Assembly (NCBI RefSeq): GCF_006345805.1
Contig: NC_043001.1
Coordinates: 48,422,001 to 48,486,000, forward strand
Length of the DNA stretch: 64,000 bases
Direction of reading: 5' to 3'
DNA from: Octopus sinensis
Lineage: Eukaryota
Below the pieces are notes generated by a model. The model was not told the DNA's origin, did not search any database, and saw only the letters and a list, made by a program, of their open reading frames with translations. Shown here piece after piece: positions 1-64,000 of the stretch. Positions within the stretch are counted from its first letter, which is position 1, and each line of letters opens with the position of its first letter. The position numbers and the translations under genes were made by a program.

Positions 1-144
1 CATACAAAAAATTGAATAATTAGGCTCTCCACGCAGGAAAGTGCATTTTGAGACATATATGAAACAGTAAAATAGATGACTCGAGACAGATTAGATAGAT
101 ACCAGTTAAGAGAACCGCCAGATATAAAGTACATGCAAGTCCTC

Positions 145-240
145 AAGTTGTGAGGGTGTGTCGCCTCATAGGTTCGATTCCAAGACTAGTCGGTGCGTTG
201 CGCTCTTGAGCAAAACACTTCACTTCACGTCGCTTTATGA
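145..240 (+). mobile_element. tRNA-derived SINE fragment (family B)
   Basis: B-box-like ggttcgattcc followed by tcttgagcaaaacacttcacttcacg, matching the copy at 19333-19570. Confidence 0.6.
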
Positions 241-629
241 TCACTTTTATACTGGACATGGAGCACACCGTGCGCCTGTACAGGCAATAACGATTTGAGG
301 AAGGGAATACACTAATGTACAACACAAATATTTCATCACTATAAACAATTTATCTGTGCAGGTTATTCAGCAATAGCGTTCAGCTAGAAATGGCAGAATC
401 GTTTTTGTCGAACACGAAGGGTTACCAAGAGTTAATGTTGTCTTTCACCTCGCTGCATTAATAATTCAAAATTTAATTAACATTCCCGAGTTGTCACCCT
501 TTTGCTTTGACTAGATTTGATAAACGTCAGTCATTGAGCTGATGTTTCCGTCTCCTCATTGCGAAGATAATTTTACCTGATTGAAATTTGTTAACATTCT
601 CTCATCTATTATGCTTCATGTACATAAGG

Positions 630-848
630 AGACGAGCTGGCAGAATCGTTAGCTCGACAGGCTAGATGCTTAGCTGCATTTCGTCCGTCTTTACGTTCTA
701 AGTTCAAATGTTCAAATTCCTCCAAGGTCGACTTTGCCTTTCATCCCTCCGAATCCGATAAAATAAGTACCAATTGAGTTCTTCGTATCGACGTAATTGA
801 CTTACCCGCTCTCCCGAAATTGCTTGCCTTGTGCCAAAATCTGAAATC
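630..848 (+). mobile_element. tRNA-derived SINE (family A)
   Basis: Head gagctggcagaatcgttagc, B-box-like gttcaaattcc and body aggtcgactttgcctttcatcc, repeated many times in the window. Confidence 0.8.
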
Positions 849-972
849 ATTATGTTTCTTGCAGATATTATCTCCCAGGTAATCACCCCCACCAAACACA
901 CATCCGTGAACATAATTTGTCCTGAACGGACGTCTCAACCAGACTAATGTATATTTCATCGCTGTAAAATTT

Positions 973-989
973 CGTTGGTTTCAAGTACC
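973..989. repeat. Left copy of 17-bp target-site duplication cgttggtttcaagtacc
   Basis: Identical to 18458-18474; the two bracket the split SINE, the Tx1 LINE and the array. Confidence 0.9.
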
Positions 990-1172
990 TATTTCTTTAT
1001 TACCCACAAGGGGCTAAACACAGAGGGGACAAACAAGGACAGACATAGGTATTAAGTCGATTACATCGACCCCAGTGCGTAACTGGTACTTAATATATCT
1101 ACCCCGAAAGGATGAAAGGCAAAATCGACCTCGGCGGAATTTGAACTCACAACGTAACGCAGACGAAATACG
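990..1172 (-). mobile_element. Body and Tx1-like tail of a family A SINE whose head lies at 18434-18457
   Basis: Minus strand reads gtatttcgtctgcgttacgttgtgagttcaaattccgccgaggtcga...gccccttgtgggtaataaagaaata, collinear with the intact copies starting at 21168 and 50486. Confidence 0.9.
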
Positions 1173-1418
1173 AATTTCTTTATTGCCCACCGGGGGCCAA
1201 ACATAGATATGGACAGTACAACTGATGGGATCAGTGAATCGATATGATTTTACATAAATGTGACATCAAAAATAAAATACAATACATAAAAATCGAATGG
1301 AATACACAGTACAAAAACAAAAGAAATGAAGCGATGATCAAGTTACGCTCCGATCCCACAAGCCCCGATCTACCGCTGATACCTTTTTATTTTCTCTTTT
1401 TTTTTTCCTCGTATATTT

Positions 1419-4400
1419 TCACACGGTTCCTTGCACGCACAACACTCGTGCAACATACTTCCATCTCTTTTGGAACGTACACTCTGACAGACACCTCTTC
1501 TCCAGCCACAGTTTCCTTTTCAAATGAAAAGAAAAAAAGGATCGTAAATTGTCACCAGAGATAAAGTTGCCTGTCTTAATTCCTTATATCCTAGTATTCC
1601 ATACAGCCTCTTTTGCTATTGCTACAACCGTGAGAAAACAATTCTTACCTTCGTTCGTTAGAACTCCCGGTGGGTCAATTTTTATAATTGACTCAGTCGA
1701 CAGCCGTACTCTTCCTTCGCCGGACAACAGATGTTCAGCATAAGCCCACATTTCAGTTATCTCCGGACACTGAACAATAGCGTGAGGGACGGTTTCCCTG
1801 TCCCCACCGCATCTTGGACAGGTCGGCGACTGACGTTTACCATGTCTTGCGAGCTTATCCCAAACGGGCAAGGCACCTCTGTAGCATTGCCAGGTTAAGG
1901 ACTTTTGGAAGTTGTCCAACGTTCTCAACCCGAATGTACGATGAAACAAGCTGTCCAGTTGAATAAATCCGAGACCTAGAGTCGACCCCAGGCCATCGTC
2001 GCATTCAGACTCTACCAACCCACTATATAAAATCCGTGTGGAACCCCCACCGCTGGCGTTGCCCGAGCGCCGGAACAGCAAGAGGGCCTTACGGCACTCT
2101 TTATGCCACTCACTCGACCTCGGTCTACGAGAACACCAGGCTTCCTGTTCGCAAAAACTCTTGAACTCAGGGAACATTTGTCTGGCCAGCGGAGACCACA
2201 CCCCTTCACTATCCAGGAGAATCCAGAGGTGCCTCAACCTCAACGCATGTCTGCGCATCATTAACCAAGGCATCCCTAAACCTCCATTTAAAGGCTTTTG
2301 ACAGCAGACAGAGCGTTTCACAAGTGGCGACCTGCCCTTCCACAAAAAGCGAAAGAGCTGTCTCTCCAACCTGATCAACCACGAATCCGGACAGGGCACG
2401 ACAGTCAGGCGGTAGGTAATGACCGATGCGATAAACACATTGGCCACTTCCGCCCTCCCTTTCAGGGATAGCCACCGCCAAGACCAAGTCTTGACTACTG
2501 CAGCCACCCTGCTCAATACTCCGTCCAGTTCTTCTCTATCTGGAGGCCTGGTCCAAACCAGACTCCCAGCAACTTAACCGGTCCCTCCGTCCAGCGCCTA
2601 ACAACACTGTCTGAAGGCATCGACTTGCCAACCCAGGTGCCGAGCTGCAAGCCGACCGACTTTTCCCGGTTAATCTTTGCTCCTGCTACCTCCTCGTAAG
2701 CCTCAATAGTCTTACCTACTTCACGTAGGCGTACCACTGTGGTTACACTGATAGTGATATCATCCGCGAAAGCCGTAACAAACTCCTCTAGTCCTGGTTC
2801 TCTCGGGATGCCACTCAACCTTTGCAGTAATGGCTCGAGAGCCATCACATACAAAAGTGGTGAAAGCGGACATCCTTGACGAACCGAGCGTCTGATGCAG
2901 AACGGCTTCGAAAGGAAACCGTTCACCCGAACTATCGAGTCAATGTTGTGGTACAAAGCGATAAACCACCTGAGGAAGCCAAGGCCCAGGCCAAACCGCG
3001 CAAGTACAGTCGCTAGGTATCGATGGTCAACCCTATCAAAAGCTTTAGACTGGTCCAAATGCACCAAAGCCCCACCTTTGCCAGATTTATTACCAAACCT
3101 CTCTATGGTATAGCGAATAAGATGGAGGGTATCCTGAATGGTTCTGCCTGGGATGGCACATGTCTGTGCCTCCCCGACTATACCATTCGCGACACGCGCC
3201 AACCTTTTTGCTAGAACCTTGGCCAAAATCTTCACTTCTGCGTTTAACAGAGTGATGGGCCTGAAATTCTCTAGAACGTCCCCCTTGTCCGGGTCCTTTC
3301 TGACCAACGTCACTACTCCCCGGCGCACAGATCTGGGGATAAACCCATTCTGTTTCCAGTTCGCGTACACGTCAGTCAGTAGTTGCCCGAACAAGTCTGG
3401 CATACATTTATACAGCTCGTACGGAAGACCATCAAGTCCCGGTGACTTACCCGCTTTACAATCGGCCAAAGCCTCCATCACCTCCTCAAGTGTGATTGGC
3501 CCTTCGCAAGACTCCGCATCCGACCCCGAGAGGCACGGCAGCCCGGTAAGAAAGTCCTCGAGGGCTCTCCCACCACCAGGACCGCCGTCACCCCCGAACA
3601 GCTGGGCGAAGTACTCCCGAAAGACCTCACACATTTTCTCGGGTTCGTTTATCAAGACACCATTTTGATTCGTCAAAGACCGAATAGAGGAACTATTTCC
3701 TTGCCGAGCTTCCACCACTCGGGCCCATCCAGCGGCTTTGATTCCTTCACTTCCCATTGCACGTAACTTAGCTCTGGTAATACTTCCCATGTGGTGGGCT
3801 TCAAGATGCTGGTTTAACTCCAGTCTTTTCACCCTCGCTTGGTCTGTATTACCAGTCCTCCAGGCTTCTTCTAGTTCCTTAACTAGACCATCTCCTATTT
3901 TACGTCCCTTCTTAGCTAAACTTATGCTAAACCTAATAGACTCATATTTGATGGCTCTTTTTAGGGCGTACCACCATTTGTTATTAATGATGGTACCTGT
4001 TAATGCCCTCTGTATTAACATCTTGATCCGCTTTCTGTACTCCTCAATCGCCAAAAGGGACGTATTGAGTTTCCAGTAGCCAGATCCCTGTCTATGCAAC
4101 TTATCTACCGTCAGTTTACAGGTAACCATCTTGTGGTCACTGTAGCTGACTAGAAAAAACTGTGGACACTCAACTATGGACTTATCTTTTTCTCTAATTA
4201 AAATCCTATCTAGATATGTTCTGGTAGACCCGTCACTATTTGACCACGTCCACTGTGGAGTGTTCGGGTGCTCCAACCTATATGGATCTGCTAGCTGAAA
4301 TTGACTTAGCAGATCCCGAAAGCCTGTGTTACATTTTCTGTTCATGTTCGAGTTTGAGCCAACACAATCTGTGTGTGCTGCACATATTGTATTAGAGTCT

Positions 4401-4818
4401 CCTAACACTACTAGTGAATGCGACGTGGCTAGGAACTTTCCTAGGCCACGAAAATATTCAGTTTGCGGGCCAATAATGTTTGGTGCATAAATAGCGACCA
4501 GCCTGATTGTCTTGCCACAACTGAATGTCAAGTCGAGAACGACCAGCCTGCCTTCTGGGTCAGAAAAAACCAACTTTTTCTCGGCTACCCGGTTTCTTTT
4601 TAGTAGGACCAACACCCCACCCCCACCTCCGCCCGACTCGGAGAAACGTATTTCTCGTAGCCGTTCAGGAGGGGGAGCAGATCTCTTGGCCCCTTCACCC
4701 GGGTTTCCGTTGCAACAATTACATCCAAATTTCTCGACCTGATGTCATTCAGAAAGCGTCCTTGCTTCCAGCTTGACAACAGGCCATGAACATTTAAACA
4801 ACCAATGTGAATAGCCAT
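1419..4818 (-). pseudogene. Tx1 ORF2: APE endonuclease + reverse transcriptase + C-terminal zinc finger, disrupted
   Basis: Motifs GCLNVHGL, VLGDSN, LDRIL, SDH (APE); KSPGLDG, FRPITLLN, LDQSKAFDRV, RQGCPLSP, FADD (RT); CPRC..ETVPH..C. Frameshifts near 4610 and 2515 and a premature TAA at 1584-1586; the frame then continues to a TGA at 1419-1421. Confidence 0.92.
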
Positions 4819-6168
4819 CACTTACCTGTTTAATTAGGATTGTCCGGTGGAGGGGGACCCTCCACCTTTTTTTATCCAGGGTCGGAGGTGGACGGTCTTG
4901 GGAAATAGATTTGTCAAAATCCCGTCTCACCACCGACACAGAATTATCAGGTGGAGGGGGAATCTCCACCTTTTCCTTTTCTCGCGGGATCGGAGCTGGT
5001 AATCCATGAAATATCGACTTGTTAAAATCTAATCTCAATGAAGATACAGTCTTTCTGTACTTATTTTGTAGAATTCTATAAGTCTTATTTGAGACTTCAT
5101 ATATGTCGTAATTGATAAATTCCTCTGAAAGGTTATCAATTTTTTTACAGTCTTTATGAGTTGAATGTCTCTCATGAGCTCAGTATCTTTAGTGTATACG
5201 GCTATTATGTTTTTCTTCTTTTTCTCTTCTGGCAGTCTTTTTTGGTCGTTGTTCTGTAGTAGTCGCCGCTCTCGGCTGGGTTGCTGGTTGTATTTTTCTT
5301 TTGTTTGTGTTTTTTTTTCTCATCTGTTTCTTCTTTATCTTCTTCCTCTTTGTCTTTTTTCTCCTCTTCCTCCTCTTCTTCATTTTCCTTGCAGTTCCTT
5401 CGAATGTGGCCTAATTGACCACATAAAAAACATCGAGGTTTTCGGCCCTCAACAAACACCACGAGGTTCTCCTCCCCTACCTCAATTGTCTCAGGAATTG
5501 TTTGAATTATTTTAGGGTCCGCTTGAATGAGAAGATTAATTGTTTTACCATCCCAGCGTGGGTTTTCCGTAGCGGTAGCCTGGAGGAGAGTAATTTTTTC
5601 TACCTCTTTGATTAGGACTGCCGCCAACAACCACATAGGTTCGACCTCTGGCGGGACCCTTGTAATTTTTATTCGCGACGTCCTCATCCCCATATAATAT
5701 GGTATTAACTCTACGTCGTTCGTTTTCAACGTTTCCACTGAGTTCTTGTGTGCTATTTCTTTATTGGTGAACCTTACTTCCACCGTTCCGAATTTTTTTC
5801 CTCTTCTCAGAAATACTACGTCGCCCAATATTGGCTTTAAGCACTTTTCTATTTTCTCTTCTGACATTCTTTCAATTTTTCTATTTTGTAGACAATATGT
5901 TTTGAAAATTATTGTTTTTTGCTTTTCTTCCTGTAATAACTTTTGCGGAGGTTCAATTTTCACACTGTTGTCATTTATTTCCATCATTTTGCTGTATTTC
6001 ATAATTTCGCTTTTATTCGTCGACAGTATCTGGGTTCCACCCCCAGCAGCCAACGCAAATTTTTTTCCATTTTTTGGTTCTATCTGGATGCTAGGCACAT
6101 CAATTATTCTCTTCGACACAATGCCTTTGTTCTCTGGCAAAGTCGGAAACTCTTCTGGTGAAAGTTCT
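4819..6168 (-). pseudogene. Tx1 ORF1 (gag-like, CCHC knuckle), N-terminally truncated and frameshifted
   Basis: ORF 5205..6140 has CFLCGQLGHIRRNC and the blocks FLRRGKKFGTVEVRF and VFVEGRKPRC, homologous to the array ORF; Lys/Glu/Pro-rich tail continues in other frames. Confidence 0.85.
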
Positions 6169-6317
6169 TATTTCTTTATTACCCACTAGGGGCGACACAG
6201 AAAGGGACACTAAGAAACATGGGGACATATAACATTATAATTAAACTTTATGAACATGAATTGTTAAACGAAAAAATGATTAAATGAAAGCGATACCAAC
6301 GGCCCCGTCCGTCAGCA

Positions 6318-7732
6318 TCACTTACCTGTCCTTTGTTTTTCATAGTCACTTGAATGTTCCTTGCCAATACGAACAAATTCCATATCCATTCTTACTCCGA
6401 AATACTCATCCATATTTTCCACGAATTCATCGCTCATTCTTATATCTTTCACCTCCCAATTCTCGCATTCACACATCACCATAAAGTCACCTATGTTCTT
6501 CTTTTCAATCACAGCATACCTAGTCTCACCAACATCATACCATTTATACTCTTCCATTAGACTTTTAACTTCTTTCTGTTCAGTCATAGTACAAATGTAC
6601 GGCCTGATATCGATTTCAATCTCTTGTGTGTGTGTATTCTTTTTTTTCTTTTGTTTTCTTGTTGGGGGGGAGCGGGTGGGTTCAATGTCTGCATGGATAG
6701 GGTGGGACTCAGAGGGCGTGGGTGGTTTTGGGGTGGATTGGAGTTCCATATTATTTTCTTTTCCACGTATTCTTCTCTTCCTCTTACTTCCAGCTTCCTT
6801 CCATTTCTGTGTATTCTCTTCCTCTGTTTCCTTCTCCTCTGGTTTCTGCTTCTCTCTCTCTGGTTCGGGATCCATTTCTTTCCCTGGGGGAGGGCAGAAG
6901 GCTCTTATGTGACCCCTCAGGCCACACTTGTAACAACGTGGAGCCCTGCCCTCCACCCACACTCTCATGATCACTTCTCCCAGTCTGATGCTTTCCGTCA
7001 GGTCCACCAGTACCTCGGTCTCTGCCTGTACGTTCAGCTCCACTGTTACGCCTCTCCAGCCCTCGGACTTAACCGAGGCATGGAGAATATCCACTTCGTC
7101 CTCGTGGCCGCTGATCACAGCCGCCACAATCCATTCTGCCTCCACGTTTGGTGGCACTCCCTCCACCCTTATTCGTGTAATCCTCCTGTTTAAATACGTA
7201 GGTAACAGTGTTACCTTTTCCGACTTCACCGCCTTCGCTGCCATCTTCCTCGCTGCAGATTCACTTTTAAAATGCACAACTACGGTCCCATACTTGGATC
7301 CTCGAGTCAGAAAATTTATTTCCTCCTCAGTTCTTCGCAGGGCTTCCTCTATCCATTCCATGGTTACAACTTCTACCCTCTTCCTTTCGTTTGCGAACAC
7401 CCTGTAAAAATGGTCCTCTTATCATACCATTCTTTTCTCCTGGGTGTCGGTGATAGTTCCACCTCACCGCTTTCCTTTTTCATGTGTTTCTGGTAACTTG
7501 GTAGTTTGGCCAAGTCGACCCCTTTCTCTTCCGCCTTCTTGGTTACACCGGCATAAGTATAACTCAGCTTCTTTTCCAAATTCCTCGCTGCCATTTCTAG
7601 CTCCTTCTCAGACGTAGGCGAGTCTGATAAAGACTCGAAAACTCCAGCCTTTTCCTCCATCAGCTTCACTGCAATTGCCTGTTCCAGTTCCTCATCTGTC
7701 GTGGACAAGTCTGTTAGAGACTCATAGTCCAT
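6318..7732 (-). CDS. Array unit 1 ORF: Tx1-type ORF1/gag-like protein, about 471 aa once one frameshift near 7407 is corrected
   Basis: MDYESL...CYKCGLRGHIRAFC...RTGK*; 1415 nt with one base missing relative to the other copies. Confidence 0.8.
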
Positions 7733-8075
7733 TTCCTTCTGTCTGACAGACCGAAAACGGCCGCCAAAACAGAAAAAAGTTTAACGCGCTGAACGAGCGA
7801 AACGCGAAACCGCGTCAACGCCGTTCAGAATTTCCACAACAACAACAACGCTTTTTGTTCTTTTTTACCGAATTTTCAGGAGCCGAAAAAAACACAACCG
7901 ACGTCAAACGAAGTGCTAACGTTTCTTATTTCTTTATTACCCACTAGGGGCGACACAGAAAGGGACACTAAGAAACATGGGGACATATAACATTATAATT
8001 AAACTTTATGAACATGAATTGTTAAACGAAAAAATGATTAAATGAAAGCGATACCAACGGCCCCGTCCGTCAGCA

Positions 8076-9490
8076 TCACTTACCTGTCCTTTGTTTTTCA
8101 TAGTCACTTGAATGTTCTTTGCCAATACGAACAAATTCCATATCCATTCTTACTCCGAAATACTCATCCATATTTTCCACGAATTCATCACTCATTCTTA
8201 TATCTTTCACCTCCCAATTCTCCCTTTCACACCTCACCATAAAGTCACCTATGTTCTTCTTTTCAATCACAGCATACCTAGTCTCACCAACATCATACCA
8301 TTTATACTCTTCCATTAGACTTTTAACTTCTTTCTGTTCAGTCATAGTACAAATGTACGGCCTGATATCGATTTCAATCTCTTGTGTGTTGTATTCTTTT
8401 TTTTTTTTTTGTTTCTTGTTGGGGGGGAGCGGGTGGGTTCAATGTCTGCATGGATAGGGTGGGACTCAGAGGGCGTGGGTGGTTTTGGGGTGGATTGGAG
8501 TTCCATATTATTTTCTTTTCCACGTATTCTTCTCTTCCTCTTACTTCCAGCTTCCTTCCATTTCTGTGTATTCTCTTCCTCTGTTTCCTTCTCCTCTGGT
8601 TTCTGCTTCTCTCTCTCTGGTTCGGGATCCATTTCTTTCCCTGGGGGAGGGCAGAAGGCTCTTATGTGACCCCTCAGGCCACACTTGTAACAACGTGGAG
8701 CCCTGCCCTCCACCCACACTCTCATGATCACTTCTCCCAGTCTGATGCTTTCCGTCAGGTCCACCAGTACCTCGGTCTCTGCCTGTACGTTCAGCTCCAC
8801 TGTTACGCCTCTCCAGCCCTCGGACTTAACCGAGGCATGGAGAATATCCACTTCGTCCTCGTGGCCGCTGATCACAGCCGCCACAATCCATTCTGCCTCC
8901 ACGTTTGGTGGCACTCCCTCCACCCTTATTCGTGTAATCCTCCTGTTTAAATACGTAGGTAACAGTGTTACCTTTTCCGACTTCACCGCCTTCGCTGCCA
9001 TCTTCCTCGCTGCAGATTCACTTTTAAAATGCACAACTACGGTCCCATACTTGGATCCTCGAGTCAGAAAATTTATTTCCTCCTCAGTTCTTCGCAGGGC
9101 TTCCTCTATCCATTCCATGGTTACAACTTCTACCCTCTTCCTTTCGTTTGCGAACACCCTGTAAACAATGGTCCTCTTATCATACCATTCTTTTCTCCTG
9201 GGTGTCGGTGATAGTTCCACCTCACCGCTTTCCTTTTTCATGTGTTTCTGGTAACTTGGTAGCTTGGCCAAGTCGACCCCTTTCTCTTCCGCCTTCTTGG
9301 TTACACCGGCATAAGTATAACTCAGCTTCTTTTCCAAATTCCTCGCTGCCATTTCTAGCTCCTTCTCAGACGTAGGCGAGTCTGATAAAGACTCGAAAAC
9401 TCCAGCCTTTTCCTCCATCAGCTTCATTGCAATTGCCTGTTCCAGTTCCTCATCTGTCGTGGACAAGTCTGTTAGAGACTCATAGTCCAT
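8076..9490 (-). CDS. Array unit 2 ORF1-like protein (frameshift in T-rich tract near 8400)
   Basis: 382-aa and 89-aa ORF pieces join to give the consensus protein. Confidence 0.8.
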
Positions 9491-9832
9491 TTCCTTCTGT
9501 CTGACAGACCGAAAACGGCCGCCAAAACAGAAAAAAGTTTAACGCGCTGAACGAGCGAAACGCGAAACCGCGTCAACGCCGTTCAGAATTTCCACACAAC
9601 AACAACGCTTTTTGTTCTTTTTTACCGAATTTTCAGGAGCCGAAAAAAACACAACCGACGTCAAACGAAGTGCTAACGTTTCTTATTTCTTTATTACCCA
9701 CTAGGGGCGACACAGAAAGGGACACTAAGAAACATGGGGACATATAACATTATAATTAAACTTTATGAACATGAATTGTTAAACGAAAAAATGATTAAAT
9801 GAAAGCGATACCAACGGCCCCGTCCGTCAGCA

Positions 9833-11244
9833 TCACTTACCTGTCCTTTGTTTTTCATAGTCACTTGAATGTTCCTTGCCAATACGAACAATTCCATATC
9901 CATTCTTACTCCGAAATACTCATCCATATTTTCCACGAATTCATCGCTCATTCTTATATCTTTCACCTCCCAATTCTTCCTTTCACACCTCCCCATAAAC
10001 TCACCTATGTTCTTCTTTTCAATCACAGCATACCTAGTCTCACCAACATCATACCATTTATACTCTTCCATTAGACTTTTAACTTCTTTCTGTTCAGTCA
10101 TAGTACAAATGTACATCCTGATATCGTTTTCAATCTCTTGTGTGTGTGTATTCTTTTTTTTCTTTTGTTTTCTTGTTGGGGGGGAGCGGGTGGGTTCAAT
10201 GTCTGCATGGGTAGGGTGGGACTCAGAGGGCGTGGGTGGTTTTGGGGTGGATTGGAGTTCCATATTGTTTTCTTTTCCACGTATTCTTCTCTTCCTCTTA
10301 CTTCCAGCTTCCTTCCATTTCTGTGTATTCTCTTCCTCTGTTTCCTTCTCCTCTGGTTTCTGCTTCTCTCTCTCTGGTTCGGGATCCATTTCTTTCCCTG
10401 GGGGAGGGCAGAAGGCTCTTATGTGACCCCTCAGGCCACACTTGTAACAACGTGGAGCCCTGCCCTCCACCCACACTCTCATGATCACTTCTCCCAGTCT
10501 GATGCTTTCCGTCAGGTCCACCAGTACCTCGGTCTCTGCCTGTACGTTCAGCTCCACTGTTACGCCTCTCCAGCCCTCGGACTTAACCGAGGCATGGAGA
10601 ATATCCACTTCGTCCTCGTGGCCGCTGATCACAGCCGCCACAATCCATTCTGCCTCCACGTTTGGTGGCACTCCCTCCACCCTTATTCGTGTAATCCTCC
10701 TGTTTAAATACGTAGGTAACAGTGTTACCTTTTCCGACTTCACCGCCTTCGCCGCCATCTTCCTCGCTGCAGATTCACTTTTAAATGCACAACTACGGTC
10801 CCATACTTGGATCCTCGAGTCAGAAAATTTATTTCCTCCTCAGTTCTTCGCAGGGCTTCCTCTATCCATTCCATGGTTACAACTTCTACCCTCTTCCTTT
10901 CGTTTGCGAAACCCTGTAAACAATGGTCCTCTTATCATACCATTCTTTTCTCCTGGGTGTCGGTGATAGTTCCACCTCACCGCTTTCCTTTTTCATGTGT
11001 TCTGGTAACTTGGTAGTTTGGCCAAGTCGACCCCTTTCTCTTCCGCCTTCTTGGTTACACCGGCATAAGTATAACTCAGCTTCTTTTCCAAATTCCTCGC
11101 TGCCATTTCTAGCTCCTTCTCAGACGTAGGCGAGTCTGATAAAGACTCGAAAACTCCAGCCTTTTCCTCCATCAGCTTCATTGCAATTGCCTGTTCCAGT
11201 TCCTCATCTGTCGTGGACAAGTCTGTTAGAGACTCATAGTCCAT
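9833..11244 (-). pseudogene. Array unit 3 ORF1-like, several 1-bp indels
   Basis: 83-aa and 331-aa fragments of the consensus protein. Confidence 0.75.
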
Positions 11245-11587
11245 TTCCTTCTGTCTGACAGACCGAAAACGGCCGCCAAAACAGAAAAAAGTTTAACGCG
11301 CTGAACGAGCGAAACGCGAAACCGCGTCAACGCCGTTCAGAATTTCCACAACAACAACAACGCTTTTTGTTCTTTTTTACCGAATTTTCAGGAGCCGAAA
11401 AAAACACAACCGACGTCAAACGAAGTGCTAACGTTTCTTATTTCTTTATTACCCACTAGGGGCGACACAGAAAGGGACACTAAGAAACATGGGGACATAT
11501 AACATTATAATTAAACTTTATGAACATGAATTGTTAAACGAAAAAATGATTAAATGAAAGCGATACCAACGGCCCCGTCCGTCAGCA

Positions 11588-12996
11588 TCACTTACCTGTC
11601 CTTTGTTTTTCATAGTCACTTGAATGTTCCTTGCCAATACGAACAAATTCCATATCCATTCTTACTCCGAAATACTCATCCATATTTTCCACGAATTCAT
11701 CGCTCATTCTTATATCTTTCACCTCCCAATTCTCGCATTCACACATCACCATAAAGTCACCTATGTTCTTCTTTTCAATCACAGCATACCTAGTCTCACC
11801 AACATCATACCATTTATACTCTTCCATTAGACTTTTAACTTCTTTCTGTTCAGTCATAGTACAAATGTACGGCCTGATATCGATTTCAATCTCTTGTGTG
11901 TGTGTATTCTTTTTTTCTTTTGTTTTCTTGTTGGGGGGGAGCGGGTGGGTTCAATGTCTGCATGGATAGGGTGGGACTCAGAGGGCGTGGGTGGTTTTGG
12001 GGTGGATTGGAGTTCCATATTATTTTCTTTTCCACGTATTCTTCTCTTCCTCTTACTTCCAGCTTCCTTCCATTTCTGTGTATTCTCTTCCTCTGTTTCC
12101 TTCTCCTCTGGTTTCTGCTTCTCTCTCTCTGGTTCGGGATCCATTTCTTTCCCTGGGGGAGGGCAGAAGGCTCTTATGTGACCCCTCAGGCCACACTTGT
12201 AACAACGTGGAGCCCTGCCCTCCACCCACACTCTCATGATCACTTCTCCCAGTCTGATGCTTTCCGTCAGGTCCACCAGCACCTCGGTCTCCGCCTGCAC
12301 GTTCAGCTCCACTGTTACGCCTCTCCAGCCCTCGGACTCAACCGAGGCATGGAGAATATCCACTTCGTCCTCGTGGCCGCTGATCACAGCCGCCACAATC
12401 CATTCTGCCTCCACGCTTGGTGGCACTCCCTCCACCCTCATTCGTGCAATCCTCCTGTTCAAATACGTAGGCAACAGTGTTACCTTTTCCGACTTCACCG
12501 CCCTCGCCGCCATCTTCCTCGCTGCAGATTCACTTTCAAAGTGCACAACTACGGTCCCGTACTTGGATCCTCGAGTCAGAAAATTTATTTCCTCCTCAGT
12601 TCCTCGCAGGGCCTCCTCCATCCATTCCATGGATACAACTTCTACCCTCTTCCCTTCGTTTGCGCACACCCTGCAAACAATGGTCCTCCCATCATACCAT
12701 TCCTCTCTCCTGGGTGTCGGTGATAGCTCCACCTCACCGCCTTCCCCTTTCATGTGCTTCTGGCAACTTGGTAGCTTGGCCAAGTCGACCCCTTTCTCCT
12801 CCGCCTTCTTGGTCACACCGGCACAAGTATAACTCAGCCTCCTTTCCAATTTCCCTGCTGCCATTTCCAGCTCCTTCTCAGACAAGTCTGATAAAGACTC
12901 GAAAACTCCAGCCCCTTCCTCCATCAGCCTCACTGCAATTGCCTGTTCCAGTTCCCCATCCGTCGTGGACAAGTCTGTTAGAGACTCATAGTCCAT
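11588..12996 (-). pseudogene. Array unit 4 ORF1-like, A>G hypermutated
   Basis: 380-aa and 89-aa pieces with many K>R, K>E, E>G, Y>C changes. Confidence 0.8.
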
Positions 12997-13339
12997 TTCC
13001 TTCTGTCTGACAGACCGAAAACGGCCGCCAAAACAGAAAAAAGTTTAACGCGCTGAACGAGCGAAACGCGAAACCGCGTCAACGCCGTTCAGAATTTCCA
13101 CAACAACAACAACGCTTTTTGTTCTTTTTTACCGAATTTTCAGGAGCCGAAAAAAACACAACCGACGTCAAACGAAGTGCTAACGTTTCTTATTTCTTTA
13201 TTACCCACTAGGGGCGACACAGAAAGGGACACTAAGAAACATGGGGACATATAACATTATAATTAAACTTTATGAACATGAATTGTTAAACGAAAAAATG
13301 ATTAAATGAAAGCGATACCAACGGCCCCGTCCGTCAGCA

Positions 13340-14749
13340 TCACTTACCTGTCCTTTGTTTTTCATAGTCACTTGAATGTTCTTTGCCAATACGAATAAAT
13401 TCCATATCCATTCTTACTCCGAAATACTCATCCATATTTTCCACGAATTCATCGCTCATTCTTATATCTTTCACCTCCCAATTCTCGCATTCACACTCCC
13501 ATAAAGTCACCTATGTTCTTCTTTTCAATCACAGCATACCTAGTCTCACCAACATCATACCATTTATACTCTTCCATTAGACTTTTAACTCTTCTGTTCA
13601 GTCATAGTACAAATGTACGGCCTGATATCGATTTCAATCTCTTGTGTGTGTGTATTCTTTTTTTTCTTTTGTTTTCTTGTTGGGGGGGAGCGGGTGGGTT
13701 CAATGTCTGCATGGATAGGGTGGGACTCAGAGGGCGTGGGTGGTTTTGGGGTGGATTGGAGTTCCATATTATTTTCTTTTCCACGTATTCTTCTCTTCCT
13801 CTTACTTCCAGCTTCCTTCCATTTCTGTGTATTCTCTTCCTCTGTTTCCTTCTCCTCTGGTTTCTGCTTCTCTCTCTCTGGTTCGGGATCCATTTCTTTC
13901 CCTGGGGGAGGGCAGAAGGCTCTTATGTGACCCCTCAGGCCACACTTGTAACAACGTGGAGCCCTGCCCTCCACCCACACTCTCATGATCACTTCTCCCA
14001 GTCTGATGCTTTCCGTCAGGTCCACCAGTACCTCGGTCTCTGCCTGTACGTTCAGCTCCACTGTTACGCCTCTCCAGCCCTCGGACTTAACCGAGGCATG
14101 GAGAATATCCACTTCGTCCTCGTGGCCGCTGATCACAGCCGCCACAATCCATTCTGCCTCCACGTTTGGTGGCACTCCCTCCACCCTTATTCGTGTAATC
14201 CTCCTGTTTAAATACGTAGGTAACAGTGTTACCTTTTCCGACTTCACCGCCTTCGCTGCCATCTTCCTCGCTGCAGATTCACTTTTAAAATGCACAACTA
14301 CGGTCCCATACTTGGATCCTCGAGTCAGAAAATTTATTTCCTCCTCAGTTCTTCGCAGGGCTTCCTCTATCCATTCCATGGTTACAACTTCTACCCTCTT
14401 CCTTTCGTTTGCGAACACCCTGTAAACAATGGTCCTCTTATCATACCATTCTTTTCTCCTGGGTGTCGGTGATAGTTCCACCTCACCGCTTTCCTTTTTC
14501 ATGTGTTTCTGGTAACTTGGTAGCTTGGCCAAGTCGACCCCTTCTCTTCCGCCTTCTTGGTTACACCGGCATAAGTATAACTCAGCTTCTTTTCCAATTC
14601 CTCGCTGCCATTTCTAGCTCCTTCTCAGACGTAGGCGAGTCTGATAAAGACTCGAAAACTCCAGCCTTTTCCTCCATCAGCTTCATTGCAATTGCCTGTT
14701 CCAGTTCCTCATCTGTCGTGGACAAGTCTGTTAGAGACTCATAGTCCAT
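13340..14749 (-). pseudogene. Array unit 5 ORF1-like, several 1-bp indels
   Basis: 315-aa central fragment matches the consensus protein. Confidence 0.75.
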
Positions 14750-15090
14750 TTCCTTCTGTCTGACAGACCGAAAACGGCCGCCAAAACAGAAAAAAGTTTA
14801 ACGCGCTGAACGAGCGAAACGCGAAACCGCGTCAACGCCGTTCAGAATTTCCACAACAACAACAACGCTTTTTGTTCTTTTTTACCGAATTTTCAGGAGC
14901 CGAAAAAAACACAACCGACGTCAAACGAAGTGCTAACGTTTCTTATTTCTTTATTACCCACTAGGGGCGACACAGAAAGGGACACTAAGAAACATGGGGA
15001 CATAACATTATAATTAAACTTTATGAACATGAATTGTTAAACGAAAAAATGATTAAATGAAAGCGATACCAACGGCCCCGTCCGTCAGCA

Positions 15091-16503
15091 TCACTTACCT
15101 GTCCTTTGTTTTTCATAGTCACTTGAATGTTCCTTGCCAATACGAACAAATTCCATATCCATTCTTACTCCGAAATACTCATCCATATTTTCCACGAATT
15201 CATCGCTCATTCTTATATCTTTCACCTCCCAATTCTTCCTTTCACACCTCCCCATAAACTCACCTATGTTCTTCTTTTCAATCACAGCATACCTAGTCTC
15301 ACCAACATCATACCATTTATACTCTTCCATTAGACTTTTAACTTCTTTCTGTTCAGTCATAGTACAAATGTACATCCTGATATCGTTTTCAATCTCTTGT
15401 GTGTGTGTATTCTTTTTTTCTTTTGTTTTCTTGTTGGGGGGGAGCGGGTGGGTTCAATGTCTGCATGGGTAGGGTGGGACTCAGAGGGCGTGGGTGGGTT
15501 TGGGGTGGATTGGAGTTCCATATTGTTTCTTTTCCACGTATTCTTCTCTTCCTCTTACTTCCAGCTTCCTTCCATTTCTGTGTATTCTCTTCCTCTGTTT
15601 CCTTCTCCTCTGGTTTCTGCTTCTCTCTCTCTGGTTCGGGATCCATTTCTTTCCCTGGGGGAGGGCAGAAGGCTCTTATGTGACCCCTCAGGCCACACTT
15701 GTAACAACGTGGAGCCCTGCCCTCCACCCACACTCTCATGATCACTTCTCCCAGTCTGATGCTTTCCGTCAGGTCCACCAGTACCTCGGTCTCTGCCTGT
15801 ACGTTCAGCTCCACTGTTACGCCTCTCCAGCCCTCGGACTTAACCGAGGCATGGAGAATATCCACTTCGTCCTCGTGGCCGCTGATCACAGCCGCCACAA
15901 TCCATTCTGCCTCCACGTTTGGTGGCACTCCCTCCACCTTATTCGTGTAATCCTCCTGTTTAAATACGTAGGTAACAGTGTTACCTTTTCCGACTTCACC
16001 GCCTTCGCCGCCATCTTCCTCGCTGCAGATTCACTTTTAAAATGCACAACTACGGTCCCATACTTGGATCCTCGAGTCAGAAAATTTATTTCCTCCTCAG
16101 TTCTTCGCAGGGCTTCCTCTATCCATTCCATGGTTACAACTTCTACCCTCTTCCTTTCGTTTGCGAACACCCTGTAAACAATGGTCCTCTTATCATACCA
16201 TTCTTTTCTCCTGGGTGTCGGTGATAGTTCCACCTCACCGCTTTCCTTTTTCATGTGTTTCTGGTAACTTGGTAGCTTGGCCAAGTCGACCCCTTTCTCT
16301 TCCGCCTTCTTGGTTACACCGGCATAAGTATAACTCAGCTTCTTTTCCAAATTCCTCGCTGCCATTTCTAGCTCCTTCTCAGACGTAGGCGAGTCTGATA
16401 AAGACTCGAAAACTCCAGCCTTTTCCTCCATCAGCTTCACTGCAATTGCCTGTTCCAGTTCCTCATCTGTCGTGGACAAGTCTGTTAGAGACTCATAGTC
16501 CAT
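15091..16503 (-). pseudogene. Array unit 6 ORF1-like, several 1-bp indels
   Basis: 205-aa, 182-aa and 94-aa fragments. Confidence 0.75.
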
Positions 16504-16843
16504 TTCCTTCTGTCTGACAGACCGAAAACGGCCGCCAAAACAGAAAAAAGTTTAACGCGCTGAACGAGCGAAACGCGAAACCGCGTCAACGCCGTTCAGA
16601 ATTTCCACAACAACAACAACGTTTGTTGTTTTTTTACCGAATTTTCAGGAGCCGAAAAAAACACAACCGACGTCAAACGAAGTGCTAACGTTCTTATTTC
16701 TTTATTACCCACTAGGGGCGACACAGAAAGGGACACTAAGAAACATGGGGACATATAACATTATAATTAAACTTTATGAACATGAATTGTTAAACGAAAA
16801 AATGATTAAATGAAAGCGATACCAACGGCCCCGTCCGTCAGCA

Positions 16844-18253
16844 TCACTTACCTGTCCTTTGTTTTTCATAGTCACTTGAATGTTCCTTGCCAATACGAAC
16901 AAATTCCATATCCATTCTTACTCCGAAATACTCATCCATTTTTCCACGAATTCATCGCTCATTCTTATATCTTTCACCTCCCAATTCTCGCATTCACATC
17001 ACCATAAAGTCACCTATGTTCTTCTTTTCAATCACAGCATACCTAGTCTCACCAACATCATACCATTTATACTCTTCCATTAGACTTTTAACTTCTTTCT
17101 GTTCAGTCATAGTACAAATGTACGGCCTGATATCGATTTCAATCTCTTGTGTGTGTGTATTCTTTTTTTTCTTGTTTTCTTGTTGGGGGGGAGCGGGTGG
17201 GTTCAATGTCTGCATGGATAGGGTGGGACTCAGAGGCGTGGGTGGTTTTGGGGTGGATTGGAGTTCCATATTATTTTCTTTTCCACGTATTCTTCTCTTC
17301 CTCTTACTTCCAGCTTCCTTCCATTTCTGTGTATTCTCTTCCTCTGTTTCCTTCTCCTCTGGTTTCTGCTTCTCTCTCTCTGGTTCGGGATCCATTTCTT
17401 TCCCTGGGGGAGGGCAGAAGGCTCTTATGTGACCCCTCAGGCCACACTTGTAACAACGTGGAGCCCTGCCCTCCACCCACACTCTCATGATCACTTCTCC
17501 CAGTCTGATGCTTTCCGTCAGGTCCACCAGTACCTCGGTCTCTGCCTGTACGTTCAGCTCCACTGCTACGCCTCTCCAGCCCTCGGACCCAACCGAGGCA
17601 TGGAGAATATCCACCTCGTCCTCGTGGCCGCCGATCACAGCCGCCACAATCCATTCCGCCTCCACGCCTGGTGGCACTCCCTCCACCCCCACTCGTGCAA
17701 TCCTCCTGTTCAAATACGCAGGCAACAGCGCTACCCCCCCCGACCTCACCGCCCTCGCCGCCATCCCCCTCGCTGCAGATTCACCTTTAAAGTGCACAAC
17801 CACGGTCCCGCACTTGGATCCTCGAGTCAGAAAATTCACTTCCTCCTCAGTTCCTCGCAGGGCCTCCTCCATCCATTCCATGGACACAACCTCCACCCTC
17901 CTCCCTTCGCTCGCGCACACCCTGCAAACAATGGTCCTCCCATCACACCATTCCCCTCTCCTGGGTGTCGGTGACAGTTCCACCTCACCGCCCTCCCCCC
18001 TCATGTGCTTCTGGCAACTTGGCAGCTTGGCCAAGTCGACCCCCCTCTCCTCCGCCTTCCTGGCTACACCGGCACAAGTATAACTCAGCTTCCCCTCCAA
18101 ACTCCTCGCTGCCATTTCCAGCTCCTTCTCAGACGTAGGCGAGTCTGATAAAGACTCGAAAACTCCAGCCTTTTCCTCCATCAGCTTCATTGCAATTGCC
18201 TGTTCCAGTTCCTCATCTGTCGTGGACAAGTCTGTTAGAGACTCATAGTCCAT
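16844..18253 (-). pseudogene. Array unit 7 ORF1-like, heavily A>G hypermutated
   Basis: 419-aa ORF with K>R/G, E>G, Y>C, T>A, I>V changes concentrated in about 17566-18119. Confidence 0.8.
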
Positions 18254-18299
18254 TTCCTTCTGTCTGACAGACCGAAAACGGCCGCCAAAACAGAAAAAA

Positions 18300-18433
18300 G
18301 TTTAACGCGCTGAACGAGCGAAACGCGAAACCGCGTCAACGCCGTTCAGAATTTCCACAACAACAACAACGCTTTTTGTTCTTTTTTACCGAATTTTCAG
18401 GAGCCGAAAAAAACACAACCGACGTCAAACGAA
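18300..18433 (-). promoter_or_regulatory. CpG-rich 5' UTR of the array unit (candidate internal promoter; present in all seven units)
   Basis: Dense CpGs (cggcgttgacgcggtttcgcgtttcgctcg) and a CRE-like tgacgtcg upstream of the ATG. Promoter function is inferred from L1-group biology. Confidence 0.35.
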
Positions 18434-18457
18434 GTGCTAACGTTTCTGCCATCTCGC
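18434..18457 (-). mobile_element. 5' head (A-box region) of the split family A SINE
   Basis: Minus strand gcgagatggcagaaacgttagcac versus intact gcgagctggcagaaacgttagcac at about 50491. Confidence 0.85.
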
Positions 18458-18474
18458 CGTTGGTTTCAAGTACC
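18458..18474. repeat. Right copy of the 17-bp TSD
   Basis: Identical to 973-989. Confidence 0.9.
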
Positions 18475-18850
18475 GAGTTCAGTATTTCACGCGGTCAAAG
18501 TTATCCGCGAAAACGACCAGCATCTTACACACGGAGAAAGCATATTTCTTGTCAACTCATATTTACATTTAACCAAAGATAACAACCGGTTTTATGAATC
18601 CTTGTACTTCTACAGAAGAATAGCTTTATATGTCAGTTTTGTTGTCAATAGCAATCAATAATAAAACTTACTGCAGAGACATATTAGTGATAGGAAACAA
18701 TTAACTAAAAGAAATGCTATTTGTGTCAGGGTGAACTCGGATCGATTCATCGAGACAGACAAATACAGCCATTGTTGAAAGCTCGATGAATTGAAATAAA
18801 CAGTTGACTCGATATAGATAGAGATATAATAGATAAGTTATTTGGGAATA

Positions 18851-19210
18851 TAGGTGCGGGCGTGGTTAAGAAGCTCGCTTTGCAACCGTCTGGTTTCGGG
18901 TTCAGAACCACCGCGTGGCACCTTGGGTAAGTATCTTCTACTGTAGCTCCGGGCCGACCAATGCATTTCGAGTAAATTTGGCAGACGAAACACTGTGTGG
19001 AAACCCGTCCTACATGCGTATGAGTGTCTTTGTCTCTGTGTTTACCTCCTCTTACCGCTTCATAACCGGTGATGGTGTCTTTACGTTCCCGTATATTAGC
19101 GGCTTCCCATAAGAAAACGATAGAATAAGTACAAGACTTCAGATAAAAAATATGTACTGGAGTCTATTCGTTCGACTAAGACCCTTCCAGGCGATGTTCG
19201 AGCATATCCG
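18851..19210 (+). mobile_element. tRNA-derived SINE (family C)
   Basis: gtggttaagaagc...ggttcag...ggcaccttgggtaagtatcttctact...gatagaataagtac; homologous to copies at 29990, 43495, 44000 and 60905. Confidence 0.75.
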
Positions 19211-19332
19211 TAGTTCATATTTGTATATTTGAATGCAGTGAACATTATAAAGCTAACTAAAAATAATTATGATGTAAAGAAAAACAATATTAGTCAATAA
19301 CTGGTATTACTATAAATATTCAGGTTTGGGGT

Positions 19333-19570
19333 GGAGGCGTGTGGCTTAGTGGATAGGGTGATCGAAAGGTTGTGGTTTCGATTCCTGGACCGGGCAATGT
19401 GTTGTGTTCTTGAGCAAAGCACTTCATTTCACGTTGCTCCAGTCCACTCGGTTGGCAAAAATTAGTAAAGCTGCGATAGACGGGCGTCCCGTCCAGCTGG
19501 GGAACACATCCGCCATGGAAACCTGGAAACAGGGCCCATGAGCCTGGGTAGGCTTTCAAAGGGCGCGTTT
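19333..19570 (+). mobile_element. SINE family B
   Basis: ggcgtgtggcttagtgg A box and ttcgattcc B box, then cttgagcaaagcacttcatttcacg. Confidence 0.75.
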
Positions 19571-19596
19571 ATTTTATTTTTTATTCAGATTTAGGG

Positions 19597-19873
19597 TGTG
19601 GAGCTGGCAGAATCGTTAACACGCCGGGCAAAATGCTCAGCATTTCGTCCGTCCTTACGTTCTCAGTTCAAATTCCGTCGTTCATCCTTTCGTGATCAAC
19701 GACGGGACACCAATCTATCGCAGTGTTACTCGTTTTGCCAGCTGAGTGAACTGGAGCAACGTGAAATGAAGTGTTTTGCTCAAGACCACAACGCGTCGCC
19801 AGGTCCAGGAATCGAAACCACAATCTTACAATCATGATGCTGACACCCTAACCACTAAGCCACGCGCCTCCAC
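19597..19873. mobile_element. Family A SINE head (+) fused to a family B SINE (-)
   Basis: gagctggcagaatcgttaac at 19601; reverse-complement family B head ending ccactaagccacgcgcctcc at about 19871. Confidence 0.7.
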
Positions 19874-20413
19874 ATAATCGTATTTAATATAAGCATATTC
19901 ACAGCTTTTAGATAAATTACTCCAAAGCCAGCTGACAACCTTCAATCCATGAATGTTGATTCACTCAAAGTGGTACCCAAGCTACTCAAATTATTGAGCT
20001 TCTGCTTTATAAAAGTGCTCAAAAATAAATAAACTAATATAGAATCCGAAATAAAACTAAAGTTTCTTTATTTTATTTATTTTTCCTCAGAAAGCTCTTT
20101 TTTCAACACATAGTATTAATCAACATAATCACTTTAAATAAATTAATTTTAGGATCAGTAAATATTTACAACTTTCTTTTGCAGTGCTTGTTGATATACA
20201 ATATTTTTAGTGCTTTCCTTTTGCTTATTTTTTTCATTCTTTTGGTTTTTGTTTTTGTTTTTCTTGCCTGGTGTTAAAATGAACGAACTTCAGAAAAGAC
20301 ATAGTATATGGCCTTTCTGAATAGATGCGCCACTACGCAAAATTTTAGCGACTTGAAACAGCACTTTGGCCTACGATTCGGAATATACATACATTTTCTT
20401 TTGTATATTAAGA

Positions 20414-20762
20414 CGAGCAAAACGCCCCCTCCCCGTCCAATGGACGGTGCTGAGTTGTCAAACATTTAAACCAAATTTTCTCAAAACAACTTGTCCGATC
20501 GTCCCATATCGTGGCATTATTTCAAGCCAGCCGGCTTTTTTGCGTAAACTGCACGTACATTTTCCATCGCGTACGCATAGTATCGATCGCAACAGCTGAT
20601 GTACTTGCGCGTACAAATGCACGTTCCCACGGCTTTATCGATCGCATTCTCACCTGGAATCGATTTTTGTAATTCTTTTCAAGACTTATACTTGCCCTGA
20701 TACCGTCGGTATCTACATATCAAATTTGAGCGCAATCGGATGGAGGAGGCCCGAGATCCTAG

Positions 20763-20821
<59 letters not shown>

Positions 20822-20840
20822 ACGGATTTTATATAATAGA
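20414..20840 (-). mobile_element. Non-autonomous Helitron-like element with (GT)n
   Basis: 5' TCTATTATATAAAA; 3' hairpin ccgtcca-t-tggacgg then CTCG; sits between A and T; homologous to 41776-42335. Confidence 0.7.
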
Positions 20841-21167
20841 TTAGTTTACTGTTTGAACAGAAACACATAGCATTCATTTAATTAATGCATAGACAACTAA
20901 CTTTAAATATCTAAGAGCTGTGAAAATGACTTTCTTACATAAACTTGGTCAGGGTCGTCACGACATAGCATCCAACGAATAGTCGGCCATCATACCTTCA
21001 AATCGAACTCGCAATTATTGCGTTTACATTGCATTACTATTTTGGTTGAATGGTGCCCCTTACCCAACACTTATTGCAGAATATTTGGGAGTAATACAAT
21101 TGGATAACGTCCATGCTTTCCCAAATAATTGCCCCAAAACTGTTAATTTCGTATTTAATATAACGTA

Positions 21168-21755
21168 AGCTGGAGCTGGCAGAAACGTTAGCACGCCGAG
21201 CGAAATGCGTAGCCGTGTTTCGTCTGCCGTTACGTTCTGAGTTCAAATTCCGCCGAGGTCGACTTTGCCTTTCAACCTTTCGGGGTCAATAAATTCAGTA
21301 CCAGTTATGCACTGGGGTCGATGTAATCGACTTAATCCGTTTGTCTGTCCTTGTTTGTCCCTCTGTGTTTAACCCCTTGTGGGTAGTAAAATAGTAAAGA
21401 AATAGAAATAGGTATTTCGTCTGCCGCTACGTTCTGAGTTCAAATTCCGCCGAGGTCGACTTTGCGTTTCATCCTTTCGGGGTCGATTAGATAAGTACCA
21501 GTTACGCACTGGGGTCGATATAATCGACTTAATCCGTTTGTTTATCCTTGTTTATCCCCTGTGTGTTTAGCCCCTTGTGGGTAGTAAAGAAATAGGTATT
21601 TCGTCTGTCTTTACGTTCTGAGTTCAAATTCCGCCGAGGTCGACTTTACCTTTAGGAGTCGATAAATTAAGTACCAGTTGCGTACTGATTTCTATCTAAT
21701 CGACTGGCGCTCTCTCGAAAAATTTCGGGCCTTCTGCTTAGAGTAGAAAAGAATT
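21168..21755 (+). mobile_element. Family A SINE trimer
   Basis: One full unit plus two headless units joined at gaaata|ggtatttcgtctg (21410/21411 and 21594/21595). Confidence 0.88.
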
Positions 21756-22082
21756 TCTCTTACTTGTTTCCGCCATTAGGCTGAGTCTATGTTGGGGCAA
21801 CACCTCGAAGAATTTTAGTCAAACAAATCGACTCTGGTATTCACCATTTTTTAAAGTCTGGTACTTATTCTATCGGTCTCTTTTGGTCAAACCTCTAAGT
21901 CACGGGAACGTAAACACTCCAACACAGATTATCAGGCGGTGGAGGGAAACAAACACAGACAAAAATACACACACACAATGATACATACATATATGCATAC
22001 ATACATAAAGGCATATCTATTTATATCTGTGTGCATACGCGTATACGAAGGGCTTCTTTCAGTTTCCATCTACCAATTTTGG
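21756..22082 (-). mobile_element. SINE family C, partial
   Basis: gtacttattctatcggtctctttt and gggcttctttcagtttcc blocks. Confidence 0.7.
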
Positions 22083-22899
22083 TAAAGAAGTATTTAGACA
22101 AAAATATTGGAAATGTATTTTTAACGACATTCGACAGAACATTATGTTACGGGCATAAAGGCCTATGCAGACATAGTTTGGAGGAGGTGGGGAGGCAATA
22201 GGCCCCAGATGGGTACAGCATATTTTGGTTCTGTTATATAAGCCTGTATAGGGGGGAGGGGAGGGTGGAAAGCTTAATGGCTGCACCAAGGAAGTCCTCA
22301 ATTCAACCTCACTATGCAGAATACTAATTCCCCCCACCCTGGAAGTTTTCACATTACTATTCAAATGTTTGCCATGCTTTTAATTTTAGAGGATCGAGGT
22401 GAGTTTTCAACTTCATTATCTTTTAAACCTTCCTTATTTATTTCTTAAGAAAAGTTCCTTTCTTTAACTTTATTACATTCACATTTAGACATTTTCTGGA
22501 AAGGTACTGAAATTCTCTTTAATTACCCTTACTTATTCTTTTTAACAACGATTTTCTTTAATCCAAATTTAGGTTCAAATTTAGTAAGGAGAGGTGGTAG
22601 AAATATTTTCTTGGTATTCCTTAAAGAGATAGCTTGGACTTTTCTAATTCCTGGAAGACACGTTGAACTTAAGGTACATGGATCTTAGGATACGTTGACC
22701 TTAGAATACGTTGACCTTATTGGCCAGTCACGTTTATTGAAGTAGTCCATAATAGCACGACTGCGCGATACGCAGAAAAAAAGATGATACTTTATAAATC
22801 CTGCGTGCATATCCATTAAAATTCCAATAGCTTTGGCATTTCCACAGATAACCATTAATGAACACAGTATTGAATGATATCAAGTAATATATCTATGTT

Positions 22900-23770
22900 A
22901 TTATACATTTCATTTAGGAGGAATGACTGGGTACTTGATGCATGGTTCTATATTTCCATTATGCTGCTTTGAACTACTTTGAAGCTGCATCGTAATAATC
23001 AATGATGATGCGTCATTCATATATTACATGAGTCAACGACAATTCTGAAATCATTGCAACAGCAAAATGGACCATCTACTACAAAGCTCGTTGTCAAATT
23101 AAAATATCGTTTTCAACAGCGCTTCATTCAAGCATTTTAGCCAAGTAAATTGCCTTCTTTGAATTGTGAGGTGATAAGCTCGGCCTCCTCTTTAGACAGG
23201 AAGGAGTCTCTACCAAGATCATTGAAATACTCTTGAGTGAATAAAATTGGCTGCAGATATTATTCAGGCAGGTATTCAGGATTTCAATACTGTCCGGTAC
23301 CATTACATCGTTCATTTCCATCGCTGTATAAATCACTATCTATGGATTTTCGTCCACTATTAGGTGAAAAAAAGAGCCGATTAGCCGTAGGTTCATCAAT
23401 AGTCTGCATTGTGAATAGTCACTTGGATAGACAACAATCTTATATTCATTCTTTGTGATCACACATTAGAAAAATAGCTGTCAGTATGATGATCTCTTTA
23501 TCCTCTCCATATCATGGCTATGACAGAAAGTATTCAATGATTTTTTGGTTTAATAATGTAATCCACTTGGATAAGCAGAGCAGATCCAATATGTCCACAA
23601 CTTGTCTGGGCACCTATATGACAATTAATGTATATATTTTATATGTTTTCACGAGGTCTGTCGTGTTAACTTGAAAGTGCGCCCAAGTATTAAAGATACG
23701 ACAGATAACAGGAAAAATCTGAATGAAATTTTTCATTCACGAGTTAGATCGTGTAACATTGATCTAAACA
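22900..23770 (-). pseudogene. Decayed DNA transposase, probably CMC/Chapaev-3-like
   Basis: My translation across broken frames gives RE*KFHSDFSCYL, IGAQ, RDHHTDSYF, PILFTQEYFNDLGRDSFLSKEEAELITSQFKEGNLL and HNGN. These follow the order of motifs I recall for this family (FCYICG, GDQDK.W, DH..DCYFC, LNDLVRDL.LSK..AELL, LLHNGN). Superfamily name is from memory. Confidence 0.55.
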
Positions 23771-24429
23771 AATATTCTTCTAAGCGAAATATTTCAAGGG
23801 TTTCTTTGAGAATAGTAAATAAAGCGCCACTCAAAAACTTCTTCAATAGAGGATCCGCAACGAATGTAAATCGTATAAAACCGAAAGTATATTTGGGTAT
23901 TGGATTTGAATACACTTTACCACTACTCCATAGGTGTCTTTTTTCCATGGTATTTCTTTGATCAAATGGTCACTGACTTCTGAAACAGAAAATGTTTATA
24001 TTTTGCGGTCCCAAACAACAATATTGGGTTGACTGTGTTTTCGTTTGCTTGCTATTTTTATTTATATCTTTCACCACTATCTTACGATCCACCGGTCTCA
24101 TTATGTTCGACTTTGTTATGTTTTTTCTCACTTACTCAACTCCAGATTGCTATGGTATGTATATATTTATATATATTATTATTAGAGGAAATTAAAGTAC
24201 AAAATCGAAATAAGAAAAACAACTATGCCATTAATAGTAATATATATATGTCGGTGTATGAGGCAATATTTAAAGCGATAAAGTGTTAATCATCATTTAT
24301 TCCTCTGAACCATAAAATTCAGCCATTGAAAACATCAAACGTTGTACTAGTAATAATCTAGAGTGTAAGCCAATGACTCATAGTACGAATACATATGAAA
24401 CTTCTCGAGTCTGTACTTGACAACTCAAC

Positions 24430-25065
24430 TTGCAAGAAATAGCAGTCAATTCTCCTGCAAATTTGACCGTCTTAGAAAAGAACAGGTTGGATAGCAATGT
24501 GGTACTATGTCTCCATTATATGCCTGCTCGATCAAGGCTGACCCGGGTCCGAACAACATTAACAACTGAGGTTTGTGTATAGCTATGTGTGTCACAATTA
24601 TAGACAGGCTTTAGGTAGTTGCAAGAAGTCCTAGTTACAAAATGCCAAAACCAACGACGGGATAATCATGTAACACAGGTCAAACAATGATATATCGACC
24701 CTGAAGAACGAAGATATGAAGAAGCAGGTCAAATCTGAGATTAAGAAACAGATCAACAAAAGTTCAAAGGTGATGACTCTGCTTAAAATTAGACAACAAA
24801 AAGAACGTTTATAATGTATGTGTACCTCTAGAATGAAGCTGACACTCACAAATAAACAACGACAGAGTCCCTATGCGATCGGCTGATATTTTAGAAATAG
24901 CAGCCAAATGTCTCTCAAATAACACCCAACTATTTTAAAGAAGAAAGCTTACATTAAATAACATGATCCCAATGTCTGAAATAAAAGAGATGGGATAATC
25001 ACGACTTAAAACTCTTTGATCATATATTTTCTGGATTAGGGCCTACATGAGGCGAAACAACAACA
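24430..25065 (+). repeat. Two copies of a dispersed ~170-bp repeat (agaaatagcagccaaat...caaat.acacc); related copies near 42400, 46660, 54430, 57945
   Basis: Recurrent degenerate similarity seen by eye. Confidence 0.5.
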
Positions 25066-25664
25066 ACGACAAAAGTAAAAGCAATAACATCGACAACGAT
25101 GGCCTCAATTGATACAAACGTACCCCATCCCACGAAACACAGCACGAAGAAATTTCACAAATTCTCCGTAAAATTCCAGTGAAATGGATTCTGAAAAACA
25201 ATAATTATATTTCACAGAATTCCAAACCACGATATTTACCAATATAGATACGGCATTACATACATTCAAGCAAATCATTTTGGACGTTTTCAAACAAATC
25301 TGATAAGGCAACATAAAAACATACAACTCCTCCAAATAAACTACTAAAATAGCCATGCTGATAACCAAAATTAAAGATAACACGAATCACCAACGTTATA
25401 CACAATTGAAGTATAATTCAGCTACAAGAATAAGATAATAAACCAAAAAATAGAAAAGCAACAGGAAACAAATACTTATACAAAAATTTGCATTTAACGT
25501 AAACCATCAAAAATGGTGCAAAATAACTCTAGCAAGTAACAAATTGGTTGCATCAGGGATTTAAAATAATAGCCAGTCGCATTGCATCAGTGTTGCAATT
25601 TCAAGTAATGCATCCATTTTTCAAACACATTCCCCCCTTCTAAATGAGCAAAACACTGTAAGAA

Positions 25665-25880
25665 ATGGCTTCAAACTTTGGCTCAACATCAATAAATTAA
25701 GAGTGAAATAAATCGATTACATCTGCCACCAGTGTTCAACTGGTACTTATTTTATCGACTCCGAAAGGACAAAAAGCAAAGTTAAGCTCGGCAGAATTTG
25801 AAGCCAAAAGATAAAGAGCCGAAAGAAATGCTGTTGAGCATTTTGTCCACCGTGCTAAAGATTCTGCCACTCACCACCTT
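25665..25880 (-). mobile_element. SINE family A, degenerate
   Basis: tggtacttattttatcgac...gctaaagattctgccactcacc. Confidence 0.7.
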
Positions 25881-27025
25881 AACCCTAACCCTAACCTTAA
25901 ATAAAGCTATAGGAGGTGGTGTGTTCTAAAGTGAGTAGTAAACTACAAAACGGAAGGGAAGGGTACCAAGAATGGTCAAGTCTCTATAAATAGACTTATA
26001 AATAATGCGATAGTAAGGGTAGAGGGACCAGAAAGAAAGAAGTGTATATCGATATACTCACGCACACATGTACATATACGTGTGTGTATGTATTATTATA
26101 TAGGCCTGAGTACTTGTGTATTTAAACCCGTACGCAGGCATGCATATATATAGACACATACACACACATACATATACACGCACATATATATATACACACA
26201 TACGCATTCATGCACACAGATGCACACACAATCATACATACAAATTACACAGCCCAAGTGAAATCGAGAGGAGAATCAGAGAAAAGAATTTTATTGATAA
26301 ATTCGAACCCAAGCTGAATAAGCAATAATAATAATACTTAGAGGTACTACTTCCACTGCTACGACCATGACCACTAACAACAACAATACTAAAGGTGATC
26401 AAGATGAAGATAGCAGGAAAATTATCTTATTTAGGGTTAAAAGTTTTATTGCCACCACCATCACCACTAGCAACAATAATTAAGGTGCTGACAATGATGA
26501 TGATGACAATTGAAATATAAAAATATAAAAATCTCTGACAAAGGATATTTACAACATTTCTAAAAATAACCCAACAATTGCTACTTCGGCCAGGGTCAAG
26601 ATACAGGACTCTTGACATGTCAAACAAAGCGTGATGCCTAAACCAATCAGCTCAACCAACCAATCAGCTTAAGTAATTGAGTGATACTACACACTAATTG
26701 GTCAGAATACAGTTTGCAAAACCTAGCATTCTGGAGCCTACCCAGCTGTATTTATAGCACAGAATCAATCATCTTGCTACAGTCAAAAATTGTGAAGCAT
26801 GACTGTCACCACTACTACATGAACCCGAAGATTGAAGAATTCAATGCATGAAAGTACTAGTTCAATCAGAATGAACATTTAACATTCTACTATTTTATTT
26901 TATTTTATTCAATTATAATATATTATCTTATAATATATCATTATAAGATTGTAAATAAAACGTAAAATCAGACAAGGTTGGAATTCCTTTTATTAATATA
27001 TTCTTCTATACACAATCACACACAC

Positions 27026-27074
<49 letters not shown>

Positions 27075-27399
27075 ATATATGCACACACATGCATATACGC
27101 ATACACGTGCGCACATATACATGCATATATGCACACATACACACACATACACGCGCACACACACACACACATATACATATACATACGCATATACATCCGC
27201 ATACGCACGCGTATGTATGCCCATATGTGTAGTGTTAAACAATTAAAATAAGATTGGAGAAATAAAAATTTTATGGAAAGTCAAATAAGGTTGTTGGGGA
27301 TTAGCTAAGTGGTGTTCGGGATATGTACTGTGTGATTATTTAGGTTGCATTTAGATATATGGTAAAATTTGAAGGTATGGAAAAAACGCTGGTTGCATG

Positions 27400-27650
27400 C
27401 ACGTTGGGCCTCGTTGTATTTATTTAATAGTATTGAAATAGTTGTGTTTTAATATGTGGAATCCCTCTTTTAGGCACAACTTACAGGCTGAGAGTTGACC
27501 TTGGTTTGGAAGCCCTGAATCTATTATGGACCATGACAAGATATAGGGAATATTTCTATTGTTGAGATGATGTGCGTGACTGGCGAGTGTTGTGCATTTA
27601 CTGTGTTTCTCATATCTGAAAGAATTGAGATGCGCAGCACATCGTTGTTT
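27400..27650 (-). pseudogene. Penelope-like element GIY-YIG C-terminal remnant
   Basis: Translation TTLASHAHHLNNRNIPYILSWSII...CKLCLKEGFHI matches the PLE endonuclease C-terminus pattern. Confidence 0.6.
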
Positions 27651-27699
27651 AAAATTTATAGTTGATCCTATATATTTATATAAATTTATAGTTGATCCT

Positions 27700-27909
27700 T
27701 GGGAACATCAAGAGGAATATAAAGGAAATTGTAATACATGCCCAGTAGAATTGTTACAAAAGATTTTCCTCCTTGGCACGACCAGAATAATCAGGAAACT
27801 ATCAGATAGCTGAAAAGAACGAATAGCATGGTACCGTAGGCTGCAGGTAGTAAGCCTGCTACGTATACAAGTCTCCAAGAGCTCCAACAAAACCTGTGAT
27901 AAAGCGATG

Positions 27910-27970
<61 letters not shown>
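27700..27970 (+). mobile_element. 3' end of an R4/Dong-like non-LTR element ending in (AAT)n
   Basis: ELLQKIFLLGTTRIIRKL resembles the R4/Dong C-terminal QK..LLGT..I.R motif; short UTR, then an (AAT)n tract. Confidence 0.55.
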
Positions 27971-27971
<1 letters not shown>

Positions 27972-28617
27972 TTCTTAAGTAACCAGAAAATGGATTAGAT
28001 ATTAATCTTTATTTTGGACAATGGTCATTTCTACTCATCCTGCTACTGTCCCTTATCGGTGGGACTCCGTTCAATATGCTGTGTTGCAACCATTTTGCAG
28101 TCTAGGTCTCATATAGCACTGCGGAGTTCCTGAAGTACATCCAACGGAAATATACACCGACTGGAGATGACATCAGGCATCCCAAACTGTGCCAGTGCTC
28201 TACTCAACACTTCCACACATTAACCAACATATACCCATTAGTCCAAAATATTTGACGTCTATATCTAGCATGTTGACCGTCCACTTTTAGTGGTCAGTCC
28301 TTTAAATTTTGTATGTAAAAATATTTTAATCTTCGGATTTTTTTAATATGCTGGGCCACTGGTTTTAATTTATTAATATCAATTTCTACCCTTATTAAAT
28401 GTTATATATATATATGGAGAGAGAGACACACACACATACAGACACATACATATATATACATATAAAGCACAATATATAGATCCATATAATCCAGCAGTAA
28501 TCACAAAAAAGGTCCTTAATGGACCCGGTTACATGCCACAAAGTAAACCAATACATAGGAGTGTAATGCAGAGTCTGATATGCAGTTGAAATCCAGTAAA
28601 TCCAATCAAATTCCTGT

Positions 28618-28669
<52 letters not shown>

Positions 28670-28857
28670 ATCCAAACAAGAAAGCACAAAAATACACAAC
28701 AACGAGAGGACGTGGAACAGTTATAGTATTATTGGACGCTCAGGAAGAAGGAGGGTTTAACGTTTCGAGCGGAGCTCTTCGTCGGAAACATAGGAGAAGA
28801 AAAGATCCAGAGAAGGGAAGACAGAGGGAAAAAAATCGCCAACGGTACACACGAGGT

Positions 28858-28906
<49 letters not shown>

Positions 28907-28910
<4 letters not shown>

Positions 28911-29033
28911 TAAGCAATAAGGGTTTAGCAACGAGTTGCCTTACCACATACCGAATTTAGAAATAGCAGACTGCTATTTCTAAATTCGGTATGTGGTAAG
29001 GCAACTCGTTGCTAAACCCTTATTGCTTAGTAT
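28907..29033. repeat. Perfect palindrome, 63-bp arms, 1-nt centre at 28970
   Basis: atactaagcaataaggg...aaatagcag-a-ctgctattt...cccttattgcttagtat. Confidence 0.95.
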
Positions 29034-29580
29034 TACTTAAATTTTCCTCGAATGAGGCTTTTACATGCCGAAGACTACTTGGTGTAATTGATAATTTTTC
29101 CAAATTAATTAATTTCACCCTTCATTATTACGGATATATATATATATATATATACATACATAGACAAGAGAGATTTAGGAATTTAGACTTGTCATCACTC
29201 CACATGAAACATTGGCTAAGATATTGCATAGGGAATAAAAACAGAAGAAAGTGTTCACTTAATCCAAATAACGTTTCGTATAAACTGTAACTCCGGGGAA
29301 ATGTACCGATTATGTGGTTTGTACATTTATTGCAGTGTATAAAAGTAAAGATACAAAGGAATCTAAATGACAATATTATATTCTTTGATCAGTAGAATTT
29401 TTTTATCAATCAATATGATGAGTTATACATATAAGAATTATGTTATCACATACTAGATGACTGGTCTATTAATCATCTCTTCAGACTACAGAGGTAACTA
29501 TATATGTGCGTGCGCGCGCGTGTATGTATGTATGACTCTATGTGTGTGAATGTATGTGTACGTGTATGTATTTGTGTGTG

Positions 29581-29687
<107 letters not shown>

Positions 29688-29989
29688 TTCGCTTAGGTAT
29701 TGCGAGACTATTTCAGTAGGAAGTGTTAGCTGAGAATAGAGTGGAAATAAGAAAGATGGATTAATGATTATCTTAAGAACTTCATTAGCTTACGGCTGTT
29801 TCTGCTATAAGATGTAGTGGATTCATAGATGAGTGCCCGAATAACGCCTTATATCGTCGTCGGAGCCTCAAATATGAAGTGCATTTAATATGGGAAAGAA
29901 TTATGTTTGTGCCTACATAGGGAGCGTCAAAACAATGATATCTATAGTGCATCCTTCCCTACTCTTTGACATCAACTTCAACACTATGA

Positions 29990-30210
29990 ACTCTTTACTC
30001 TCTTTTACTTGCTTCAGTCATTTGACTGCGGCCATGCTGGAGCACCGCCTTTAATCGAGCAACTCGACCCCGGGACTTATTCTTTTGTAAGCCCAGTACT
30101 TATTCTATCGGTCTCTTTTGCCGACCCGCTAAGTAACGGGGACATAAAAACACCAGCATCGGTTGTCAAGCAATGCTAGGGGGACAAACACAGACACAAA
30201 AACACACACT

Positions 30211-30285
<75 letters not shown>

Positions 30286-30450
30286 TACAACGAGCTTCTT
30301 TCAGTTTCCGTCTACCAAATCCACTCACAAGGCTTTGGTCGGCCCGACGCTGTAGTAGAAGACACTTGCCCAAGGTGCCACGCAGTGCGACTGAACCCGG
30401 AACGATGTGGTTGGTAAACAAGCTACTTACCACACAGCCACTCCTGCGCC
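29990..30450 (-). mobile_element. SINE family C, full length with internal (TA)n
   Basis: Very similar to 44000-44410; head ends cttaccacacagccactcctgcgcc. Confidence 0.85.
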
Positions 30451-30762
30451 TATATATTCATATGTATGCTGAGATACTCATTCACGATACTTTCTGGCAT
30501 GGATTAAAGTTGTCATGCACGCACGCACAAACACACACACACACACTCACACACACATACACACACACACACACACACTCACATACCTATATTCACGCAG
30601 ACGAAAGATGCATGTACACACATATGACGACCGGAGACAACCTAGACACAAGCACGCACAGCCATCAGCTTATATCCTGTTGTGGCAAGAGCACGACACT
30701 CCCTGACGAGAATAGACAGGACCACTACATATAAATTGTAACAGTCTGACGTAATCGGCAGT

Positions 30763-31771
30763 GGACGGTGAGCGGGTGTGGTCTCCGTTCGTTGATGAGA
30801 TATTTCCCAGGTTCACCTCTTTTGGTGAACTGGAATGCCGGATCAGGCGTAGACGAAGGCTAGGAGCTTAGCAAACAGAGTATCGATAGGCATTCGTGCT
30901 TCTCTCCCGAACGAGCAATGCCGGCGGAGGGGATACCACCTCGGCGTACTATAGAGGGCTGGTAGAGGGTAAGTGTGATGACGGCCTAGGGGAGACTCTG
31001 GGTTTCTATGAAAGTCATCTTGCCAACCTGCATCGAAGGACTTTCTGCCCGGGACCTATGGACAACTTCCAGAGGTCCCTGGCTTGGCTGTGCTTCCGAA
31101 GTGCTTTGCCAGTTTGGGATAAACTCACGAGGCACGGCATCACGGCTTCGCCTACGTGTTCACGTTGCGGGCAGAGCAACGAAATTGTTCTGCATGCAAT
31201 CGTACAGTTTCCAAGTCTCTCGGACATGTGGGTTTCTACCGAACGTGTACTGTCACAAGTGGGGAGAGTACAGATGTCAGCCGAATCGATTATCAAGATT
31301 GTTCCGCCGTCTCCTCTAAAAGGAGAAAAGAAATTCTGCTTTCTAGTCGAAATAAATATAGCGAAAGAGATGATAGGGAAGACTCGTGGAAGAAGTGTCG
31401 CATGAGGCACTTTCGTCTCCAGGCATGTTTTGGTTAACCTCTTTTTATATCACCTAATGGGGAAAGCAGGTCTGGAGAAGAAATCCCTGACGTCAAAAAA
31501 GTATGAAAAAAAGATGGGAGAAAGTAGCTCGAATATTGGCTATGTAAGTGCCTAATGAAGCAGAGTAAAAAAAAATAAAGGACGAAGTAAACGTTTCGAC
31601 GCAGGAATGTGGTTGGTGGGGTCAACCCATTCCGCGTCCATTCATTTTCTTTTCATTTTCATCAGAAGCTATAATGTATTTATTCATATATGTAATATTC
31701 GAGAAGTCCCCGACGCCATTTGTCCCGTGAATTGTCGCCTCTTTGTTTAGCCCTTGTGGTTTGAAAAAAAA
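30763..31771 (+). mobile_element. 3' fragment of a second Tx1-family LINE inserted in the Gypsy 5' LTR
   Basis: ORF 30896..31405 aligns to the ORF2 C-terminus at 1584-2100 (DNFQRSLAW, ALPVWDKL, ESIIKI); ends gtttagcccttgtggtttgaaaaaaaa. Confidence 0.85.
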
Positions 31772-32029
31772 TCATCGAATTTGATCTTTGAAGTCTAGGT
31801 ACAGTTTACAGTCCGAGTTAGTGTGTTGGAAGCATTGATTGTTGGTTCGTTACGTGTTTGTTACTGCCGCTGTTTCTATTTTGCATTGTTATAACACTGT
31901 TACAGTGTATTTCTTTATCTATCATCGACAATATCAACCGTACTACGATATTGGAAGCTTAAAGATATAACATCTAGCAACGAGCGTATTTGACAGTTTG
32001 TGCGTCATGCACAGTATTAAGTTATGGAG

Positions 32030-35000
32030 AACCAATTATCTGCAGCAATATAGATTCAAGAGAAGCAACAGGAACAACTAAAGGAGTAGCAGAAGTAAAT
32101 ATTACAACAACAGTTAACTGAGTTACAGTCAAGGAAGTCCAAAAATTCGGTAAGTTCGTTTACGCCAGGCGGAGTGGCGACTCAATTTCTGAATTCACTA
32201 ACAATCTGGCGGAAGGCATTACGTTTCCAGTGTACCATAGAAGGTAGGAAGGAAATTTTTAACAAAGATTGCAAGTCATTGTTGGATGAGGAGAAAGTGA
32301 GGCTATTTCTACGCAAGTTAGGTCCAACCGAGCATGAACGCTGCCGAAAAAGTCAAGTGAGATATGTTTCCAAGAAACTATTGAATTACTATCAAAGATC
32401 TTTTGTGACAAAATTTCATTATTTAACACTCGAATGGAGTATTGGAACTTAACAAAAAAAAAAAAATGATGACTTTATTATACACACCGGATAAGTTAAC
32501 CGCATGTGTGAAAACTTTAAACTTCAGGAGCTCATTCAGGATATGTTTAAATCCTTTATCTTCGTACAAGGCCTTTTGGCAACCGAAGATAGAGAAATTC
32601 GGGCAAGGATACTCTCAAAAATGGAGCAAGCGAACCAAAACTTAACCCTGCAGACCACTGCAGAAGAATGTCAAACAATGGTAAACCTGCGTAAAACAGC
32701 GAAAATTGCGCGTGGCGTGACAGACGATAAATTACATTTCATGGACGAATTGTGTACAGACGTCACATTTCGAGAAGAAACACGCGAAGCAAAAATATTC
32801 ATTGTGGAGAATACAATCAATCTGTTTGGTACAGATTGGTTGGAGTTATTTGAATTATGGCACCTCTCCATAAGTCTCTACAGCAAAATGGTTGTCCCGT
32901 TAAAAATAAATCGTCTGAGGAATTGAAAGAAAAATTTTAAAAGATGTTTCAAGTTCTATCGGAGGACTTAGGTCTATGTAAAAAGACTGAAGCCTGCTTT
33001 CAAGTGAGTGAAAACGTTATGCCTGTATTTAAATGTAACAGAAAAGTACAGTTCGCGGCAATTGAAATGACAAATGAAGAATTGTACAGGCTGGAAAAGT
33101 GTGGGATCATCAAAAAAGGTAACGGTGGATTACTCTAAGTGGGCGGCACCCATGGTGTGCATTAAAAAAGGAAAAAGATAAGGCTGTGTGCCGATTTTTC
33201 TACAAGACATTTTCGCAAAATTAAATGGTGGAAAATTTTTCTCCAAATTGGATCTGTCTGATGCTTATTTACAAATTAAGGTAAATGACAAATGCTCAAA
33301 GTACCTGACAATAAATACACATTGAGGAGTGAATAGATACATCCGGTTACCTTTTGGATTAAATGTTGCACCGGCAATATTTCAGCATATCATGGGCGCT
33401 ATGTTATCTTATTGCGAATCTGCAATCCTTTATTTGGACGATATATTGATTAACAGTAATACGTGTGAACAGCATGTGGAGCATATAAAAGCTGTGTTCA
33501 AGAAAATTGAAGAGTACGGGTTCACTTTGAGTGATGAAAAATACGAATTCGTTCTCAAATTAAGTACTTGGGGCAAATAACTCATAAAAATGGTAGACGG
33601 TGTGACCCGTCAAAGGCAGACGCAATAAAGAGTATGCCTGCTCCGACAAATATACCGACATTACAAGCATTTCTTGGGCTGGCAAATTACTACCAAATCT
33701 ACATACCTAGCATGTACAAATTAAGAGCTCCATTGAATGACTTATTAAAAAAGGAAGTAAAGTGGAATTAGTCGGTTAAACACCAAAACGGGTTTGAAGA
33801 AATAAAAACATTCTAATAGCAAATTTGTCTCTAGCGCATTTCGATCCTGAAATGGATATTGTTATAGCGTCTGATGCTTCGAAGTACAGAATATGAGCAG
33901 TTTTGCTACACAAGTATAAGGATGGAAGTACGAAACCAGTGATTCGTGTTTTGCGCTTGCTAATAGCGAAAGAAAAAAAATACAGATAGAAAAAGAAGTC
34001 CTATCGATTATCCTTGGTGTGAAAAATGTTCACAGGTTTCTACATGGAAGAAGTTTTCTGTTACAAACAGATCATCGAACATTGCTATCAATTTATGGGT
34101 CAAAGAAAAGTTTACCTACCTATACAGCGAACCGACTACAACGTTGGGGTATAATATTACTAAATTACAACTTCAAAATGCAGTATATTCCATAGAAAAA
34201 AATTGGTCATGAGAACTGTTTGTCGAGTCTAATTCCCAAAAATACGGAACCACTAGAAGATACCGTGATAGCCACACTGCTGGCAGAAAATAAAAAGTAT
34301 TATGACTAATGTTATCCAAGAACTGCCAGTGACTGCACAAGATATAAGAGTGAAAACTGTAAGCGATGAGTATATTACAAAAATGAAAGAAGCTTTAAAA
34401 AGTAGAATAAAAATACAAATTGGAGTAGTTTCTCAATATGCGACGATATTCTGATGTACTGACTACAAAACGTGTATTGCAGCAATTACACAGCTGACAC
34501 CCGGGAATGTCGAGGATGAAAGCTCTGATAAGGAGCTACGTCTGTTGGCCGACTATGGACCGGGATGTCGAAAATTCAGTGAGAACTTGTCGAGATTGCG
34601 CGCTCGCGACCAAAGCCTCGCCGGTAAAACATCAATCGTGGCCGGAGACTGAGAACCCATAGTCTAGGTTACATATCGATTAGGCCGGACCGGTAAACGG
34701 GGCTTACAATCTAATCGTGATAGACAGCTGTACAAAGTGGTCAGAGGTATGCAGGTGCAATAAACGAATCACTAAGACTATGAAGTTCCTATATGAATTG
34801 ATTACGTGATACGGTATTCCAGATACGTTAGTTTCTGATAATGGAATGCAATTCTCGAGGTATAAATTCAAGAACTTCTGTAAAATGCATGCGATAAAGC
34901 ATATTTTCACTCCACCCTACCACCCGAGGTTAAATGCGCAGATAGAAAGATTCGTGAACATTCAAAAGAGCGTTAAGAAAAGCTAAGAACGAATTAAGTA

Positions 35001-35400
35001 ACGACAAAACACTAACAAATTTCTTAAGGGTATATAGAGTAGCCCCCAATCCAAGTAAATATTCAGGTAAGTCACCTGCAGTGTTGATGTTCGTGAGAAG
35101 AATAGAATCGATTTTAGATAAGTTATTGTCAGAGGAAATATAGATGTAAAGGATGTACGAAAGATGCAACGGAGATAAAGAGCATTTTAAAACCTACAGA
35201 AATGATTTTAAAAAAAGGCTGAGAGAATGGCCTTGTAACCAAAAAATAAGGAAGTATGATGTATCATATTAAAGGACCACGCTGGGAACGTAGGAGACAC
35301 ATAAAACAGCTAAATAAGAGACATACAGAAGAAGGGAGAGAAATTCCTATGGAAGTAATTTTTGATGTATTTGATGTCCCAGCATTGAAGTAATGGAGTC
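32030..35400 (+). pseudogene. Gypsy gag-pol remnant
   Basis: Multiple broken ORFs 32174-33771 and integrase-like motifs to about 35300. Confidence 0.85.
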
Positions 35401-35471
35401 TCGTAGAACCAGCATGAGAAAACAGAAGCAGACAGAACACCTTGCGATAAGGCCCAAGCGAAAAAATACTA

Positions 35472-35508
<37 letters not shown>

Positions 35509-36308
35509 ATTTCTTTGTTCCTTTGGAAATCGAAATCTCAAAAGGGGAGATATTGTGGCGAGAGTACGACACTCCCTGACGAGAATAGACGGGACCACTA
35601 CATATTAATAGTAGTGGTCTGACGTAATCAGCAGAGCAGTTCCTAGTTTGGTCTTCGAAGTCCAGGTACAGTTTACAGTTCGAGTTAGTGTGTTAGAAAT
35701 ATTAATTTTTGTTTTGTAAAAGATTGTTTGTTACTGCCGCTGTTTCTATTTTGTATTGTTATAACACTGTTACAGTGTATTCTTTATCTATCGTCAACAA
35801 CATCAACTGTACAACGATACTGGAGGCTTAAGGATATAACATATCCGTAATGTAAAAACGGAACTGTGATAAAGAGTTATATTTAACTTATATATATACG
35901 CACACATGCAACTCTGCTTTCGCCACCAGTAAAAGTTCCAAGTAGGAAGGCACCATCCTTCAAAGCTCTTCGTTGCATGTCTAGAAAATGGTCTTTAAAA
36001 ACACTCGACCAGACAGGTGCGTGAACAACAACGGCGGATGACTAACACAACTCCGATTCGCAATAATATTGTAAAATTCGCCGAACACTACAAATCAGCT
36101 GCAGGTCGCGCAGACAGAGCTGGACACTCATAGTTCATGAGTAGCTTGAAAATGAATGCTTGGAAGTAAAATACATGCAGCTCGAAAACAACATGAGGCT
36201 GAATAGAGATTGGAAGTGAGAAAATCGAGGATTACGTTTACTTGGGACACAGAGAATATGTACCGAGACATGGAAGATGAAATCTCGAGCAGAATATACT
36301 TATATATA

Positions 36309-36755
36309 CCGTAAATTCTCGAGTATAATCCGCATTTTTCCCCCAAAATCTAAAGGTCAAAATCCTTAGTGCGTACTGTATACGAGGTTAAAAATGAAAA
36401 ATATTTTCTAAGCAATGTTGGCGTCACTATTTGCTGTCCGACAATTTTTATTCAGACGCATTTTGTGATATTGGGCGCGAAAATACCTTAGGCTAAGCCT
36501 GAAAGCAATGAAGTCATAAAAGAATCATCCATAACTTACAATAAGCAACACGTTTACATTATGTTATATATACAATAATAATAAAGGACGTTACCGTATA
36601 CATTTTTACAAACCAAGGCCGTTATATAGATCTCCTTCACTCAAGTTAGAGAAGGAGTGCGTATTATACACAAGGTTTAGGTTTTCAGAGGTACAGCCCC
36701 CTAAAAATCCTCTGCGTATTATACTCAAGGGCGCACTATACTCGAGGATTTACGG
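36309..36755. mobile_element. Tc1/mariner-superfamily (Tc2/pogo-like) MITE
   Basis: Terminal inverted repeats ccgtaaattctcgagtata / tatactcgaggatttacgg with TA on both sides. Confidence 0.8.
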
Positions 36756-37865
36756 TATGCATAAATACGCGCAAACACACGCCCATCTTAAATTAGTCTG
36801 AAAAAGAATGTGCGCCAAGAGTGGGACTGAAACGTCATGAAAGTTCGGCAAAATAATATTGTAAAACCTACTTCAAAAGGTGCCTGACATTGCCGCATCT
36901 ATACAAAAGAATGCAAGTCCCTAACAAGACGGAAAAGCCACATCTGTGCTGCTCATCAAGCGATGGTAACCCTCGGAATCGATTTGCAGCTGTTATGTAT
37001 GTAGATATTCGTCTGTCTTTACGCTCTCAGTTCAAATTCCGCCGAAGTCAACTTTGTCTTTCAACCTAACTGAAGTCGATTACATCGACTTCCCCCTCCT
37101 CTCGAAAATTTCTGGCCCTGTACCAAAATTTGAAGTCATTATGTGGGTGTATATATAGATACTCACACATACATTTAAGCCCATGTGAGATACATTCACA
37201 CCTAAAAGTAAGTAAACAAATTAATATTTTTAATTTTATAAGCTAATGCATAGATATTATATCCGTATTACGTGAGATAAATCTTCGAGTGCAACAAACA
37301 CATATATGCATTTATATATTTCAAAGAAATGAGTCTTCTTTAAACATAAAATCCCAGTCATAAAATCTATAAACGTAAGTAGATATAAACACGAAATGGA
37401 AATGGTTATGTTGCAGTCTTTCAGAGAATGGCGAGACAGATTTTGAAAGTTAATACAGAACGTGTGATAATAAAAAAAAGTCTAGGAATGACAAAACGAA
37501 AGAAGTAGTAGTAAAGGAGGGAGAGAGAGAGAACTGTAAAAGATAAAGTGAATCGCATATAAAAGACACCCCAACACGCACACACACAGAGGCATACACT
37601 TGTGTGCAATTAGAATGTATATGAGATTATACATGCATGTGTGTGTGCGCGAACATTATGATTTCACTTAGACATAGAGATACTAGTCGAATATAAGATT
37701 CAATATATGTATGGTTCGGAATAAAGCGATTGGCGAGTACAAAGCGTAATAAGAATTTATTTAATTCCTATTAATTCGTGTTGATTACGAAATCTATGTC
37801 CCCTTGACATTCAAACAATATCTATTTACCTATATATCTATGTATCTATATATATATATATATAT

Positions 37866-37898
<33 letters not shown>

Positions 37899-38197
37899 CC
37901 CTTTTGAATGAACAGCACATGGAATCTACGTCACCACACTTTCCATTTGTAATGACAAAATATCAACTCTATGGTATGTAAATTCCAATCGGAATTTATA
38001 TACCATGGACAAGAAGCATTTCTACTCAATCTCCCCACTTTCCTTGGATAATGGAACTGCAGCTATAACATCCTACATATATTTTAATTTTTAATTTTAT
38101 TCTCTTATTTCCCATTAAACTTCTTATTTCCATCGTTTTCCAAAACAATTCCTTATATTGAACTCTACTATTTCCCTCTGTTTAACCATCTCACATT

Positions 38198-38245
38198 GTC
38201 TCTGAGGAAGGGATATTCCTAATATCCCAGAAACAACTGTAAGAC
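38198..38245 (+). ncRNA. Minimal type I hammerhead ribozyme motif (Penelope-associated)
   Basis: gtct-CTGAGGA-a-gggatatt(cct)aatatccc-a-GAAA-c-aact-GTA-agac: stems I and II pair and core residues are present. Confidence 0.55.
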
Positions 38246-38375
38246 TGACTTTCTCTTTATAAATGTTCTTAAAATCCCATACAGCCTTGGCTTTGTTGTC
38301 TCATTTTATTTAACACACACACACATACACACACACAAACACACACAAACACACACAAATATACACACACATATG

Positions 38376-38437
<62 letters not shown>

Positions 38438-38439
<2 letters not shown>

Positions 38440-38742
38440 ACTAAATGAAGAAAAGAAAATGGAGATTAGGAAGTTAATAATAATTTATTATTAACAAATT
38501 GGTCAGTATTACTTCTTACAGCCATTTCAGTCTGCTGATTGGTCGGCATGTAACATCTCAAGGTATATCTTTTTGTCTAATGAAATTATGTTCATGTTAC
38601 ATAATTGCAAATTTAATGCACAAATTTGTAACTAAATTATTGAGTATTAATTGAAGCGGTTGTAAGAAATAAAGATGACCAATTTGTTAATAATAAATAA
38701 TTATTAACTTCCTGCTCTCCATTTTCTTTTCTTCATCTAACT
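38438..38742. repeat. Imperfect inverted repeat, ~85-bp arms
   Basis: atgaagaaaagaaaatggag...aacaaattggtca versus tgaccaatttgtt...ctccattttcttttcttcat. Confidence 0.8.
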
Positions 38743-38899
38743 GGATATAAACTATATGCTTAATATATACCTATTGTTTTAAAAGAATTTCATTGCCAAA
38801 TAATGCTATATTGAACCAGTATTTCATTGGATGTAACCATCCCTTTATGAGGTTAACATATGTTCCAATTAAAATATATATAAGAGTGCGTGTGGGTAA

Positions 38900-39400
38900 A
38901 GTCTGTTAATGTTGGATATAGTCGTCTCCCCAATATAGCTCGATAATACTCAACCACCATAAAACTAGACACACCAGCAATACCCACTGTAACAGTAGAT
39001 CTCCAAACCGCTGTCCTCTAAGTGATAACTGTCTGGTAAAAGAACTTATATGCAAGGTCAAAATGATGGATCCCAACGGAGTAATAAACACATATATCGG
39101 AATGACGTGCAACTCGTTCAAGGAAAGATGCGCACAGCACCAGGCGTCATTCAATGACAAAAGTAAAAGACATGTGATAACCCTGTTAATATGATATGGA
39201 CATTGAAAGAAACCAGGGTAAGCAACCTCCAAATAACATGGAGCATCATTGTTAAGGCCAAAAAATACAAGGGAGCTCCATATCACTGAAAATCTAAATA
39301 TCATCTAGTCAATAGACAACATCTTAAATATTAAAGATGAAACTTCTCTACCTGCATACACAAGCAATATTTTACACCCCGACATTTCAAAGAGAAATCA
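38900..39400 (+). pseudogene. Penelope-like GIY-YIG endonuclease remnant
   Basis: CNSRSPNRCPLSDNCLVKELICK...TYIGMTCNSFKERCAQHQASF...ITWSII. Confidence 0.8.
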
Positions 39401-40599
39401 CCACCTACTCCGCAAATCCCAGAAGGATATTTTCTTTCTCTGAACATGAACATTGAATATATACAAAATATGAACGCCACCCATAGAAGATACATGCCCC
39501 CCTGATAAACCCCATTAGCATATAAACATACGAACATTACATATAACCAGAATATAATATAATATAATGTAAATATATTCATGATCACGGTTTTTTTCCC
39601 AAAAGTCAAACTCAAGATAAATAGTCACTCAAAAGGTATCATCCAAGAGCAACGGCCATTGACTTCTTGTTTTTCTATACGAGATCTGTTTGTGAATTCC
39701 CGAGGTTTTTCGAATTTTCGTCCAAAACGGAGGCGAACACCATTCCTCCATGCGATCGGCTTGAAAATTTGTTAAGATTTTAAGATAATTTTGTTAACAT
39801 GAAACCACTGGTAGCATTAAATGTATATATATGTATGTGTGTGCCTGTGTGTATATATGCAAGCTTCTATGTTTTTAGTATGTATGCATGCATTTATTTA
39901 TATATATGTATGTATATATGCTTATGTGTATGTATGTGTGTGCATACTTTTACAATCTATTTTCTTTAGAAAATAGATTGTAAAAGTTTATACATTTATG
40001 CTCTACCTGAAATAATGAAAGTTCTTCGTAGCTCTTATTTTGTGATTGGACAGGTTTTTCAGATCCTATCAGCTTCAAGTTATTTTTATTAAAATGTTTA
40101 CAAGTATGGCATTTACTAAAGTTATTTGTTTATCTCTTATTCATTGGTTGTTTCCGAAGTTCCTATATATATATATATATACATTTGTGTATTACTTGAT
40201 TCATATCCTGTTTTTTGTAACTTTTTTATTATCCCTACTTCATAAAAAATGTTTATTTTATAAGTAGTTGAACATTTTTATGATACTCTTTGTTGGAGAG
40301 AGAGGATTTATAATTGGTCTCTGGGAATTTAACTTCTCTCTTGTGAGTGAATCTACATTATTATTACCCTTCTGTTGGGTTTGATTCTGCTTTGCTTCCC
40401 TTACTAATTTTGCTGTGCTTTACCGGCGGTCATTTTACCTTTTTGTTGTTGTGCCTGCAACGTGATTTCAACTAATTTCTCCCTTTCAGTTGGCATATTT
40501 ATTACGTGACTATGATATTGTTTTCTATAGCGACTAAGAACAAAATCCCAGAACAATCTATGTAAAACGTAGAAAGATAGATGTTATCGAGGGAAAGAC

Positions 40600-40765
40600 A
40601 AAGACCGACACAGCTTGGCACCAGTGCTGTCGCAACTCATTTCTACAGCTGAGTGAAGTAAAGTGTCTTGTTCAAGAACACATCACACAGCCCGGTCCAG
40701 GAATCGAACTGACTACCTCATCATTATAAGCCCGACGTTCTAAATACAAATCAATGCGCTTTCAC
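40600..40765 (-). mobile_element. SINE family B fragment
   Basis: cagctgagtgaa...cttgttcaagaacac...ggtccaggaatcgaac. Confidence 0.65.
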
Positions 40766-41775
40766 ATTATACCACAATAAGTACTGGACTTTGTTGATGG
40801 CTATATCGCTGTGGTTCTCTAAAATTTGGTGTGACCCAGCTAATAGGTCGGTACTTGGTACCTTACCATCTAAAATACATTGTCAGTGGTCAGTATATTT
40901 AACTCATGACTATGCCAAGTCCACCTAGTTCAGTAAATAGCTACTTCGGAGTAGAAACAACTCGCCACTCCAATTGGCAACAGTGTTGTAAAAGTGATAT
41001 ATATAATATTGGAACAAGGTCAACAATAAAATATGGTGGGTGGGGCGGGTAACATTGACAAGTAAATTAACTAATTAACCTGTCTAATTAATTAGTTAAT
41101 TTAGGGAGAATGTTAAAGTTGACCTGGGCAGGCTTTTATTTCAGGAAATACTAAGCCATAACTAAATACTGAAAATCTTTCTACACGATGGCCTCCTAAC
41201 GATTCTGCCAATCCACATCGATATACTGTGCTGTAAAATTTACAAGCAATTACTTAGATTCATGCAGCTTATCCCTCAAGACTTTTATTTCGCATCTATT
41301 TACTAAGAAGCAAAGCAGAGTTCGGATCTGACCATAATGGGTTGTTGTTATTGATAGTTTTTGTGTTCTACAATTTCTACGAATTAATATTCTTTGGTAA
41401 CAAAGTGCTCTGCTCGGTGGGCTTCTTTCGTTATTCAGTTCGCAGTTTTCAATGAGAGAATCAAGACAAGAAGTGGCGAGTCTATGACACGCGTTCCAGC
41501 TTTTAGGTGACACCCGATGAACTTTGAAAGGAATCTTCCTACAATATCATGTTATAAATATAAGTGTTTACTTGAAAGTAAAATGTGACATTTCAATAAC
41601 AGGATTATTAAAAAGAATTAGAATTTCGATGCACCGACTTACAAGGGATTGCCATCACTAATCATTAGTGGATCTCTCTCCTTTCTCTCTCCCTCCTTCT
41701 CTCTATCTCTCTCGCTCTCACTTTCATTTTTTTCTCAACATCAAGATTTTACCTCAGGATTGTGAGCGAACAAAA

Positions 41776-42335
41776 TCTATTATATAAAATCAGTTCTGTC
41801 TGTGTGTGTGTGTGTGTGTTCTAGGATCTCGGGCATCCTCCATCTGATTGCGCTCAAATTTGATATGTAGATACCGACGGTATCAGGGCGTGTATAAGTC
41901 TTGAAAAAATTACAAAAATCGATTCCAGGTGAGAATGCGATCGATAAAGCCGTTTTTGTCCTGCTTTTCTTTCGTCAACCTGTACATAACTGCACCGTTC
42001 ATTTTTTTGTTGTTTTTGTACTGCTTAAAGGCACGTTTCTTTCTTGCCAAGCTTACTGTTTAAACCATGTTTGTGTTCTCCCAGTCAACAGCCTTATCAT
42101 TACTGGTACTTTAAACTCTTCGGTTGCATATTTGTGTGAATAAAATCGTTTTTCTTTGGAATAGAAAAAAGTCTATCTTTATTTCTTCTTTTGCTGGTGT
42201 CTCAAATTTAGGCTAAATCAGTGTTTCTCAAAGGGGAGGCGTATGAGACGGTCGGACAAGTTGTTTTGAGAAAATTTGGTTTAAATGTTTGACAACTAAG
42301 CACCCTCCATTGGACGGGGGGGGGCGTTTTGCTTG
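41776..42335 (+). mobile_element. Non-autonomous Helitron-like element
   Basis: A|TCTATTATATAAAA start, (GT)n, 3' cctccattggacgg hairpin, CTTG|T end; both ends shared with 20414-20840. Confidence 0.7.
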
Positions 42336-43494
42336 TACCTGCTTGTTACAAAGGGCTCCCAAGCCAATGAAGGAGATTCTGAGTTGTTACTTGAGATGAC
42401 AGAAATAGCAGTAATTTTTTTCAAATCTAACTTATCATTAAAAACAAGAAGAAAACTGATTGATCGGACAATTTAGAGACTAGTTCAAATTCGCTTTTTC
42501 TGAAAAATAGACAGGATAATCGTGGCTGGAGCGCTTTTTTCGTGGTTCAGCTGGATCTGAATTTCATCGTGGTGTACCTCCCTGTTACGCATTTATTTAA
42601 ACATGTTGAGCCCAATCCCTTCCTGGTGAGATAACAGCCAATTTTTCCTAGAAAAAAAGAGTGAAACAAGAAGGGATTCTAGAGCTCGACTGGTACATTT
42701 TCGATCCCAAACTGATGAATGAATATCATTTTAGCTGCATTTCAACTTTGCATGTACTTACACTCTAACAATTCTGCCGATTCTCCGGCTTAAATACGTA
42801 CAATATACGCACGTAACAAAAGAATAAAAAACTGGACATAAATTAAAAGACAAAACTCTTTCCCATGTCATGAAGACTTTTAAGGACGGTTTCCAGGATA
42901 CTCTGGCGTATATTCCCACCACTAGACAGAACACCTGTCCGGTGCAGGATTACTCATTATTGCCAGCTGGTTGGACTGGAATGTGAAAGCCACGGATCTC
43001 CAATGTACACACATTCCTTTATTTATTTATTTACCCTTTCTCATTTTCATAAATTTGCAAATATATGAGCACATATACATAATGAATTCCTGGATTTTAC
43101 ATGTATCTACGTCCCCAGCTATGCCAGCATGTGCTTTTCCTCCCTTATTACTCTGCTTGTTTGTTTATAGACAGTTTTGATTTTTGTGATTTTAGGTTGG
43201 TTTTTTTTTCTGTATTCTTCTTCCTCATTGATCTTTCTTCATTTTGATCTTTTTCTTTATCCATTTCTTCTTTCTTTTACGCTCCCCGTCCACTATATTT
43301 CTCTCCCATTTCTTCCTTCTCCAATATTCCTCCTTTATTACCACATCCTTATTCGTTTTTTCCCCACTCTTCTCCTCTTCATCTACGTCTTTATTGCCTT
43401 TTCCTCAATCTCTAACTCCTCCTCATTTCATAAACTCATAAACCCAACAACAGAACAATCTATCAACTAAAAATTTGTAAGTATTTTTAACAGG

Positions 43495-43629
43495 CCTAGT
43501 TGTGTGGTAGGACATGCTTCCAGGTTCAGTCCCACTGTGTGACACCTTGGGCAACTGTCTTCTACTATAGCCTTGGACTGACCAAAGCCTCATGAGTTGG
43601 TAGACGGAAACTGAAAGAAGCCCGTCATA

Positions 43630-43698
<69 letters not shown>

Positions 43699-43960
43699 AC
43701 GTGCTTATTTCAGTTATATATGTTTATATCTATGTGCGTGTGTATTTATGTCTGTGTTTGTATCCCCACCATCGATTGACAATCGGTGTTGGTATATTTA
43801 CGTTCCAGTAACTTGACGGTTCAGCAAAAAAGACCGATAGAATAAGTACTAGGCTTTAAAATATAAAGCGTGGAGTCGATTTTTTCGATTAAAACTCTTC
43901 AAGGCAGTGCCCCAGCATGGCCGCAGTCAAATGACTGAAACAAATAAAAGATAAAAGATA
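43495..43960 (+). mobile_element. SINE family C with internal (TA)n
   Basis: ggttcagtcccactg...gaccgatagaataagtact...catggccgcagtcaaatgactgaaacaa. Confidence 0.8.
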
Positions 43961-43999
43961 TTCACAACCAACTCTTTCATGCCTTTATCTATTACTCTT

Positions 44000-44210
44000 T
44001 CTACTCTTTTACTTGTTTCAGTCATTTGACTGCGGCCATGCTGGAGCACCGCCTCTAGTCGAGCAAATCGACCCCGGGACTTATTCTTTGTAAGCCCAGT
44101 ACTTATTCTATCGGTCTCTTTTGCTGAACCGCTAAGTGATAGGGACGTAAACACACCAGCATCGGTTGTCAAGCAATGCTAGGGGGACAAACACAGACAC
44201 ACAAACATAT

Positions 44211-44243
<33 letters not shown>

Positions 44244-44410
44244 CATATATATACGACAGGCTTCTTTCAGTTTCCGTCTACCAAATCCACTCAAGGCATT
44301 GGTCTGCCCGGGGCTATAGCAGAAGACACTTGCCCAAGATGCCACGCAGTGGGACTGAACCCGGAACCATGTGGTTGTTAAGCAGGCTACTTACCACACA
44401 GCCACTCCTA
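44000..44410 (-). mobile_element. SINE family C, tail-to-tail with the previous copy
   Basis: ttgtttcagtcatttgactgcggccatg...cttaccacacagccactcc. Confidence 0.85.
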
Positions 44411-45002
44411 CATCACATTTTATTTAATTATTCATTTATTTTCGTTTTCTCTTCTTCAGAAATGGCCTACCCAACTACCAAACAACACTGCCGCCAAGAC
44501 ATTTAAGTATCGGACAACCAGCCAAGGAAAGTCAATGATTCTTATACTGCTATCGTCTACATACGTTGTGATTCTATGGCCTAGACAGTTACTGTTCCAT
44601 AAGCTGTCGGGGTCGGGGAGGAGTGACTTGTGCCGCCATCGTCTACATGCGTTGTGTTTCCATGGCTAAGACAAAACACAACAGTAAACATAACGTTGGT
44701 AAAAGTATAGATATTTGGGACTGTGTGTTATGTTCCACGAGCTATCAGCACCGGTGCGGAGTGTCTTGTGTGTGAGGTAAATACTGGTCGAATATTTATT
44801 ATAAGCCACCATAGTCACAATATCAATTCTCCAAAATATCTCCAATCAGTTACCCATTATCACATCACAGCACACTCACACGTGAATGAGTACAACACTT
44901 TCAATTTTTTTTCCGTTTTTAAATCAACCTACGCAAACCCATCTCCATCAAGAACTGTGGCAACAGAATTCAAAAACACCACCATCGTCACGATAAAAGA
45001 AG

Positions 45003-45215
45003 TGGCTTCAAATTTCGGCGCAAGGTCAGGAGTTTCAAGGAATGGGAGAAATCAATTACATCGACCTCAGTGCTCAACTTGTGCTATTTTATCGTCCCCG
45101 AAAGGATTAAAAACAAAATCGACCCCAGCAGCATTTGAACTCAGAATGTAAAGACCGACTAAATGCCGCTAGGCATCATGCTCGGCGTGCTAACGATTCT
45201 GCCAGCTCACCGCCT
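45003..45215 (-). mobile_element. SINE family A
   Basis: Ends cgtgctaacgattctgccagctcaccgcc. Confidence 0.8.
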
Positions 45216-45299
45216 TATGAGCCTATGGATCGGGAAGGATCTTTCGTCCTCTTTTTTAGAATTCGTGTATGTATTTTGGTGTGAATGTAAATTATGTTA

Positions 45300-45302
45300 G
45301 TT

Positions 45303-45371
<69 letters not shown>

Positions 45372-45408
45372 GGTGCGCATGTGTATGCATGTATTCATAT
45401 ATGTATGC

Positions 45409-45447
<39 letters not shown>

Positions 45448-45622
45448 ATATATATATATATGTAAATATATATACATATATATATATATATATCATATAT
45501 ATATATATATTATATATACATATATATATATACTATATATATATATATATATACATACATATATATATATACATACATATATATATATATATACATATAT
45601 ATATACATACATATATATATAT

Positions 45623-45717
<95 letters not shown>

Positions 45718-45723
45718 CATATA

Positions 45724-45759
<36 letters not shown>

Positions 45760-45765
45760 CATACA
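45300..45765. repeat. Compound (TA)n/(TG)n/(CT)n microsatellite; similar tracts near 27030, 28620, 29590, 38390, 55730, 57600, 58550, 60300
   Basis: Directly visible. Confidence 0.95.
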
Positions 45766-46999
45766 CAGTGGGGGAAGTAGAGAGAAATCTAAATAAGACA
45801 ACAAACTAACCAATGAGGTGTTAAAAAACAACAGAGATACCATCAAAGACAATACACCAACGCTACATACAAGAGAAATAAAACACAAAATCAGACAACT
45901 AATGAATGATTTCTATCATTAATAATGATTATTTTGACAATGAAACAATGAAAGGAACAAACCAAAGGAAGGAGAAAACTGGTCAACAGTTGTATTCCAA
46001 TATAAACCACAAAATCTATACAACTAATTAACAGCTTCAGCAGTAATTAAACCACATCATATGCCACATTAACATCTTTAAGTAGCATACTATCAATTCA
46101 AAATCAATCTTCATAAGCTGCACAAAGACAGAAGTACATAACTTAAGATACACACTCCTAACTTGGTGCACGAGTTCTCAAACAGTACAACAACACACTA
46201 GTACGCCTCAAGTGATATAATTTTAGATTTTAGAAAATCCATACTATTACTTGACTGTCTACAGAAACATGTTATTCAGGTCTTTGTTATACTTGAATAT
46301 CGTTAATAAAAAAAAGGTGAGAAATGGTTTTCTGTATTTTTTATAAATTTTTAACTTTTAAACGTAAGTTGTTTTTAACTTTCATCTGACAAGTGCGAAA
46401 GAACTTTTTCACTTGGTTTCCAGTGCAACACGTATCGCAAAATGGAGAGCCATTGACCTAGATCAGGACTTTGACATATTCCTTTCATTAGATACCCCAA
46501 GAATCCACATCGAAAACTCAAGGCTCAAAGCCAACAAAGCTCTTAAAATTCACAAGCAGTCTCTAGGAATACTTAGAGTGTAGAGGGATCATTACATTCA
46601 CCAATACCTTCTATATTTATATTCACGCGTAAACCTCTACATCGTCGCGCGACCTGTCAGAAATAGGAGACAAATAACCTTCAAATTACACCCTACTGTT
46701 TTTAGAAAGAAAAACACGTATTGAGTAATACAGTTCGAAATACTTCAAAATAACGGGATGATCATGGATGGAATGAATTTGATAAAAGGTTTCCTCAGTC
46801 AGGTTTAACTTTGGGGCAACCAATGCCAACACTGTTAAATCTCTCAGAATTTGAAAGCTGATTAAATTGTAATTCCAAGAGCCAGCAAAGTCTGAAATAG
46901 AGCATCATTACACAGGACCACAACCTTCCTATGTACATACTTAAAAACCTAGAAATACTAACCTTTGACAACGTCAATTCTCATATTCATCCCTCATCT

Positions 47000-47450
47000 T
47001 TACAATGATTCAGGCTACTACACTCTTTATAATTTGTTACATAACTAACAAATTTTATTCGCAGAATACATGAAGGCTTCGAAAATACAATAACTGCTTT
47101 GCACGCACCTACCTAACTATCATTGACAGTAAAAAAAAATATTTGACATCATTGTTTGTTATTCACTTGTAAAAATAATACACAAGCCATTCAAATGAAA
47201 CGATGGAAAATTCTATTTAATGAACTACTTCTCATGTCGCTAAGTTTATACAGTGAGCAGTAACAATAAATATAGAATCAGTGAGTTTAAGAATGGTGTA
47301 TCACAAGGATCAGCATTTTCATCACCCCTTTTTAAAGTTATAACCACATAACCTCTTCTGCATTCGCAACAGATACACACTTTATATGCAGAGTGCATCG
47401 CAGTCACACCTTCACAATATTCCCCATATACCTCTGCATAAGCAGAAGAG
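47000..47450 (+). pseudogene. Highly decayed non-LTR RT fragment
   Basis: KNGVSQGSAFSSPLF near 47290 resembles the GVPQGSxLSP motif. Confidence 0.4.
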
Positions 47451-50269
47451 ATAATTAATTACATGAAGAAATTTTTAAACTGTCGTATGATTAGTAAGAG
47501 AAAGATCAGTAAAAAACAACAGGAAATTTGTCACCAGAAGAAATAGAAAGGAGAACAAACAGAAAAAGAATTGCAGGAAAAGAAAAACTAATCTCAACAC
47601 GAACTCAAAGAAAAGAGAAGATATAAAGGGAGGGTATTGCAAACACAAGAGATAATGAAACCGAACAATATGTGAGGACAAAATAATGTTCATATTATGA
47701 GACAATTAAGATCAAGATGCATATGTCTTGCGGTGAACCAAGACTCAAACTTATAACCGTGACAAAATGAATGATATCTGTTAATACCGCACAACACTGA
47801 AAAATTAATTACAGGAACTGCTTCAACATAGGAGGGAATAAAAGATCTAAGCATCTGCATTCAGACGTTCTCAAATGACAAAAGAAAAGAAGAAAAAGAA
47901 AAATGGAGAAGCTGTGAGCCAGAGGACTGCCACCTGCAGAGAATAAGGCAATATAAAGTAAACAGTGATCACTTAAAGGAAGTGAACACAGCAATATAAT
48001 CAGAGATGAATTGGAATTGATTATTTGTTTTGTGTTTCATTAAACGGTTTAAGAGAATATCCAACTGATGAAAAATTAAATAACAACATGCTTTTTAAAA
48101 GGGTTCGCGTCTTATTACGGCATCAGCGGGATTCCCCTGCAAATATGCGGTAGTTAATGAGCAACCCGGAGTAAAGATACTATCAAAACTTCGGAAATAG
48201 CATTAAATAGTATAAGTCAGCTGGACTTGGTCCTTATTGTTTCAGAACGTACAGTCAAATCTATCATCGTGCGTCTATCGTGCGCCTAAATGATAGTGAA
48301 CAGCGACAACTCTGAGTAATAAACATGTGAAAAGCAAATAACACTAAAATATATAAAATATATAATCAAGGTTGTTTGATTCAAAATCATGACTATTTCA
48401 CAAGAGAAAATGATATATGGACAAAAGTGTGTAAAATATTAAAAGAAGTCAAGTGTAAGGAAGAAGAGAAAGCTATGACAGAAAATAAGCACTTTCCTAT
48501 TGTAAATTTAGGAGAGATAGAAATTCAGATAGAGAACTATATAACTTAGCAACACTTGAAGTAGCCATGATATTTACGAATAAAGATAGAGAACTACCAT
48601 TCTAAAGACACTCTCGTGTATTTCTTATGGTGATAATTGTGATGTAACTTGACACAATAACATATATGTTATGTTATCCATTTGGAGATCCTAGTGGTAG
48701 TCGTATATTCAGATAAATACGAAATCAACACCTTTAAAGTAATAAAATTATCATGTTAAAATACAAGCAATGTATATTAGCACAGACGGCAATCAGATAA
48801 TATTTCAATTTAGCTTTGCATGATGGGAAAAATTTTCTTTCAATAGGCTGTGGATTCGTACTTCCAAATTAAAGCAAATATCTTAACTTATCTACAAAAC
48901 GGTCACGTCAATAAAAGCTTAAAGTTATGTAGTATAAAGGATTATGTGGCCATTTAGTTAATCTAGATAACTATGCCGGTGTACAAGGAGTACGGACAGT
49001 AATTCTACTGTCATCTTTCCAAGGTTCTAAATGCAACATGAGGGAGTTGTAGCATAAGTATATGGATATAGTGGAAAAATATGTAAATCTTGACTTATTC
49101 ATTACTATGACTTCTAATCTGAAATGACCGAAAATATAGAATAATCTCCTCGGACAACAGGGATTAGATTAGGTAGCCAGGGTATTTTATTTAATATTTA
49201 ATATAATATTAATTACGAAACTCATTAAATAATGCATTTTTTTATTTCCTTTACTTTCTGACTCATCCTCATATAAAATAGTGTCCTTAAAATCAAATAA
49301 TTGGTAAATCAAAGGTCTGTTATTTTATACTTTAAAACCCTAAAAATCTATATTCACAACACACTGAAATATTCATATGTAGAAAGGGGTCAGATAGTTC
49401 ATCCAATTGTAACAACTGGAGTATATGCTGATTTGATTAAAGGAAGGACTAACTGTACACAATGACGTTAACTTCCAAATTCTGAACGAGAACACCCATC
49501 TTGATTAAAAAGGATACAGTCTTACAAATCACAGCAAATTTATGGGGCATTTCATATCATGATTGATGAAGTCCAAGTCTTTGCTTTATCAGTTAATGCA
49601 CAACATATAATTGAGGTTAAGCGTCATCCTTTTTGTCGTTTTTTGTGAAGTTATTGTTACTTGGAGTTGACTTCCGCTAGACTGCTAAGGTTAACCGAAA
49701 AGGCATCATTGCTAATATAACAGAACCATGCATCAATCATTCTCCAATATGAAAATATGTGAAAATTCTTCAACTCAGAATAACTGCTGGCAAAGAAAAA
49801 TTAATAAATAAATAATAATTAGCAGTTGATGTGGCACCTAGCAATATGATCCACGTTTTCGTCTTTATCAAAAGCATTTGTCTCCAATACCAACCTTTTT
49901 AAGGGCCAGTCTTTCAACAGGGTAAATGCAGCTGGGGCCTGTTTCGTCATAAACAGCTAAATGTAGCTCTAGGTAGGACCAAAAGTCAACAACACTAAAA
50001 TAACAGATTTGAGTATTTTTTACCGGACGATCCTGTTTTTATAGAAACAAATGTAGTCATGCGAGATACATTCTAGGAGCTAAGGAACATCTTTAAGAGA
50101 GGCAGTTGCAACTGCCCTAAATTGTTGTAATTTTAGTATTTACCATGCTCTTAATAAGCTGATCTACCAACTTTTGTTATTCCACATTGAAGGAGACGGC
50201 TGTAATAGCACTTTGAACACACTCTGCAGAACACAGCTTGTCACACCTGATTTGTTTGCAGAATGTAGT

Positions 50270-51420
50270 CGTGATGTGAAGACAATTTGAAAGCTCGCTA
50301 CCCAATTAAATTTCGTGTTAGACTGGGCAAAGACGCTACAGAAAATTATGAAATACTCCAGACTACCGATGAATTAACTTGTATGAGCTGAGCATGTTTT
50401 ACGCTGACACGAGTTGTCCGACAAGGCAATCCGCTGGGAAGGTCGTGGTGATCCCCTTTCTAGACAGTAAGTGTATCACTACGGAAGGCGGCGAGCTGGC
50501 AGAAACGTTAGCACGCCGGGCGAAATGCGTAGCCGTATTTCGTCTACCGTTACGTTCTGAGTTCAAATTCCGCCGAGGTCGACTTTGCCTTTCATCCTTT
50601 CGGGGTCAATAAATTAAGTACTAGTTACGCACTAGGGTCGATATAATCGACTTAATCCGTTTGTCTGTCCTTGTTTGTCCTCTATGTGTTTAGCCCCTTG
50701 TGTGTAGTAAAGAAATAGGTATTTCGTCTGCCGCTACGTTCTGAGTTCAAATTCCGCCGAGGTCGACTTTGCCTTTCATCCTTTCGGGGTCGATTAAATA
50801 AGTACCAGTTACGCACTGGGGTCGATATAATCGACTTAATCCGTTTGTCTGTCCTTGTTTGTCTTCTCTGTGTGTAGCCCCTTGTGGGCAGTAAAGAAAT
50901 AAGTAAGGATATCATCTAGATTCACTGGGTTTCCTCTGACCAAATAGTTTAGAAACGGCACTTTGTGAAGATTTTGATTGAGTTCAGGAAGAGATTTCGT
51001 CGAAAAAGGCCAGAGCTCTTCCATTCGGCTTGTTGGCACATGCACCAATACAATGCACCAGACCACAGCTCGATCCTGGTAACCAACTACTTGACTTAGA
51101 AGGGCTCCAAAACTCCCTCACCCTCCCTACAGTCCAGATCTTTCCCCCTTTGACTTTTGGTTGTTCCCCAGGTTGAAAAAGAACTTAAGGGGCAGTTGTT
51201 TTGATGACATTGAGAAGATGAAGGAGGCTGTGACAAGGGTCCTGGACACCTTCACTTCAGAAGACTTCCATGGGGGTCTTCACGAAGTGGCTGGAGTTCT
51301 ACACCAAGTGCACTGAAGCCAGGGGTGCCCAACTTTGATGGAAATTAGAATTTTGTACTTCTTTGAGTGGAATAGATGTCTTTCCTGAAAATGTCTCAAA
51401 ACTTCTGGAGAGCACTTTGT
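50270..51420 (+). mobile_element. Internally deleted mariner transposon remnant interrupted by a SINE dimer
   Basis: IKFRVRLGKDATE near 50305; HQYNAPDH and YSPDLSPFDFWLFPRLKKNLRG at about 51040-51190. Confidence 0.8.
50486..50901 (+). mobile_element. Family A SINE dimer with Tx1-like tails
   Basis: Junction aaagaaata|ggtatttcgtctg at 50717/50718; degenerate TSD agtaag..tatca on both flanks. Confidence 0.88.
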
Positions 51421-52736
51421 AAATAACTTCTGAGGTAAAATATATGAATAGGCTTTTATGATGGAAATACTGAATTTTGTATTGTTAACAAAAGCATTGA
51501 AAATAGACTTTTGAAGTAAAATCCCAACATAAAAAGTTTATTATGCAAATATTCACTTTAAATTTGTTACCGAAAATATGAATATAAAACACTTCTAAGG
51601 CAAAAAAATGTTACAAGTTCCAGGAAATAACATTTGTGTAGTCTTAACCATAATGCCTTTGTATTTGTTCGTTGTTACACCGAAATTGATAATTCCACAT
51701 TAACTGAAGGAATATGTGATCTATAAGTTTAAATTTGCGAATTAAATTTTCATATAACTACATCAAATGAAAAGTAGTTAAAAATGACTAATTATAGAAG
51801 GAGTGGCTGTGAAAATATGGACATTTTTTAACTTCTACTGAAATAGAAATTTTGTTGTTTGTATCGGGGTTTCTCATAGGGATAGGCTTTCAACGTTTGA
51901 AGAGGAATCGAACAAAATGCTTTCTTTAATAAAACTAGGATGGTTGTTAAATTTTTAAACCCGATCAACAACATGACGAAGAAAACAATGAATTATATGA
52001 CTCATATAGTTTTGTCGTCTGGTTAATAAAGAGACGAGCAAAAAAAATTTCACTAATTTTAGTTGGTGATAGGGCTGATATTTGTCAGTTTCAGAACCAC
52101 TGGTTAAAGTGAATGAAGTATTTAACTTACAGTGAATTACAGAGTATTTAACTTATAGTGAAAATAGAGTTCAAGAGATAATTTTGTGATTTTTAAAAAA
52201 TAAATTTCTCTTCTCTGTTTTATATTTGTTTTGCAAGATCATAAATATAACATCATGTGTTGAAACTGATACTGTTGCATTTTGGGAGGGCCATACAGTT
52301 AATAAAATGCACGCACTTGCTGTGTTTCACTTCAGTTTTATTACCAGTCAATTAAATAATAAATCAGTTGATCAATCGGTTAATCGACTAATTTATCAAA
52401 CGTTTCTTCATCACAATCTGTTACCTTATCAATCATTATGTGTCCCTAAAGTGCCTCTTTCGCCTCGTTACATCTAATTTTTACCTATATTCTAATTCAT
52501 AGTTTTAAACAGGATTTTACTAATTGATTTTTATGTATTGTATTGACGTATATTTATGCCAAATATACAAATGAGCAATTACTTTTATTTAAACTTAATT
52601 TAGAAGGATGAATATGTTATCTTCAAAACTGGTATTCGTTTCATATATATATATAACAAAGTGCTGAAAGGGAGATCAAAAGGATAAGCATTATCAGTAA
52701 TAGATAATATCTATTAATAATGTGACTGTAATTATT

Positions 52737-53078
52737 AGGTGACCGAATCGTTAACCGGCCGGGTAAAATACTTAAAGGCATTTCGTCCGTCATTTCGTTC
52801 TGAGTTCAAATTCCACCGAGGTCGACTTTGTCTTTCATCCCTTTCTGAGTTGATAAGATGTGTACAAGGCAAGCTGACAGAGTCGTTACCGCGCCGGCAA
52901 AATTGCTCGGCGGCATTTCTTCCCACTTTACATTCTTAGTTCAAATACCGCCGTGGTCAATATTGCCTTTCATCCCTTCAGAGCCGATAAAGTAAGTATT
53001 ATTTGAACACTAGGGTCGATGTAAAAGACTTACCCGCTGCCGTGAAACTGCTTGACTTGTGCCAAATCTTTGAAACCA
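52737..53078 (+). mobile_element. Two adjacent degenerate family A SINEs
   Basis: Heads near 52738 and 52868, each with a gttcaaat B box. Confidence 0.7.
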
Positions 53079-53130
53079 ATACACACACACACACACCACA
53101 CACACACACATATATATATATATATAATAT

Positions 53131-53172
<42 letters not shown>

Positions 53173-53337
53173 TAGATAAATGAAAGAATGGAGTCGAACG
53201 GCGATTTAACAAAATTCCTTTCTGCCCTTGGCATGTAGCTTCAACCGTGCTTTCTGACGTAAATTTGCTACCCGGGTATCGGTGAACCGAATTATCCATA
53301 CTAGGATAATTCATTCAACTACTTAAATATATATATA

Positions 53338-53490
53338 TACAACGGGCTTCTTTCAGTTCAGTTTCCGCCTACCAAATCCACTCACAAGGCTTTGATCGGA
53401 CCGAGACTATAATAGAAGGCACCTGCCCAAGGTGCCATGCGGTGTGTTTGAACCTGAAAGCATGTGGTTTGGAAGCAATCTTTCTTACCC
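53338..53490 (-). mobile_element. SINE family C, 5' half
   Basis: acgggcttctttcag...ctaccaaatccactcacaaggc...gcccaaggtgcca. Confidence 0.7.
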
Positions 53491-53675
53491 ACTAACAAAA
53501 GGTCTTCAAATTCACAAAAATTTCACAAAGCTAACTAGCCTGAGACGAAGCCGTTTGACCTAATAACAAAATCACACAACAAAAACTAATATTATTTTAT
53601 TCAAAACAAAATTCAGTAAATATATATGATCTCCAAAACGACATTTTTCTCATGCAAACGCAAGAACAATAAAAC

Positions 53676-53741
53676 GACTACAAAAACAACAACAGCAACA
53701 AAAACAACAACAGCAACAAAAACAACAACAGCAACAAAAAC

Positions 53742-53804
<63 letters not shown>
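53676..53804. repeat. 18-bp minisatellite (acaaaaacaacaacagca) x3 plus (AAT)n
   Basis: Directly visible. Confidence 0.9.
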
Positions 53805-53806
<2 letters not shown>

Positions 53807-55730
53807 CAATGCAAGCAAATAAGATATTTGCGTTGCTTATTGACTGACAATACATGGCTCGTAAACAATGACAACACGTTTTATTTTCCACAAATAACAT
53901 TATACGTATGTGAAAAAAATAATTTGTTTTATTCAATAATTTAAAGAAAACAACAAAACGAAAAAGAAACTTTAAATAAGTCAATTTTATGAAGTTTTCC
54001 TGTAACTTTCTTCAGTGATTTTTTTTGTCTATGGATTTCTTTTCTGTGACTTGTTTATTTCAAACAACTACACCAGCAACTTCCATATAAACATAACATA
54101 CAAGTCAAGTACACAGAAATAGCTGTAGTATCAATAAGTTGATTAATTTCAAGCGCTGTCTGTTGTATCCACCTCCGTTACTTACTGGAATATTACGAGC
54201 TAATGAAGGAGACCTGTGACAAGTAGTAACTAAATTTCCCTTATATCACATCCTACTTTGTTATAGAACATAGATCATTAGATAGTAGTCTTCTTGCTCC
54301 TAAATAGACGGGATGGCCGTGAGTAGAACGCTTTTGATCGTAGACCTACTCAATCAGTTTTGAACTTGGATTAAATAACAGTAACTATTTTACGTCAAGA
54401 AAGGAGCCTCTGAGCGGTCGTTCAACCTGCTAGAAAAGCAACTAAATCTTCCTCAGTGTCACACCGTACTGTCTTAATAAAACGACACATTGTATAATGC
54501 GGTATGAGTTACACAGGTTTTGGTATGGAAGATAGGCTTTCCATGGCTAGGAAACCTTTATTCAAAAGTTTGCTTTTAATTCTAGCTGATCTGAACCTAA
54601 ATGACAGAAACTGAACAGTGGAATAGAAGAAAATCCTCTGATGAAACCTTTATTGTATGGTCCGCCTTACTGGATGGTCACTGCATATCTGGCCTCTTAT
54701 ATTAATAGGAAACTTTGTGTTCTCATTACAAGAGATCTGTAGCCTGCCCTCACTTTTTCGACCAATTATCTGCTTACCTTCGGCTTATACAGTCAAGCTT
54801 GTCCTTTCACTAGAGAACAACAACAACTTCCAAAGACAGTAAATTGACAGAATTGTTAGAACATACGGCAAAATGATTTGCAATTTTGTTCTGGAATTTG
54901 CGCTCTAAATTCAAACCTCACCGATATGAGCAAATTTACCCTTCATCTTGTCCAGTTTAATAAAATGGTGTTCTAATCTACAGTGTTCCATTGGCGGAAT
55001 TGTTAGACCATAGGAGGAGATACGTTGCATTCTTTTTCAGTTGCATTCTTTCTTCAGTGACATTTTCTGTGGATTTCTTTTCTTTGACTTGTTTATGCCA
55101 AACAACAGCGCCTTCCGGATAGACATTAAACATAAATCAAACACGCAGAAATTTCAGCAGTACCAATATCAATAAGTTCATTAGTCTTAATCACTGTCGG
55201 TTGTATCCACATTCGTTAGCTATTGGAATATTGCGAGCTAGCGAAGGAGACCTCTTAGTAACCGTCTATGAGCGTAATTGTTTAAATAACTTTGCTATCC
55301 TGAGAAGATATAAACATTTTCAGATCTTCACCCTCGACCCAGCAGAACATTCAGCAAGTAACAACTAGCAGGGTGAGAAAAAAAGCGCTGTACTAACACG
55401 CAGCCGGTACTAAGTAAACTGGAAAAACATGAAATAGAGTTCCTTGCTCAAGGACACAACAGCCCTCATGTACCAGGAATTAAACTGACACTCTTATGAT
55501 TATGGGCTGAATATCAGAAACCATTAAACTACATGCCTTCACATACAAATGATTAATACTAACGAAACATTAATCTTATTTGATAAATTCAACTGGGCAC
55601 AACACGTACGAAAACTGCTAATTTATAAGAATTTAATATGTTAACAACAAACAGAAATAACCCAGTTTAAATTAATTAAATAATTAATTAATTATTCGTA
55701 ATAAGACACTAGGATTATCTAATGTGCGAT

Positions 55731-55853
<123 letters not shown>

Positions 55854-55881
55854 GTTTGCATATACATACACGTGCGTGTTT

Positions 55882-55923
<42 letters not shown>

Positions 55924-56206
55924 TTCTGTGTGTACGTACACATATGCATATATTTACACGCACATACATACATGCATACATATATGTAAAGAGAGAGAGC
56001 GAGAGAGAGAATGGGAGAAAGAGAGAGAGACAGAGAGGGAGAAAGAGAGAGAGACAGAGCGGGAGAAAGAGAGACGTTTACTTACTCTTGTATTGGTTCT
56101 AGCATGTGAGCTGTTTAATGTCGATGCACTTATGCTCTACGTTTGCACACAAAAGTACACCAATTAGAAAAAGAAAGGTAGAAATAATTACATTGTACGA
56201 GAGGAA

Positions 56207-56241
<35 letters not shown>

Positions 56242-56744
56242 AAAGATACCATCTTCACTTCTTAGATTTTACCACATCAGCTACTCAAATAATTACCAAG
56301 AACAATAAGTGCATATATACATATATATATGATACTTAATAGCAACCAATTAATGTCATTTAAAATCAATTATTATCAAGCAATTCTGCAGAAAAACAAA
56401 GAAAATTATACGATATATGATTAACTATATTATAACTGAGAATAACGTGTCACTATGCATATGTAAATACATCGCAAAATATAAATTTACTGCGGCAATC
56501 GTCCGAAGATAATATCTCTTACGGACGTGCTGTGTTTAAAAACATGTGTCCTTCTACTGGCGAATGGTAAGAATGCTATATGCATTTCTGCCCCCTTAGG
56601 GTAGATCGCTACTTTAGTCTAATACTGCTTCTGTTGCATATAACATCTGTATATATACATCTGTGTGTGTATGTGTGTATATGTGTGTGTGTGTGTCTGT
56701 CTGTCTGTCTGTTTGTGTCTGTGTGTGTGTGTGTGTGCGTACAA

Positions 56745-56937
56745 GGTGAACTGGAAGAATCTTTAGCACGCCGTGCAAAATGTTTGGCGGCATTTCGTCC
56801 GTCAAATTCCGCCGAAGTCGGCTTTACCTTTTATTGTTTTTAGAGTCGAGAATACTGTACCAGTTGAGTACTGGGGTTGATGATATCGACTTTCACTTCC
56901 CCCGAAACTACTGGCCTTGCGCCAAAATTTGAAACCT
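56745..56937 (+). mobile_element. SINE family A, degenerate
   Basis: ggtgaactggaagaatctttagcacgcc...aaattccgccgaagtcg. Confidence 0.7.
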
Positions 56938-57078
56938 ACATATATATACTGGCTTTTAACAATAGGTTTCCCTTATCCTGAAAAGTAATTTTTAATCGAA
57001 AAAACTTCTAAGCGATGAACTTTTATCTTACCTTATATATTATTTATTTATATGTTTCCTATATATATGTATTTTTAT

Positions 57079-57271
57079 TTGCCGAGTGGTACCCGCGTGA
57101 GCGGAAAAGACCACCTGGAAAACCTCCACGACGGTGGAGTGACGATTTCAAGAGGACGATTGGGATCACGTGGATGAGAAAGGCGCGATCCAGAGAGGAG
57201 TGGACAGCGTGCTGTGACCAGCGGTGTCAAATGGACGCCTGACGGACTGGTCGGTCAAAGTGATCAAAGTG
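57079..57271 (+). mobile_element. 5'-truncated RTE-clade LINE 3' end
   Basis: EWYPRERKRPPGKPPRRWSDDF..W.R.AR.R..W; tail (tcaaagtga)x2; 12-bp TSD atgtatttttat at 57067-57078 / 57272-57283. Confidence 0.8.
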
Positions 57272-57605
57272 ATGTATTTTTATATCTTTTTATATATCTA
57301 TATATTTATATATTTCTTTATATTTTTATGTATTTATTATTCTAGATGTTGTAATGTTAAAATATATATTTTTTAGTCGCTAAAGTATTAACCATTTACT
57401 TTTAATCGCGATGAACTATATTCACACATTTTTCTTATATTTTTCTTATATGTTTGTATTGATGAGTTGTGTTTCATCTTCCGTGATTTTATGCATGTAT
57501 ATTCTATGCGTAAGAAAAAGCATTATGTGATTAAATGTTCGAGATAAGAAATGTTACGTGGATGACCTTATATTTGTTTGTTCTGCAACCATAATTTAAT
57601 TATAC

Positions 57606-57708
<103 letters not shown>

Positions 57709-58546
57709 ACTGAAACATCCGCTTGTCACCTTGTGACCCCCCTTTAATAAGACAGTGTTCAAATCGTCTCCAAAAGTAATTGATGACTAACTAGCTTGAC
57801 ACTTCAGTTGCCTACTCTAAAGAAAGGAAATTGAGACTGTATGATACAGACTGAAGATAGATAAGGAATGGAAAAGGTAGAGATGTGCATTGTGAGACAA
57901 ATTTACTGAGCAAGGACCTGACGCCGGATTGCTGAACCCCATGTAGAAAAAACTAAAACTCTAACAGATCACATCCTACTGTCTTGATTAAGACTACATC
58001 GAACAATAAATTCCCTGATATACAAATGACAGGATAGTAAAGACTAGAACAATCGTATCATACATTTGTTATGACGGTGCTGAAAATACACTTCTAAAAA
58101 GTTTAGGAGATATAGCAGCGAAATTCTCTTCAAATCAAACTTTGGTATTGAATTAGAGATAAATAAAGCGGTCTTTCCACGTTTAAATCTGCACGAACAT
58201 GTTAAATAAATATGTAATTGTAGGCATATATTTCAATAAGCGTTGCTGCATGCGTCTCTAGTTAATTAAATACAAGAAAGGTTGTTTTTTAGTCGACTAC
58301 GAACGACGGATTCGGTGTCTAACAAATGAAGCGTAACGATACGGAAATGCACGCATCCTACGGTTCGACGGCATCAATCATAACGCAGTGATACATTTTG
58401 ACACGGATTGCTTGTACGGAAAATCTTTTTTCCGGTGACAATTTCTGCAACGAAAATATTCCATCGTTCTAATGTCCACGAACATCTTAAACATGATTGT
58501 GCGTACATATATTTTAATGAACGAAGTTTCGTGCGCCTCTTGTTCA

Positions 58547-58585
<39 letters not shown>

Positions 58586-58616
58586 TACAAATACAAACAT
58601 GCAAAACATACATACA

Positions 58617-58652
<36 letters not shown>

Positions 58653-58659
58653 TATACTA

Positions 58660-58691
<32 letters not shown>

Positions 58692-60298
58692 CGCGGGAAG
58701 GAAAGTTTCTATCGAAGATGCGTATCGCCTTCACCTTCGAAACGCAGAGTAGATGAAACCATAGCGACTGAAGAAGGGGAATTTTCCTTGTGTTATTTGT
58801 CCTGTACTCTATTTTTTCGTTGTTTAAGAAAAATGTCCAGTTCCTTGGTTTTGTGTATATGTTTTCGTTTCTCTTTGTGTTCGACGTTTTTTTTTGGTGT
58901 CCTGTACCTATATATGCGTGTATATATACATGTAGAGGTAGGTACGTACATATATGTATGTATATATGCATATGTTTTATTTATTAATTTATTATATATA
59001 TATATATGGGGGAGGAATAGCGGAATTATTTGTGCATATCTATGTATGCATATAAAATATTACAAATATAGATATACCATCGCGATTACTGATAGTTTCA
59101 TGTCCCAGGATTAATCATTAGACTATCTTTTTGTTTTTTACTCATCTCAAAATACACAGAACAAGGTCTGTTTTAAGGTGCCTTATTCTATACAGAACAA
59201 AGTTATTTCCACTTAATAGCACAATGAAACTCAAGAGCTGATATGAAAAATAATTTTTTTAAGGTATAATAGATCAAAAGCTGAAAGCTGTATCTCGGTC
59301 AATATCAAAGAATTGTAAGAAAAGAAATGCGTCAATAGGAGAGGAAAGAAAGAAAGAAAGAAAGAAAGATAGAAGGAAATGCGAAAATTAAGAGTACTGA
59401 AAATAATGTGTGCATACATGCTTATTTATGTTTAAATGCATGAGATTTCATGCCTTTGGGAAGTATATATGATATAGCTTAGTTACGTAAGAGGTGCTTC
59501 TCAAAATGACAATTCTCTTCACTGGTGTTCTAATAGAGATTGCTCTTATGCGAGTTTTGTTTATATATGTTTTTCTTTGCTCAGCAAAGTTCAGTTTCTT
59601 TCCATTCTGATGGGATCTTGATATTTTAATAATCTTTCATTTGACGTAGTAATTGGTAATTTGTACTTTTAGTCTGCAGGTGTAATCTCTTAATATTGTC
59701 GCATTCCCTTCTATGATATATTTAAATGACGGCGTATAGTTGTAATCTTTTCTTGAAATTCCCTACGGTCATTCCTATATATAGTGTACGGTGTTTGGTT
59801 TTGTAGAATATACTATGCTTCATACATTTAGATCCTGCAGCAAGTTATTCATTACGCACGTGTCAACGATTTTGCATATATATGAGGGGCTGATTTTCTT
59901 GGACGACGTATACATATGATATTATGTTCTTCATGTTTATCGTAGCTTAATTTAAGACTGTGTATGTTGAAAACCGTTTTTATAATTTCTGCTGCTTAGA
60001 AAGTGCTTTTTTTTATATTTTAACTTATCTAGTTTCAGCTCACGAGCTGTGGCCATGCTGGGGCACCGCCATTTTGCATATTTATTAAAATTAAGGAAGT
60101 TCTGTGGTTTTAGATTTGTGATATATGTGTGTGTGTGTTTGTGTGCATATGAATGTGTATGTATGTTGATGTGTGAATATATTGTAACATGTGAGCAATA
60201 CGTGAAATTAACATGAAACTATATATTCAATCTTACACATTCCCCCTTCCTTTCTTTCTCTCTCTCATTTTCAGATATATCTATAATATATAATATAT

Positions 60299-60368
<70 letters not shown>

Positions 60369-60904
60369 CATACATACATACACACACACACCTATATATA
60401 TATATATATATATATATAGGTATGTATACATACGTACATGCATACACACACACATATATATATATATACATATATATAAACACACACACATATATATATA
60501 TAGAGAGAGAGAGGGGGGAGAGAGAGAGAGAGAGAGAGAGAGAAAAGCACCAATATAAGTACCAACAAATACATAGAGACATATGTATGCACTCATATAC
60601 ACACACACACGTCTGTGTGTATTTTGATGGAAGGAAATTTCTTTGACTAAACTACTATAAAGTCTGTCTTCTTTTATTATTGACCTGCTCATCTACCCCA
60701 AAGAAATGTTTGGTTTAGTCCGGAAAGCAAGTTAATACTACGTTGGCAATTATTTATAATATCCCAGTAGATCTATTCGTAAGAGTAACTATTTTCATTT
60801 TTATGGTATATAACTTGGGATGACCTTGCGTTTAACTTCTGTTTCAGAACATTTATAAGATTTATTTTAACTATGTTATAAGCAGGGTGGAACTGAGCGT
60901 TGTA

Positions 60905-61290
60905 ATGGCGTGACTGTACCGTAAAAAATTTGTTTCCCAACCACATGGTTCCGGGTTCTATCTTGGGAAAGTTTCTTCCACTATAGCTCCGCGCCGATCA
61001 AAGCCTTGTGAATAGTTTCGGTAGACGGAAAATAAAAGACTCCTGTCGTAAGCACACACACACACACATATATATAGTGTATGTATGTGTTTGTGTTTGT
61101 CCCACACCATTGTTTGACAGTAGGTGTTCGGGGTTTTTACGCCCGTGCAACTTAGCGGTTTGACGAATGAAAACTGATAGAATATGTACCAAGCTTAAAA
61201 ATCAAGCACTGGAGCCGATCCGTTCGACTAAGATCCTTGAAAGTAGTGCTCCAACATGGCCGCAATGCAATGACTGAAACAAGTAAAGGA
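60905..61290 (+). mobile_element. SINE family C
   Basis: ccaaccacatggttccgggttc...ggtagacggaaa...catggccgcaatgcaatgactgaaacaagt. Confidence 0.75.
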
Positions 61291-62999
61291 AATATAACGA
61301 TAAAAGATATTCCGTGTGTTACTGTATTTACATTGACCGGATTACACTTCGTGCCTTGTGTGTTATTCAATTTATATGAGAACTGTCTAATATTTGTTTA
61401 TAAGATGGCAGGATGGATATAGCAACGGACAAAATGGCTTGCAGTCGTTATGTCTTTTAACATTCAGAGTCCAATTCCCATCGATATTCATTTTAGCTTT
61501 CATCTATCTAGGGTCGATAAAACAGTACCAGTCAAATGCTAGGATCGATACAATCGACAGTCCCTCCCATAAATTTTCTGGCCTTTTATCTGCGTTAGAA
61601 ATCGATGTATTTGTCAATAAGTTAGGATAGCAGTTATTGACAATACTTGCATTTATTCTAGCTAATTCGGCATCTAAATTTTCTCTGGATAAAATACAAA
61701 TTGACGATACATTTAAGAAATCTTCTGATAATGGATATTTTAATTAAACAGCATTTCAGTACACGCTGGGATGTTTATGGTTCTGTATAAAGTTTAGTCT
61801 AAAACCACTGGTTAGGAGATCTTTATATTCAAATTTGAAAATGAGTATTGATTATTAACTTTACGTTCACAAGAATATATATGCGCATGTGTATGCGTAT
61901 GTATATGTATACCTATAGACATATATAAGTGTGTATATGTGTATATACTAGTAAGTAATGCTCCTTCCCGAGTCATATAGACTCATAAATAAACGTACAC
62001 AAACACATATACACTCGCTCAAATATATAAATATATTTTACACAAACACAAACATACATACACGCACAAACATTCACATTCCTCCCGTTTGCACGCACAC
62101 ACACATACTCACAGTTGAAGCGCTGTTTGATTTTTGTTTCACCGTTGACTTTTAACCATCCGACTTCCATCGGTGGATCACCCCTTCCTTTCTCATTCAT
62201 ATGTTGTGACGAAGTATTATTATAAAAGATTATTATAGTAGAAAATACACGACACTCCCTTTGCCATTTCCTCTCGCCCATTTCTTTTACTTTCTCTCAC
62301 TCCCTCTCAGTCATGGTTATTACACTCACTACTTTTCCTCCACTGAATTACTATTTTCTTTCCTCTCTTTTCACCCCTACTGCGTGATTTTGGACATCAG
62401 CATGGCCGCAGCTCTAAACTGAAACTAGAGAAAATATATATATATACAACTATATAAAAACACTACGCTCAGTATTATATTACATTATATATTAATTTAT
62501 CTTTGAAGCCACTATTGTTATAATAAAGGGCAGCTTTCTCAAAAATATTTTTGGAATAAGAGCAGTTACACACTCTGTTACTGATATTAGCTATCAGATT
62601 TTTAAATACTATAGGAGGGTGACAAGCCTGTTTATATATATATGTGAGTTTCTCATTAAGCTTATGGAAAGGTTTACACGAGGAGTTTAAATCAAGAGAA
62701 ATCTCTCAATAATCAACTATACAGAGATTAGGAACTACTATAATTTTAATTCCTAATTGATTAAAGTTAGAAATTAGTTGCTTCCTAAATTTACCGAGGA
62801 TTTGACCATCACACCCATGGAAAATATCCAAACCGTCGTCACGGTAAAAGCCTTCACTTTCATCGCTACCTGGTGGTTACCGCCCGTTGACGAGGGACAA
62901 CAATCCCGAAACTAGTTCGAGCGTATCACTCAGGCTTGCGAGGAAGGGATGGCCTCCCTTTGCAAATAATCCAAGGACACTGATATTGTGTCTAAAGCC

Positions 63000-63500
63000 A
63001 GCTTGTTATATTCCAGATGCTTACTTTTGAAATACCATTTATAAGTTTTCCGAGATGGATATTAGAAGCTACTTAAATAATTAATCATTCTCTATTGAAC
63101 ATTTTTCCTGTATTTCCTGATAGCTTTTCCAAATCTATGGTTACATCTAATAAATAAGCACCGGATACTTCGTAATTAATCTTTGTTTGGATAGTATTAT
63201 ACACAAAGTCTCTTCGAAACAAAGATTGCATAATCTGGAATTTGCAACCTATGGGCATGCAATTTTTATTACGAACCAGGAAATGCAGTGCTGAATCTTT
63301 TTTTTGTGTCAGATTCCAGATTACGTAGGCCAGGGATGTGTTGTGTCTTTTGTTTATACGTTTGAATGACGTGACGTGGTTGCGTCATCGATTTTTTAAA
63401 GATATCAAATGTTCCACCTAAATATAAGTATTCTTTTGCTATAGTCCGAACAGTGAATCTGTATAAAATGTGTTTACAATGACATTCATTTCCTACAGAA
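63000..63500 (-). pseudogene. Probable Penelope-like RT remnant
   Basis: Minus-strand MPIG-like and LDVTIDL motifs; hammerhead-like motif nearby at 62881-62923. Confidence 0.4.
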
Positions 63501-63559
63501 CATATGGCTCTATTTCTAAAATTACATTTTTTCATATTATTATAAATATGATCATTATT

Positions 63560-63775
63560 CGCATTATCCAAGTTACTACTATTGGTATTATTGTTATCAT
63601 TATTGTTGTTGGTATTATTAACATTATAATTGCTATTGCCACCGTTATTATTATTACCACTATTATTACTACCATTATTATTGCTATTACTATTATTATT
63701 GTTGATGTTGTTGTTGCTATTCTTCTTCATCTTCTTCTTCTTCTTCTTCTTCTTCTTCTTCTTCTCTTCTTCTTC

Positions 63776-63837
<62 letters not shown>

Positions 63838-63900
63838 ACCATTCTCGTTATTATTATTCTAATTATCTGTATAACTTACACTATTATTGTTATTGTTAAT
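63560..63900. repeat. (ATT)n/(CTT)n trinucleotide low-complexity tract
   Basis: Directly visible. Confidence 0.95.
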
Positions 63901-64000
63901 TTCGATAACACCATTTCCTTTTTAGTTTATTTATATTTTCATGGTTCATGATATAATCAATTTTATTAGTAACGATTCTATAATATCTACCTTTTCTAGC

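What the first reader, a model, noticed from the sequence alone, without database searches (positions are those of the whole stretch)
973..18474. Three-partner retroelement system nested in one SINE: Tx1 LINE, ORF1-only partner array and a tail-sharing SINE
Seen: a 17-bp TSD brackets a family A SINE whose head (18434-18457) and body (990-1172) are 17.3 kb apart, with a Tx1 LINE and seven ORF1-only units between them, all co-oriented. About 20 bp of SINE head (gccgggcgaaatgcgtagc in the intact copy at 50486) is missing. Known: Tx1-clade LINEs are often sequence-specific (Keno in U2 snRNA genes, Dewa in tRNA-array spacers, Kibi/Koshi in microsatellites). Inference: the target here is the tRNA-derived head of an abundant SINE that the LINE itself mobilises, so the LINE would spread its own landing pads, and the ORF1-only parasite uses the same pad. 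I do not know of this being described, but cannot search.
Basis: partly seen in the sequence, partly recalled or inferred. Interest (0 to 1): 0.9.

Follow-up and report, generated by a model that had tools for sequence, protein, structure and literature searches.

The report
Retrotransposons stacking inside a SINE head
A young LINE retrotransposon lands at one exact base inside an abundant short repeat (SINE), and an ORF1-only parasite stacks head-to-tail 33 bases upstream in the same repeat, likely using a different sister LINE, with some copies carrying A-to-G changes that were likely made by RNA editing and written back into the genome.

Summary
Real, and richer than reported. The 17-bp duplication, split SINE, LINE and seven ORF1-only units are all present. 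Genome-wide, 130 of 137 exact tails of this LINE (LINE-A) are followed by the hexamer of SINE position 50, and 30 of 30 position-ordered loci sit there; LINEs differ by 0.5%, host SINEs by 10%, so these are independent insertions. The unit does not share that site: it uses position 17 (15 of 21 loci), as does a rarer sister LINE (B1) that shares its 5' end and tail, so B1, not LINE-A, is the likely helper. Units pile up (63 tails, 21 loci) despite 12,673 exact empty sites; locus-specific duplications between units point to repeated insertion at one spot. Two window units carry 40 and 70 sense-strand A-to-G changes with ADAR's neighbour bias, present in read-derived contigs. That LINE-A makes its own landing pads is unproven. 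Sister LINEs about 98% identical in ORF2 hit three different repeats, each carrying a copy of its target at its 5' end. New variant of Tx1-type targeting; Repbase could not be checked.

The parts
973..989 (.). Outer 17-bp target-site duplication of the host SINE (tail side)
   Evidence: identical to 18458-18474
990..1172 (-). Host SINE body and tail, positions 50-233 of the intact copy at 50485-50722
   Evidence: 91% to the intact copy
1173..6168 (-). LINE-A, nt 349-5351 of a 5351-nt L1/Tx1-type element; its tail joins SINE position 50
   Evidence: 99.5% to a full copy; same 3' junction at 130 of 137 exact tails
1419..4818 (-). LINE-A ORF2 (APE endonuclease, RT, zf-RVT), frameshifted in this copy, open (1134 aa) in another natural copy
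4830..6168 (-). LINE-A ORF1 without its start (CCHC knuckle; homologous to the unit's two-RRM core)
6167..7924 (-). Unit 1; its tail joins an internal AG^AA site of LINE-A, with about 385 nt lost
7925..11436 (-). Units 2 and 3 (7925-9681, 9682-11436)
11437..13188 (-). Unit 4, 40 sense A-to-G changes between unit nt 228 and 914
   Evidence: matching read-derived contig
13189..16692 (-). Units 5 and 6 (13189-14941, 14942-16692)
16693..18445 (-). Unit 7, 70 sense A-to-G changes between unit nt 327 and 879
   Evidence: exact read-derived contigs
18434..18458 (-). Host SINE head; 18434-18445 is the 12-mer repeated at all unit junctions (SINE positions 17-28)
18458..18474 (.). Outer 17-bp target-site duplication (head side)

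Best explanation
A SINE inserted here first, LINE-A then inserted at its fixed site (SINE position 50), and seven ORF1-only RNAs were then likely copied in one after another at a second site 33 bases upstream, likely by the reverse transcriptase of sister LINE B1. Shown: both sites, independent LINE-A insertions, the unit's ends matching B1, conserved ORF1, and A-to-G changes in genomic copies. Inferred: target-primed reverse transcription with the helper recognising the shared 3' tail; each element carries a 12-16 nt copy of its target at its 5' end, so each insertion rebuilds a target at its own 5' junction and the next RNA goes in there (some junctions without a duplication may be template jumps). 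The first unit here probably primed at a look-alike AG^AA site inside LINE-A and joined its 5' end at SINE position 17, deleting about 385 nt. Units 4 and 7 were probably copied from separately ADAR-edited RNAs. The unit's ORF1 protein probably packages its own RNA in cis, as proposed for HeT-A and HAL1.
For: LINE-A: 130 of 137 exact tails on target; 30 of 30 position-ordered loci; 39 of 39 top hits have the SINE head upstream, 38 of 39 the body downstream; LINE 0.5% versus SINE 10% pairwise; first duplicated base matches on both sides at 37 of 37 loci, 8 of them the minor letter. Unit: position 17 at 15 of 21 loci. B1 shares about 74 nt of 5' end (86-92%) and a 28-nt identical tail with the unit and sits at position 17 in 4 of 4 full copies, each heading a unit array. 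A locus-specific target variant recurs at all 4 junctions of one array and an 18-nt non-SINE duplication recurs in another. Clear off-site unit junctions read AG^A in 6 of 6. ORF1: two RRMs predicted (pLDDT 84), dN 0.28 versus dS 2.0 between two unit families, four unit families form one clade, 100/100. Editing: 5' G neighbour 2/82, 2/63 and 12/184 against 5' T 15/32, 20/28 and 34/78 in three copies; exact contigs from a DNA-labelled run.
Against: No enzyme or cell assay. B1 is rare (4 full copies seen) and very young (0.14% within), whereas unit families are old, so earlier helpers must have existed. 6 of 21 unit loci are not at position 17, and five further arrays of related units lie at another repeat, three with a different LINE. 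Many junctions carry the unit's own 5' 12-mer or no duplication. Window units pair up with period 3 (2/5, 3/6, 4/7), which fits a DNA-level duplication of part of the array. No laid piece spans the array. No RNA evidence.
Confidence: 0.72

Rival explanations
1. One reading: one LINE (LINE-A) drives everything, mobilising the SINE and the unit into the same pad.
For: All three share a tail motif and orientation; three loci hold units and LINE-A in one SINE (window, C4, C6); 29 of 75 SINE tails are followed by LINE-A's site.
Against: Different sites (50 versus 17); unit ends match B1; no unit tail is followed by position 50 at the 21 loci examined; co-occurrence is 3 of 21 unit loci.
Confidence: 0.08
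2. Arrays grew mainly at the DNA level (unequal crossover or segmental duplication) after one or two insertions, or are partly over-expanded by the assembly.
For: Period-3 likeness in the window; junction types are uniform within several arrays; no laid piece spans the array.
Against: Arrays mix different unit families and LINEs; units 4 and 7 differ by 13 and 43 private A-to-G changes and both patterns exist as separate contigs; junctions change stepwise along arrays.
Confidence: 0.12
3. Arrays are made in one reverse-transcription run, by template jumping between RNAs or by copying a multi-unit read-through transcript headed by B1.
For: B1 is 5'-most in 4 of 4 arrays (about 1 in 540 if order were random; array sizes); junctions without duplication are common; clustering despite 12,673 empty sites.
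Against: Target-specific duplications between units need a fresh nick at each step; SINE-site arrays do not share a unit order.
Confidence: 0.2
4. The helper is another, unseen position-17 LINE, and B1 is a recombinant that picked up the unit's 5' end and rides in the arrays.
For: B1 looks like a B-family body with the unit's first ~75 nt; a 2.1-kb deleted element from another family also sits at position 17; unit ORF1 is only 41% identical to B1 ORF1.
Against: The 28-nt tail identity points to the B family; no other full LINE was seen at position 17 in the loci fetched.
Confidence: 0.2
5. The A-to-G clusters are polishing or sequencing artefacts, or come from a DNA deaminase.
For: The best run may be the assembly's own sample and its DNA label is a guess; the dsRNA substrate is unidentified.
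Against: Exact 199-nt and 127-nt contigs spanning 28 and 11 changes at near single-copy depth; clusters are A-to-G on the sense strand only, none of the other three transition types in 138 elements; ADAR-type 5' bias.
Confidence: 0.07

Closest known systems
Tx1-clade target-specific LINEs: Tx1L in Tx1D, Tx1-Mar in Mariner-N4_AMi, Keno, Kibi/Koshi (Kojima 2015, PMC4494074, passages read)
   Same: APE-RT LINE with fixed insertion into a multicopy sequence, including other transposons; sister families with different targets.
   Different: Target is a tRNA-type SINE head sharing the LINE tail; two sites in one SINE. The passages name DNA transposons, LTR elements, snRNA genes and microsatellites, not SINEs; the target list in Fig. 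3 and supplements was not visible.
SINEU-3 (same paper, passages read)
   Same: Non-autonomous partner with the helper's target preference; tandem copies sandwiching a duplication, read as sequential insertion.
   Different: Here the partner encodes a conserved ORF1 and arrays reach 7-13 units of mixed families.
ORF1-only non-autonomous LINEs HAL1 (L1), HeT-A (Jockey), Ag-Sponge (CR1) (Kojima 2018, PMC5786205 and PMC5753468, passages read)
   Same: ORF1 kept, ORF2 lost, LINE-type ends, dependent on a helper; HeT-A also forms head-to-tail arrays (recalled).
   Different: L1/Tx1-type origin, SINE-head target, ORF1 clade distinct from every helper found; no Tx1 case is named in those passages.
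APOBEC-edited retrotransposon copies (Zaranek 2010, PMC2873906, passages; Knisbacher 2016, PMC4866542, term search only)
   Same: Clustered one-type changes fixed in genomic copies through reverse transcription.
   Different: A-to-G on the sense strand with ADAR context, in a non-LTR element; those papers treat G-to-A DNA editing, and A-to-G only in RNA traces.
Octopus tRNA-derived SINEs OK/OR1/OR2 (Ohshima and Okada 1994; only its citation seen, in PMC4758252)
   Same: Resemblance recalled, not tested; 13 recently active L1-Tx1 families are listed for an octopus (PMC13282606, passages).
   Different: No target specificity is mentioned there ('target' 0 hits).

Membership tests
Tx1 clade (L1 group) | ORF2 with APE endonuclease, RT and C-terminal zinc finger, closest to L1 | tested here: met
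   Pfam; best solved relative human L1 ORF2p, E 1e-51, against 2e-20 for R2
Tx1 clade (L1 group) | ORF1 with RRM domains and CCHC knuckle | tested here: met
   zf-CCHC in LINE-A ORF1; model of the homologous unit core matches tandem-RRM structures; ZCCHC3-like lead
Tx1 clade (L1 group) | Sequence-specific insertion in a multicopy target | tested here: met
Tx1 clade (L1 group) | RT phylogeny inside Tx1 with named references | not testable with these tools
   No named Tx1 protein among 93 homologues or their listed cluster members; Repbase not available
ORF1-only non-autonomous LINE (HAL1/HeT-A type) | One ORF1, no ORF2, LINE-like ends | tested here: met
   471-aa ORF fully open in 6 of 62 copies, none of the 7 window copies; ORF1/ORF2 junction motif kept, then 3' UTR
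ORF1-only non-autonomous LINE (HAL1/HeT-A type) | Purifying selection on ORF1 | tested here: met
   dN/dS about 0.14 over 225 core codons, dS near saturation
ORF1-only non-autonomous LINE (HAL1/HeT-A type) | Mobilised in trans by an identified helper | tested here: inconclusive
   shared ends and site with B1; no assay
tRNA-derived SINE (SINE2) | tRNA-derived head with A and B boxes, LINE-like tail, target-site duplication | tested here: inconclusive
   A/B-box-like motifs, tail and duplication visible; ARAGORN and Rfam call no tRNA; the head folds as one long hairpin, z -3.4
ADAR hyper-editing | Clustered A-to-G on the RNA strand with 5' G depletion | tested here: met
   signature as in PMC2873906
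ADAR hyper-editing | dsRNA substrate and edited transcripts | not testable with these tools
   no RNA holder listed

The most novel reading that the evidence does not exclude
The RNA's own 5' end, not only the endonuclease, programs where these LINEs land. Three sister lineages 1.4-2.1% apart in ORF2 hit three unrelated repeats, each element begins with a copy of its target, one unit landed at a reversed site matching its first nine bases, and 5'-truncated copies are off target. This would be a natural, re-addressable target-primed system in which ORF1-only parasites build ever-longer trains at one SINE and carry ADAR edits into the germline.
Probability: 0.22. Interest if true: 0.92.

Novelty: new variant of a known kind. 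Interest (0 to 1): 0.78.

Why it matters
It extends Tx1-type targeting to a SINE head, a target that itself multiplies and numbers over ten thousand, with two LINE families dividing one 60-nt head. It adds an old ORF1-only lineage of L1/Tx1 type. The B1/B2/B3 trio, with seven variable residues in the endonuclease and three targets, is a ready experiment on whether protein or RNA sets specificity, which bears on site-specific gene-insertion tools. The hypermutated copies suggest RNA editing can become heritable DNA change through retrotransposition, and they tag each unit as a separate RNA template.

Tried and rejected
Composite element (SINE head + LINE + body moving as one): rejected by 0.5% versus 10% divergence and junction covariation. 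LINE-A as the unit's parent by simple deletion: ORF1 34% identical, separate clade. True tRNA or snRNA genes as targets: ARAGORN found none in the window and one unrelated call in 15 loci; Rfam gave only microsatellite noise or nothing. Four non-A-to-G changes shared by units 4 and 7 as proof of descent: they are common variants in 21-29 of the other 60 units. Unit ORF1 homologue search found nothing. The ORF2 search gave no Tx1-named hit. No RNA holder listed. Earlier scan findings: none. Tail folding gave no consistent structure. The first junction table was misaligned and redone; scripts 45 and 78 failed part-way and were rerun. Christensen 2000 was not held. Literature searches (SINE-targeting LINE; ORF1-only; edited genomic copies) listed no description of this system; only listings and the named passages were read, no supplements.
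Full report
Observation. Everything reads on the minus strand. A 17-mer occurs at 973-989 and 18458-18474 and nowhere else in the window. Between them lie SINE positions 50-233 (990-1172), a LINE (1173-6168), seven 1.75-kb units (6167-18445) and the SINE head (18434-18458), numbered on the intact copy at 50485-50722. The LINE has APE, RT, zf-RVT and a CCHC ORF1, and its best solved relative is human L1 ORF2p. The octopus origin and the Tx1 label are recalled or inferred; no named Tx1 reference was available.

LINE-A is site-specific. Its exact 26-nt tail occurs 137 times in the genome, 130 times followed by the hexamer at SINE position 50. All 30 loci taken in positional order sit at that position, including 4 that miss the exact hexamer. 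Among 39 top-scoring other copies (two share flanks and are probably one locus), 39 have the SINE head directly upstream of an intact 5' end and 38 have the body downstream; the last is followed by a diverged LINE-A start. LINE 3' ends differ by 0.5% pairwise, flanking bodies by 10.0% (34 compared, 5 rearranged dropped) and heads by 9.9% (37 compared, 2 dropped), so the SINEs were there first. About 16 nt are repeated at both ends. The first base agrees on both sides at 37 of 37 loci (2 dropped), but only 3 of 23 target variants at positions 7-16 are copied to the 5' side, so most of that copy travels with the element. The cut lies just after the loop of the head's long predicted hairpin.

The unit uses another site. 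Its exact 34-nt tail occurs 63 times, which I group into 21 loci. At 15 of 21 the array sits at SINE position 17, 33 nt upstream of LINE-A's site; one is in a reversed SINE head and five are elsewhere, two of them holding only 5'-truncated copies. Five more arrays of related units with other 5' ends lie at a different repeat, three of them ending in another LINE; their shared flank may mean they are not independent. The unit is therefore SINE-preferring, not SINE-exclusive.

Helper. A sister LINE, B1 (77% to LINE-A), starts with the unit's first ~74 nt and ends with the same 28 nt; LINE-A differs at 3 of the last 24. All 4 full B1 copies found sit at position 17, each at the 5' end of a unit array. 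B1 is the best candidate, but it is rare and young, and it may itself be a recombinant. The unit ORF1 (471 aa, fully open in 6 of 62 copies) is predicted to hold two RRMs before a CCHC motif. It is 41% identical to B1 ORF1 and 34% to LINE-A ORF1, shows dN 0.28 versus dS 2.0 between two unit families, and four unit families form one clade apart from all LINEs sampled. This is an old ORF1-only lineage, not a fresh deletion.

Array building. There are 12,673 exact empty position-17 sites, yet 13 of 21 loci hold several elements. In one array a rare target variant recurs at all four junctions; in another an 18-nt non-SINE duplication recurs; elsewhere each 5'-most junction repeats the one below it. 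That fits repeated nicking of the rebuilt 5' junction. Other junctions lack a duplication and could be template jumps, and the window's period-3 likeness leaves room for some DNA duplication. At 6168 the unit tail meets LINE-A nt 349 at an AG^AA site, like the other clear off-site junctions (AG^A in 6 of 6); SINE 29-65 and LINE-A 1-348 are lost, whereas two other loci keep them between unit and LINE.

Does LINE-A spread its pads? Of 75 distinct SINE tails in the fetched DNA (a sample enriched for these loci), 29 run into position 50/51, 8 into position 17 and 38 elsewhere, 18 of those beginning AGGT. This suggests LINE-A-like machinery, but dimers may be copied as dimers, the SINE tail is nearer the B family, and the SINEs are older. 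Unproven.

Editing. Units 4 and 7 carry 40 and 70 sense A-to-G changes against unit 1, sharing 27; a third copy, found by searching with the edited stretch, carries 142 against 26 other transitions. A 5' G is avoided (2/82, 2/63, 12/184) and 5' T or A favoured, the ADAR signature described in PMC2873906. Clusters of five or more in 100 nt occur in 4 of 76 and 1 of 12 units, 0 of 14 B and 0 of 36 LINE-A copies, and never for the other three transitions. In run X1 (labelled DNA by guess, possibly the assembly's own sample) contigs match unit 7 exactly over 199 and 127 nt (28 and 11 changes) at depth 38 and 65 against 52 for the flank, and another has 8 differences where unit 4 differs at 8, the 6 listed ones matching. 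In X13, X2 and X4 a flank contig leaves the stretch exactly where an empty SINE would, for 231-242 letters not shown; this hints at an empty allele.

Target switching. B1, B2 and B3 differ by 1.4-2.1% in ORF2 and at seven of the first 240 residues, one in the presumed specificity loop (location recalled from L1). B2 (6 of 6 fetched) targets a ~560-bp tandem repeat with 189 exact empty sites, and B3 (4 fetched, mixed junctions) a third repeat. Protein change and RNA 5' homology are confounded here and need an assay.

Known and new. Tx1 families targeting other transposons, tandem partners with duplications, and ORF1-only LINEs are each described. Nine literature searches listed no SINE-head-specific LINE, Tx1-type ORF1-only family or ADAR-marked genomic LINE copy; subscription papers, supplements, figures and Repbase were not visible, so prior annotation is possible. 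Verdict: real, a new variant of a known kind, interest 0.78.

Noticed in passing
window 50485-50905 and 21173-21705: SINE dimer and trimer whose extra bodies start at position 51, LINE-A's site.
   Followed up: partly
L061-L099: All 39 top LINE-A copies keep their 5' end and none of 30 position-ordered copies is truncated within 1.5 kb; unusual for an L1-type element.
   Followed up: partly
window 4816-4828 and 6316-6328; B1, B2, C: An AGGTAAG motif followed by an overlapping stop-start (TGATG/TAATG) marks the ORF1/ORF2 border in LINEs and is kept in the ORF1-only unit; looks like a splice donor plus translational coupling.
   Followed up: no
L154-L157, L163, L164, L206-L211: B2 lineage targets a ~560-bp tandem repeat (189 exact empty sites); no Rfam or tRNA match.
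   Followed up: partly
L272-L279, L284, L285: Mixed arrays of up to four ORF1-only families at a second repeat, three ending in the same unit plus LINE-C.
   Followed up: partly
L103 (C8600:30550-32700) and L205: A 2.1-kb internally deleted element is the 3'-most member at position 17 in two arrays; its tail matches the SINE tail best.
   Followed up: partly
L272-L273 (C10182, about 44.5-46.2 kb): Unit with 142 A-to-G changes along nearly its whole length, 5'-most in its array.
   Followed up: yes
L161: Chimeric LINE: a different ORF1 start, then a unit-like ORF1 half (80%), then B-family ORF2.
   Followed up: no
L065 and L069: Same flanks on two contigs; probably one locus assembled twice.
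   Followed up: yes
window 626-804, 25709-25880, 45049-45216, 52737-53032: More diverged (74-84%) relatives of the SINE.
   Followed up: no
L196: About 2 kb of a 5-nt-based satellite downstream of a B-type LINE.
   Followed up: no

Follow-up and report, generated by a model that had tools for sequence, protein, structure and literature searches.

The window analysed here, a 64,000-nt stretch of Octopus sinensis DNA, holds a SINE, a LINE and a unit encoding only an ORF1 protein, all of which end in much the same way. This raises the question as to whether the three have just an ending in common, or also the place at which they insert and the machinery that moves them. The four tail ends quoted in the first-pass annotation were all recovered, on the minus strand for the SINE (990-1014), the LINE (1173-1197) and the ORF1-only unit (6169-6193) and on the plus strand for a second LINE fragment, LINE2 (31750-31772); the tail recurs in six further unit copies and at four further SINE ends (21410, 21594, 50717 and 50901). 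When the last 50 nt were globally aligned and scored against a background of 17,576 50-mers from the window, the SINE ending at 990 (SINE990) matched the LINE at 38/52 positions, the unit at 39/51 and LINE2 at 38/52, and LINE and unit matched each other at 38/52. No background window scored as high in any of these comparisons, with or without the last 12 nt, which bear AATAAA, and the claim of a tail common to SINE, Tx1-clade LINE and ORF1-only unit is borne out by these 38-39 matches over 51-52 positions, above all background. LINE2 belongs to this group in part: it matches SINE990 well, but is weaker against the LINE (29/53, with 19 of the 17,576 background windows as high and 165 once the last 12 nt are removed) and the unit (33/53, 3 background windows as high), and it lacks the AATAAAGAAATA block. 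In the SINE, the part of the tail common to LINE and unit (990..1035, minus strand) comprises a TGT-rich block, a GCCC-N5-GGGU hairpin and AATAAAGAAATA. The LINE tail (1173..1217, minus strand; 78% over 45 nt) is the sole DNA that the LINE has in common with the unit, blastn giving no other significant match between the two outside the last 45 nt, and since its similarity is well beyond chance, this argues for selection or capture. Poly(A) is absent from the ends, every one of which stops 6 nt past A(A/G)TAAA, with AGTAAA in 4/5 SINE tails. A scan of a set of bacterial and archaeal genomes with the tail pattern gave 0 matches.

The mini-hairpin of the earlier annotation is conserved, with 30/31 cells of GCCC-N5-GGGY paired (8 sequences, 4 pairs), but the covariation check found a two-sided, compensatory change in 0/4 pairs among these 8 sequences, and 373/500 shuffles matched the observed pairing. 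For 11 tail pieces, the folding z-scores span +0.80 to -2.44, with the unit 60-mer alone falling below -2, and the folding energies of the 30-nt ends lie between -2.7 and -6.5 kcal/mol. Because the hairpin is conserved with no compensatory change, stringent recognition of the tail is something that we infer.

The LINE (1173..6168, minus strand) is truncated at its 5' end, within ORF1, and has a frameshift in ORF2; its 3' end abuts nt 45 of a SINE head. It retains an ORF2 piece with an apurinic-type endonuclease and a reverse transcriptase (2513..4744, minus strand; frame change near 2519) and an ORF1 remnant with a zinc knuckle, the 5' end of which is cut by the first ORF1-only unit (5205..6167, minus strand); the Pfam domains are zf-CCHC, Exo_endo_phos, RVT_1 and zf-RVT. 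Its assignment to the Tx1 clade agrees with a midpoint-rooted reverse transcriptase tree of 51 rows, none dropped, in which it falls into a 36-row clade with Xenopus Tx1L (UniRef YTX2, hit P0297; 36% identity in this region), apart from vertebrate L1 rows labelled by domains or host and uncurated (support 98/97). This copy is broken and therefore cannot be named as the true partner of its presumed clients. LINE2 (30762..31772, plus strand) is another Tx1-like 3' fragment, which has diverged (52% identity to the first LINE over 208 amino acids) and carries part of the tail. It lies inside an unrelated repeat; its flanks match 35553-35842, with an empty site near 35634-35647, and no clear target-site duplication was found around it.

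Upstream of the LINE, seven ORF1-only units of 1751-1758 bp stand head to tail (6169..18447, minus strand), the sole such locus in the window. The first 14 nt of each are the same as SINE head nt 12-25, and each closes in the shared tail. With an ORF1, a LINE-type 3' end and no ORF2 remnant, the units fit the definition of HAL1-like elements. The ORF1 has 341 relatives at E<=0.001 in a HMMER search; no match to longer proteins was seen with a partial frame as query, which is weak evidence. Descent of the unit from the adjacent LINE by internal deletion was considered and rejected, given that the two ORF1s are 31% identical and the DNA match is confined to the last 45 nt. Seven independent insertions are likewise ruled out by a 3-unit periodicity in the array, unit 3 resembling unit 6 and unit 4 resembling unit 7.

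The SINE belongs to an interspersed, non-coding family of ~230 nt (family A), represented by 11 or more pieces in the window, whose head we number after the copy at 50490. Searches with ARAGORN and Rfam found no tRNA in the head; by eye, against the consensus, there is an A-box-like TGGCAGAAACG at nt 8-18 and a B-box-like GAGTTCAAAT, and the family presumably resembles octopus SINEs. Old- and new-tail copies align through a common head and body and then differ in their tails, and the five old-type ends tested score like background, in line with the earlier observation that other family A copies carry a different tail. New-tail bodies are 93% alike and old-tail bodies 71%, so that the new tail is the younger. 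Of the suggestion that the SINE swapped LINE partners, the swap of tails is seen, but the swap of partners would be deduced from it, as no LINE partner of the old tail was found. Two new-tail dimers, each a full unit followed by one that starts at nt 45, lie at 21173..21594 and 50490..50901 (both plus strand), the former joined at its 3' end to an old-tail SINE that also starts at nt 45 (21595..21757, plus strand). Both multimers carry just one head, a new-type one, and no convincing target-site duplication was found at either. The second units are 98% identical in body and the first units 91-94%, which led us to reject 21411 and 50718 as independent insertions. The first tail of the dimer at 21173 contains a short slippage-like repeat (21390-21410), an observation that counts for a tail-reading enzyme.

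These elements come together in the composite at 990-18458, which is a single SINE copy split by the LINE and the seven ORF1-only units. Its 3' part, which begins at head nt 45 and runs through to the end of the tail (990..1172, minus strand), aligns with nt 45-231 of the 50490 copy at 91% over 187 nt; its head, nt 1-25 (18434..18458, minus strand), is identical to that copy at 24/25 positions and has nt 12-25 in common with the unit start. A perfect 16-bp target-site duplication (downstream copy 974..989, 16/16 identical to the upstream copy at 18459-18474) brackets the copy, with nt 1-25 of the head next to one arm and nt 45 to the end next to the other; head nt 26-44 are missing. The first-pass annotation was right about the Tx1 LINE and the tail; it overlooked that the SINE at 990 is an interrupted host, and with it the shared insertion site. 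Among 8 distinct junctions in the window, which holds one copy of the 1173..6168 LINE family, 4 lie inside the SINE head. Three independent 3' junctions fall on nt 45: that of the LINE at 1173, the one internal to the dimers at 21411/50718 (counted once, the second units being 98% alike) and that of a dimer with an old SINE at 21595. The fourth, at nt 12, is that of the ORF1-only units, whose six unit-unit joints count once. In addition, the site in non-SINE DNA at which the host SINE itself landed, C|GGTACTT before insertion, resembles head nt 44-51, C|(C/G)GTATTT. The look-alike pattern, which occurs 6 times in 128,000 positions, was set only after the junctions had been inspected. The remaining 3/8 junctions lie away from the head sites (50901, LINE2 and unit 1 onto the LINE ORF1, the last being ambiguous). 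For comparison, the criterion for a Tx1 target preference in the available part of the crocodilian study of Kojima (2015) is that more than 20% of flanks lie in one repeat (PMC4494074). Given the nt 45 junctions, the units at nt 12 and a SINE landing site that looks like nt 45, the SINE, the LINE and the ORF1-only unit probably share an insertion target as well as a tail.

Two of the units also carry clustered A>G changes on one strand. In unit 4 (tract at 12280..12961, minus strand), 39/54 differences from the column majority are of this kind; in unit 7 (tract at 17566..18119, minus strand), it is 69/79, with 68 in the tract; none of the differences is G>A, and the tract is free of indels. 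Sorted by 5' neighbour, edited adenines number 20/28 after T, 42/65 after A, 4/26 after C and 2/63 after G in unit 7, and 15/31, 20/75, 2/34 and 2/82 in unit 4 (strand and neighbour bias, p=3e-18). ADAR prefers 5' neighbours in the order U>A>C>G, and the clustered changes fit this order. Synonymous changes amount to 22/68, against 22.7 under neutrality. The polarity is clear: the LINE ORF1 outgroup sides with the unedited residue 9 times against 3, and homologues favour it at 33/38 differences (with a bias towards this outcome, as an unedited unit served as query), which led us to reject the reverse, G>A in the majority units. An origin like that of polymerase-eta errors at W-A was rejected as well, as 68/182 adenines far exceeds the error rate of that enzyme. 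Units 4 and 7 share 25/29 of unit 4's edited W-A sites (p=0.008) and four variants other than A>G, and unit 4 has edits absent from unit 7. Inverted repeats were sought as a source of long dsRNA: the unit contains none, and those in 900-18600 do not exceed 26 nt; the unit shows local folding only (z -2.5). The sense-strand A>G changes in an ADAR-like context suggest that units 4 and 7 passed through edited RNA intermediates, with ADAR as the putative cause.

We consider the following account the best explanation, and a fairly likely one. A group of related Tx1-clade LINEs would recognise RNA through a 3' tag of ~45 nt and insert it by target-primed reverse transcription at C|(G/C/A)G(T/A)A-like sites, with nt 45 of the family A head as a hot spot. 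A younger SINE subfamily would have captured the tag, and a HAL1-like, ORF1-only element from a sister LINE lineage would have kept or captured it, both borrowing ORF2 in trans. At this locus, one SINE copy may first have landed at a look-alike site with a 16-bp duplication; the LINE would next have entered that SINE at nt 45, and ORF1-only units would then have piled up at nt 12, successive units being separated by a 14-nt duplication. Loss of head nt 26-44 and of the 5' end of the LINE might have followed, either by joining at the microhomology AGAA(A)C or by recombination of one unit with another; part of the array would have been copied at the DNA level, and two units would have passed through ADAR-hyperedited RNA. 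The data show the shared tail, the Tx1 placement, the duplication, where the junctions lie, and the A>G tracts with their polarity; tail recognition, trans-mobilisation, the endonuclease preference, the order of events and ADAR as the cause are what we infer. Counting against this account are that the evidence comes from one window, that the hairpin has no compensatory pair and folds weakly, that three junctions lie away from the head sites, that the look-alike pattern was set after the fact, that the array is periodic, that no long inverted repeat could provide dsRNA for editing, and that nested insertion predicts a left-over head upstream of the multimers, each of which has a single, new-type head.

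That single head, together with the absence of nt 26-44 from the composite and the recurrence of one breakpoint, would also be expected if the reverse transcriptase copied RNA to a fixed 5' stop (for SINE RNA, a cut or stall at nt 45) and then jumped to the next tagged end; the chimeras would be single insertion events and a head-specific endonuclease would not be needed. We regard such template jumping as rather improbable, since nt 1-11 beside the upstream duplication and nt 45 to the end beside the downstream one point to one original SINE, the SINE itself landed in non-SINE DNA at a site like nt 45, and six unit-unit joints begin at the identical nt 12. Slightly less probable still is that SINE and unit acquired the tail once, as inherited baggage or as a polyadenylation element, and are moved by a relaxed, poly(A)-reading enzyme. 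AATAAA within the last 12 nt, a hairpin without covariation, LINE2 without the AATAAAGAAATA block and the fact that L1-clade LINEs seldom share SINE tails (3/58 pairs in the portion of PMC3472496 available) all fit this idea. On the other hand, the tail similarity remains without the last 12 nt, and remains in a LINE and a unit whose DNA has otherwise lost all resemblance, poly(A) stands at no copy's end, and 4/5 SINE tails have AGTAAA.

A more serious alternative, though unlikely in our judgement, concerns the array and its A>G tracts, which could stem from tandem duplication of DNA, from a faulty assembly or from polishing done with RNA reads, instead of from repeated retrotransposition of edited RNA; it leaves the tail and the target-site duplication untouched. 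The 3-unit periodicity, the many private one-base deletions, typical of a long-read consensus, and the edited sites and other variants common to units 4 and 7 agree with it, but the 68 A>G changes of unit 7 without indels, the extreme strand and neighbour bias and the unit 4 edits missing from unit 7 do not, and the sequencing artefact known from Sanger traces, G-to-A in AGA/AGG (PMC2873906), has a different pattern. Going beyond our favoured tail-reading account, it is conceivable, albeit speculative, that a Tx1 lineage with sequence-specific 3' recognition targets the promoter head of the SINE that is its own client, at once cargo and self-renewing landing pad for nested arrays, and that reverse transcription brought ADAR-hyperedited ORF1-only transcripts into the germ line on two or more occasions, possibly after two editing rounds, as a heritable record of RNA editing.

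With tail and target both readable, the locus is a small system in which the choice of RNA and DNA by Tx1 ORF2 can be tested. If true, targeting its own SINE would provide a LINE with a cheap safe harbour that grows with the host family, and would mislead repeat annotation, with dimers and arrays taken for families or satellites. Were the A>G tracts present in DNA reads, they would be direct evidence of ADAR action on the intermediates of retrotransposition and of its feedback into the genome, which for Alu the available part of a 2016 review calls an undetermined role (PMC4982230). The openly accessible literature on Tx1, SINEs and their targets, octopus and HAL1 yielded no description of this trio, and that on ADAR and retrotransposons no hyperedited LINE copies in a genome; the LINE, SINE and unit families may already be catalogued in repeat libraries.

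The closest known system is crocodilian Tx1-Mar/SINEU, for which we draw on the accessible portion of Kojima (PMC4494074). Target specificity is a known trait of Tx1 elements, and there, as in our window, a Tx1-clade LINE and a SINE share a target in another repeat, with two hot spots used by different families and tandem insertions that sandwich a duplication (16 bp in Tx1-Mar/SINEU, 14-16 bp here). That target is a Mariner DNA transposon, whereas the probable target here lies in the head of the client's own SINE family, and the crocodilian link runs via target preference, to which our locus adds a 45-nt shared tail and an ORF1-only client. Xenopus Tx1L, of the same clade and likewise with an ORF1 zinc knuckle, an apurinic-type endonuclease and a reverse transcriptase, also inserts into another mobile element (PMC4494074, same portion), but differs in its piggyBac-type target and is 36% identical in the reverse transcriptase region. 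Stringent SINE/LINE pairs (Ohshima 2012, PMC3472496; 2013, PMC3747384; both as available in part) similarly have a conserved 3' end of ~45-50 nt with a predicted hairpin; theirs show compensatory changes and -10.8 to -17.7 kcal/mol, against 4 bp, no compensatory change and -2.7 to -6.5 here. Such partners are rare in the L1/Tx1 group (the 3/58 pairs above), and the three L1-clade pairs named in these portions, including LINE1-1_ZM/ZmSINE2-3 and L1-1_CR/SINEX-3, are plant or algal. Mollusc SINEs (Matetovici 2016, PMC4758252) likewise join one head and body to different tails, and neither a target-site link nor nesting appears in the accessible portion of that study. Finally, HAL1, HeT-A and Ag-Sponge, as described in the available part of Kojima (2018, PMC5786205), resemble our unit in encoding the ORF1 protein only, having a LINE 3' end and needing a partner's ORF2; they derive from L1, Jockey and CR1, whereas the unit's ORF1 is akin (31%) to that of a Tx1-clade LINE, and what sets the unit apart from them is its stacking at one site in a SINE head.

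The first-pass annotation claimed a common 3' tail at four ends, those of the host SINE of family A (990-1172, minus strand), a Tx1-clade LINE (1173-6168, minus strand), an ORF1-only unit (6169) and LINE2, a second, diverged Tx1-like 3' fragment (30762-31772, plus strand); all four are present as described, and the motif also terminates six further units and four further SINE copies in the window. Over the last 50 nt, the host SINE matches LINE, unit and LINE2 at 38/52, 39/51 and 38/52 positions, and LINE and unit match each other at 38/52; none of 17,576 background windows reached these scores, which are still unmatched after dropping the last 12 nt, which hold AATAAA. LINE2 is the weakest member, with 29/53 against the LINE and 19 background windows equally high. 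DNA similarity between LINE and unit is confined to the last 45 nt (78%), and the tail has persisted after all other DNA similarity between them vanished. No copy carries poly(A), and one tail has a slippage-like repeat.

The LINE retains part of ORF1, with its zinc knuckle, and an ORF2 for endonuclease and RT whose frame changes near 2519. Its assignment to Tx1 holds, the RT falling inside a 36-row clade with Xenopus Tx1L (support 98/97), separate from the vertebrate L1 rows and from those of plants and Dictyostelium, in a tree of 51 rows with none dropped. The region between its ORFs contains a pair of related, nearly palindromic GGTGGAGGGGG..CTCCACC motifs (4846-4871 and 4949-4972) that could form hairpins. 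The ORF1-only array (6169-18447, minus strand) is made up of seven units, each about 1755 bp long and with a single ORF1-like frame; no ORF2 remnant was found in the seven. Because its ORF1 is only 31% identical to that of the LINE and the common DNA is so short, we regard the unit as a HAL1-like element from a sister lineage; the same two observations rule out a deletion product of the LINE.

Alignment of 11 SINE pieces gives a single head and body with tails of two kinds. Other family A copies had been said to carry a different tail, and indeed five old-type ends score at background level. Bodies of new-tail copies are 93% alike vs. 71% for old-tail copies, which makes the new tail the younger acquisition. 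The tail hairpin, GCCC-N5-GGGY with a variable loop, is conserved as proposed (30/31 cells paired); no covariation of its stem was seen, with zero two-sided pair changes and 373/500 shuffles equal, and tail folding is weak. The idea of a stringent Tx1 RT with two non-autonomous clients is partly supported, by the RT placement and a tail shared beyond background, and not by compensatory change in the stem. The tail observation itself is confirmed, all of this from one window.

What the first-pass annotation overlooked is that the whole 17.5 kb is a single SINE copy, split by LINE and array. A 16-bp direct repeat (16/16 identical) at 974-989 and 18459-18474 directly encloses SINE head nt 1-25 (18458-18434) at one end and nt 45 to the end (1172-990) at the other, numbered on the copy at 50490. 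A search for a tRNA origin of the SINE head gave no confirmation; the element presumably resembles octopus SINEs. Tail-bearing elements form eight distinct 3' junctions in the window. Head nt 45 is used three times, by the LINE, at the joint inside the dimers (21411 and 50718, treated as one since the second dimer units are 98% alike) and where the dimer meets an old-tail SINE at 21595. The six joints between units fall on nt 12 and count as one junction; five read AGAAACGTTAGCAC and the sixth lacks a single base. A fifth junction is where the SINE itself landed in non-SINE DNA: the site, C|GGTACTT, resembles the sequence at nt 45, C|(C/G)GTATTT, a pattern defined post hoc with 6 matches in 128,000 positions. 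The other three (50901, LINE2, and unit 1 onto ORF1 at AGAAC) are elsewhere or ambiguous. Heads reading GCATTT (676, 19640, 45157, 52778, 52913, 56790) are uninterrupted at nt 45 and interrupted heads read GTATTT, in small numbers. LINE2 splits an unclassified repeat (30680-31973) with an empty copy 4 kb off (35553-35842); about 12 nt of the target differ, with no clear duplication. A tandem of two old-tail family A pieces (52737-53081) is joined at about body nt 123, not nt 45.

The likeliest mechanism is that Tx1 LINEs of one group bind the 3' tag, nick DNA at C|NGWA-like sites for which the SINE head would be a hot spot, and start reverse transcription at a constant position, 6 nt past A(A/G)TAAA, with SINE and unit borrowing ORF2. 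The 14-nt spacer between units looks like a re-created duplication, as in tandem SINEU-3 (PMC4494074), although a captured 5' end is an alternative; the missing head nt 26-44 and LINE 5' end would require a deletion or microhomology join. Template jumping by the RT, the main rival, accounts for the single heads of SINE multimers, such as the two copies of the dimer subfamily (21173-21594 and 50490-50901, one head per copy), but leaves unexplained both the placement of the SINE head within the duplication and the resemblance of the landing site to nt 45.

Two units carry A>G tracts on the sense strand, limited to 17566-18119 in unit 7 (69/79 differences from the column majority) and 12280-12961 in unit 4 (39/54), vs. 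0-2 A>G in each of the remaining five. In unit 7 the changed adenines follow T (20/28), A (42/65), C (4/26) and G (2/63), which is the order of 5' neighbours that ADAR prefers; the tract in unit 4 has an ADAR-like neighbour bias too. The available part of PMC7531822 does not state that order. The changes are the derived state: 22/68 are synonymous vs. 22.7 expected by chance, the outgroup favours the unedited state 9 to 3, and homologues do so at 33/38, this last comparison being biased toward the query state. If genomic, they would imply an RNA intermediate for the unit. No dsRNA source for editing was found in the window. Units 4 and 7 have 25/29 W-A sites in common, along with four variants other than A>G. 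The array has a periodicity of three units (units 3 and 6 differ by 7 substitutions; 4 and 7 share edits), and its many private one-base deletions suggest an imperfect consensus, so the tracts may reflect duplication or polishing, and part of the array DNA duplication or assembly error.

Other repeats in the window include a second short family in two inverted copies (19331-19493 and 19701-19873, 81% over 174 nt) with a truncated family A head between them, a comparable inverted pair of a third family (43512-44372) and a near-perfect 127-bp palindrome (28907-29033, 99%) with Rfam matches to microRNA models only, all sub-threshold. A weak hammerhead HH9 match (62869-62939; 31 bits, E 7e-4, under the 52-bit gathering score) could be a Penelope-like or retrozyme remnant.

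Octopus papers report L1-Tx1 and abundant SINEs (PMC13282606, PMC8967140, PMC9115989, PMC4824008), and the parts available, including the supplement of the first, mention no LINE-SINE pairing or target. In the open-access literature searched, we found no published Tx1 SINE tail, targeting of a client's own head or hyperedited genomic LINE copies. Mollusc SINEs are already known to exchange tails (PMC4758252), and target-specific non-LTR elements with other mobile elements as their targets have been described as well (PMC8869645). The system described here behaves like Tx1-Mar/SINEU, in which LINE and SINE have a target in common (PMC4494074), combined with a classical stringent pair, in which they have a tail in common, and with a HAL1-like client (PMC5786205).

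What the first reader, a model, noticed from the sequence alone, without database searches (positions are those of the whole stretch)
6169..18447. Seven-copy tandem array of an ORF1-only (HAL1-like) Tx1 derivative
Each unit has a ~190-nt CpG-rich 5' UTR, a ~471-codon CCHC ORF1, a ~150-nt 3' UTR and the tail, with no endonuclease or RT. Its ORF1 is homologous to but clearly diverged from the adjacent LINE ORF1 (FLTRGSKYGTVVVHF vs FLRRGKKFGTVEVRF; VEGRAPRCYKCG vs VEGRKPRCFLCG), so it is an independent lineage rather than a local deletion product. Each unit begins with the SINE-head 14-mer agaaacgttagcac. That is either a TSD regenerated by serial site-specific insertion after tggc, or co-transcribed target sequence. 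ORF1-only HAL1 elements are known; a targeted tandem array of them is unusual.
Basis: partly seen in the sequence, partly recalled or inferred. Interest (0 to 1): 0.8.

Follow-up and report, generated by a model that had tools for sequence, protein, structure and literature searches.

The report
RNA-edited copies in retrotransposon tandem array
Seven head-to-tail copies of a stripped-down jumping gene sit inside a short repeat, probably in an octopus genome, and two of them carry dense one-way A-to-G changes that look like RNA editing written back into DNA, which, if real, would show RNA editing leaving marks in the genome.

Summary
The array is real in the sequence: seven 1.75-kb ORF1-only units (6169-18447, minus strand; majority frame 471 codons, two RRM-like folds plus CCHC). 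They lie with a 5'-truncated L1/Tx1-group LINE inside one tRNA-type SINE bounded by a 17-bp duplication. Public contigs show a multi-copy family, so this is not a one-off deletion.

Units 4 and 7 carry sense-strand A>G clusters (40 of 225 and 69 of 184 adenosines; 0 and 1 of 346 outside). The changes are nearly absent after G, blind to codon position, and run against homologues: the pattern of ADAR hyper-editing. The two patterns overlap but interleave base by base, which needs two RNA passages. Unit order has a three-unit period (p=0.0095), arguing against seven independent insertions.

Best reading: read-through trimer RNAs, edited in their first unit, were copied twice into a regenerated 14-bp target. 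Not shown: the edited haplotypes in raw DNA reads, the dsRNA partner, and Tx1 membership. Earlier scan notes held no look-alike sequence. New variant of known kinds; interest 0.72.

The parts
973..989 (-). 3' copy of the 17-bp target-site duplication of the host SINE
   Evidence: identical to 18458-18474; occurs exactly twice in the window
990..1172 (-). body and tail of the host tRNA-type SINE (B-box-like GAGTTCAAATTCC at about 1137-1148)
   Evidence: 88-91% identical to SINE copies at 21.2-21.6 kb and 50.5-50.9 kb; compared with an intact head
1173..6168 (-). 5'-truncated autonomous-type LINE of the L1 group (ORF1 with CCHC; ORF2 with APE, RT, zf-RVT; frames broken as assembled)
   Evidence: Pfam; best solved match human L1 ORF2p, E 1e-51, against 2e-20 for R2; other copies run on past 6168 (tables 7 and 8)
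4816..4829 (-). LINE ORF1-stop/ORF2-start motif ACAGGTAAGTGATG, identical in all seven units
   Evidence: 8 exact occurrences on the strand searched; blastn 14/14
6165..6168 (-). AGAA microhomology joining the tail of U1 to the truncated LINE ORF1
   Evidence: junction; native LINE continuation differs beyond 6168 in runs X1 and X2 (table 7)
6169..7926 (-). unit U1 (type a, unedited); ORF 6318-7732 with one 1-nt break
7927..9683 (-). unit U2 (type a', unedited)
9684..11438 (-). unit U3 (type b, unedited)
11439..13190 (-). unit U4 (type c, A>G hypermutated; also a 6-nt deletion that is a family variant)
   Evidence: deletion at U1 positions 7614-7620 seen in X1 and X3 contigs (table 4)
12280..12961 (-). 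A>G cluster of U4: 40 of 225 adenosines (38 without two sites that also vary among unedited units)
13191..14943 (-). unit U5 (type a, unedited)
14944..16694 (-). unit U6 (type b, unedited; head spacer 13 nt)
16695..18447 (-). unit U7 (type c, A>G hypermutated), first unit in the sense direction
17566..18119 (-). A>G cluster of U7: 69 of 184 adenosines (68 without one polymorphic site)
18434..18447 (-). SINE-head 14-mer AGAAACGTTAGCAC, repeated as spacer at 7913, 9670, 11425, 13177, 14930 and (13 nt) 16682
18448..18457 (-). first 10 nt of the host SINE head; 19 nt of SINE between the 14-mer and the body are missing
   Evidence: comparison with the intact copy at 50490
18458..18474 (-). 5' copy of the 17-bp target-site duplication of the host SINE

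Best explanation
The unit is a multi-copy, ORF1-only, non-autonomous LINE. It has a CpG-rich 5' UTR, an RNA-binding ORF1, the old ORF1/ORF2 stop-start motif, and a 42-nt tail shared with the neighbouring L1/Tx1-group LINE and with the host SINE (shown). It is copied in trans by such a LINE's ORF2 (inferred). That machinery cuts the SINE head before AGAAACG and duplicates 14 bp, so each insertion rebuilds the target at its own 5' end (partly shown). The order in the sense direction is c-b-a, c-b-a', a. I read this as one first monomer plus two insertions of a read-through c-b-a trimer RNA of about 5.3 kb, the length of the LINE RNA itself (inferred). In each trimer RNA the first unit was hyper-edited A-to-I by ADAR while paired with an antisense RNA from elsewhere, and reverse transcription fixed the inosines as G in genomic DNA (the signature is shown; the enzyme, the duplex and the RNA step are inferred). 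The LINE beside the array lost its 5' end and 29 nt of target at an AGAA microhomology, either on insertion or by a template switch. My odds for the steps: ORF1-only family 0.9; A>G clusters real and ADAR-made 0.75; two separate RNA passages 0.65; trimer blocks as the mobile unit 0.4. The confidence given is for the core (family, SINE target, edits fixed through two RNA passages).
For: One-way and one-strand: U4 40 A>G against 10 other substitutions, U7 70 against 6; T>C 2 each; the five other units have 0-2 A>G. Bounded: 40 and 69 of 225 A inside columns 243-931, against 0 and 1 of 346 outside (p 7e-18, 4e-30). Context in columns 342-896: after G 1 of 63 against 30 of 121 (U4, p 1.6e-5) and 2 of 63 against 67 of 121 (U7, p 4.8e-14); highest after T (15/32, 20/28). 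Upstream-G depletion is the shared ADAR motif (PMC5625713, passages). Direction: 34 of 38 residue differences favour the unedited unit, and 136 of 138 homologues that hit (150 given) score higher with it. No selection: U7 changes by codon position are 22/22/26 against 43/42/58 available; 37 of 55 changed codons are non-synonymous. Two molecules: 26 shared, 14 U4-only, 44 U7-only, switching between adjacent bases (columns 505-507, 771/772, 793/794, 871/872); sharing is 25 against 21.4 expected from trinucleotide context alone (p 0.04). Period 3: mean distance 2.0 at lag 3 against 8.0-8.7 at lags 1, 2, 4, 5; p 0.0095 over all 5040 orders. Family: dominant contigs with 0-1 differences at word depth 1472 and 1824 in X2 and 226-508 in X3; tail + 14-mer + SINE-body loose ends in 88 (X1) and 51 (X2) contigs show that the site is a recurrent target for elements with this tail. 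Host: 3 of 3 ORF1 hits looked up are named Octopus sinensis or O. vulgaris proteins, and octopus has the strongest hyper-editing signal with the frog (PMC5625713).
Against: The edited haplotypes are unconfirmed in raw data. The best of 24 listed runs holds 0.64 of the words of U7 plus flank, which is what unedited words plus flank alone give (0.52 + 0.13); contigs drop rare variants, so this is no proof of absence. Only 2 of 14 divergent contigs compared match U7 in number of differences (11 and 26), none match U4, and letters were not shown. T>C is not in marked excess among places at 3% or more (24 of 137 in X1). No inverted copy of the edited stretch lies in the window, and no long hairpin is predicted. 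The 3' neighbour leans to G (20 of 40 and 28 of 69 sites; p 0.04 and 0.07), whereas PMC5625713 reports reduced 3' G preference in octopus hyper-editing. Against identical trimers: U4 has a 6-nt deletion and two nearby changes that U7 lacks; U2 and U5 differ at 5 sites and U3 and U6 at 3 outside the cluster. The assembly is noisy: indels in all 7 units, and a G>A in U1 and U3 that no contig covering 7505 carries. The period test was chosen after seeing the data.
Confidence: 0.6

Rival explanations
1. Seven monomer RNAs were inserted one after another into the regenerated 14-bp target; two came from an edited source and the period is chance.
For: The spacer equals the target sequence at all 6 internal junctions (one lacks an A). 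Units carry real family variants in different combinations. Precedents: R1 arrays spaced by a 14-bp TSD (PMC2718515) and tandem SINEU-3 sandwiching a TSD (PMC4494074).
Against: Period 3, p 0.0095. Six other matches to the SINE-head pattern in the window carry no unit, and SINEs make up 11.6% of the O. vulgaris genome (PMC13282606), so seven independent hits on one copy need a strong local bias.
Confidence: 0.15
2. One edited RNA was inserted once; a three-unit block was then duplicated at the DNA level (unequal exchange, or a false join in the assembly), and gene conversion or consensus mixing made U4 and U7 differ.
For: Period 3; U1, U4 and U7 have 0 substitutions between them outside the cluster. 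U4 and U7 share four non-A>G changes and 25 of U4's 30 edits in the common window. Dimer-then-unequal-exchange is a described route (PMC5932611).
Against: 58 private A>G changes that switch state between adjacent bases; conversion tracts or mixed read piles should move neighbours together. U7-only sites keep the ADAR context (2 of 44 after G, p 7e-7); U4-only sites are weaker (2 of 14, p 0.07).
Confidence: 0.15
3. The A>G clusters are an artefact of base-calling, base modification or polishing (for example with edited RNA reads), and the array is an ordinary ORF1-only tandem.
For: No run was shown to hold the edited haplotype. The assembly has indels in every unit. Same-type mismatch clusters from sequencing error are documented (PMC2873906).
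Against: Five units with the same sequence context show 0-2 such changes. The changes are one-way (70 A>G, 0 G>A in U7) and include TAC and TAT contexts far from A/G run edges. Five SINE copies used as a control show no such bias (1, 3, 1, 0, 0 A>G).
Confidence: 0.15
4. LINE and array came in one event: the RT started on the LINE RNA in the SINE body, switched at AGAA to unit RNA (monomers or multimers in the same particle), and ended by annealing the last 14-mer to the SINE head. This can hold together with the ADAR reading.
For: No 14-mer after U1, a 4-nt microhomology, 19 nt of SINE missing, same orientation, and one host SINE.
Against: Needs about 17 kb of cDNA and several switches. 5' truncation with microhomology and target deletion is common and sufficient (PMC2718515). 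No second LINE-unit chimera appears among the rows shown.
Confidence: 0.15

Closest known systems
HAL1 (half-L1) and other ORF1-present bipartite LINEs (HeT-A, Ag-Sponge); PMC5786205 and PMC5753468, passages
   Same: Only ORF1, with LINE-type 5' and 3' ends; depends on an autonomous partner.
   Different: Those come from mammalian L1, Jockey and CR1. This one has a tandem-RRM plus CCHC ORF1, is probably from an octopus, sits in a SINE head and is arrayed. No Tx1-derived or cephalopod case appeared in the listings (titles and abstract starts; passages for two papers). Bao and Jurka 2010 and Repbase were not read.
Target-preferring Tx1 clade and its passengers (Tx1L in Tx1D, Keno in U2, Tx1-Mar with SINEU-3 in Mariner-N4); PMC4494074, passages
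   Same: Insertion into another repeat; passengers share the target; tandem passengers sandwich a TSD.
   Different: The target is the head of a SINE that itself carries the same tail; the passenger encodes ORF1; clade membership was not established here.
R1 tandem arrays in Drosophila; PMC2718515 and PMC5932611, passages
   Same: Head-to-tail copies separated by a 14-bp target duplication.
   Different: R1 is autonomous and targets rDNA. Here the 3' duplication is cut to 4 nt and the unit order has a three-unit period.
ADAR A-to-G hypermutation of avian retroviral sequences (RAV, ALV); PMC12925331, passage
   Same: Dense A>G clusters carried through reverse transcription.
   Different: Here it is a non-LTR element in an animal genome assembly. 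The same review says editing does not appear to explain ADAR1's inhibition of L1, and PMC4982230 (2016) says suppression of Alu retrotransposition by editing was undetermined.
APOBEC G-to-A DNA editing of genomic retroelements; PMC2873906, passages
   Same: Deaminase footprint fixed in genomic retrotransposon copies.
   Different: Opposite change and substrate: A>G on the sense strand implies RNA editing before reverse transcription.

Membership tests
ORF1-present bipartite non-autonomous LINE (HAL1-like) | Encodes ORF1 only, no EN or RT | tested here: met
   ORF1 homology to the LINE, E 1e-38
ORF1-present bipartite non-autonomous LINE (HAL1-like) | Keeps a LINE 3' tail | tested here: met
   last 42 nt: 32/44 with the LINE, 36/43 with the SINE; the rest of the 3' UTR is not above shuffles (191 of 1000)
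ORF1-present bipartite non-autonomous LINE (HAL1-like) | Multi-copy family that moves on its own account | tested here: met
   near-identical high-depth contigs and 85-87% relatives in the laid runs; three unit types in the array; dispersed loci not seen directly
HAL1 in the strict sense | Derived from mammalian L1 | tested here: not met
   the 3 ORF1 hits looked up are Octopus proteins; ORF1 has a CCHC knuckle, and the model gives two RRM-like domains
Tx1 clade (neighbouring LINE and inferred parent) | ORF2 with APE endonuclease, RT and C-terminal zinc motif of the L1 group | tested here: met
   PF03372, PF00078, PF13966; best PDB match L1 ORF2p
Tx1 clade (neighbouring LINE and inferred parent) | RT groups with named Tx1 elements rather than L1 | not testable with these tools
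   none of 77 ORF2 hits carries a Tx1 name; no reference set on hand
Tx1 clade (neighbouring LINE and inferred parent) | Target preference (over 20% of flanks of one type, PMC4494074) | tested here: inconclusive
   one locus; tail + 14-mer + SINE junctions in 88 and 51 contigs may be SINE tails; no genome held
ADAR hyper-editing footprint | Dense one-strand A>G cluster | tested here: met
ADAR hyper-editing footprint | Depletion of G 5' of the changed A | tested here: met
   p 1.6e-5 and 4.8e-14
ADAR hyper-editing footprint | Reduced 3' G preference as reported for octopus | tested here: not met
   3' G at 20 of 40 and 28 of 69 sites against 77 of 225 available; small numbers
ADAR hyper-editing footprint | Long dsRNA substrate | tested here: inconclusive
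   none within the window or the unit; an antisense partner elsewhere could not be sought
ADAR hyper-editing footprint | Changes present in genomic DNA reads | tested here: inconclusive
R1-type serial-insertion array | Units separated by the target duplication | tested here: met
   6 of 6 internal junctions, one with a 1-nt loss
R1-type serial-insertion array | Full duplication after the 3'-most unit | tested here: not met
   only AGAA, then LINE ORF1

The most novel reading that the evidence does not exclude
In octopus, ADAR hyper-edits transcripts of an active ORF1-only LINE parasite, and those transcripts, as multi-unit read-through RNAs, are reverse-transcribed into the inherited genome. 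RNA editing thus acts as a heritable mutator of retrotransposons (the RNA-side counterpart of APOBEC editing), and tandem arrays grow by RNA-level block copying into a SINE-head target.
Probability: 0.4. Interest if true: 0.87.

Novelty: new variant of a known kind. Interest (0 to 1): 0.72.

Why it matters
Coleoid cephalopods edit RNA more than almost any animal, but editing is normally taken to stay in RNA. Genomic retrotransposon copies with an ADAR footprint would show edits flowing back into DNA in cells that pass it on. They would also give a direct test of an open question, whether ADAR restricts retrotransposons by mutating them (undetermined in PMC4982230; apparently editing-independent for L1 in PMC12925331). 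The test is cheap: scan young octopus TE copies for one-strand A>G clusters depleted after G. The edits also act as molecular barcodes of separate RNA passages, which lets one tell RNA-level from DNA-level growth of a tandem array. Without the edits the locus is a moderately interesting new ORF1-only family.

Tried and rejected
Whole-genome copy number: no genome held. Word-indexed protein search with the U2 ORF: 0 of 6458 candidates passed; the exhaustive search then found 339. Metagenome scans for the junction motif (0 hits) and for ORF1 relatives (62 pattern hits, none confirmed). No RNA holder listed among 24 runs; X14 is only guessed to be RNA and covered 21 of 30 bins, so expression and editing in RNA are untested. 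No listed contig bridges the unit-to-unit junction by 31 letters on both sides, but only 32 of 8143 records were shown. Rfam on 1-22500: 3 matches, all far below gathering score, no ribozyme or tRNA. CpG decay (G>A in five units) rejected: A is ancestral and C is a poor 5' neighbour (3/35, 5/27). A selected G-rich subfamily rejected: no codon-position bias. Local deletion of the adjacent LINE rejected (35% protein identity). 3' UTR homology beyond the tail: not significant. A conserved tail hairpin: the same small stem is predicted in LINE and SINE but not in the unit, z -2.4 to +0.5, so not claimed. Pfam names no ORF1 family beyond zf-CCHC (12 of 73 members). dN/dS was not estimated: too few differences among unedited units. 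No complex prediction was run.


Full report
1. What is there. Self-comparison gives a tandem repeat of about 1755 nt from 6.17 to 18.45 kb. It splits into seven minus-strand units, U1 (lowest coordinates, 3'-most) to U7. The majority of the five unedited units has 190 nt before the ATG (CpG obs/exp 2.13), 471 codons and 153 nt after the stop. Every assembled unit has at least one short indel in the ORF. The dominant public contigs carry one more base at 7408 than U1 (table 4), so that break is private to this copy or to the assembly. The ORF matches the neighbouring LINE's ORF1 at 35% over 173 residues, with a second 36-residue stretch near the C-terminus. An AlphaFold model from 73 sequences (mean pLDDT 75.9; 86-97 over residues 91-300) gives two RRM/ferredoxin-like domains. 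The best match is the La RRM, Z 8.7, rmsd 2.5 over 80 residues, and tandem-RRM proteins lead in Foldseek. A CCHC knuckle follows, below the Pfam cut-off in the unit and above it in the LINE. Atlas neighbours are eukaryotic CCHC proteins, including a ZCCHC3-like cluster. Three ORF1 hits looked up are annotated in Octopus sinensis or O. vulgaris (3 of 3), so the host is probably an Octopus (inference).

2. Surroundings. In the sense direction the block reads: 17-bp duplication, 10 nt of SINE head, [14-mer + unit] seven times, AGAA, a 5'-truncated LINE of 4996 nt, SINE body and tail, 17-bp duplication. So one SINE was the landing site for everything, and 19 nt of it are missing. The LINE has APE, RT and zf-RVT and is closest to L1 ORF2p among solved structures. 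None of its 77 hits is named Tx1, so Tx1 stays a likely label, not a result. Other LINE copies continue past 6168 (loose ends in X1 and X2; 351 further letters in an X3 contig), which shows truncation at a 4-nt microhomology. Unit, LINE and SINE share a 42-nt tail (36/43, 32/44, 33/43). Unit and LINE both end ORF1 with ACAGGTAAGTGATG, where the LINE's ORF2 ATG overlaps the stop, so the unit descends from a two-ORF element that lost ORF2 right after its start codon.

3. Family, not artefact of one copy. Of 24 runs listed, 20 in 11 studies hold part of U7 plus flank. I laid 4 of the 24 on 5800-7990; all are contigs. Contigs with 0-1 differences from U1 have word depth 1472 and 1824 in X2 and 226-508 in X3, against 3-190 for the divergent X2 contigs shown; depth is not a copy number, but a multi-copy family with 85-87% relatives is clear. 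Variants that distinguish the units (7239, 7290, 6465, 6467, 7580, and the 6-nt deletion of U4) occur in these contigs. Tail + 14-mer + SINE-body loose ends occur in 88 and 51 contigs, so the site before AGAAACG is used repeatedly by elements with this tail; these may be SINE tails. Only 40 of 281 variant rows, 24 of 449 loose-end rows and 32 of 8143 records were shown, so an ORF2-bearing parent is not excluded.

4. The hypermutated units. U1, U2, U3, U5 and U6 differ by 0.3-1.1%; U4 and U7 differ from them by 2.7-5.0%. The excess is A>G on the sense strand: 40 in U4 and 70 in U7, against 10 and 6 other substitutions and 0-2 A>G in the other five units. Two of these sites (columns 271, 702) also vary among unedited units. 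The changes are confined to columns 243-931 of ORF1 (0 and 1 of 346 A outside). They follow T (15/32, 20/28) and A (20/76, 42/66), seldom C (3/35, 5/27), and almost never G (2/82, 2/63). Homologues show A is ancestral: 34 of 38 residue differences, and 136 of 138 hits. Codon positions are hit evenly. Five SINE copies show no such bias. Upstream-G depletion is the ADAR motif common to the animals surveyed, and octopus is one of the two strongest hyper-editors (PMC5625713, passages). A one-strand A>G cluster in a genomic LINE-type copy is most simply inosine read as G by reverse transcriptase (established knowledge of ADAR and TPRT; the step itself is inferred). Against this: the 3' neighbour leans to G, which that paper says is weakened in octopus; no dsRNA partner lies in the window; and no run was shown to hold the edited haplotype. 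The best share, 0.64, equals unedited words plus flank. Two of 14 divergent contigs match U7 in difference count only.

5. One event or two. U4 and U7 share 26 changes and four non-A>G markers; 14 and 44 changes are private. Sharing exceeds the trinucleotide expectation only mildly (25 against 21.4, p 0.04; by 5' base alone 19.5, p 0.006). States flip between adjacent bases, for example shared, U7-only, shared at columns 505-507. Conversion tracts or mixed read piles should not do that, so two edited molecules are likely: either two transcripts of one source, or a second round on an already edited ancestor.

6. How the array grew. Outside the cluster, U1, U4 and U7 are identical, U3 and U6 differ at 3 sites, and U2 and U5 at 5 (two poorly aligned stretches masked). 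Lag 3 gives mean distance 2.0 against 8.0-8.7 for lags 1, 2, 4 and 5 (p 0.0095; test chosen after inspection). With the 5' markers the sense order is c-b-a, c-b-a', a, and both edited units lead a trimer. Since the two c units need separate RNA passages, I favour two insertions of a read-through trimer RNA (about 5.26 kb, near the 5.3 kb or more of the LINE) into the regenerated 14-bp target. The private deletion in U4 and the U2/U5 differences count against identical sources; they need two related source arrays, template switching or assembly noise. Rivals are serial monomers, DNA-level duplication of one edited block, artefact, and a single template-switching event that also brought the LINE.

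7. Known systems and novelty. ORF1-only LINE derivatives are known from the L1, Jockey and CR1 clades (PMC5786205, PMC5753468; passages). Tx1 elements and their passengers target other repeats and form TSD-spaced tandems (PMC4494074; passages). R1 forms arrays with 14-bp spacers, and dimers can expand by unequal exchange (PMC2718515, PMC5932611; passages). ADAR-type hypermutation is known for avian retroviruses (PMC12925331; passage). Active L1-Tx1 families are reported in O. vulgaris, with no mention of HAL1 in the main text (PMC13282606; first third of the text and passages; supplements not seen and may list this family). Four searches for ADAR-edited retrotransposon copies fixed in genomes (19, 20, 20 and 20 listings seen, of 19, 24, 2433 and 27 papers) showed no such report; the library lacks most subscription papers, so this is not proof of novelty. 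Earlier scan notes held no look-alike and one unrelated both-strand TpA case.

8. Verdict. Observation confirmed; first interpretation partly supported. The ORF1-only SINE-targeted array is a new variant of known kinds. The ADAR-type footprint in two of seven copies is the part worth following, and it hangs on one check: accurate DNA reads across U4 and U7.

Noticed in passing
window 4816-4829 and the same motif in all seven units (e.g. 6316-6329): The 14-nt ORF1-stop motif conserved between unit and LINE, whose ORF1s are only 35% identical, holds both a TGATG stop-start overlap and a perfect splice-donor consensus (CAG/GTAAGT, consensus recalled). Its retention in a unit without ORF2 is unexplained.
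   Followed up: partly
unit junctions, e.g. window 7880-7945: The AATAAA in each tail is followed about 19 nt later by CA at the end of the next 14-mer and then by a GU/U-rich stretch in the next unit's head: a possible poly(A) site formed only in tandem, which would leave target sequence on the RNA 3' end. Seen by eye.
   Followed up: no
window 21173-21705 and 50490-50905: The same SINE forms a trimer and a dimer in which the tail is joined to the body at GTATTTCG, the site where the LINE joins the host SINE. Several tail junctions are followed by GTA or GGTA, suggesting a short target motif.
   Followed up: partly
window 1173-6168: The LINE looks young: an X3 contig has 0 substitutions and one 3-nt gap over 5800-6168, though its frames are broken as assembled.
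   Followed up: partly
window 30762-31309: A second, older fragment of a related LINE (C-terminal part of ORF2, + strand), 65% identical to 1668-2215.
   Followed up: partly
proteins P0084, P0085, P0115: Relatives of this ORF1 are annotated as Octopus genes under unrelated or uninformative names (EPM2A-interacting 1-like, K02A2.6-like, uncharacterized).
   Followed up: no
run X3, contigs laid on 6195-6901: Diverged relatives: one at 87% with word depth 284, and one (depth 26) in which tail, ORF1 end and CCHC region lie in order, hinting at further ORF1-only subfamilies (tables 5 and 8).
   Followed up: no
window 7505 (U1) and the matching site in U3: U1 and U3 share a sense G>A that none of the contigs covering the site in X1, X2 or X3 carry; an error or a private change, and a warning about assembly accuracy.
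   Followed up: partly

What the first reader, a model, noticed from the sequence alone, without database searches (positions are those of the whole stretch)
12280..12961. Second hyper-edited tract in unit 4, overlapping but not nested with unit 7
Roughly 40 T>C changes by eye. Many sites are shared with unit 7, but each copy has private ones (cactttcaaag vs cacctttaaag; gatagctcc vs gacagttcc), and the tract limits differ. Units 4 and 7 also share non-editing variants absent from the other five (aaagtgcac, cccg, tgga, gcgcac). This suggests two separately edited transcripts from one source locus that is not among the unedited units here. No inverted copy of the unit lies in this window, so the dsRNA partner would be antisense or trans-derived (inference).
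Basis: partly seen in the sequence, partly recalled or inferred. Interest (0 to 1): 0.72.

Follow-up and report, generated by a model that had tools for sequence, protein, structure and literature searches.

The report
RNA-edited retrotransposon copies fixed in DNA
Two of seven tandem copies of a jumping gene in this animal genome carry dozens of A-to-G changes with the fingerprint of the RNA-editing enzyme ADAR, so two separately edited RNA molecules appear to have been copied back into the DNA, making RNA editing a source of inherited mutation.

Summary
Observation confirmed. Window 6168-18447 is seven ~1.75-kb units of an ORF1-only non-LTR retrotransposon (minus strand). They are followed by a 5'-truncated L1/Tx1-type LINE, all inside a SINE with a 17-bp target-site duplication. 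Unit 4 has 40 T>C (37 unambiguous) at 12280-12961; unit 7 has 69 (68). These are A>G on the coding strand, with strong depletion of 5' G (1/82 and 2/63 sites), the ADAR motif. 25 sites are shared, 12 and 43 are private, so the tracts are not nested. Unit 4's rate is the same inside and outside the overlap, favouring two separately edited RNAs over a pre-edited ancestor. A 121-base contig from a public DNA run matches unit 4 exactly over 11 edits, so mis-polishing is unlikely. 'One source locus' is only partly supported: unit 4 has its own non-editing changes, and two of the four markers are common in the family. A 13-base SINE-derived spacer between units suggests serial site-specific insertion. 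The dsRNA partner was not found. I found no report of ADAR-hyper-edited LINE copies fixed in a genome; retroviral A>G and APOBEC G>A parallels exist.

The parts
12280..12961 (-). Hyper-edited tract of unit 4: 40 A>G on the coding strand (37 unambiguous; 25 shared with unit 7, 12 private)
   Evidence: exact 121-base contig at 12674-12794 in run X1
17566..18119 (-). Hyper-edited tract of unit 7: 69 A>G (68 unambiguous; 43 private)
12541..12665 (.). Four non-editing markers shared by units 4 and 7 only (12541, 12559, 12633, 12665); subfamily markers
12850..12884 (.). Non-editing changes private to unit 4 (two substitutions and a 6-base in-frame gap)
11438..13189 (-). Unit 4: ORF1-only non-LTR element; open frame 11854-13044 (396 aa stop to stop) despite the edits
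6168..7925 (-). Unit 1, unedited; its tail joins the truncated LINE directly
7926..9682 (-). Unit 2, unedited; ORF1 frame 8342-9538 with CCHC knuckle, 31% identical to the LINE's ORF1
9683..11437 (-). Unit 3, unedited, haplotype close to unit 6
13190..14942 (-). Unit 5, unedited
14943..16693 (-). Unit 6, unedited, haplotype close to unit 3
16694..18446 (-). Unit 7, the 5'-most unit, including the 13-base spacer at 18434-18446
18434..18459 (-). Head of the host SINE (25 of 26 bases match the intact SINE head at 50489-50514); its last 13 bases recur between all units (12 of them at the unit 7/6 junction): probable target-site duplication
1172..6167 (-). 5'-truncated L1/Tx1-type LINE: ORF1 5205-6167, ORF2 from about 4818 (endonuclease, reverse transcriptase, zf-RVT; read in separate frames), 3' tail shared with SINE and unit
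990..1171 (-). Body and tail of the host SINE (about 90% identical to other monomers in the window)
973..989 (.). 17-bp target-site duplication, left copy
18458..18474 (.). 17-bp target-site duplication, right copy; the word occurs only these two times in the window

Best explanation
Units 4 and 7 are retrocopies of two different RNA molecules of an ORF1-only, non-autonomous L1/Tx1-type element. Each RNA was base-paired over about 550-700 nt of ORF1 with a partner encoded outside this window, was hyper-edited by ADAR (A to I), and was then reverse-transcribed by a partner LINE's ORF2 protein, which fixed each I as G in germline DNA. The two RNAs came from two close members (or alleles) of one subfamily, not necessarily one locus. 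The array grew by repeated site-specific insertion into the head of one SINE copy, each event leaving the 13-base duplication between units, so each unit is one RNA and unit 7 is the youngest. Shown: the tracts, their strand, the ADAR motif, non-nesting, the element anatomy, the spacers and duplication, presence of part of the unit 4 haplotype in a DNA run. Inferred: the enzyme, the dsRNA partner, the donor loci, the order and mode of insertion, germline origin.
For: 5' G depletion: 1 of 82 against 36 of 141 in unit 4 (P 3e-7), 2 of 63 against 66 of 120 in unit 7 (P 1e-13); unit 4's private sites follow it too (1 of 12 with 5' G); motif as in PMC3197674 and PMC5625713. Changes are A>G on the strand that encodes ORF1. 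Unit 4 rate 29 of 181 inside the overlap and 8 of 40 outside (P 0.64), whereas an inherited-edits model leaves 4 of 156 against 8 of 40 (P 0.0004; 0.0045 without the two end sites). Shared markers lie next to unit-7-private edits (alignment columns 1123/1124, 1197/1198), which excludes simple conversion between the two. Exact 121-base contig with 11 unit-4 edits including private 12727, depth 85.7, in run X1; unedited marker-bearing contig in run X14. Spacer equals SINE head bases at the six unit-unit junctions; other tail-to-head joints with other spacers occur in runs X1 and X2; precedent for Tx1-mobilised tandem insertions sandwiching a duplication in PMC4494074.
Against: Sharing in the overlap (25 of 29) exceeds the context-matched expectation of 19.6 (5' base only, P 0.007) or 21.6 (both neighbours, P 0.05), which leaves room for some inherited edits. 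No dsRNA partner was seen. Unit 1 joins the LINE without the 13-base spacer and about 20 SINE bases are missing, so serial insertion needs an extra deletion. Look-alike pairs 3/6 and 4/7 are both three units apart (chance 26 of 210 arrangements), as a block duplication would give. Run X1 shows no residual depth for unit 4's distal private sites 12915, 12929, 12956, holds only 0.40 of the tract's words, and may be the assembly's own sample. 3' G preference is not significant (P 0.057, 0.10).
Confidence: 0.7

Rival explanations
1. Serial editing: the 25 shared G's and four markers were inherited from a donor that was itself an edited retrocopy, and each RNA then gained private edits. This would mean edited copies stay transcribed and mobile.
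For: 25 of 29 shared against 19.6-21.6 expected; the four markers lie only inside the shared tract; run X2, another study and organism label, holds 0.30 of the tract's words against a 0.113 baseline.
Against: Needs unit 4's second round to avoid the region where unit 7 gained 43 edits (4 of 156 against 8 of 40). Markers occur without edits (X14 record 14) and at far higher depth than edits. Shared edits show no excess of synonymous changes (7 synonymous, 18 not; background 54 and 87).
Confidence: 0.12
2. Same editing, different array origin: SINE, LINE and seven unit RNAs were joined in one target-primed reverse transcription by template jumping, all under the single 17-bp duplication.
For: One outer duplication flanks everything; all three element types end in the same tail; unit 1 meets the LINE with only a 3-base match to the spacer. 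Template jumping and head-to-tail products are described for R2 proteins (PMC11371274).
Against: The outer duplication abuts a SINE head on one side and a SINE tail on the other, as for an older interrupted SINE (about 90% identity to other monomers against 98.5-99.3% between unedited units). The spacer is SINE-head sequence, constant here and different in other joints.
Confidence: 0.1
3. Multi-unit blocks: units 7-6-5 and 4-3-2 are two copies of a three-unit donor (two read-through RNAs, perhaps from two alleles), or a DNA duplication later changed by conversion.
For: Pairs 4/7 and 3/6 are three units apart; units 2 and 5 share one private base (column 193).
Against: Unit 5 is closer to unit 1 (4 substitutions) than to unit 2 (7). 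The spacing has a 12% chance. A DNA duplication alone cannot give 55 private ADAR-type changes. A read-through RNA is still two separately edited transcripts.
Confidence: 0.05
4. Assembly artefact: units 4 and 7 are one edited sequence polished differently with reads from edited and unedited copies.
For: Units carry 1-8 gap columns each, typical of noisy long reads, and units 2 and 5 look mosaic at columns 297-319.
Against: Unit 4 has 12 private ADAR-context edits, 8 outside unit 7's tract, that no mix of window units can supply; exact contig in run X1 includes a private site.
Confidence: 0.03

Closest known systems
ADAR hyper-editing of repeat-derived dsRNA (PMC3197674, PMC5625713; passages read)
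   Same: Dense A>G clusters on one strand in a repeat, 5' G depletion, tract of several hundred bases.
   Different: Those are RNA-versus-DNA differences; here the changes are in genomic DNA. The partner duplex is not identified.
APOBEC-edited retroelements in genomes (PMC2873906, passages read)
   Same: A deaminase's signature fixed in a retroelement copy through reverse transcription.
   Different: APOBEC acts on cDNA and gives G>A on the coding strand, mostly in LTR elements; here A>G, RNA-level, non-LTR.
A>G hypermutated retroviral proviruses (recalled; no paper read)
   Same: ADAR-edited RNA reverse-transcribed and integrated.
   Different: Virus infections, mostly somatic or in culture; here an endogenous non-LTR element with no LTR, twice in one array.
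ORF1-bearing bipartite non-autonomous LINEs: HAL1, HeT-A, Ag-Sponge (PMC5786205, passages read)
   Same: Keeps ORF1 and the LINE 3' tail, lacks ORF2 after the stop-start overlap; forms head-to-tail arrays as HeT-A does (recalled).
   Different: Interstitial, inside a SINE; structured tail shared with a SINE rather than poly(A); ORF1 only 31% identical to the neighbouring LINE's.
Tx1-clade target-specific elements and SINEU-3 tandem insertions (PMC4494074, section 14 and passages read)
   Same: Insertion into another repeat; tandem copies with the duplication sandwiched between them.
   Different: Target is a SINE head; seven copies of a protein-coding unit; Tx1 membership here is inferred, not tested by phylogeny.

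Membership tests
ADAR hyper-edited sequence | Cluster of A>G on the transcribed strand, far above other changes | tested here: met
   40 of 47 substitutions in unit 4's tract and 69 of 73 in unit 7's; ORF1 strand
ADAR hyper-edited sequence | Depletion of G 5' of the edited A | tested here: met
   1 of 82 and 2 of 63; P 3e-7 and 1e-13
ADAR hyper-edited sequence | 3' neighbour preference | tested here: inconclusive
   3' G 18 of 76 and 27 of 58, P 0.057 and 0.10; 3' U lowest. PMC5625713 reports A rather than G for invertebrates
ADAR hyper-edited sequence | Long dsRNA covering the tract | tested here: inconclusive
   No inverted copy in the window; unit RNA folds with no helix over 14 bp; partner elsewhere not searchable, no genome held
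ADAR hyper-edited sequence | Same sites seen edited in RNA of the donor | not testable with these tools
   Only contigs were served; the one RNA-guess run laid (X14) gave an unedited contig
L1/Tx1 group non-LTR retrotransposon (the LINE at 1172-6167) | ORF2 with APE endonuclease, reverse transcriptase and C-terminal zinc motif; no LTR | tested here: met
   Pfam Exo_endo_phos, RVT_1, zf-RVT; best solved relative LINE-1 ORF2p, E 1e-51 against 2e-20 for R2; no terminal direct repeat in self-comparison
Tx1 clade | Position in the RT tree with named Tx1 elements | not tested
   No named Tx1 reference among 37 and 30 homologs; top named hits are fish proteins with CCHC and ZCCHC3-type RNA-binding domains; their link to Tx1 is recalled, 0 papers found
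Tx1 clade | Target-sequence preference | tested here: inconclusive
   One locus only; constant SINE-derived spacer here, other spacers in public runs
ORF1-bearing non-autonomous LINE (HAL1/HeT-A/Ag-Sponge type) | ORF1 homologous to a LINE ORF1, ORF2 absent, LINE-type 3' tail kept | tested here: met
   31% identity over 258 aa, E 2e-43; same stop-start motif then about 130 bases to the tail; tail alike in unit, LINE and SINE
HAL1 proper | Descent from L1-clade ORF1 with poly(A) end (feature recalled) | tested here: not met
   No poly(A) at any of seven tails; clade not resolved
Endogenous retrovirus or LTR element | LTRs, integrase, protease | tested here: not met
   None in Pfam scan of the five frames; anatomy is non-LTR

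The most novel reading that the evidence does not exclude
In this animal (probably a coleoid cephalopod; recalled SINE likeness, not tested) ADAR hyper-editing is a recurring heritable mutagen of an active non-LTR family: inosine-rich RNAs with 17-37% of A's changed over 550-700 nt still pass target-primed reverse transcription in the germline. Site-specific arrays then act as ordered, single-molecule records of germline RNA editing, and edited copies with open ORF1 frames may seed new subfamilies.
Probability: 0.35. Interest if true: 0.8.

Novelty: new variant of a known kind. Interest (0 to 1): 0.58.

Why it matters
Whether ADAR mutates non-LTR retrotransposons heritably is open: a 2016 review says the role of editing in Alu evolution and suppression by mutation was not determined (PMC4982230), and ADAR1 restricted human L1 without detectable editing of over 2.5 kb of L1 RNA (PMC5224506). 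Two independent fixed tracts in one young array show that heavily edited RNA can be retrotransposed. They give a genome-only test of how often this happens, and warn that such copies mimic RNA editing when RNA reads are mapped to unedited family members, and inflate repeat ages.

Tried and rejected
No whole genome is held, so the donor and the dsRNA partner could not be searched. Protein search with unit 2 ORF1: none of 3963 candidates at E 0.001. Earlier findings: nothing by place, words or sequence. Rfam on 1-22000 gave one sub-threshold hit on a CA microsatellite; ARAGORN found no tRNA, so a tRNA origin of the SINE head is not shown. Intramolecular fold-back as the ADAR substrate: no helix over 14 bp, window z-scores from -2.4 to 2.0, rejected. 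An antisense exon setting the tract limits: a YAG|G lies 9 bases before the first edit, but there are 8 such sites per unit, not evidence. Conversion between units 4 and 7: rejected by adjacent shared and private sites. No RNA holder listed on record. Runs with word shares under 0.2 equal the 0.113-0.14 baseline and say nothing on edited copies; 4 of 24 listed runs were laid. ESM Atlas gave CCHC-type eukaryotic clusters at 0.92-0.93 and a ZCCHC3-domain cluster at 0.90, a lead only; direct comparison of ORF1 with one such protein was not significant. Paper searches for prior reports of genomic ADAR-edited non-LTR copies listed none by title or abstract; the library lacks most subscription papers. 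Supplements were not read; repeat libraries such as that of PMC13282606 may already hold this family.

Full report
What the region is. Self-comparison shows seven head-to-tail units at 6168-18447. On the minus strand each encodes an ORF1-type protein with a CCHC knuckle, 31% identical over 258 aa to ORF1 of the element next to it. That element (1172-6167) is a 5'-truncated non-LTR retrotransposon with endonuclease, reverse transcriptase and zf-RVT domains; its closest solved relative is LINE-1 ORF2p. Unit and LINE share the ORF1 stop/ORF2 start motif, after which the unit runs straight to the tail, so it is an ORF1-only internal-deletion type, the class described in PMC5786205 (passages). Unit, LINE and a SINE end in the same tail. 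The whole block sits between a SINE head (18434-18459) and a SINE body (990-1171) and is flanked by a 17-bp duplication at 973-989 and 18458-18474 that occurs nowhere else in the window. The host is an animal; a coleoid cephalopod is my recollection from the SINE's likeness, not a tool result.

The observation. Against the majority of the five unedited units, unit 4 has 40 T>C and 7 other substitutions between 12280 and 12961, unit 7 has 69 and 4 between 17566 and 18119. I dropped three T>C in unit 4 and one in unit 7 (columns variable in unedited units, or beside another change), leaving 37 and 68. One dropped column, 12508, is indeed a common variant in run X1. The five other units have 0-2 T>C each. 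25 sites are shared, 12 are private to unit 4 (4 inside the overlap, 8 outside) and 43 to unit 7. The four shared non-editing markers are real. No inverted copy lies in the window.

The enzyme. The changes are A>G on the coding strand. A's with a 5' G are almost never hit: 1 of 82 against 36 of 141 in unit 4, 2 of 63 against 66 of 120 in unit 7. This is the ADAR motif as stated in PMC3197674 and PMC5625713 (passages). 3' G is favoured but not significantly (P 0.057, 0.10). Since the change is on the RNA-sense strand, editing came before reverse transcription (inference).

Is unit 4 real? Unedited units account for 76 of 671 words of the tract (0.113). Of 24 listed runs, four hold 0.20-0.40. 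I laid four runs (X1, X2, X4, X14), all contigs, on unit 4. X1 has a 121-base contig, depth 85.7, identical to unit 4 at 12674-12794, covering 11 edits including the private 12727; every other unit differs there by 10-12 bases. X1 may be the assembly's own sample, so it checks the assembly, not the population. Against this, X1 shows no residual depth at the distal private sites 12915, 12929 and 12956; contigs drop rare variants, and X4 has a residual depth of about 29 at 12914, 12915 and 12929 (my subtraction, table 3). Family contigs reach depths about a hundredfold higher, so the family is high-copy; summed depths are not copy numbers. Two X1 contigs (depth 87.8 and 108.4) match the residual depth at private sites 12537 and 12839 yet differ from unit 4 by 22 and 15 bases, which fits no unit in the window. 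They may be further edited copies; their letters were not shown.

One RNA or two? In the overlap 25 of unit 4's 29 sites are also edited in unit 7. Chance gives 10.9; matching the 5' base gives 19.6 (P 0.007), both neighbours 21.6 (P 0.05). Most sharing is thus context, with a residue. If the shared sites were inherited, unit 4's own round would be 4 of 156 inside and 8 of 40 outside (P 0.0004), while unit 7 gained 43 inside. If independent, unit 4 is uniform: 29 of 181 and 8 of 40 (P 0.64). Markers at columns 1123 and 1197 are shared while the next bases are edited in unit 7 only, which excludes conversion between the two. Two separately edited molecules is the best reading.

One source locus? 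Unit 4 has changes at 12850 and 12856 and a 6-base in-frame gap that unit 7 lacks, though unit 7 is edited on both sides of the first two. In X1, 31% and 64% of summed depth at markers 12633 and 12665 does not carry the unedited units' letter, against 0-3.4% at edit sites. X14 record 14 (617 bases) keeps both markers and has T at all listed edit sites; the other two markers were not among the rows shown.

The dsRNA partner. Not found. The unit RNA has no helix over 14 bp. The tracts cover the middle of ORF1 and spare the 3' 840 and 5' 230 bases, so an ordinary 5'-truncated inverted copy does not fit; an internal fragment or an antisense transcript at the donor does (inference). That the two edited units are exactly the two marker-bearing ones suggests a partner tied to those donors (1 of 21 pairings, my count).

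How the array formed. At the six unit-unit junctions the tail is followed by the same 13 bases (one base short at unit 7/6), which are the last 13 of the SINE head. This is what repeated insertion at one site leaves, as for SINEU-3 mobilised by Tx1 elements (PMC4494074 section 14). Other tail-to-head joints with other spacers are in X1 and X2. The weak point is the unit 1/LINE junction, which has only 3 matching bases and lacks about 20 SINE bases. Template jumping in one event (precedent PMC11371274, passages) is the main rival; a three-unit block is a weaker one. All three keep two RNAs.

What is known. Hyper-editing of repeat RNA is general (PMC5625713) and broad in coleoids (PMC9068888, passages); L1-Tx1 families are recently active in Octopus vulgaris (PMC13282606, passages). 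Genome-fixed deaminase tracts are described for APOBEC (PMC2873906, passages). A>G hypermutated retroviral DNA is recalled, not read. For non-LTR elements, PMC4982230 calls the mutational role of ADAR undetermined and PMC5224506 found no L1 editing (passages). Five searches listed no report of ADAR-hyper-edited LINE copies fixed in a genome; I saw listings and abstract starts only, and the library misses most subscription papers.

Verdict. Real, correctly placed, and largely correctly read. A new variant of a known kind: ADAR hyper-editing written back into the genome by a non-LTR element, twice in one array. Confidence 0.7, interest 0.58.

Noticed in passing
window 973-18474: A 17.5-kb composite (SINE head, seven units, truncated LINE, SINE body) under one 17-bp duplication; three element types share one 3' tail, so this LINE group probably mobilises the SINE.
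   Followed up: partly
window 21173-21705 and 50485-50905: Tandem SINE monomers restart at the same SINE base after each tail, the same base at which the LINE tail joins at 1172: a second preferred insertion or joining point in the SINE.
   Followed up: partly
window 30762-31309 (+): Older fragment, about 65% identical to the 3' part of the LINE's ORF2, in the opposite orientation.
   Followed up: no
unit columns 297-319 (window 11734-11756 in unit 4): Units 1, 2, 3 and 5 show four different combinations of five variants within 25 bases: recombination among family members or polishing noise.
   Followed up: partly
unit column 1503 (window 12933 in unit 4): T>C present in units 1, 4 and 6, in an ADAR-compatible context; a single edit or a common variant.
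   Followed up: no
X1 records 3 and 7; X4 records 29-31: Low-depth contigs that differ from unit 4 by more bases than the unedited units do, most matching no window unit by count; possibly further hyper-edited copies or diverged subfamilies.
   Followed up: partly
window 31780-31973 and 35647-35842: A 197-base direct repeat at 86% identity, not examined.
   Followed up: no
window 32495-32926 (+): 143-aa open frame that reads like a decayed retroelement fragment; not searched.
   Followed up: no

What the first reader, a model, noticed from the sequence alone, without database searches (positions are those of the whole stretch)
17566..18119. ADAR-type A>G hyper-editing fossilised in array unit 7
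Compared with unit 2, roughly 70 T>C changes on the plus strand (A>G on the element's sense strand; counted by eye) fall in a sharply bounded ~550-bp tract, e.g. gttaccttttccgactt to gctaccccccccgacct. Only about four other substitutions occur. Changed Ts are mostly followed by A or T and rarely by C, so edited As avoid a 5' G, the established ADAR neighbour preference. Coleoid cephalopods have very extensive A-to-I editing. Inference: this copy was reverse-transcribed from hyper-edited RNA, showing both an RNA intermediate and host ADAR acting on the element.
Basis: partly seen in the sequence, partly recalled or inferred. Interest (0 to 1): 0.88.

Follow-up and report, generated by a model that had tools for sequence, protein, structure and literature searches.

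The report
RNA edits fossilised in retrotransposon DNA
This copy of a small jumping gene, a second copy in the same tandem array and three copies elsewhere in this (probably octopus) genome each carry dozens of A-to-G changes on one strand only, in the sequence context typical of the RNA-editing enzyme ADAR, likely because separately edited RNA molecules were copied back into DNA, which would make a normally temporary RNA change a lasting mutation.

Summary
Confirmed and extended. Unit 7 of a seven-unit array (6165-18447, minus-strand sense) has 68 A>G changes in 17566-18119. Rates by 5' neighbour are U 20/28, A 42/66, C 4/26, G 2/63; none of 198 favourable sites outside the tract is changed. 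The four other substitutions are family polymorphisms. Contigs of a genome-sized run match 38 of the 68 edited sites exactly, so polishing error is unlikely. Unit 4 (39 changes) and three copies elsewhere (63-142 changes, two subfamilies) show the same signature: 5 heavy tracts plus one short cluster among 122 copies, and no T>C, G>A or C>T clusters. Shared sites reflect hot spots, not descent. The unit is an ORF1-only non-LTR passenger that inserts into a SINE head with target duplications. Best reading (0.87): ADAR hyper-edited element RNA, probably paired with antisense RNA (partner not found), was retrotransposed. ADAR acting on DNA in a hybrid is not excluded. I found no paper showing this for non-LTR elements. 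This scan has noted it before (unchecked) in this genome, including unit 4, and in mammalian L1.

The parts
17566..18119 (-). A>G hypermutated tract of unit 7 (68 sites; about nt 325-877 of the unit's sense strand, inside the 5' half of its ORF)
   Evidence: exact contig matches over 38 of 68 sites
16691..18447 (-). Unit 7, the 5'-most unit of the array: ORF1-only non-autonomous non-LTR element
16994..18253 (-). ORF1-like frame of unit 7, open for 419 aa from the ATG with the CCHC knuckle intact; 38 residue changes against unit 2 in the first 300 aa (many K>R, K>G, Y>C, T>A). The family frame is 471 aa; unit 7 has small indels in its 3' part
   Evidence: 31% identity over 258 aa to the LINE's ORF1, E 2e-43 (unit 2)
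12280..12961 (-). Second, independent A>G tract in unit 4 (39 sites; 5' U 15/31, A 20/76, C 2/34, G 2/82)
11435..13186 (-). Unit 4 (edited)
6165..11434 (-). Units 1-3, unedited siblings (starts 6165, 7923, 9680)
13187..16690 (-). Units 5-6, unedited siblings (starts 13187, 14940)
1172..6164 (-). Young LINE (CCHC ORF1; endonuclease + RT + zf-RVT ORF2, in two frames in this copy), lacking about 420 nt of its 5' end. Unit 1 is joined at an internal site resembling the SINE target. Likely mobilising partner (shared 3' tail); not hypermutated
990..1171 (-). Body and tail of the SINE into which the LINE and the units inserted
18444..18457 (-). Head of the same SINE, ending at the unit's insertion site
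   Evidence: same junction at L010, L013, L047 and others
973..989 (.). Left copy of the SINE's 17-bp target-site duplication
   Evidence: sequence
18458..18474 (.). Right copy of the 17-bp target-site duplication
   Evidence: sequence

Best explanation
Unit 7 is a copy of an ORF1-only non-LTR retroelement whose 68 one-strand A-to-G changes were likely made by host ADAR on the element's RNA before a LINE enzyme likely copied that RNA into the chromosome. Shown: the strand bias, the U>A>C>G 5' neighbour order, the presence in DNA-run contigs, recurrence in five separate copies of two subfamilies, and insertion hallmarks. Inferred steps: (1) a minority of element transcripts pair over 0.5-1.2 kb of their 5' part with a complementary RNA, probably an antisense transcript, since the unit has no fold-back and no inverted copy lies nearby; (2) ADAR deaminates about 30-70% of favourable adenosines there; (3) the unedited 3' tail, shared with the LINE and the SINE, is still recognised, and the LINE's endonuclease/RT inserts the RNA in trans at the SINE-head target regenerated at every unit junction; (4) RT reads inosine as G, fixing A>G on the sense strand only; (5) the insertion occurred in the germ line or early embryo. 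A>G changes cannot create stop codons, so the frame stays open but is heavily recoded.
For: Spectrum and context. Five copies pooled: 5' G 28/418 vs 405/836 for other neighbours (p 2e-56), order U 0.68, A 0.49, C 0.29, G 0.07. This matches human ADARs, where the 5' neighbour dominates and U/A are preferred over C/G (PMC3113232 Results part 1 of 2), and the pan-metazoan upstream-G depletion (PMC5625713 passages). Internal control: ordinary A>G variants in 88 unedited copies are not depleted after G (49/183 vs 63/366). Strand control: runs of 5 or more same-type mismatches are A>G in 6 of 122 copies and T>C, G>A or C>T in 0. Independence: unit 4 shares 25 of 30 sites with unit 7 and equally 25 of 30 with C10182:44475, a copy 31 non-A>G differences from its nearest neighbour; each copy has private sites and different ends. 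Tracts stay inside single units and spare the 3' 450 nt or more in all five. In DNA: X1 contigs match unit 7 exactly at depth 65 and 38 (flank 52), and two further contigs have the difference counts and listed positions of the C10182 copy. Retroposition hallmarks: a 13-14-nt target copy at all six internal junctions, SINE-head insertion at several loci, shared 3' tail, mixed haplotypes and subfamilies within arrays. The genome holds several A_deamin (PF02137) loci over the cut-off, not typed as ADAR, ADAD or ADAT.
Against: No duplex partner was found: longest self-inverted match 17-19 nt, and 0 of 40 stretches with hits hold copies on both strands. No edited RNA was shown. The 3' neighbour shows a mild G/C preference (G 157/396 vs 276/858, p 0.01; A 131/448), whereas PMC5625713 reports downstream A enrichment and weak G preference for invertebrates including octopus. 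ADAR can deaminate the DNA strand of hybrids with the same neighbour trends (PMC5389660 passages), so context alone does not pick RNA. In human cells ADAR1 restricted L1 without detectable editing of L1 RNA (PMC5224506 passages). X1 may be the run behind the assembly, so it is not an independent individual; 30 of 68 sites lie outside the two exact contigs listed.
Confidence: 0.87

Rival explanations
1. ADAR (or a related deaminase) acted on the sense DNA strand of an integrated copy while it was paired with an antisense RNA (R-loop), and the inosines escaped repair.
For: ADARs edit DNA in long hybrids in vitro with RNA-like neighbour trends (PMC5389660). This would give the same spectrum and context.
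Against: It needs an antisense hybrid in all six clusters, while hybrids of the element's own sense RNA, or the cDNA:RNA intermediate, would give the opposite polarity (sense T>C: 0 of 122). No tract crosses a unit boundary. About two thirds of favourable sites would have to survive inosine repair in one event (inference).
Confidence: 0.05
2. Edited RNA was reverse-transcribed and the cDNA converted part of an already inserted unit, so the tract ends mark the conversion rather than the RNA duplex.
For: Sharp ends; arrays of near-identical units are good recombination substrates.
Against: Unit 7 matches one unedited copy with only 3 non-A>G differences across its full length, and unit 4 one with 2 non-A>G substitutions, so no haplotype switch is needed. 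Marker density is low, so power is limited. This still requires ADAR-edited RNA.
Confidence: 0.04
3. An error-prone reverse transcriptase under a skewed dNTP pool (dC opposite template A) produced the cluster without any deaminase.
For: It would also be one-stranded and confined to retrocopies (general knowledge, recalled).
Against: It does not predict a U>A>C>G 5' order or hot sites shared between separate copies. 0 of 61 copies of the LINE, copied by presumably the same RT over 293 kb, show it.
Confidence: 0.02
4. Assembly or polishing artefact, or GC-biased conversion or ordinary divergence.
For: Long-read assembly with small indels between units; clustered same-type sequencing errors are known, G>A in Sanger traces (PMC2873906 passages).
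Against: Exact matches in X1 contigs. 68 T>C vs 2 A>G on the plus strand (p 4e-11). Context differs from background variants.
Confidence: 0.02

Closest known systems
ADAR hyper-editing of repeat-derived dsRNA (PMC5625713, passages; PMC3113232, abstract and Results part 1)
   Same: Dense A>G clusters, dominant 5' neighbour effect with G depletion; octopus is among the most hyper-edited species.
   Different: Those are RNA-versus-genome differences; here the changes stand in genomic DNA. The downstream preference differs mildly from the reported invertebrate motif.
APOBEC 'DNA-edited' retroelements fixed in vertebrate genomes (PMC4866542 and PMC2873906, passages)
   Same: A host deaminase scar, strand-specific and clustered, fixed in individual retroelement copies beside unedited siblings.
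   Different: G>A from cDNA deamination, screened in LTR elements, with invertebrates as a negative control. Here A>G, a non-LTR element, an invertebrate, and an RNA-level enzyme inferred.
ADAR-type A>G hypermutated retroviral proviruses (avian leukosis/Rous-associated virus; recalled and named in AI notes, not read)
   Same: Edited RNA written into DNA by reverse transcription.
   Different: Exogenous retroviruses in somatic cells, versus an endogenous non-LTR passenger inserted by target-primed reverse transcription.
Target-specific Tx1-clade LINEs and their passengers, e.g. crocodilian Tx1-Mar with SINEU-3 in Mariner-N4_AMi (PMC4494074, passages)
   Same: Insertion at a fixed site in another repeat; tandem serial insertions separated by target duplications; passenger mobilised in trans.
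   Different: Here the target is a SINE head and the passenger encodes an ORF1 protein. Clade membership was not tested, and no editing was seen in the passages read.

Membership tests
ADAR hyper-edited sequence | Dense cluster of almost exclusively A>G changes on one strand | tested here: met
   68 of 68 non-polymorphic substitutions in the tract
ADAR hyper-edited sequence | 5' neighbour preference U/A over C over G | tested here: met
   background control
ADAR hyper-edited sequence | 3' neighbour preference (G in vertebrates; A-enriched in invertebrates per PMC5625713) | tested here: inconclusive
   Mild G/C preference pooled (p 0.01), not the reported invertebrate A enrichment
ADAR hyper-edited sequence | A long double-stranded substrate covering the tract | tested here: inconclusive
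   No fold-back and no inverted copy in the stretches fetched; antisense RNA cannot be seen in unstranded contigs
ADAR hyper-edited sequence | The same sites are edited in RNA; dependence on ADAR | not testable with these tools
   Only contigs of guessed-RNA runs were available
APOBEC DNA-edited retroelement | G>A clusters on the sense strand | tested here: not met
   0 of 122 copies with a G>A run of 5 or more
Non-autonomous non-LTR retroelement | No RT of its own; 3' tail shared with an autonomous LINE; target-site duplication; dispersed copies | tested here: met
   No Pfam hit in the unit ORF; ORF1 homology; tails and junctions; 72 copies of one 30-mer on 13 large and 3 small contigs
Tx1-clade LINE (partner) | ORF1 with CCHC knuckle; ORF2 with APE-type endonuclease and RT | tested here: met
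   PF00098, PF03372, PF00078, PF13966; shared with other clades, so not diagnostic
Tx1-clade LINE (partner) | Target-sequence preference | tested here: met
   3' ends run into the same SINE position in most copies shown; 45 of 61 stretches have a SINE-head motif at the expected 5' place, some of them unrelated SINEs
Tx1-clade LINE (partner) | RT phylogeny within Tx1 | not tested
   No reference RT set was available here

The most novel reading that the evidence does not exclude
ADAR is a recurrent germ-line mutagen of retrotransposons in this animal: about 4% (5 of 122) of recent insertions of this trans-mobilised ORF1-only element came from hyper-edited RNA. Edited RNAs reach the genome mainly as passengers, because an autonomous LINE must translate its own RNA into a working RT (0 of 61 LINE copies edited). 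The genome would then hold a datable fossil record of germ-line editing, the RNA-level counterpart of APOBEC DNA editing, which recodes ORF1 without ever creating stops.
Probability: 0.5. Interest if true: 0.85.

Novelty: new variant of a known kind. Interest (0 to 1): 0.74.

Why it matters
A 2016 review says a role for ADAR editing in mutating retrotransposons 'has not yet been determined' but is logical to assume (PMC4982230, passage on Alu), and cell-culture work found no editing of L1 RNA (PMC5224506). Here single edited molecules seem preserved next to their unedited siblings, several times over. That makes testable whether ADAR works on retroelement RNA in the germ line, whether inosine-rich RNA is still a template for target-primed reverse transcription, and how much RNA editing feeds heritable variation in the most heavily editing animals. 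It is also a practical warning: such genomic copies can be mistaken for hyper-edited RNA reads in editing screens.

Tried and rejected
Common ancestry of the unit 4 and unit 7 tracts: rejected. Overlap exceeds a context-matched permutation (25 vs 18.6-21.2) but is the same with the unrelated C10182 copy (25 vs 19.0-20.4).
Long-term ADAR footprint in the family: not found. Variants in 88 unedited copies lack the context and are not enriched at fossil sites (18/90 vs 3/21, p 0.76). No two edited copies are identical, so there is no sign that an edited copy founded daughters. C9:487659 looked edited against unit 1 but belongs to another subfamily.
A sixth row (C4_35395735, a partial copy misaligned with flank) was dropped, and the pooled counts were recomputed without it. 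The codon count was cut short by a 1-nt gap in unit 1; one search replaces it.
RNA: no RNA holder on record was listed. Four runs (one of unknown kind, three guessed RNA) laid on unit 1 gave mixed-subfamily contigs with no T>C excess (T>C 13-26 vs C>T 16-42); uninformative.
Runs X7 (same sample label as X1) and X2 have no cover over the densest parts of the tract; a hole proves nothing. Their flank contigs stop matching at 18434, a weak hint that the array is absent there. X5's depth over the tract could come from short unedited contigs.
Passenger-versus-LINE contrast: 5/122 vs 0/61 is not significant per copy (p 0.17), though about 7 tracts would be expected per base. Only 60 of 128 copies matching one mid-ORF2 motif were fetched, and another AI note reports an edited LINE copy in this genome. 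A second LINE motif matched only the window copy and was useless.
Three of five heavy copies are the 5'-most unit of their array; too few to interpret.
Folding of the unit's 5' 1 kb gave only short local helices, with no shuffle control.
Literature searches listed no paper showing ADAR-edited non-LTR copies in a genome; I saw titles and abstract starts only, and the library lacks most subscription journals. PMC12988792 has no mention of editing (term search). No supplements were read.

Full report
Observation. Self-comparison of the window shows a head-to-tail array of seven 1.75-kb units at 6165-18447. Against the per-column majority, units 1, 2, 3, 5 and 6 have 5-22 differences, including indels, and 0-1 T>C. 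Unit 7 has 68 T>C and unit 4 has 39. Unit 7's changes run from 17566 to 18119, as stated, and affect 68 of 183 Ts; against unit 2 the count is 71. The ORF lies on the minus strand, so these are A>G on the sense strand. Editing by sense 5' neighbour is U 20/28, A 42/66, C 4/26, G 2/63 (p 1e-13). Unit 4 gives 15/31, 20/76, 2/34 and 2/82. Inside unit 7's tract 62 of 94 favourable sites are changed; outside, 0 of 198. The four other substitutions in the tract are a haplotype present in unedited copies on other contigs.

Is it in the DNA? Of four runs laid at 95% likeness, X1 (2.7 billion letters of contigs, DNA by guess) has contigs identical to unit 7 over 17578-17704 and 17940-18138, at depth 65 and 38 against 52 for the unique flank. 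They cover 38 of the 68 sites. Two other X1 contigs have 3 and 4 differences, matching the counts and listed positions of another edited copy, C10182:44475. X1 may be the assembly's own sample, so this excludes a polishing error but is not a second individual. The table of pieces was cut (2857 not shown).

What the element is. The unit encodes one protein of about 470 aa with a CCHC knuckle. It has no Pfam hit but is 31% identical over 258 aa to ORF1 of the adjacent LINE; the Atlas's nearest clusters are eukaryotic CCHC proteins, the top two mostly molluscan where phylum is known. The LINE (1172-6164) encodes an endonuclease, RT and zf-RVT and has at least 128 matching copies, many about 99% identical. 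Unit, LINE and the common SINE share a 3' tail. Units insert just behind the SINE head at several loci, and each junction in this array carries a 13-14-nt copy of the target, so new units can keep landing in the array. The LINE inserts at a fixed site about 30-45 nt further into the SINE. Here one SINE, bounded by a 17-bp duplication (973-989 and 18458-18474), holds the LINE and all seven units. Unit 1 is joined inside LINE ORF1 at a target-like site, and the sequence between the two target sites is missing. Arrays mix haplotypes and subfamilies, so each unit is most likely a separate RNA molecule. This resembles crocodilian Tx1-Mar/SINEU-3 serial insertions (PMC4494074, passages); clade membership was not tested. 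'Octopus' is my recall of the SINE plus other AI notes, not a tool label.

Other copies. A degenerate 30-mer found 72 copies, 3 of them multiply edited. Forty 8-10-kb stretches plus the window's first 20 kb gave 122 unit-family copies, 98 of them at least 85% identical to unit 1. Runs of five or more same-type mismatches against each of the three nearest neighbours were A>G in 6 copies and T>C, G>A or C>T in none. The six are unit 7 (70 A>G), unit 4 (38), C10182:44475 (142), C12979:21450 (63) and C5:19152681 (104), the last two from a subfamily only about 63% like unit 1, and a short 5'-end cluster in C5:14120423. Dense tracts span sense nt 327-880, 228-915, 52-1291, 268-778 and 88-876; the 3' 450 nt or more are spared in all. 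Pooled over the five, after dropping one misaligned partial copy: 5' U 126/185, A 222/451, C 57/200, G 28/418. Background A>G variants in 88 unedited copies show no such depletion (49/183 after G vs 63/366). Unit 4 shares 25 of 30 sites with unit 7 and 25 of 30 with the distant C10182 copy, so the sharing reflects site preference and the events are independent. Of 128 LINE copies matching one motif I fetched 60; with the window's copy, 0 of 61 (293 kb aligned) were hypermutated. The three flagged runs were in old copies, 76-85% identical, with symmetric A>G and G>A. Per copy the contrast is not significant (p 0.17).

Mechanism. The 5' order matches human ADAR1/2 on long dsRNA (PMC3113232, Results part 1) and the upstream-G depletion across animals, in which octopus is among the most hyper-edited (PMC5625713, passages). 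The mild downstream G/C preference does not match the A enrichment that paper gives for invertebrates. The genome has several A_deamin-domain loci (not typed). The unit has no long fold-back, and none of 40 stretches with hits holds copies on both strands, so the partner is probably an antisense transcript; this is inferred. The unedited tail would still be recognised by the LINE machinery, RT would read inosine as G, and only the sense strand would carry the scar. ADAR on the DNA strand of a hybrid gives similar context in vitro (PMC5389660, passages). However, the hybrids natural to this life cycle would give sense T>C, which never occurs, and tracts never leave a unit. In unit 7, 36 codons change non-synonymously and 15 synonymously from edits; the frame stays open for 419 aa. 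Contigs of guessed-RNA runs were uninformative.

Novelty. Deaminase scars in genomic retroelements are known for APOBEC (G>A, LTR elements, invertebrates as negative control; PMC4866542 passages; PMC2873906 passages). A>G hypermutated avian proviruses are recalled, not read. A review calls ADAR mutation of Alu undetermined (PMC4982230), and L1 RNA was found unedited in culture (PMC5224506). Eight searches (listings only) showed no report of ADAR-edited non-LTR copies in a genome, within a library lacking most subscription journals. This scan's own unchecked notes describe the same phenomenon at several other places of this genome, on unit 4 of this window, and in mammalian L1 and an ERV. I found unit 4 and the other copies before those look-ups, and they are not independent proof.

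Verdict. A real, repeatable feature; a new variant of a known kind (host-deaminase scars in retroelements, here by the RNA-editing route in a non-LTR element). Confidence 0.87, interest 0.74.

Noticed in passing
window 973-18474: One SINE with a 17-bp target duplication holds a LINE and seven ORF1-only units. Both element types target fixed sites in the SINE, so this is a SINE-targeting LINE/passenger system with mixed-subfamily arrays on many contigs.
   Followed up: partly
G000 C5:14120423-14122180, C2:193361057-193362804, C10182:44475-46216: Short A>G clusters at shared positions about 48-92 nt from the unit's 5' end (9, 6 and 11 sites), hinting at a separate, perhaps local hairpin, editing site in the 5' UTR.
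   Followed up: partly
window units 3 (9680-11434) and 6 (14940-16690): These two units share a private haplotype (about 10 variants), unlike their neighbours: same source element or a DNA-level duplication or conversion.
   Followed up: no
window 6164/6165: Unit 1 is joined inside LINE ORF1 at a motif mimicking the SINE target, with loss of about 420 nt of LINE 5' end plus the SINE segment between the two targets.
   Followed up: partly
window 1584-4744: LINE ORF2 is in two frames overlapping near 2513-2573; assembly error or real break not determined.
   Followed up: no
G000 C5:19143858-19153652, C9:479000-489000, C12979, C10182: At least four subfamilies of the ORF1-only unit (63-85% identical) are stacked in the same arrays; C10182's array ends in a different LINE, 77% identical to the window's.
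   Followed up: partly
window 21173-21705 and 50493-50905: Tandem SINE copies (periods 197 and 184), consistent with SINEs inserting into SINEs.
   Followed up: no
window 6165-7922, run X3: One run of unknown kind (85 million letters of contigs) covers the whole unit at much greater depth than the three guessed-RNA runs; if RNA, it could be a tissue that expresses the element.
   Followed up: no
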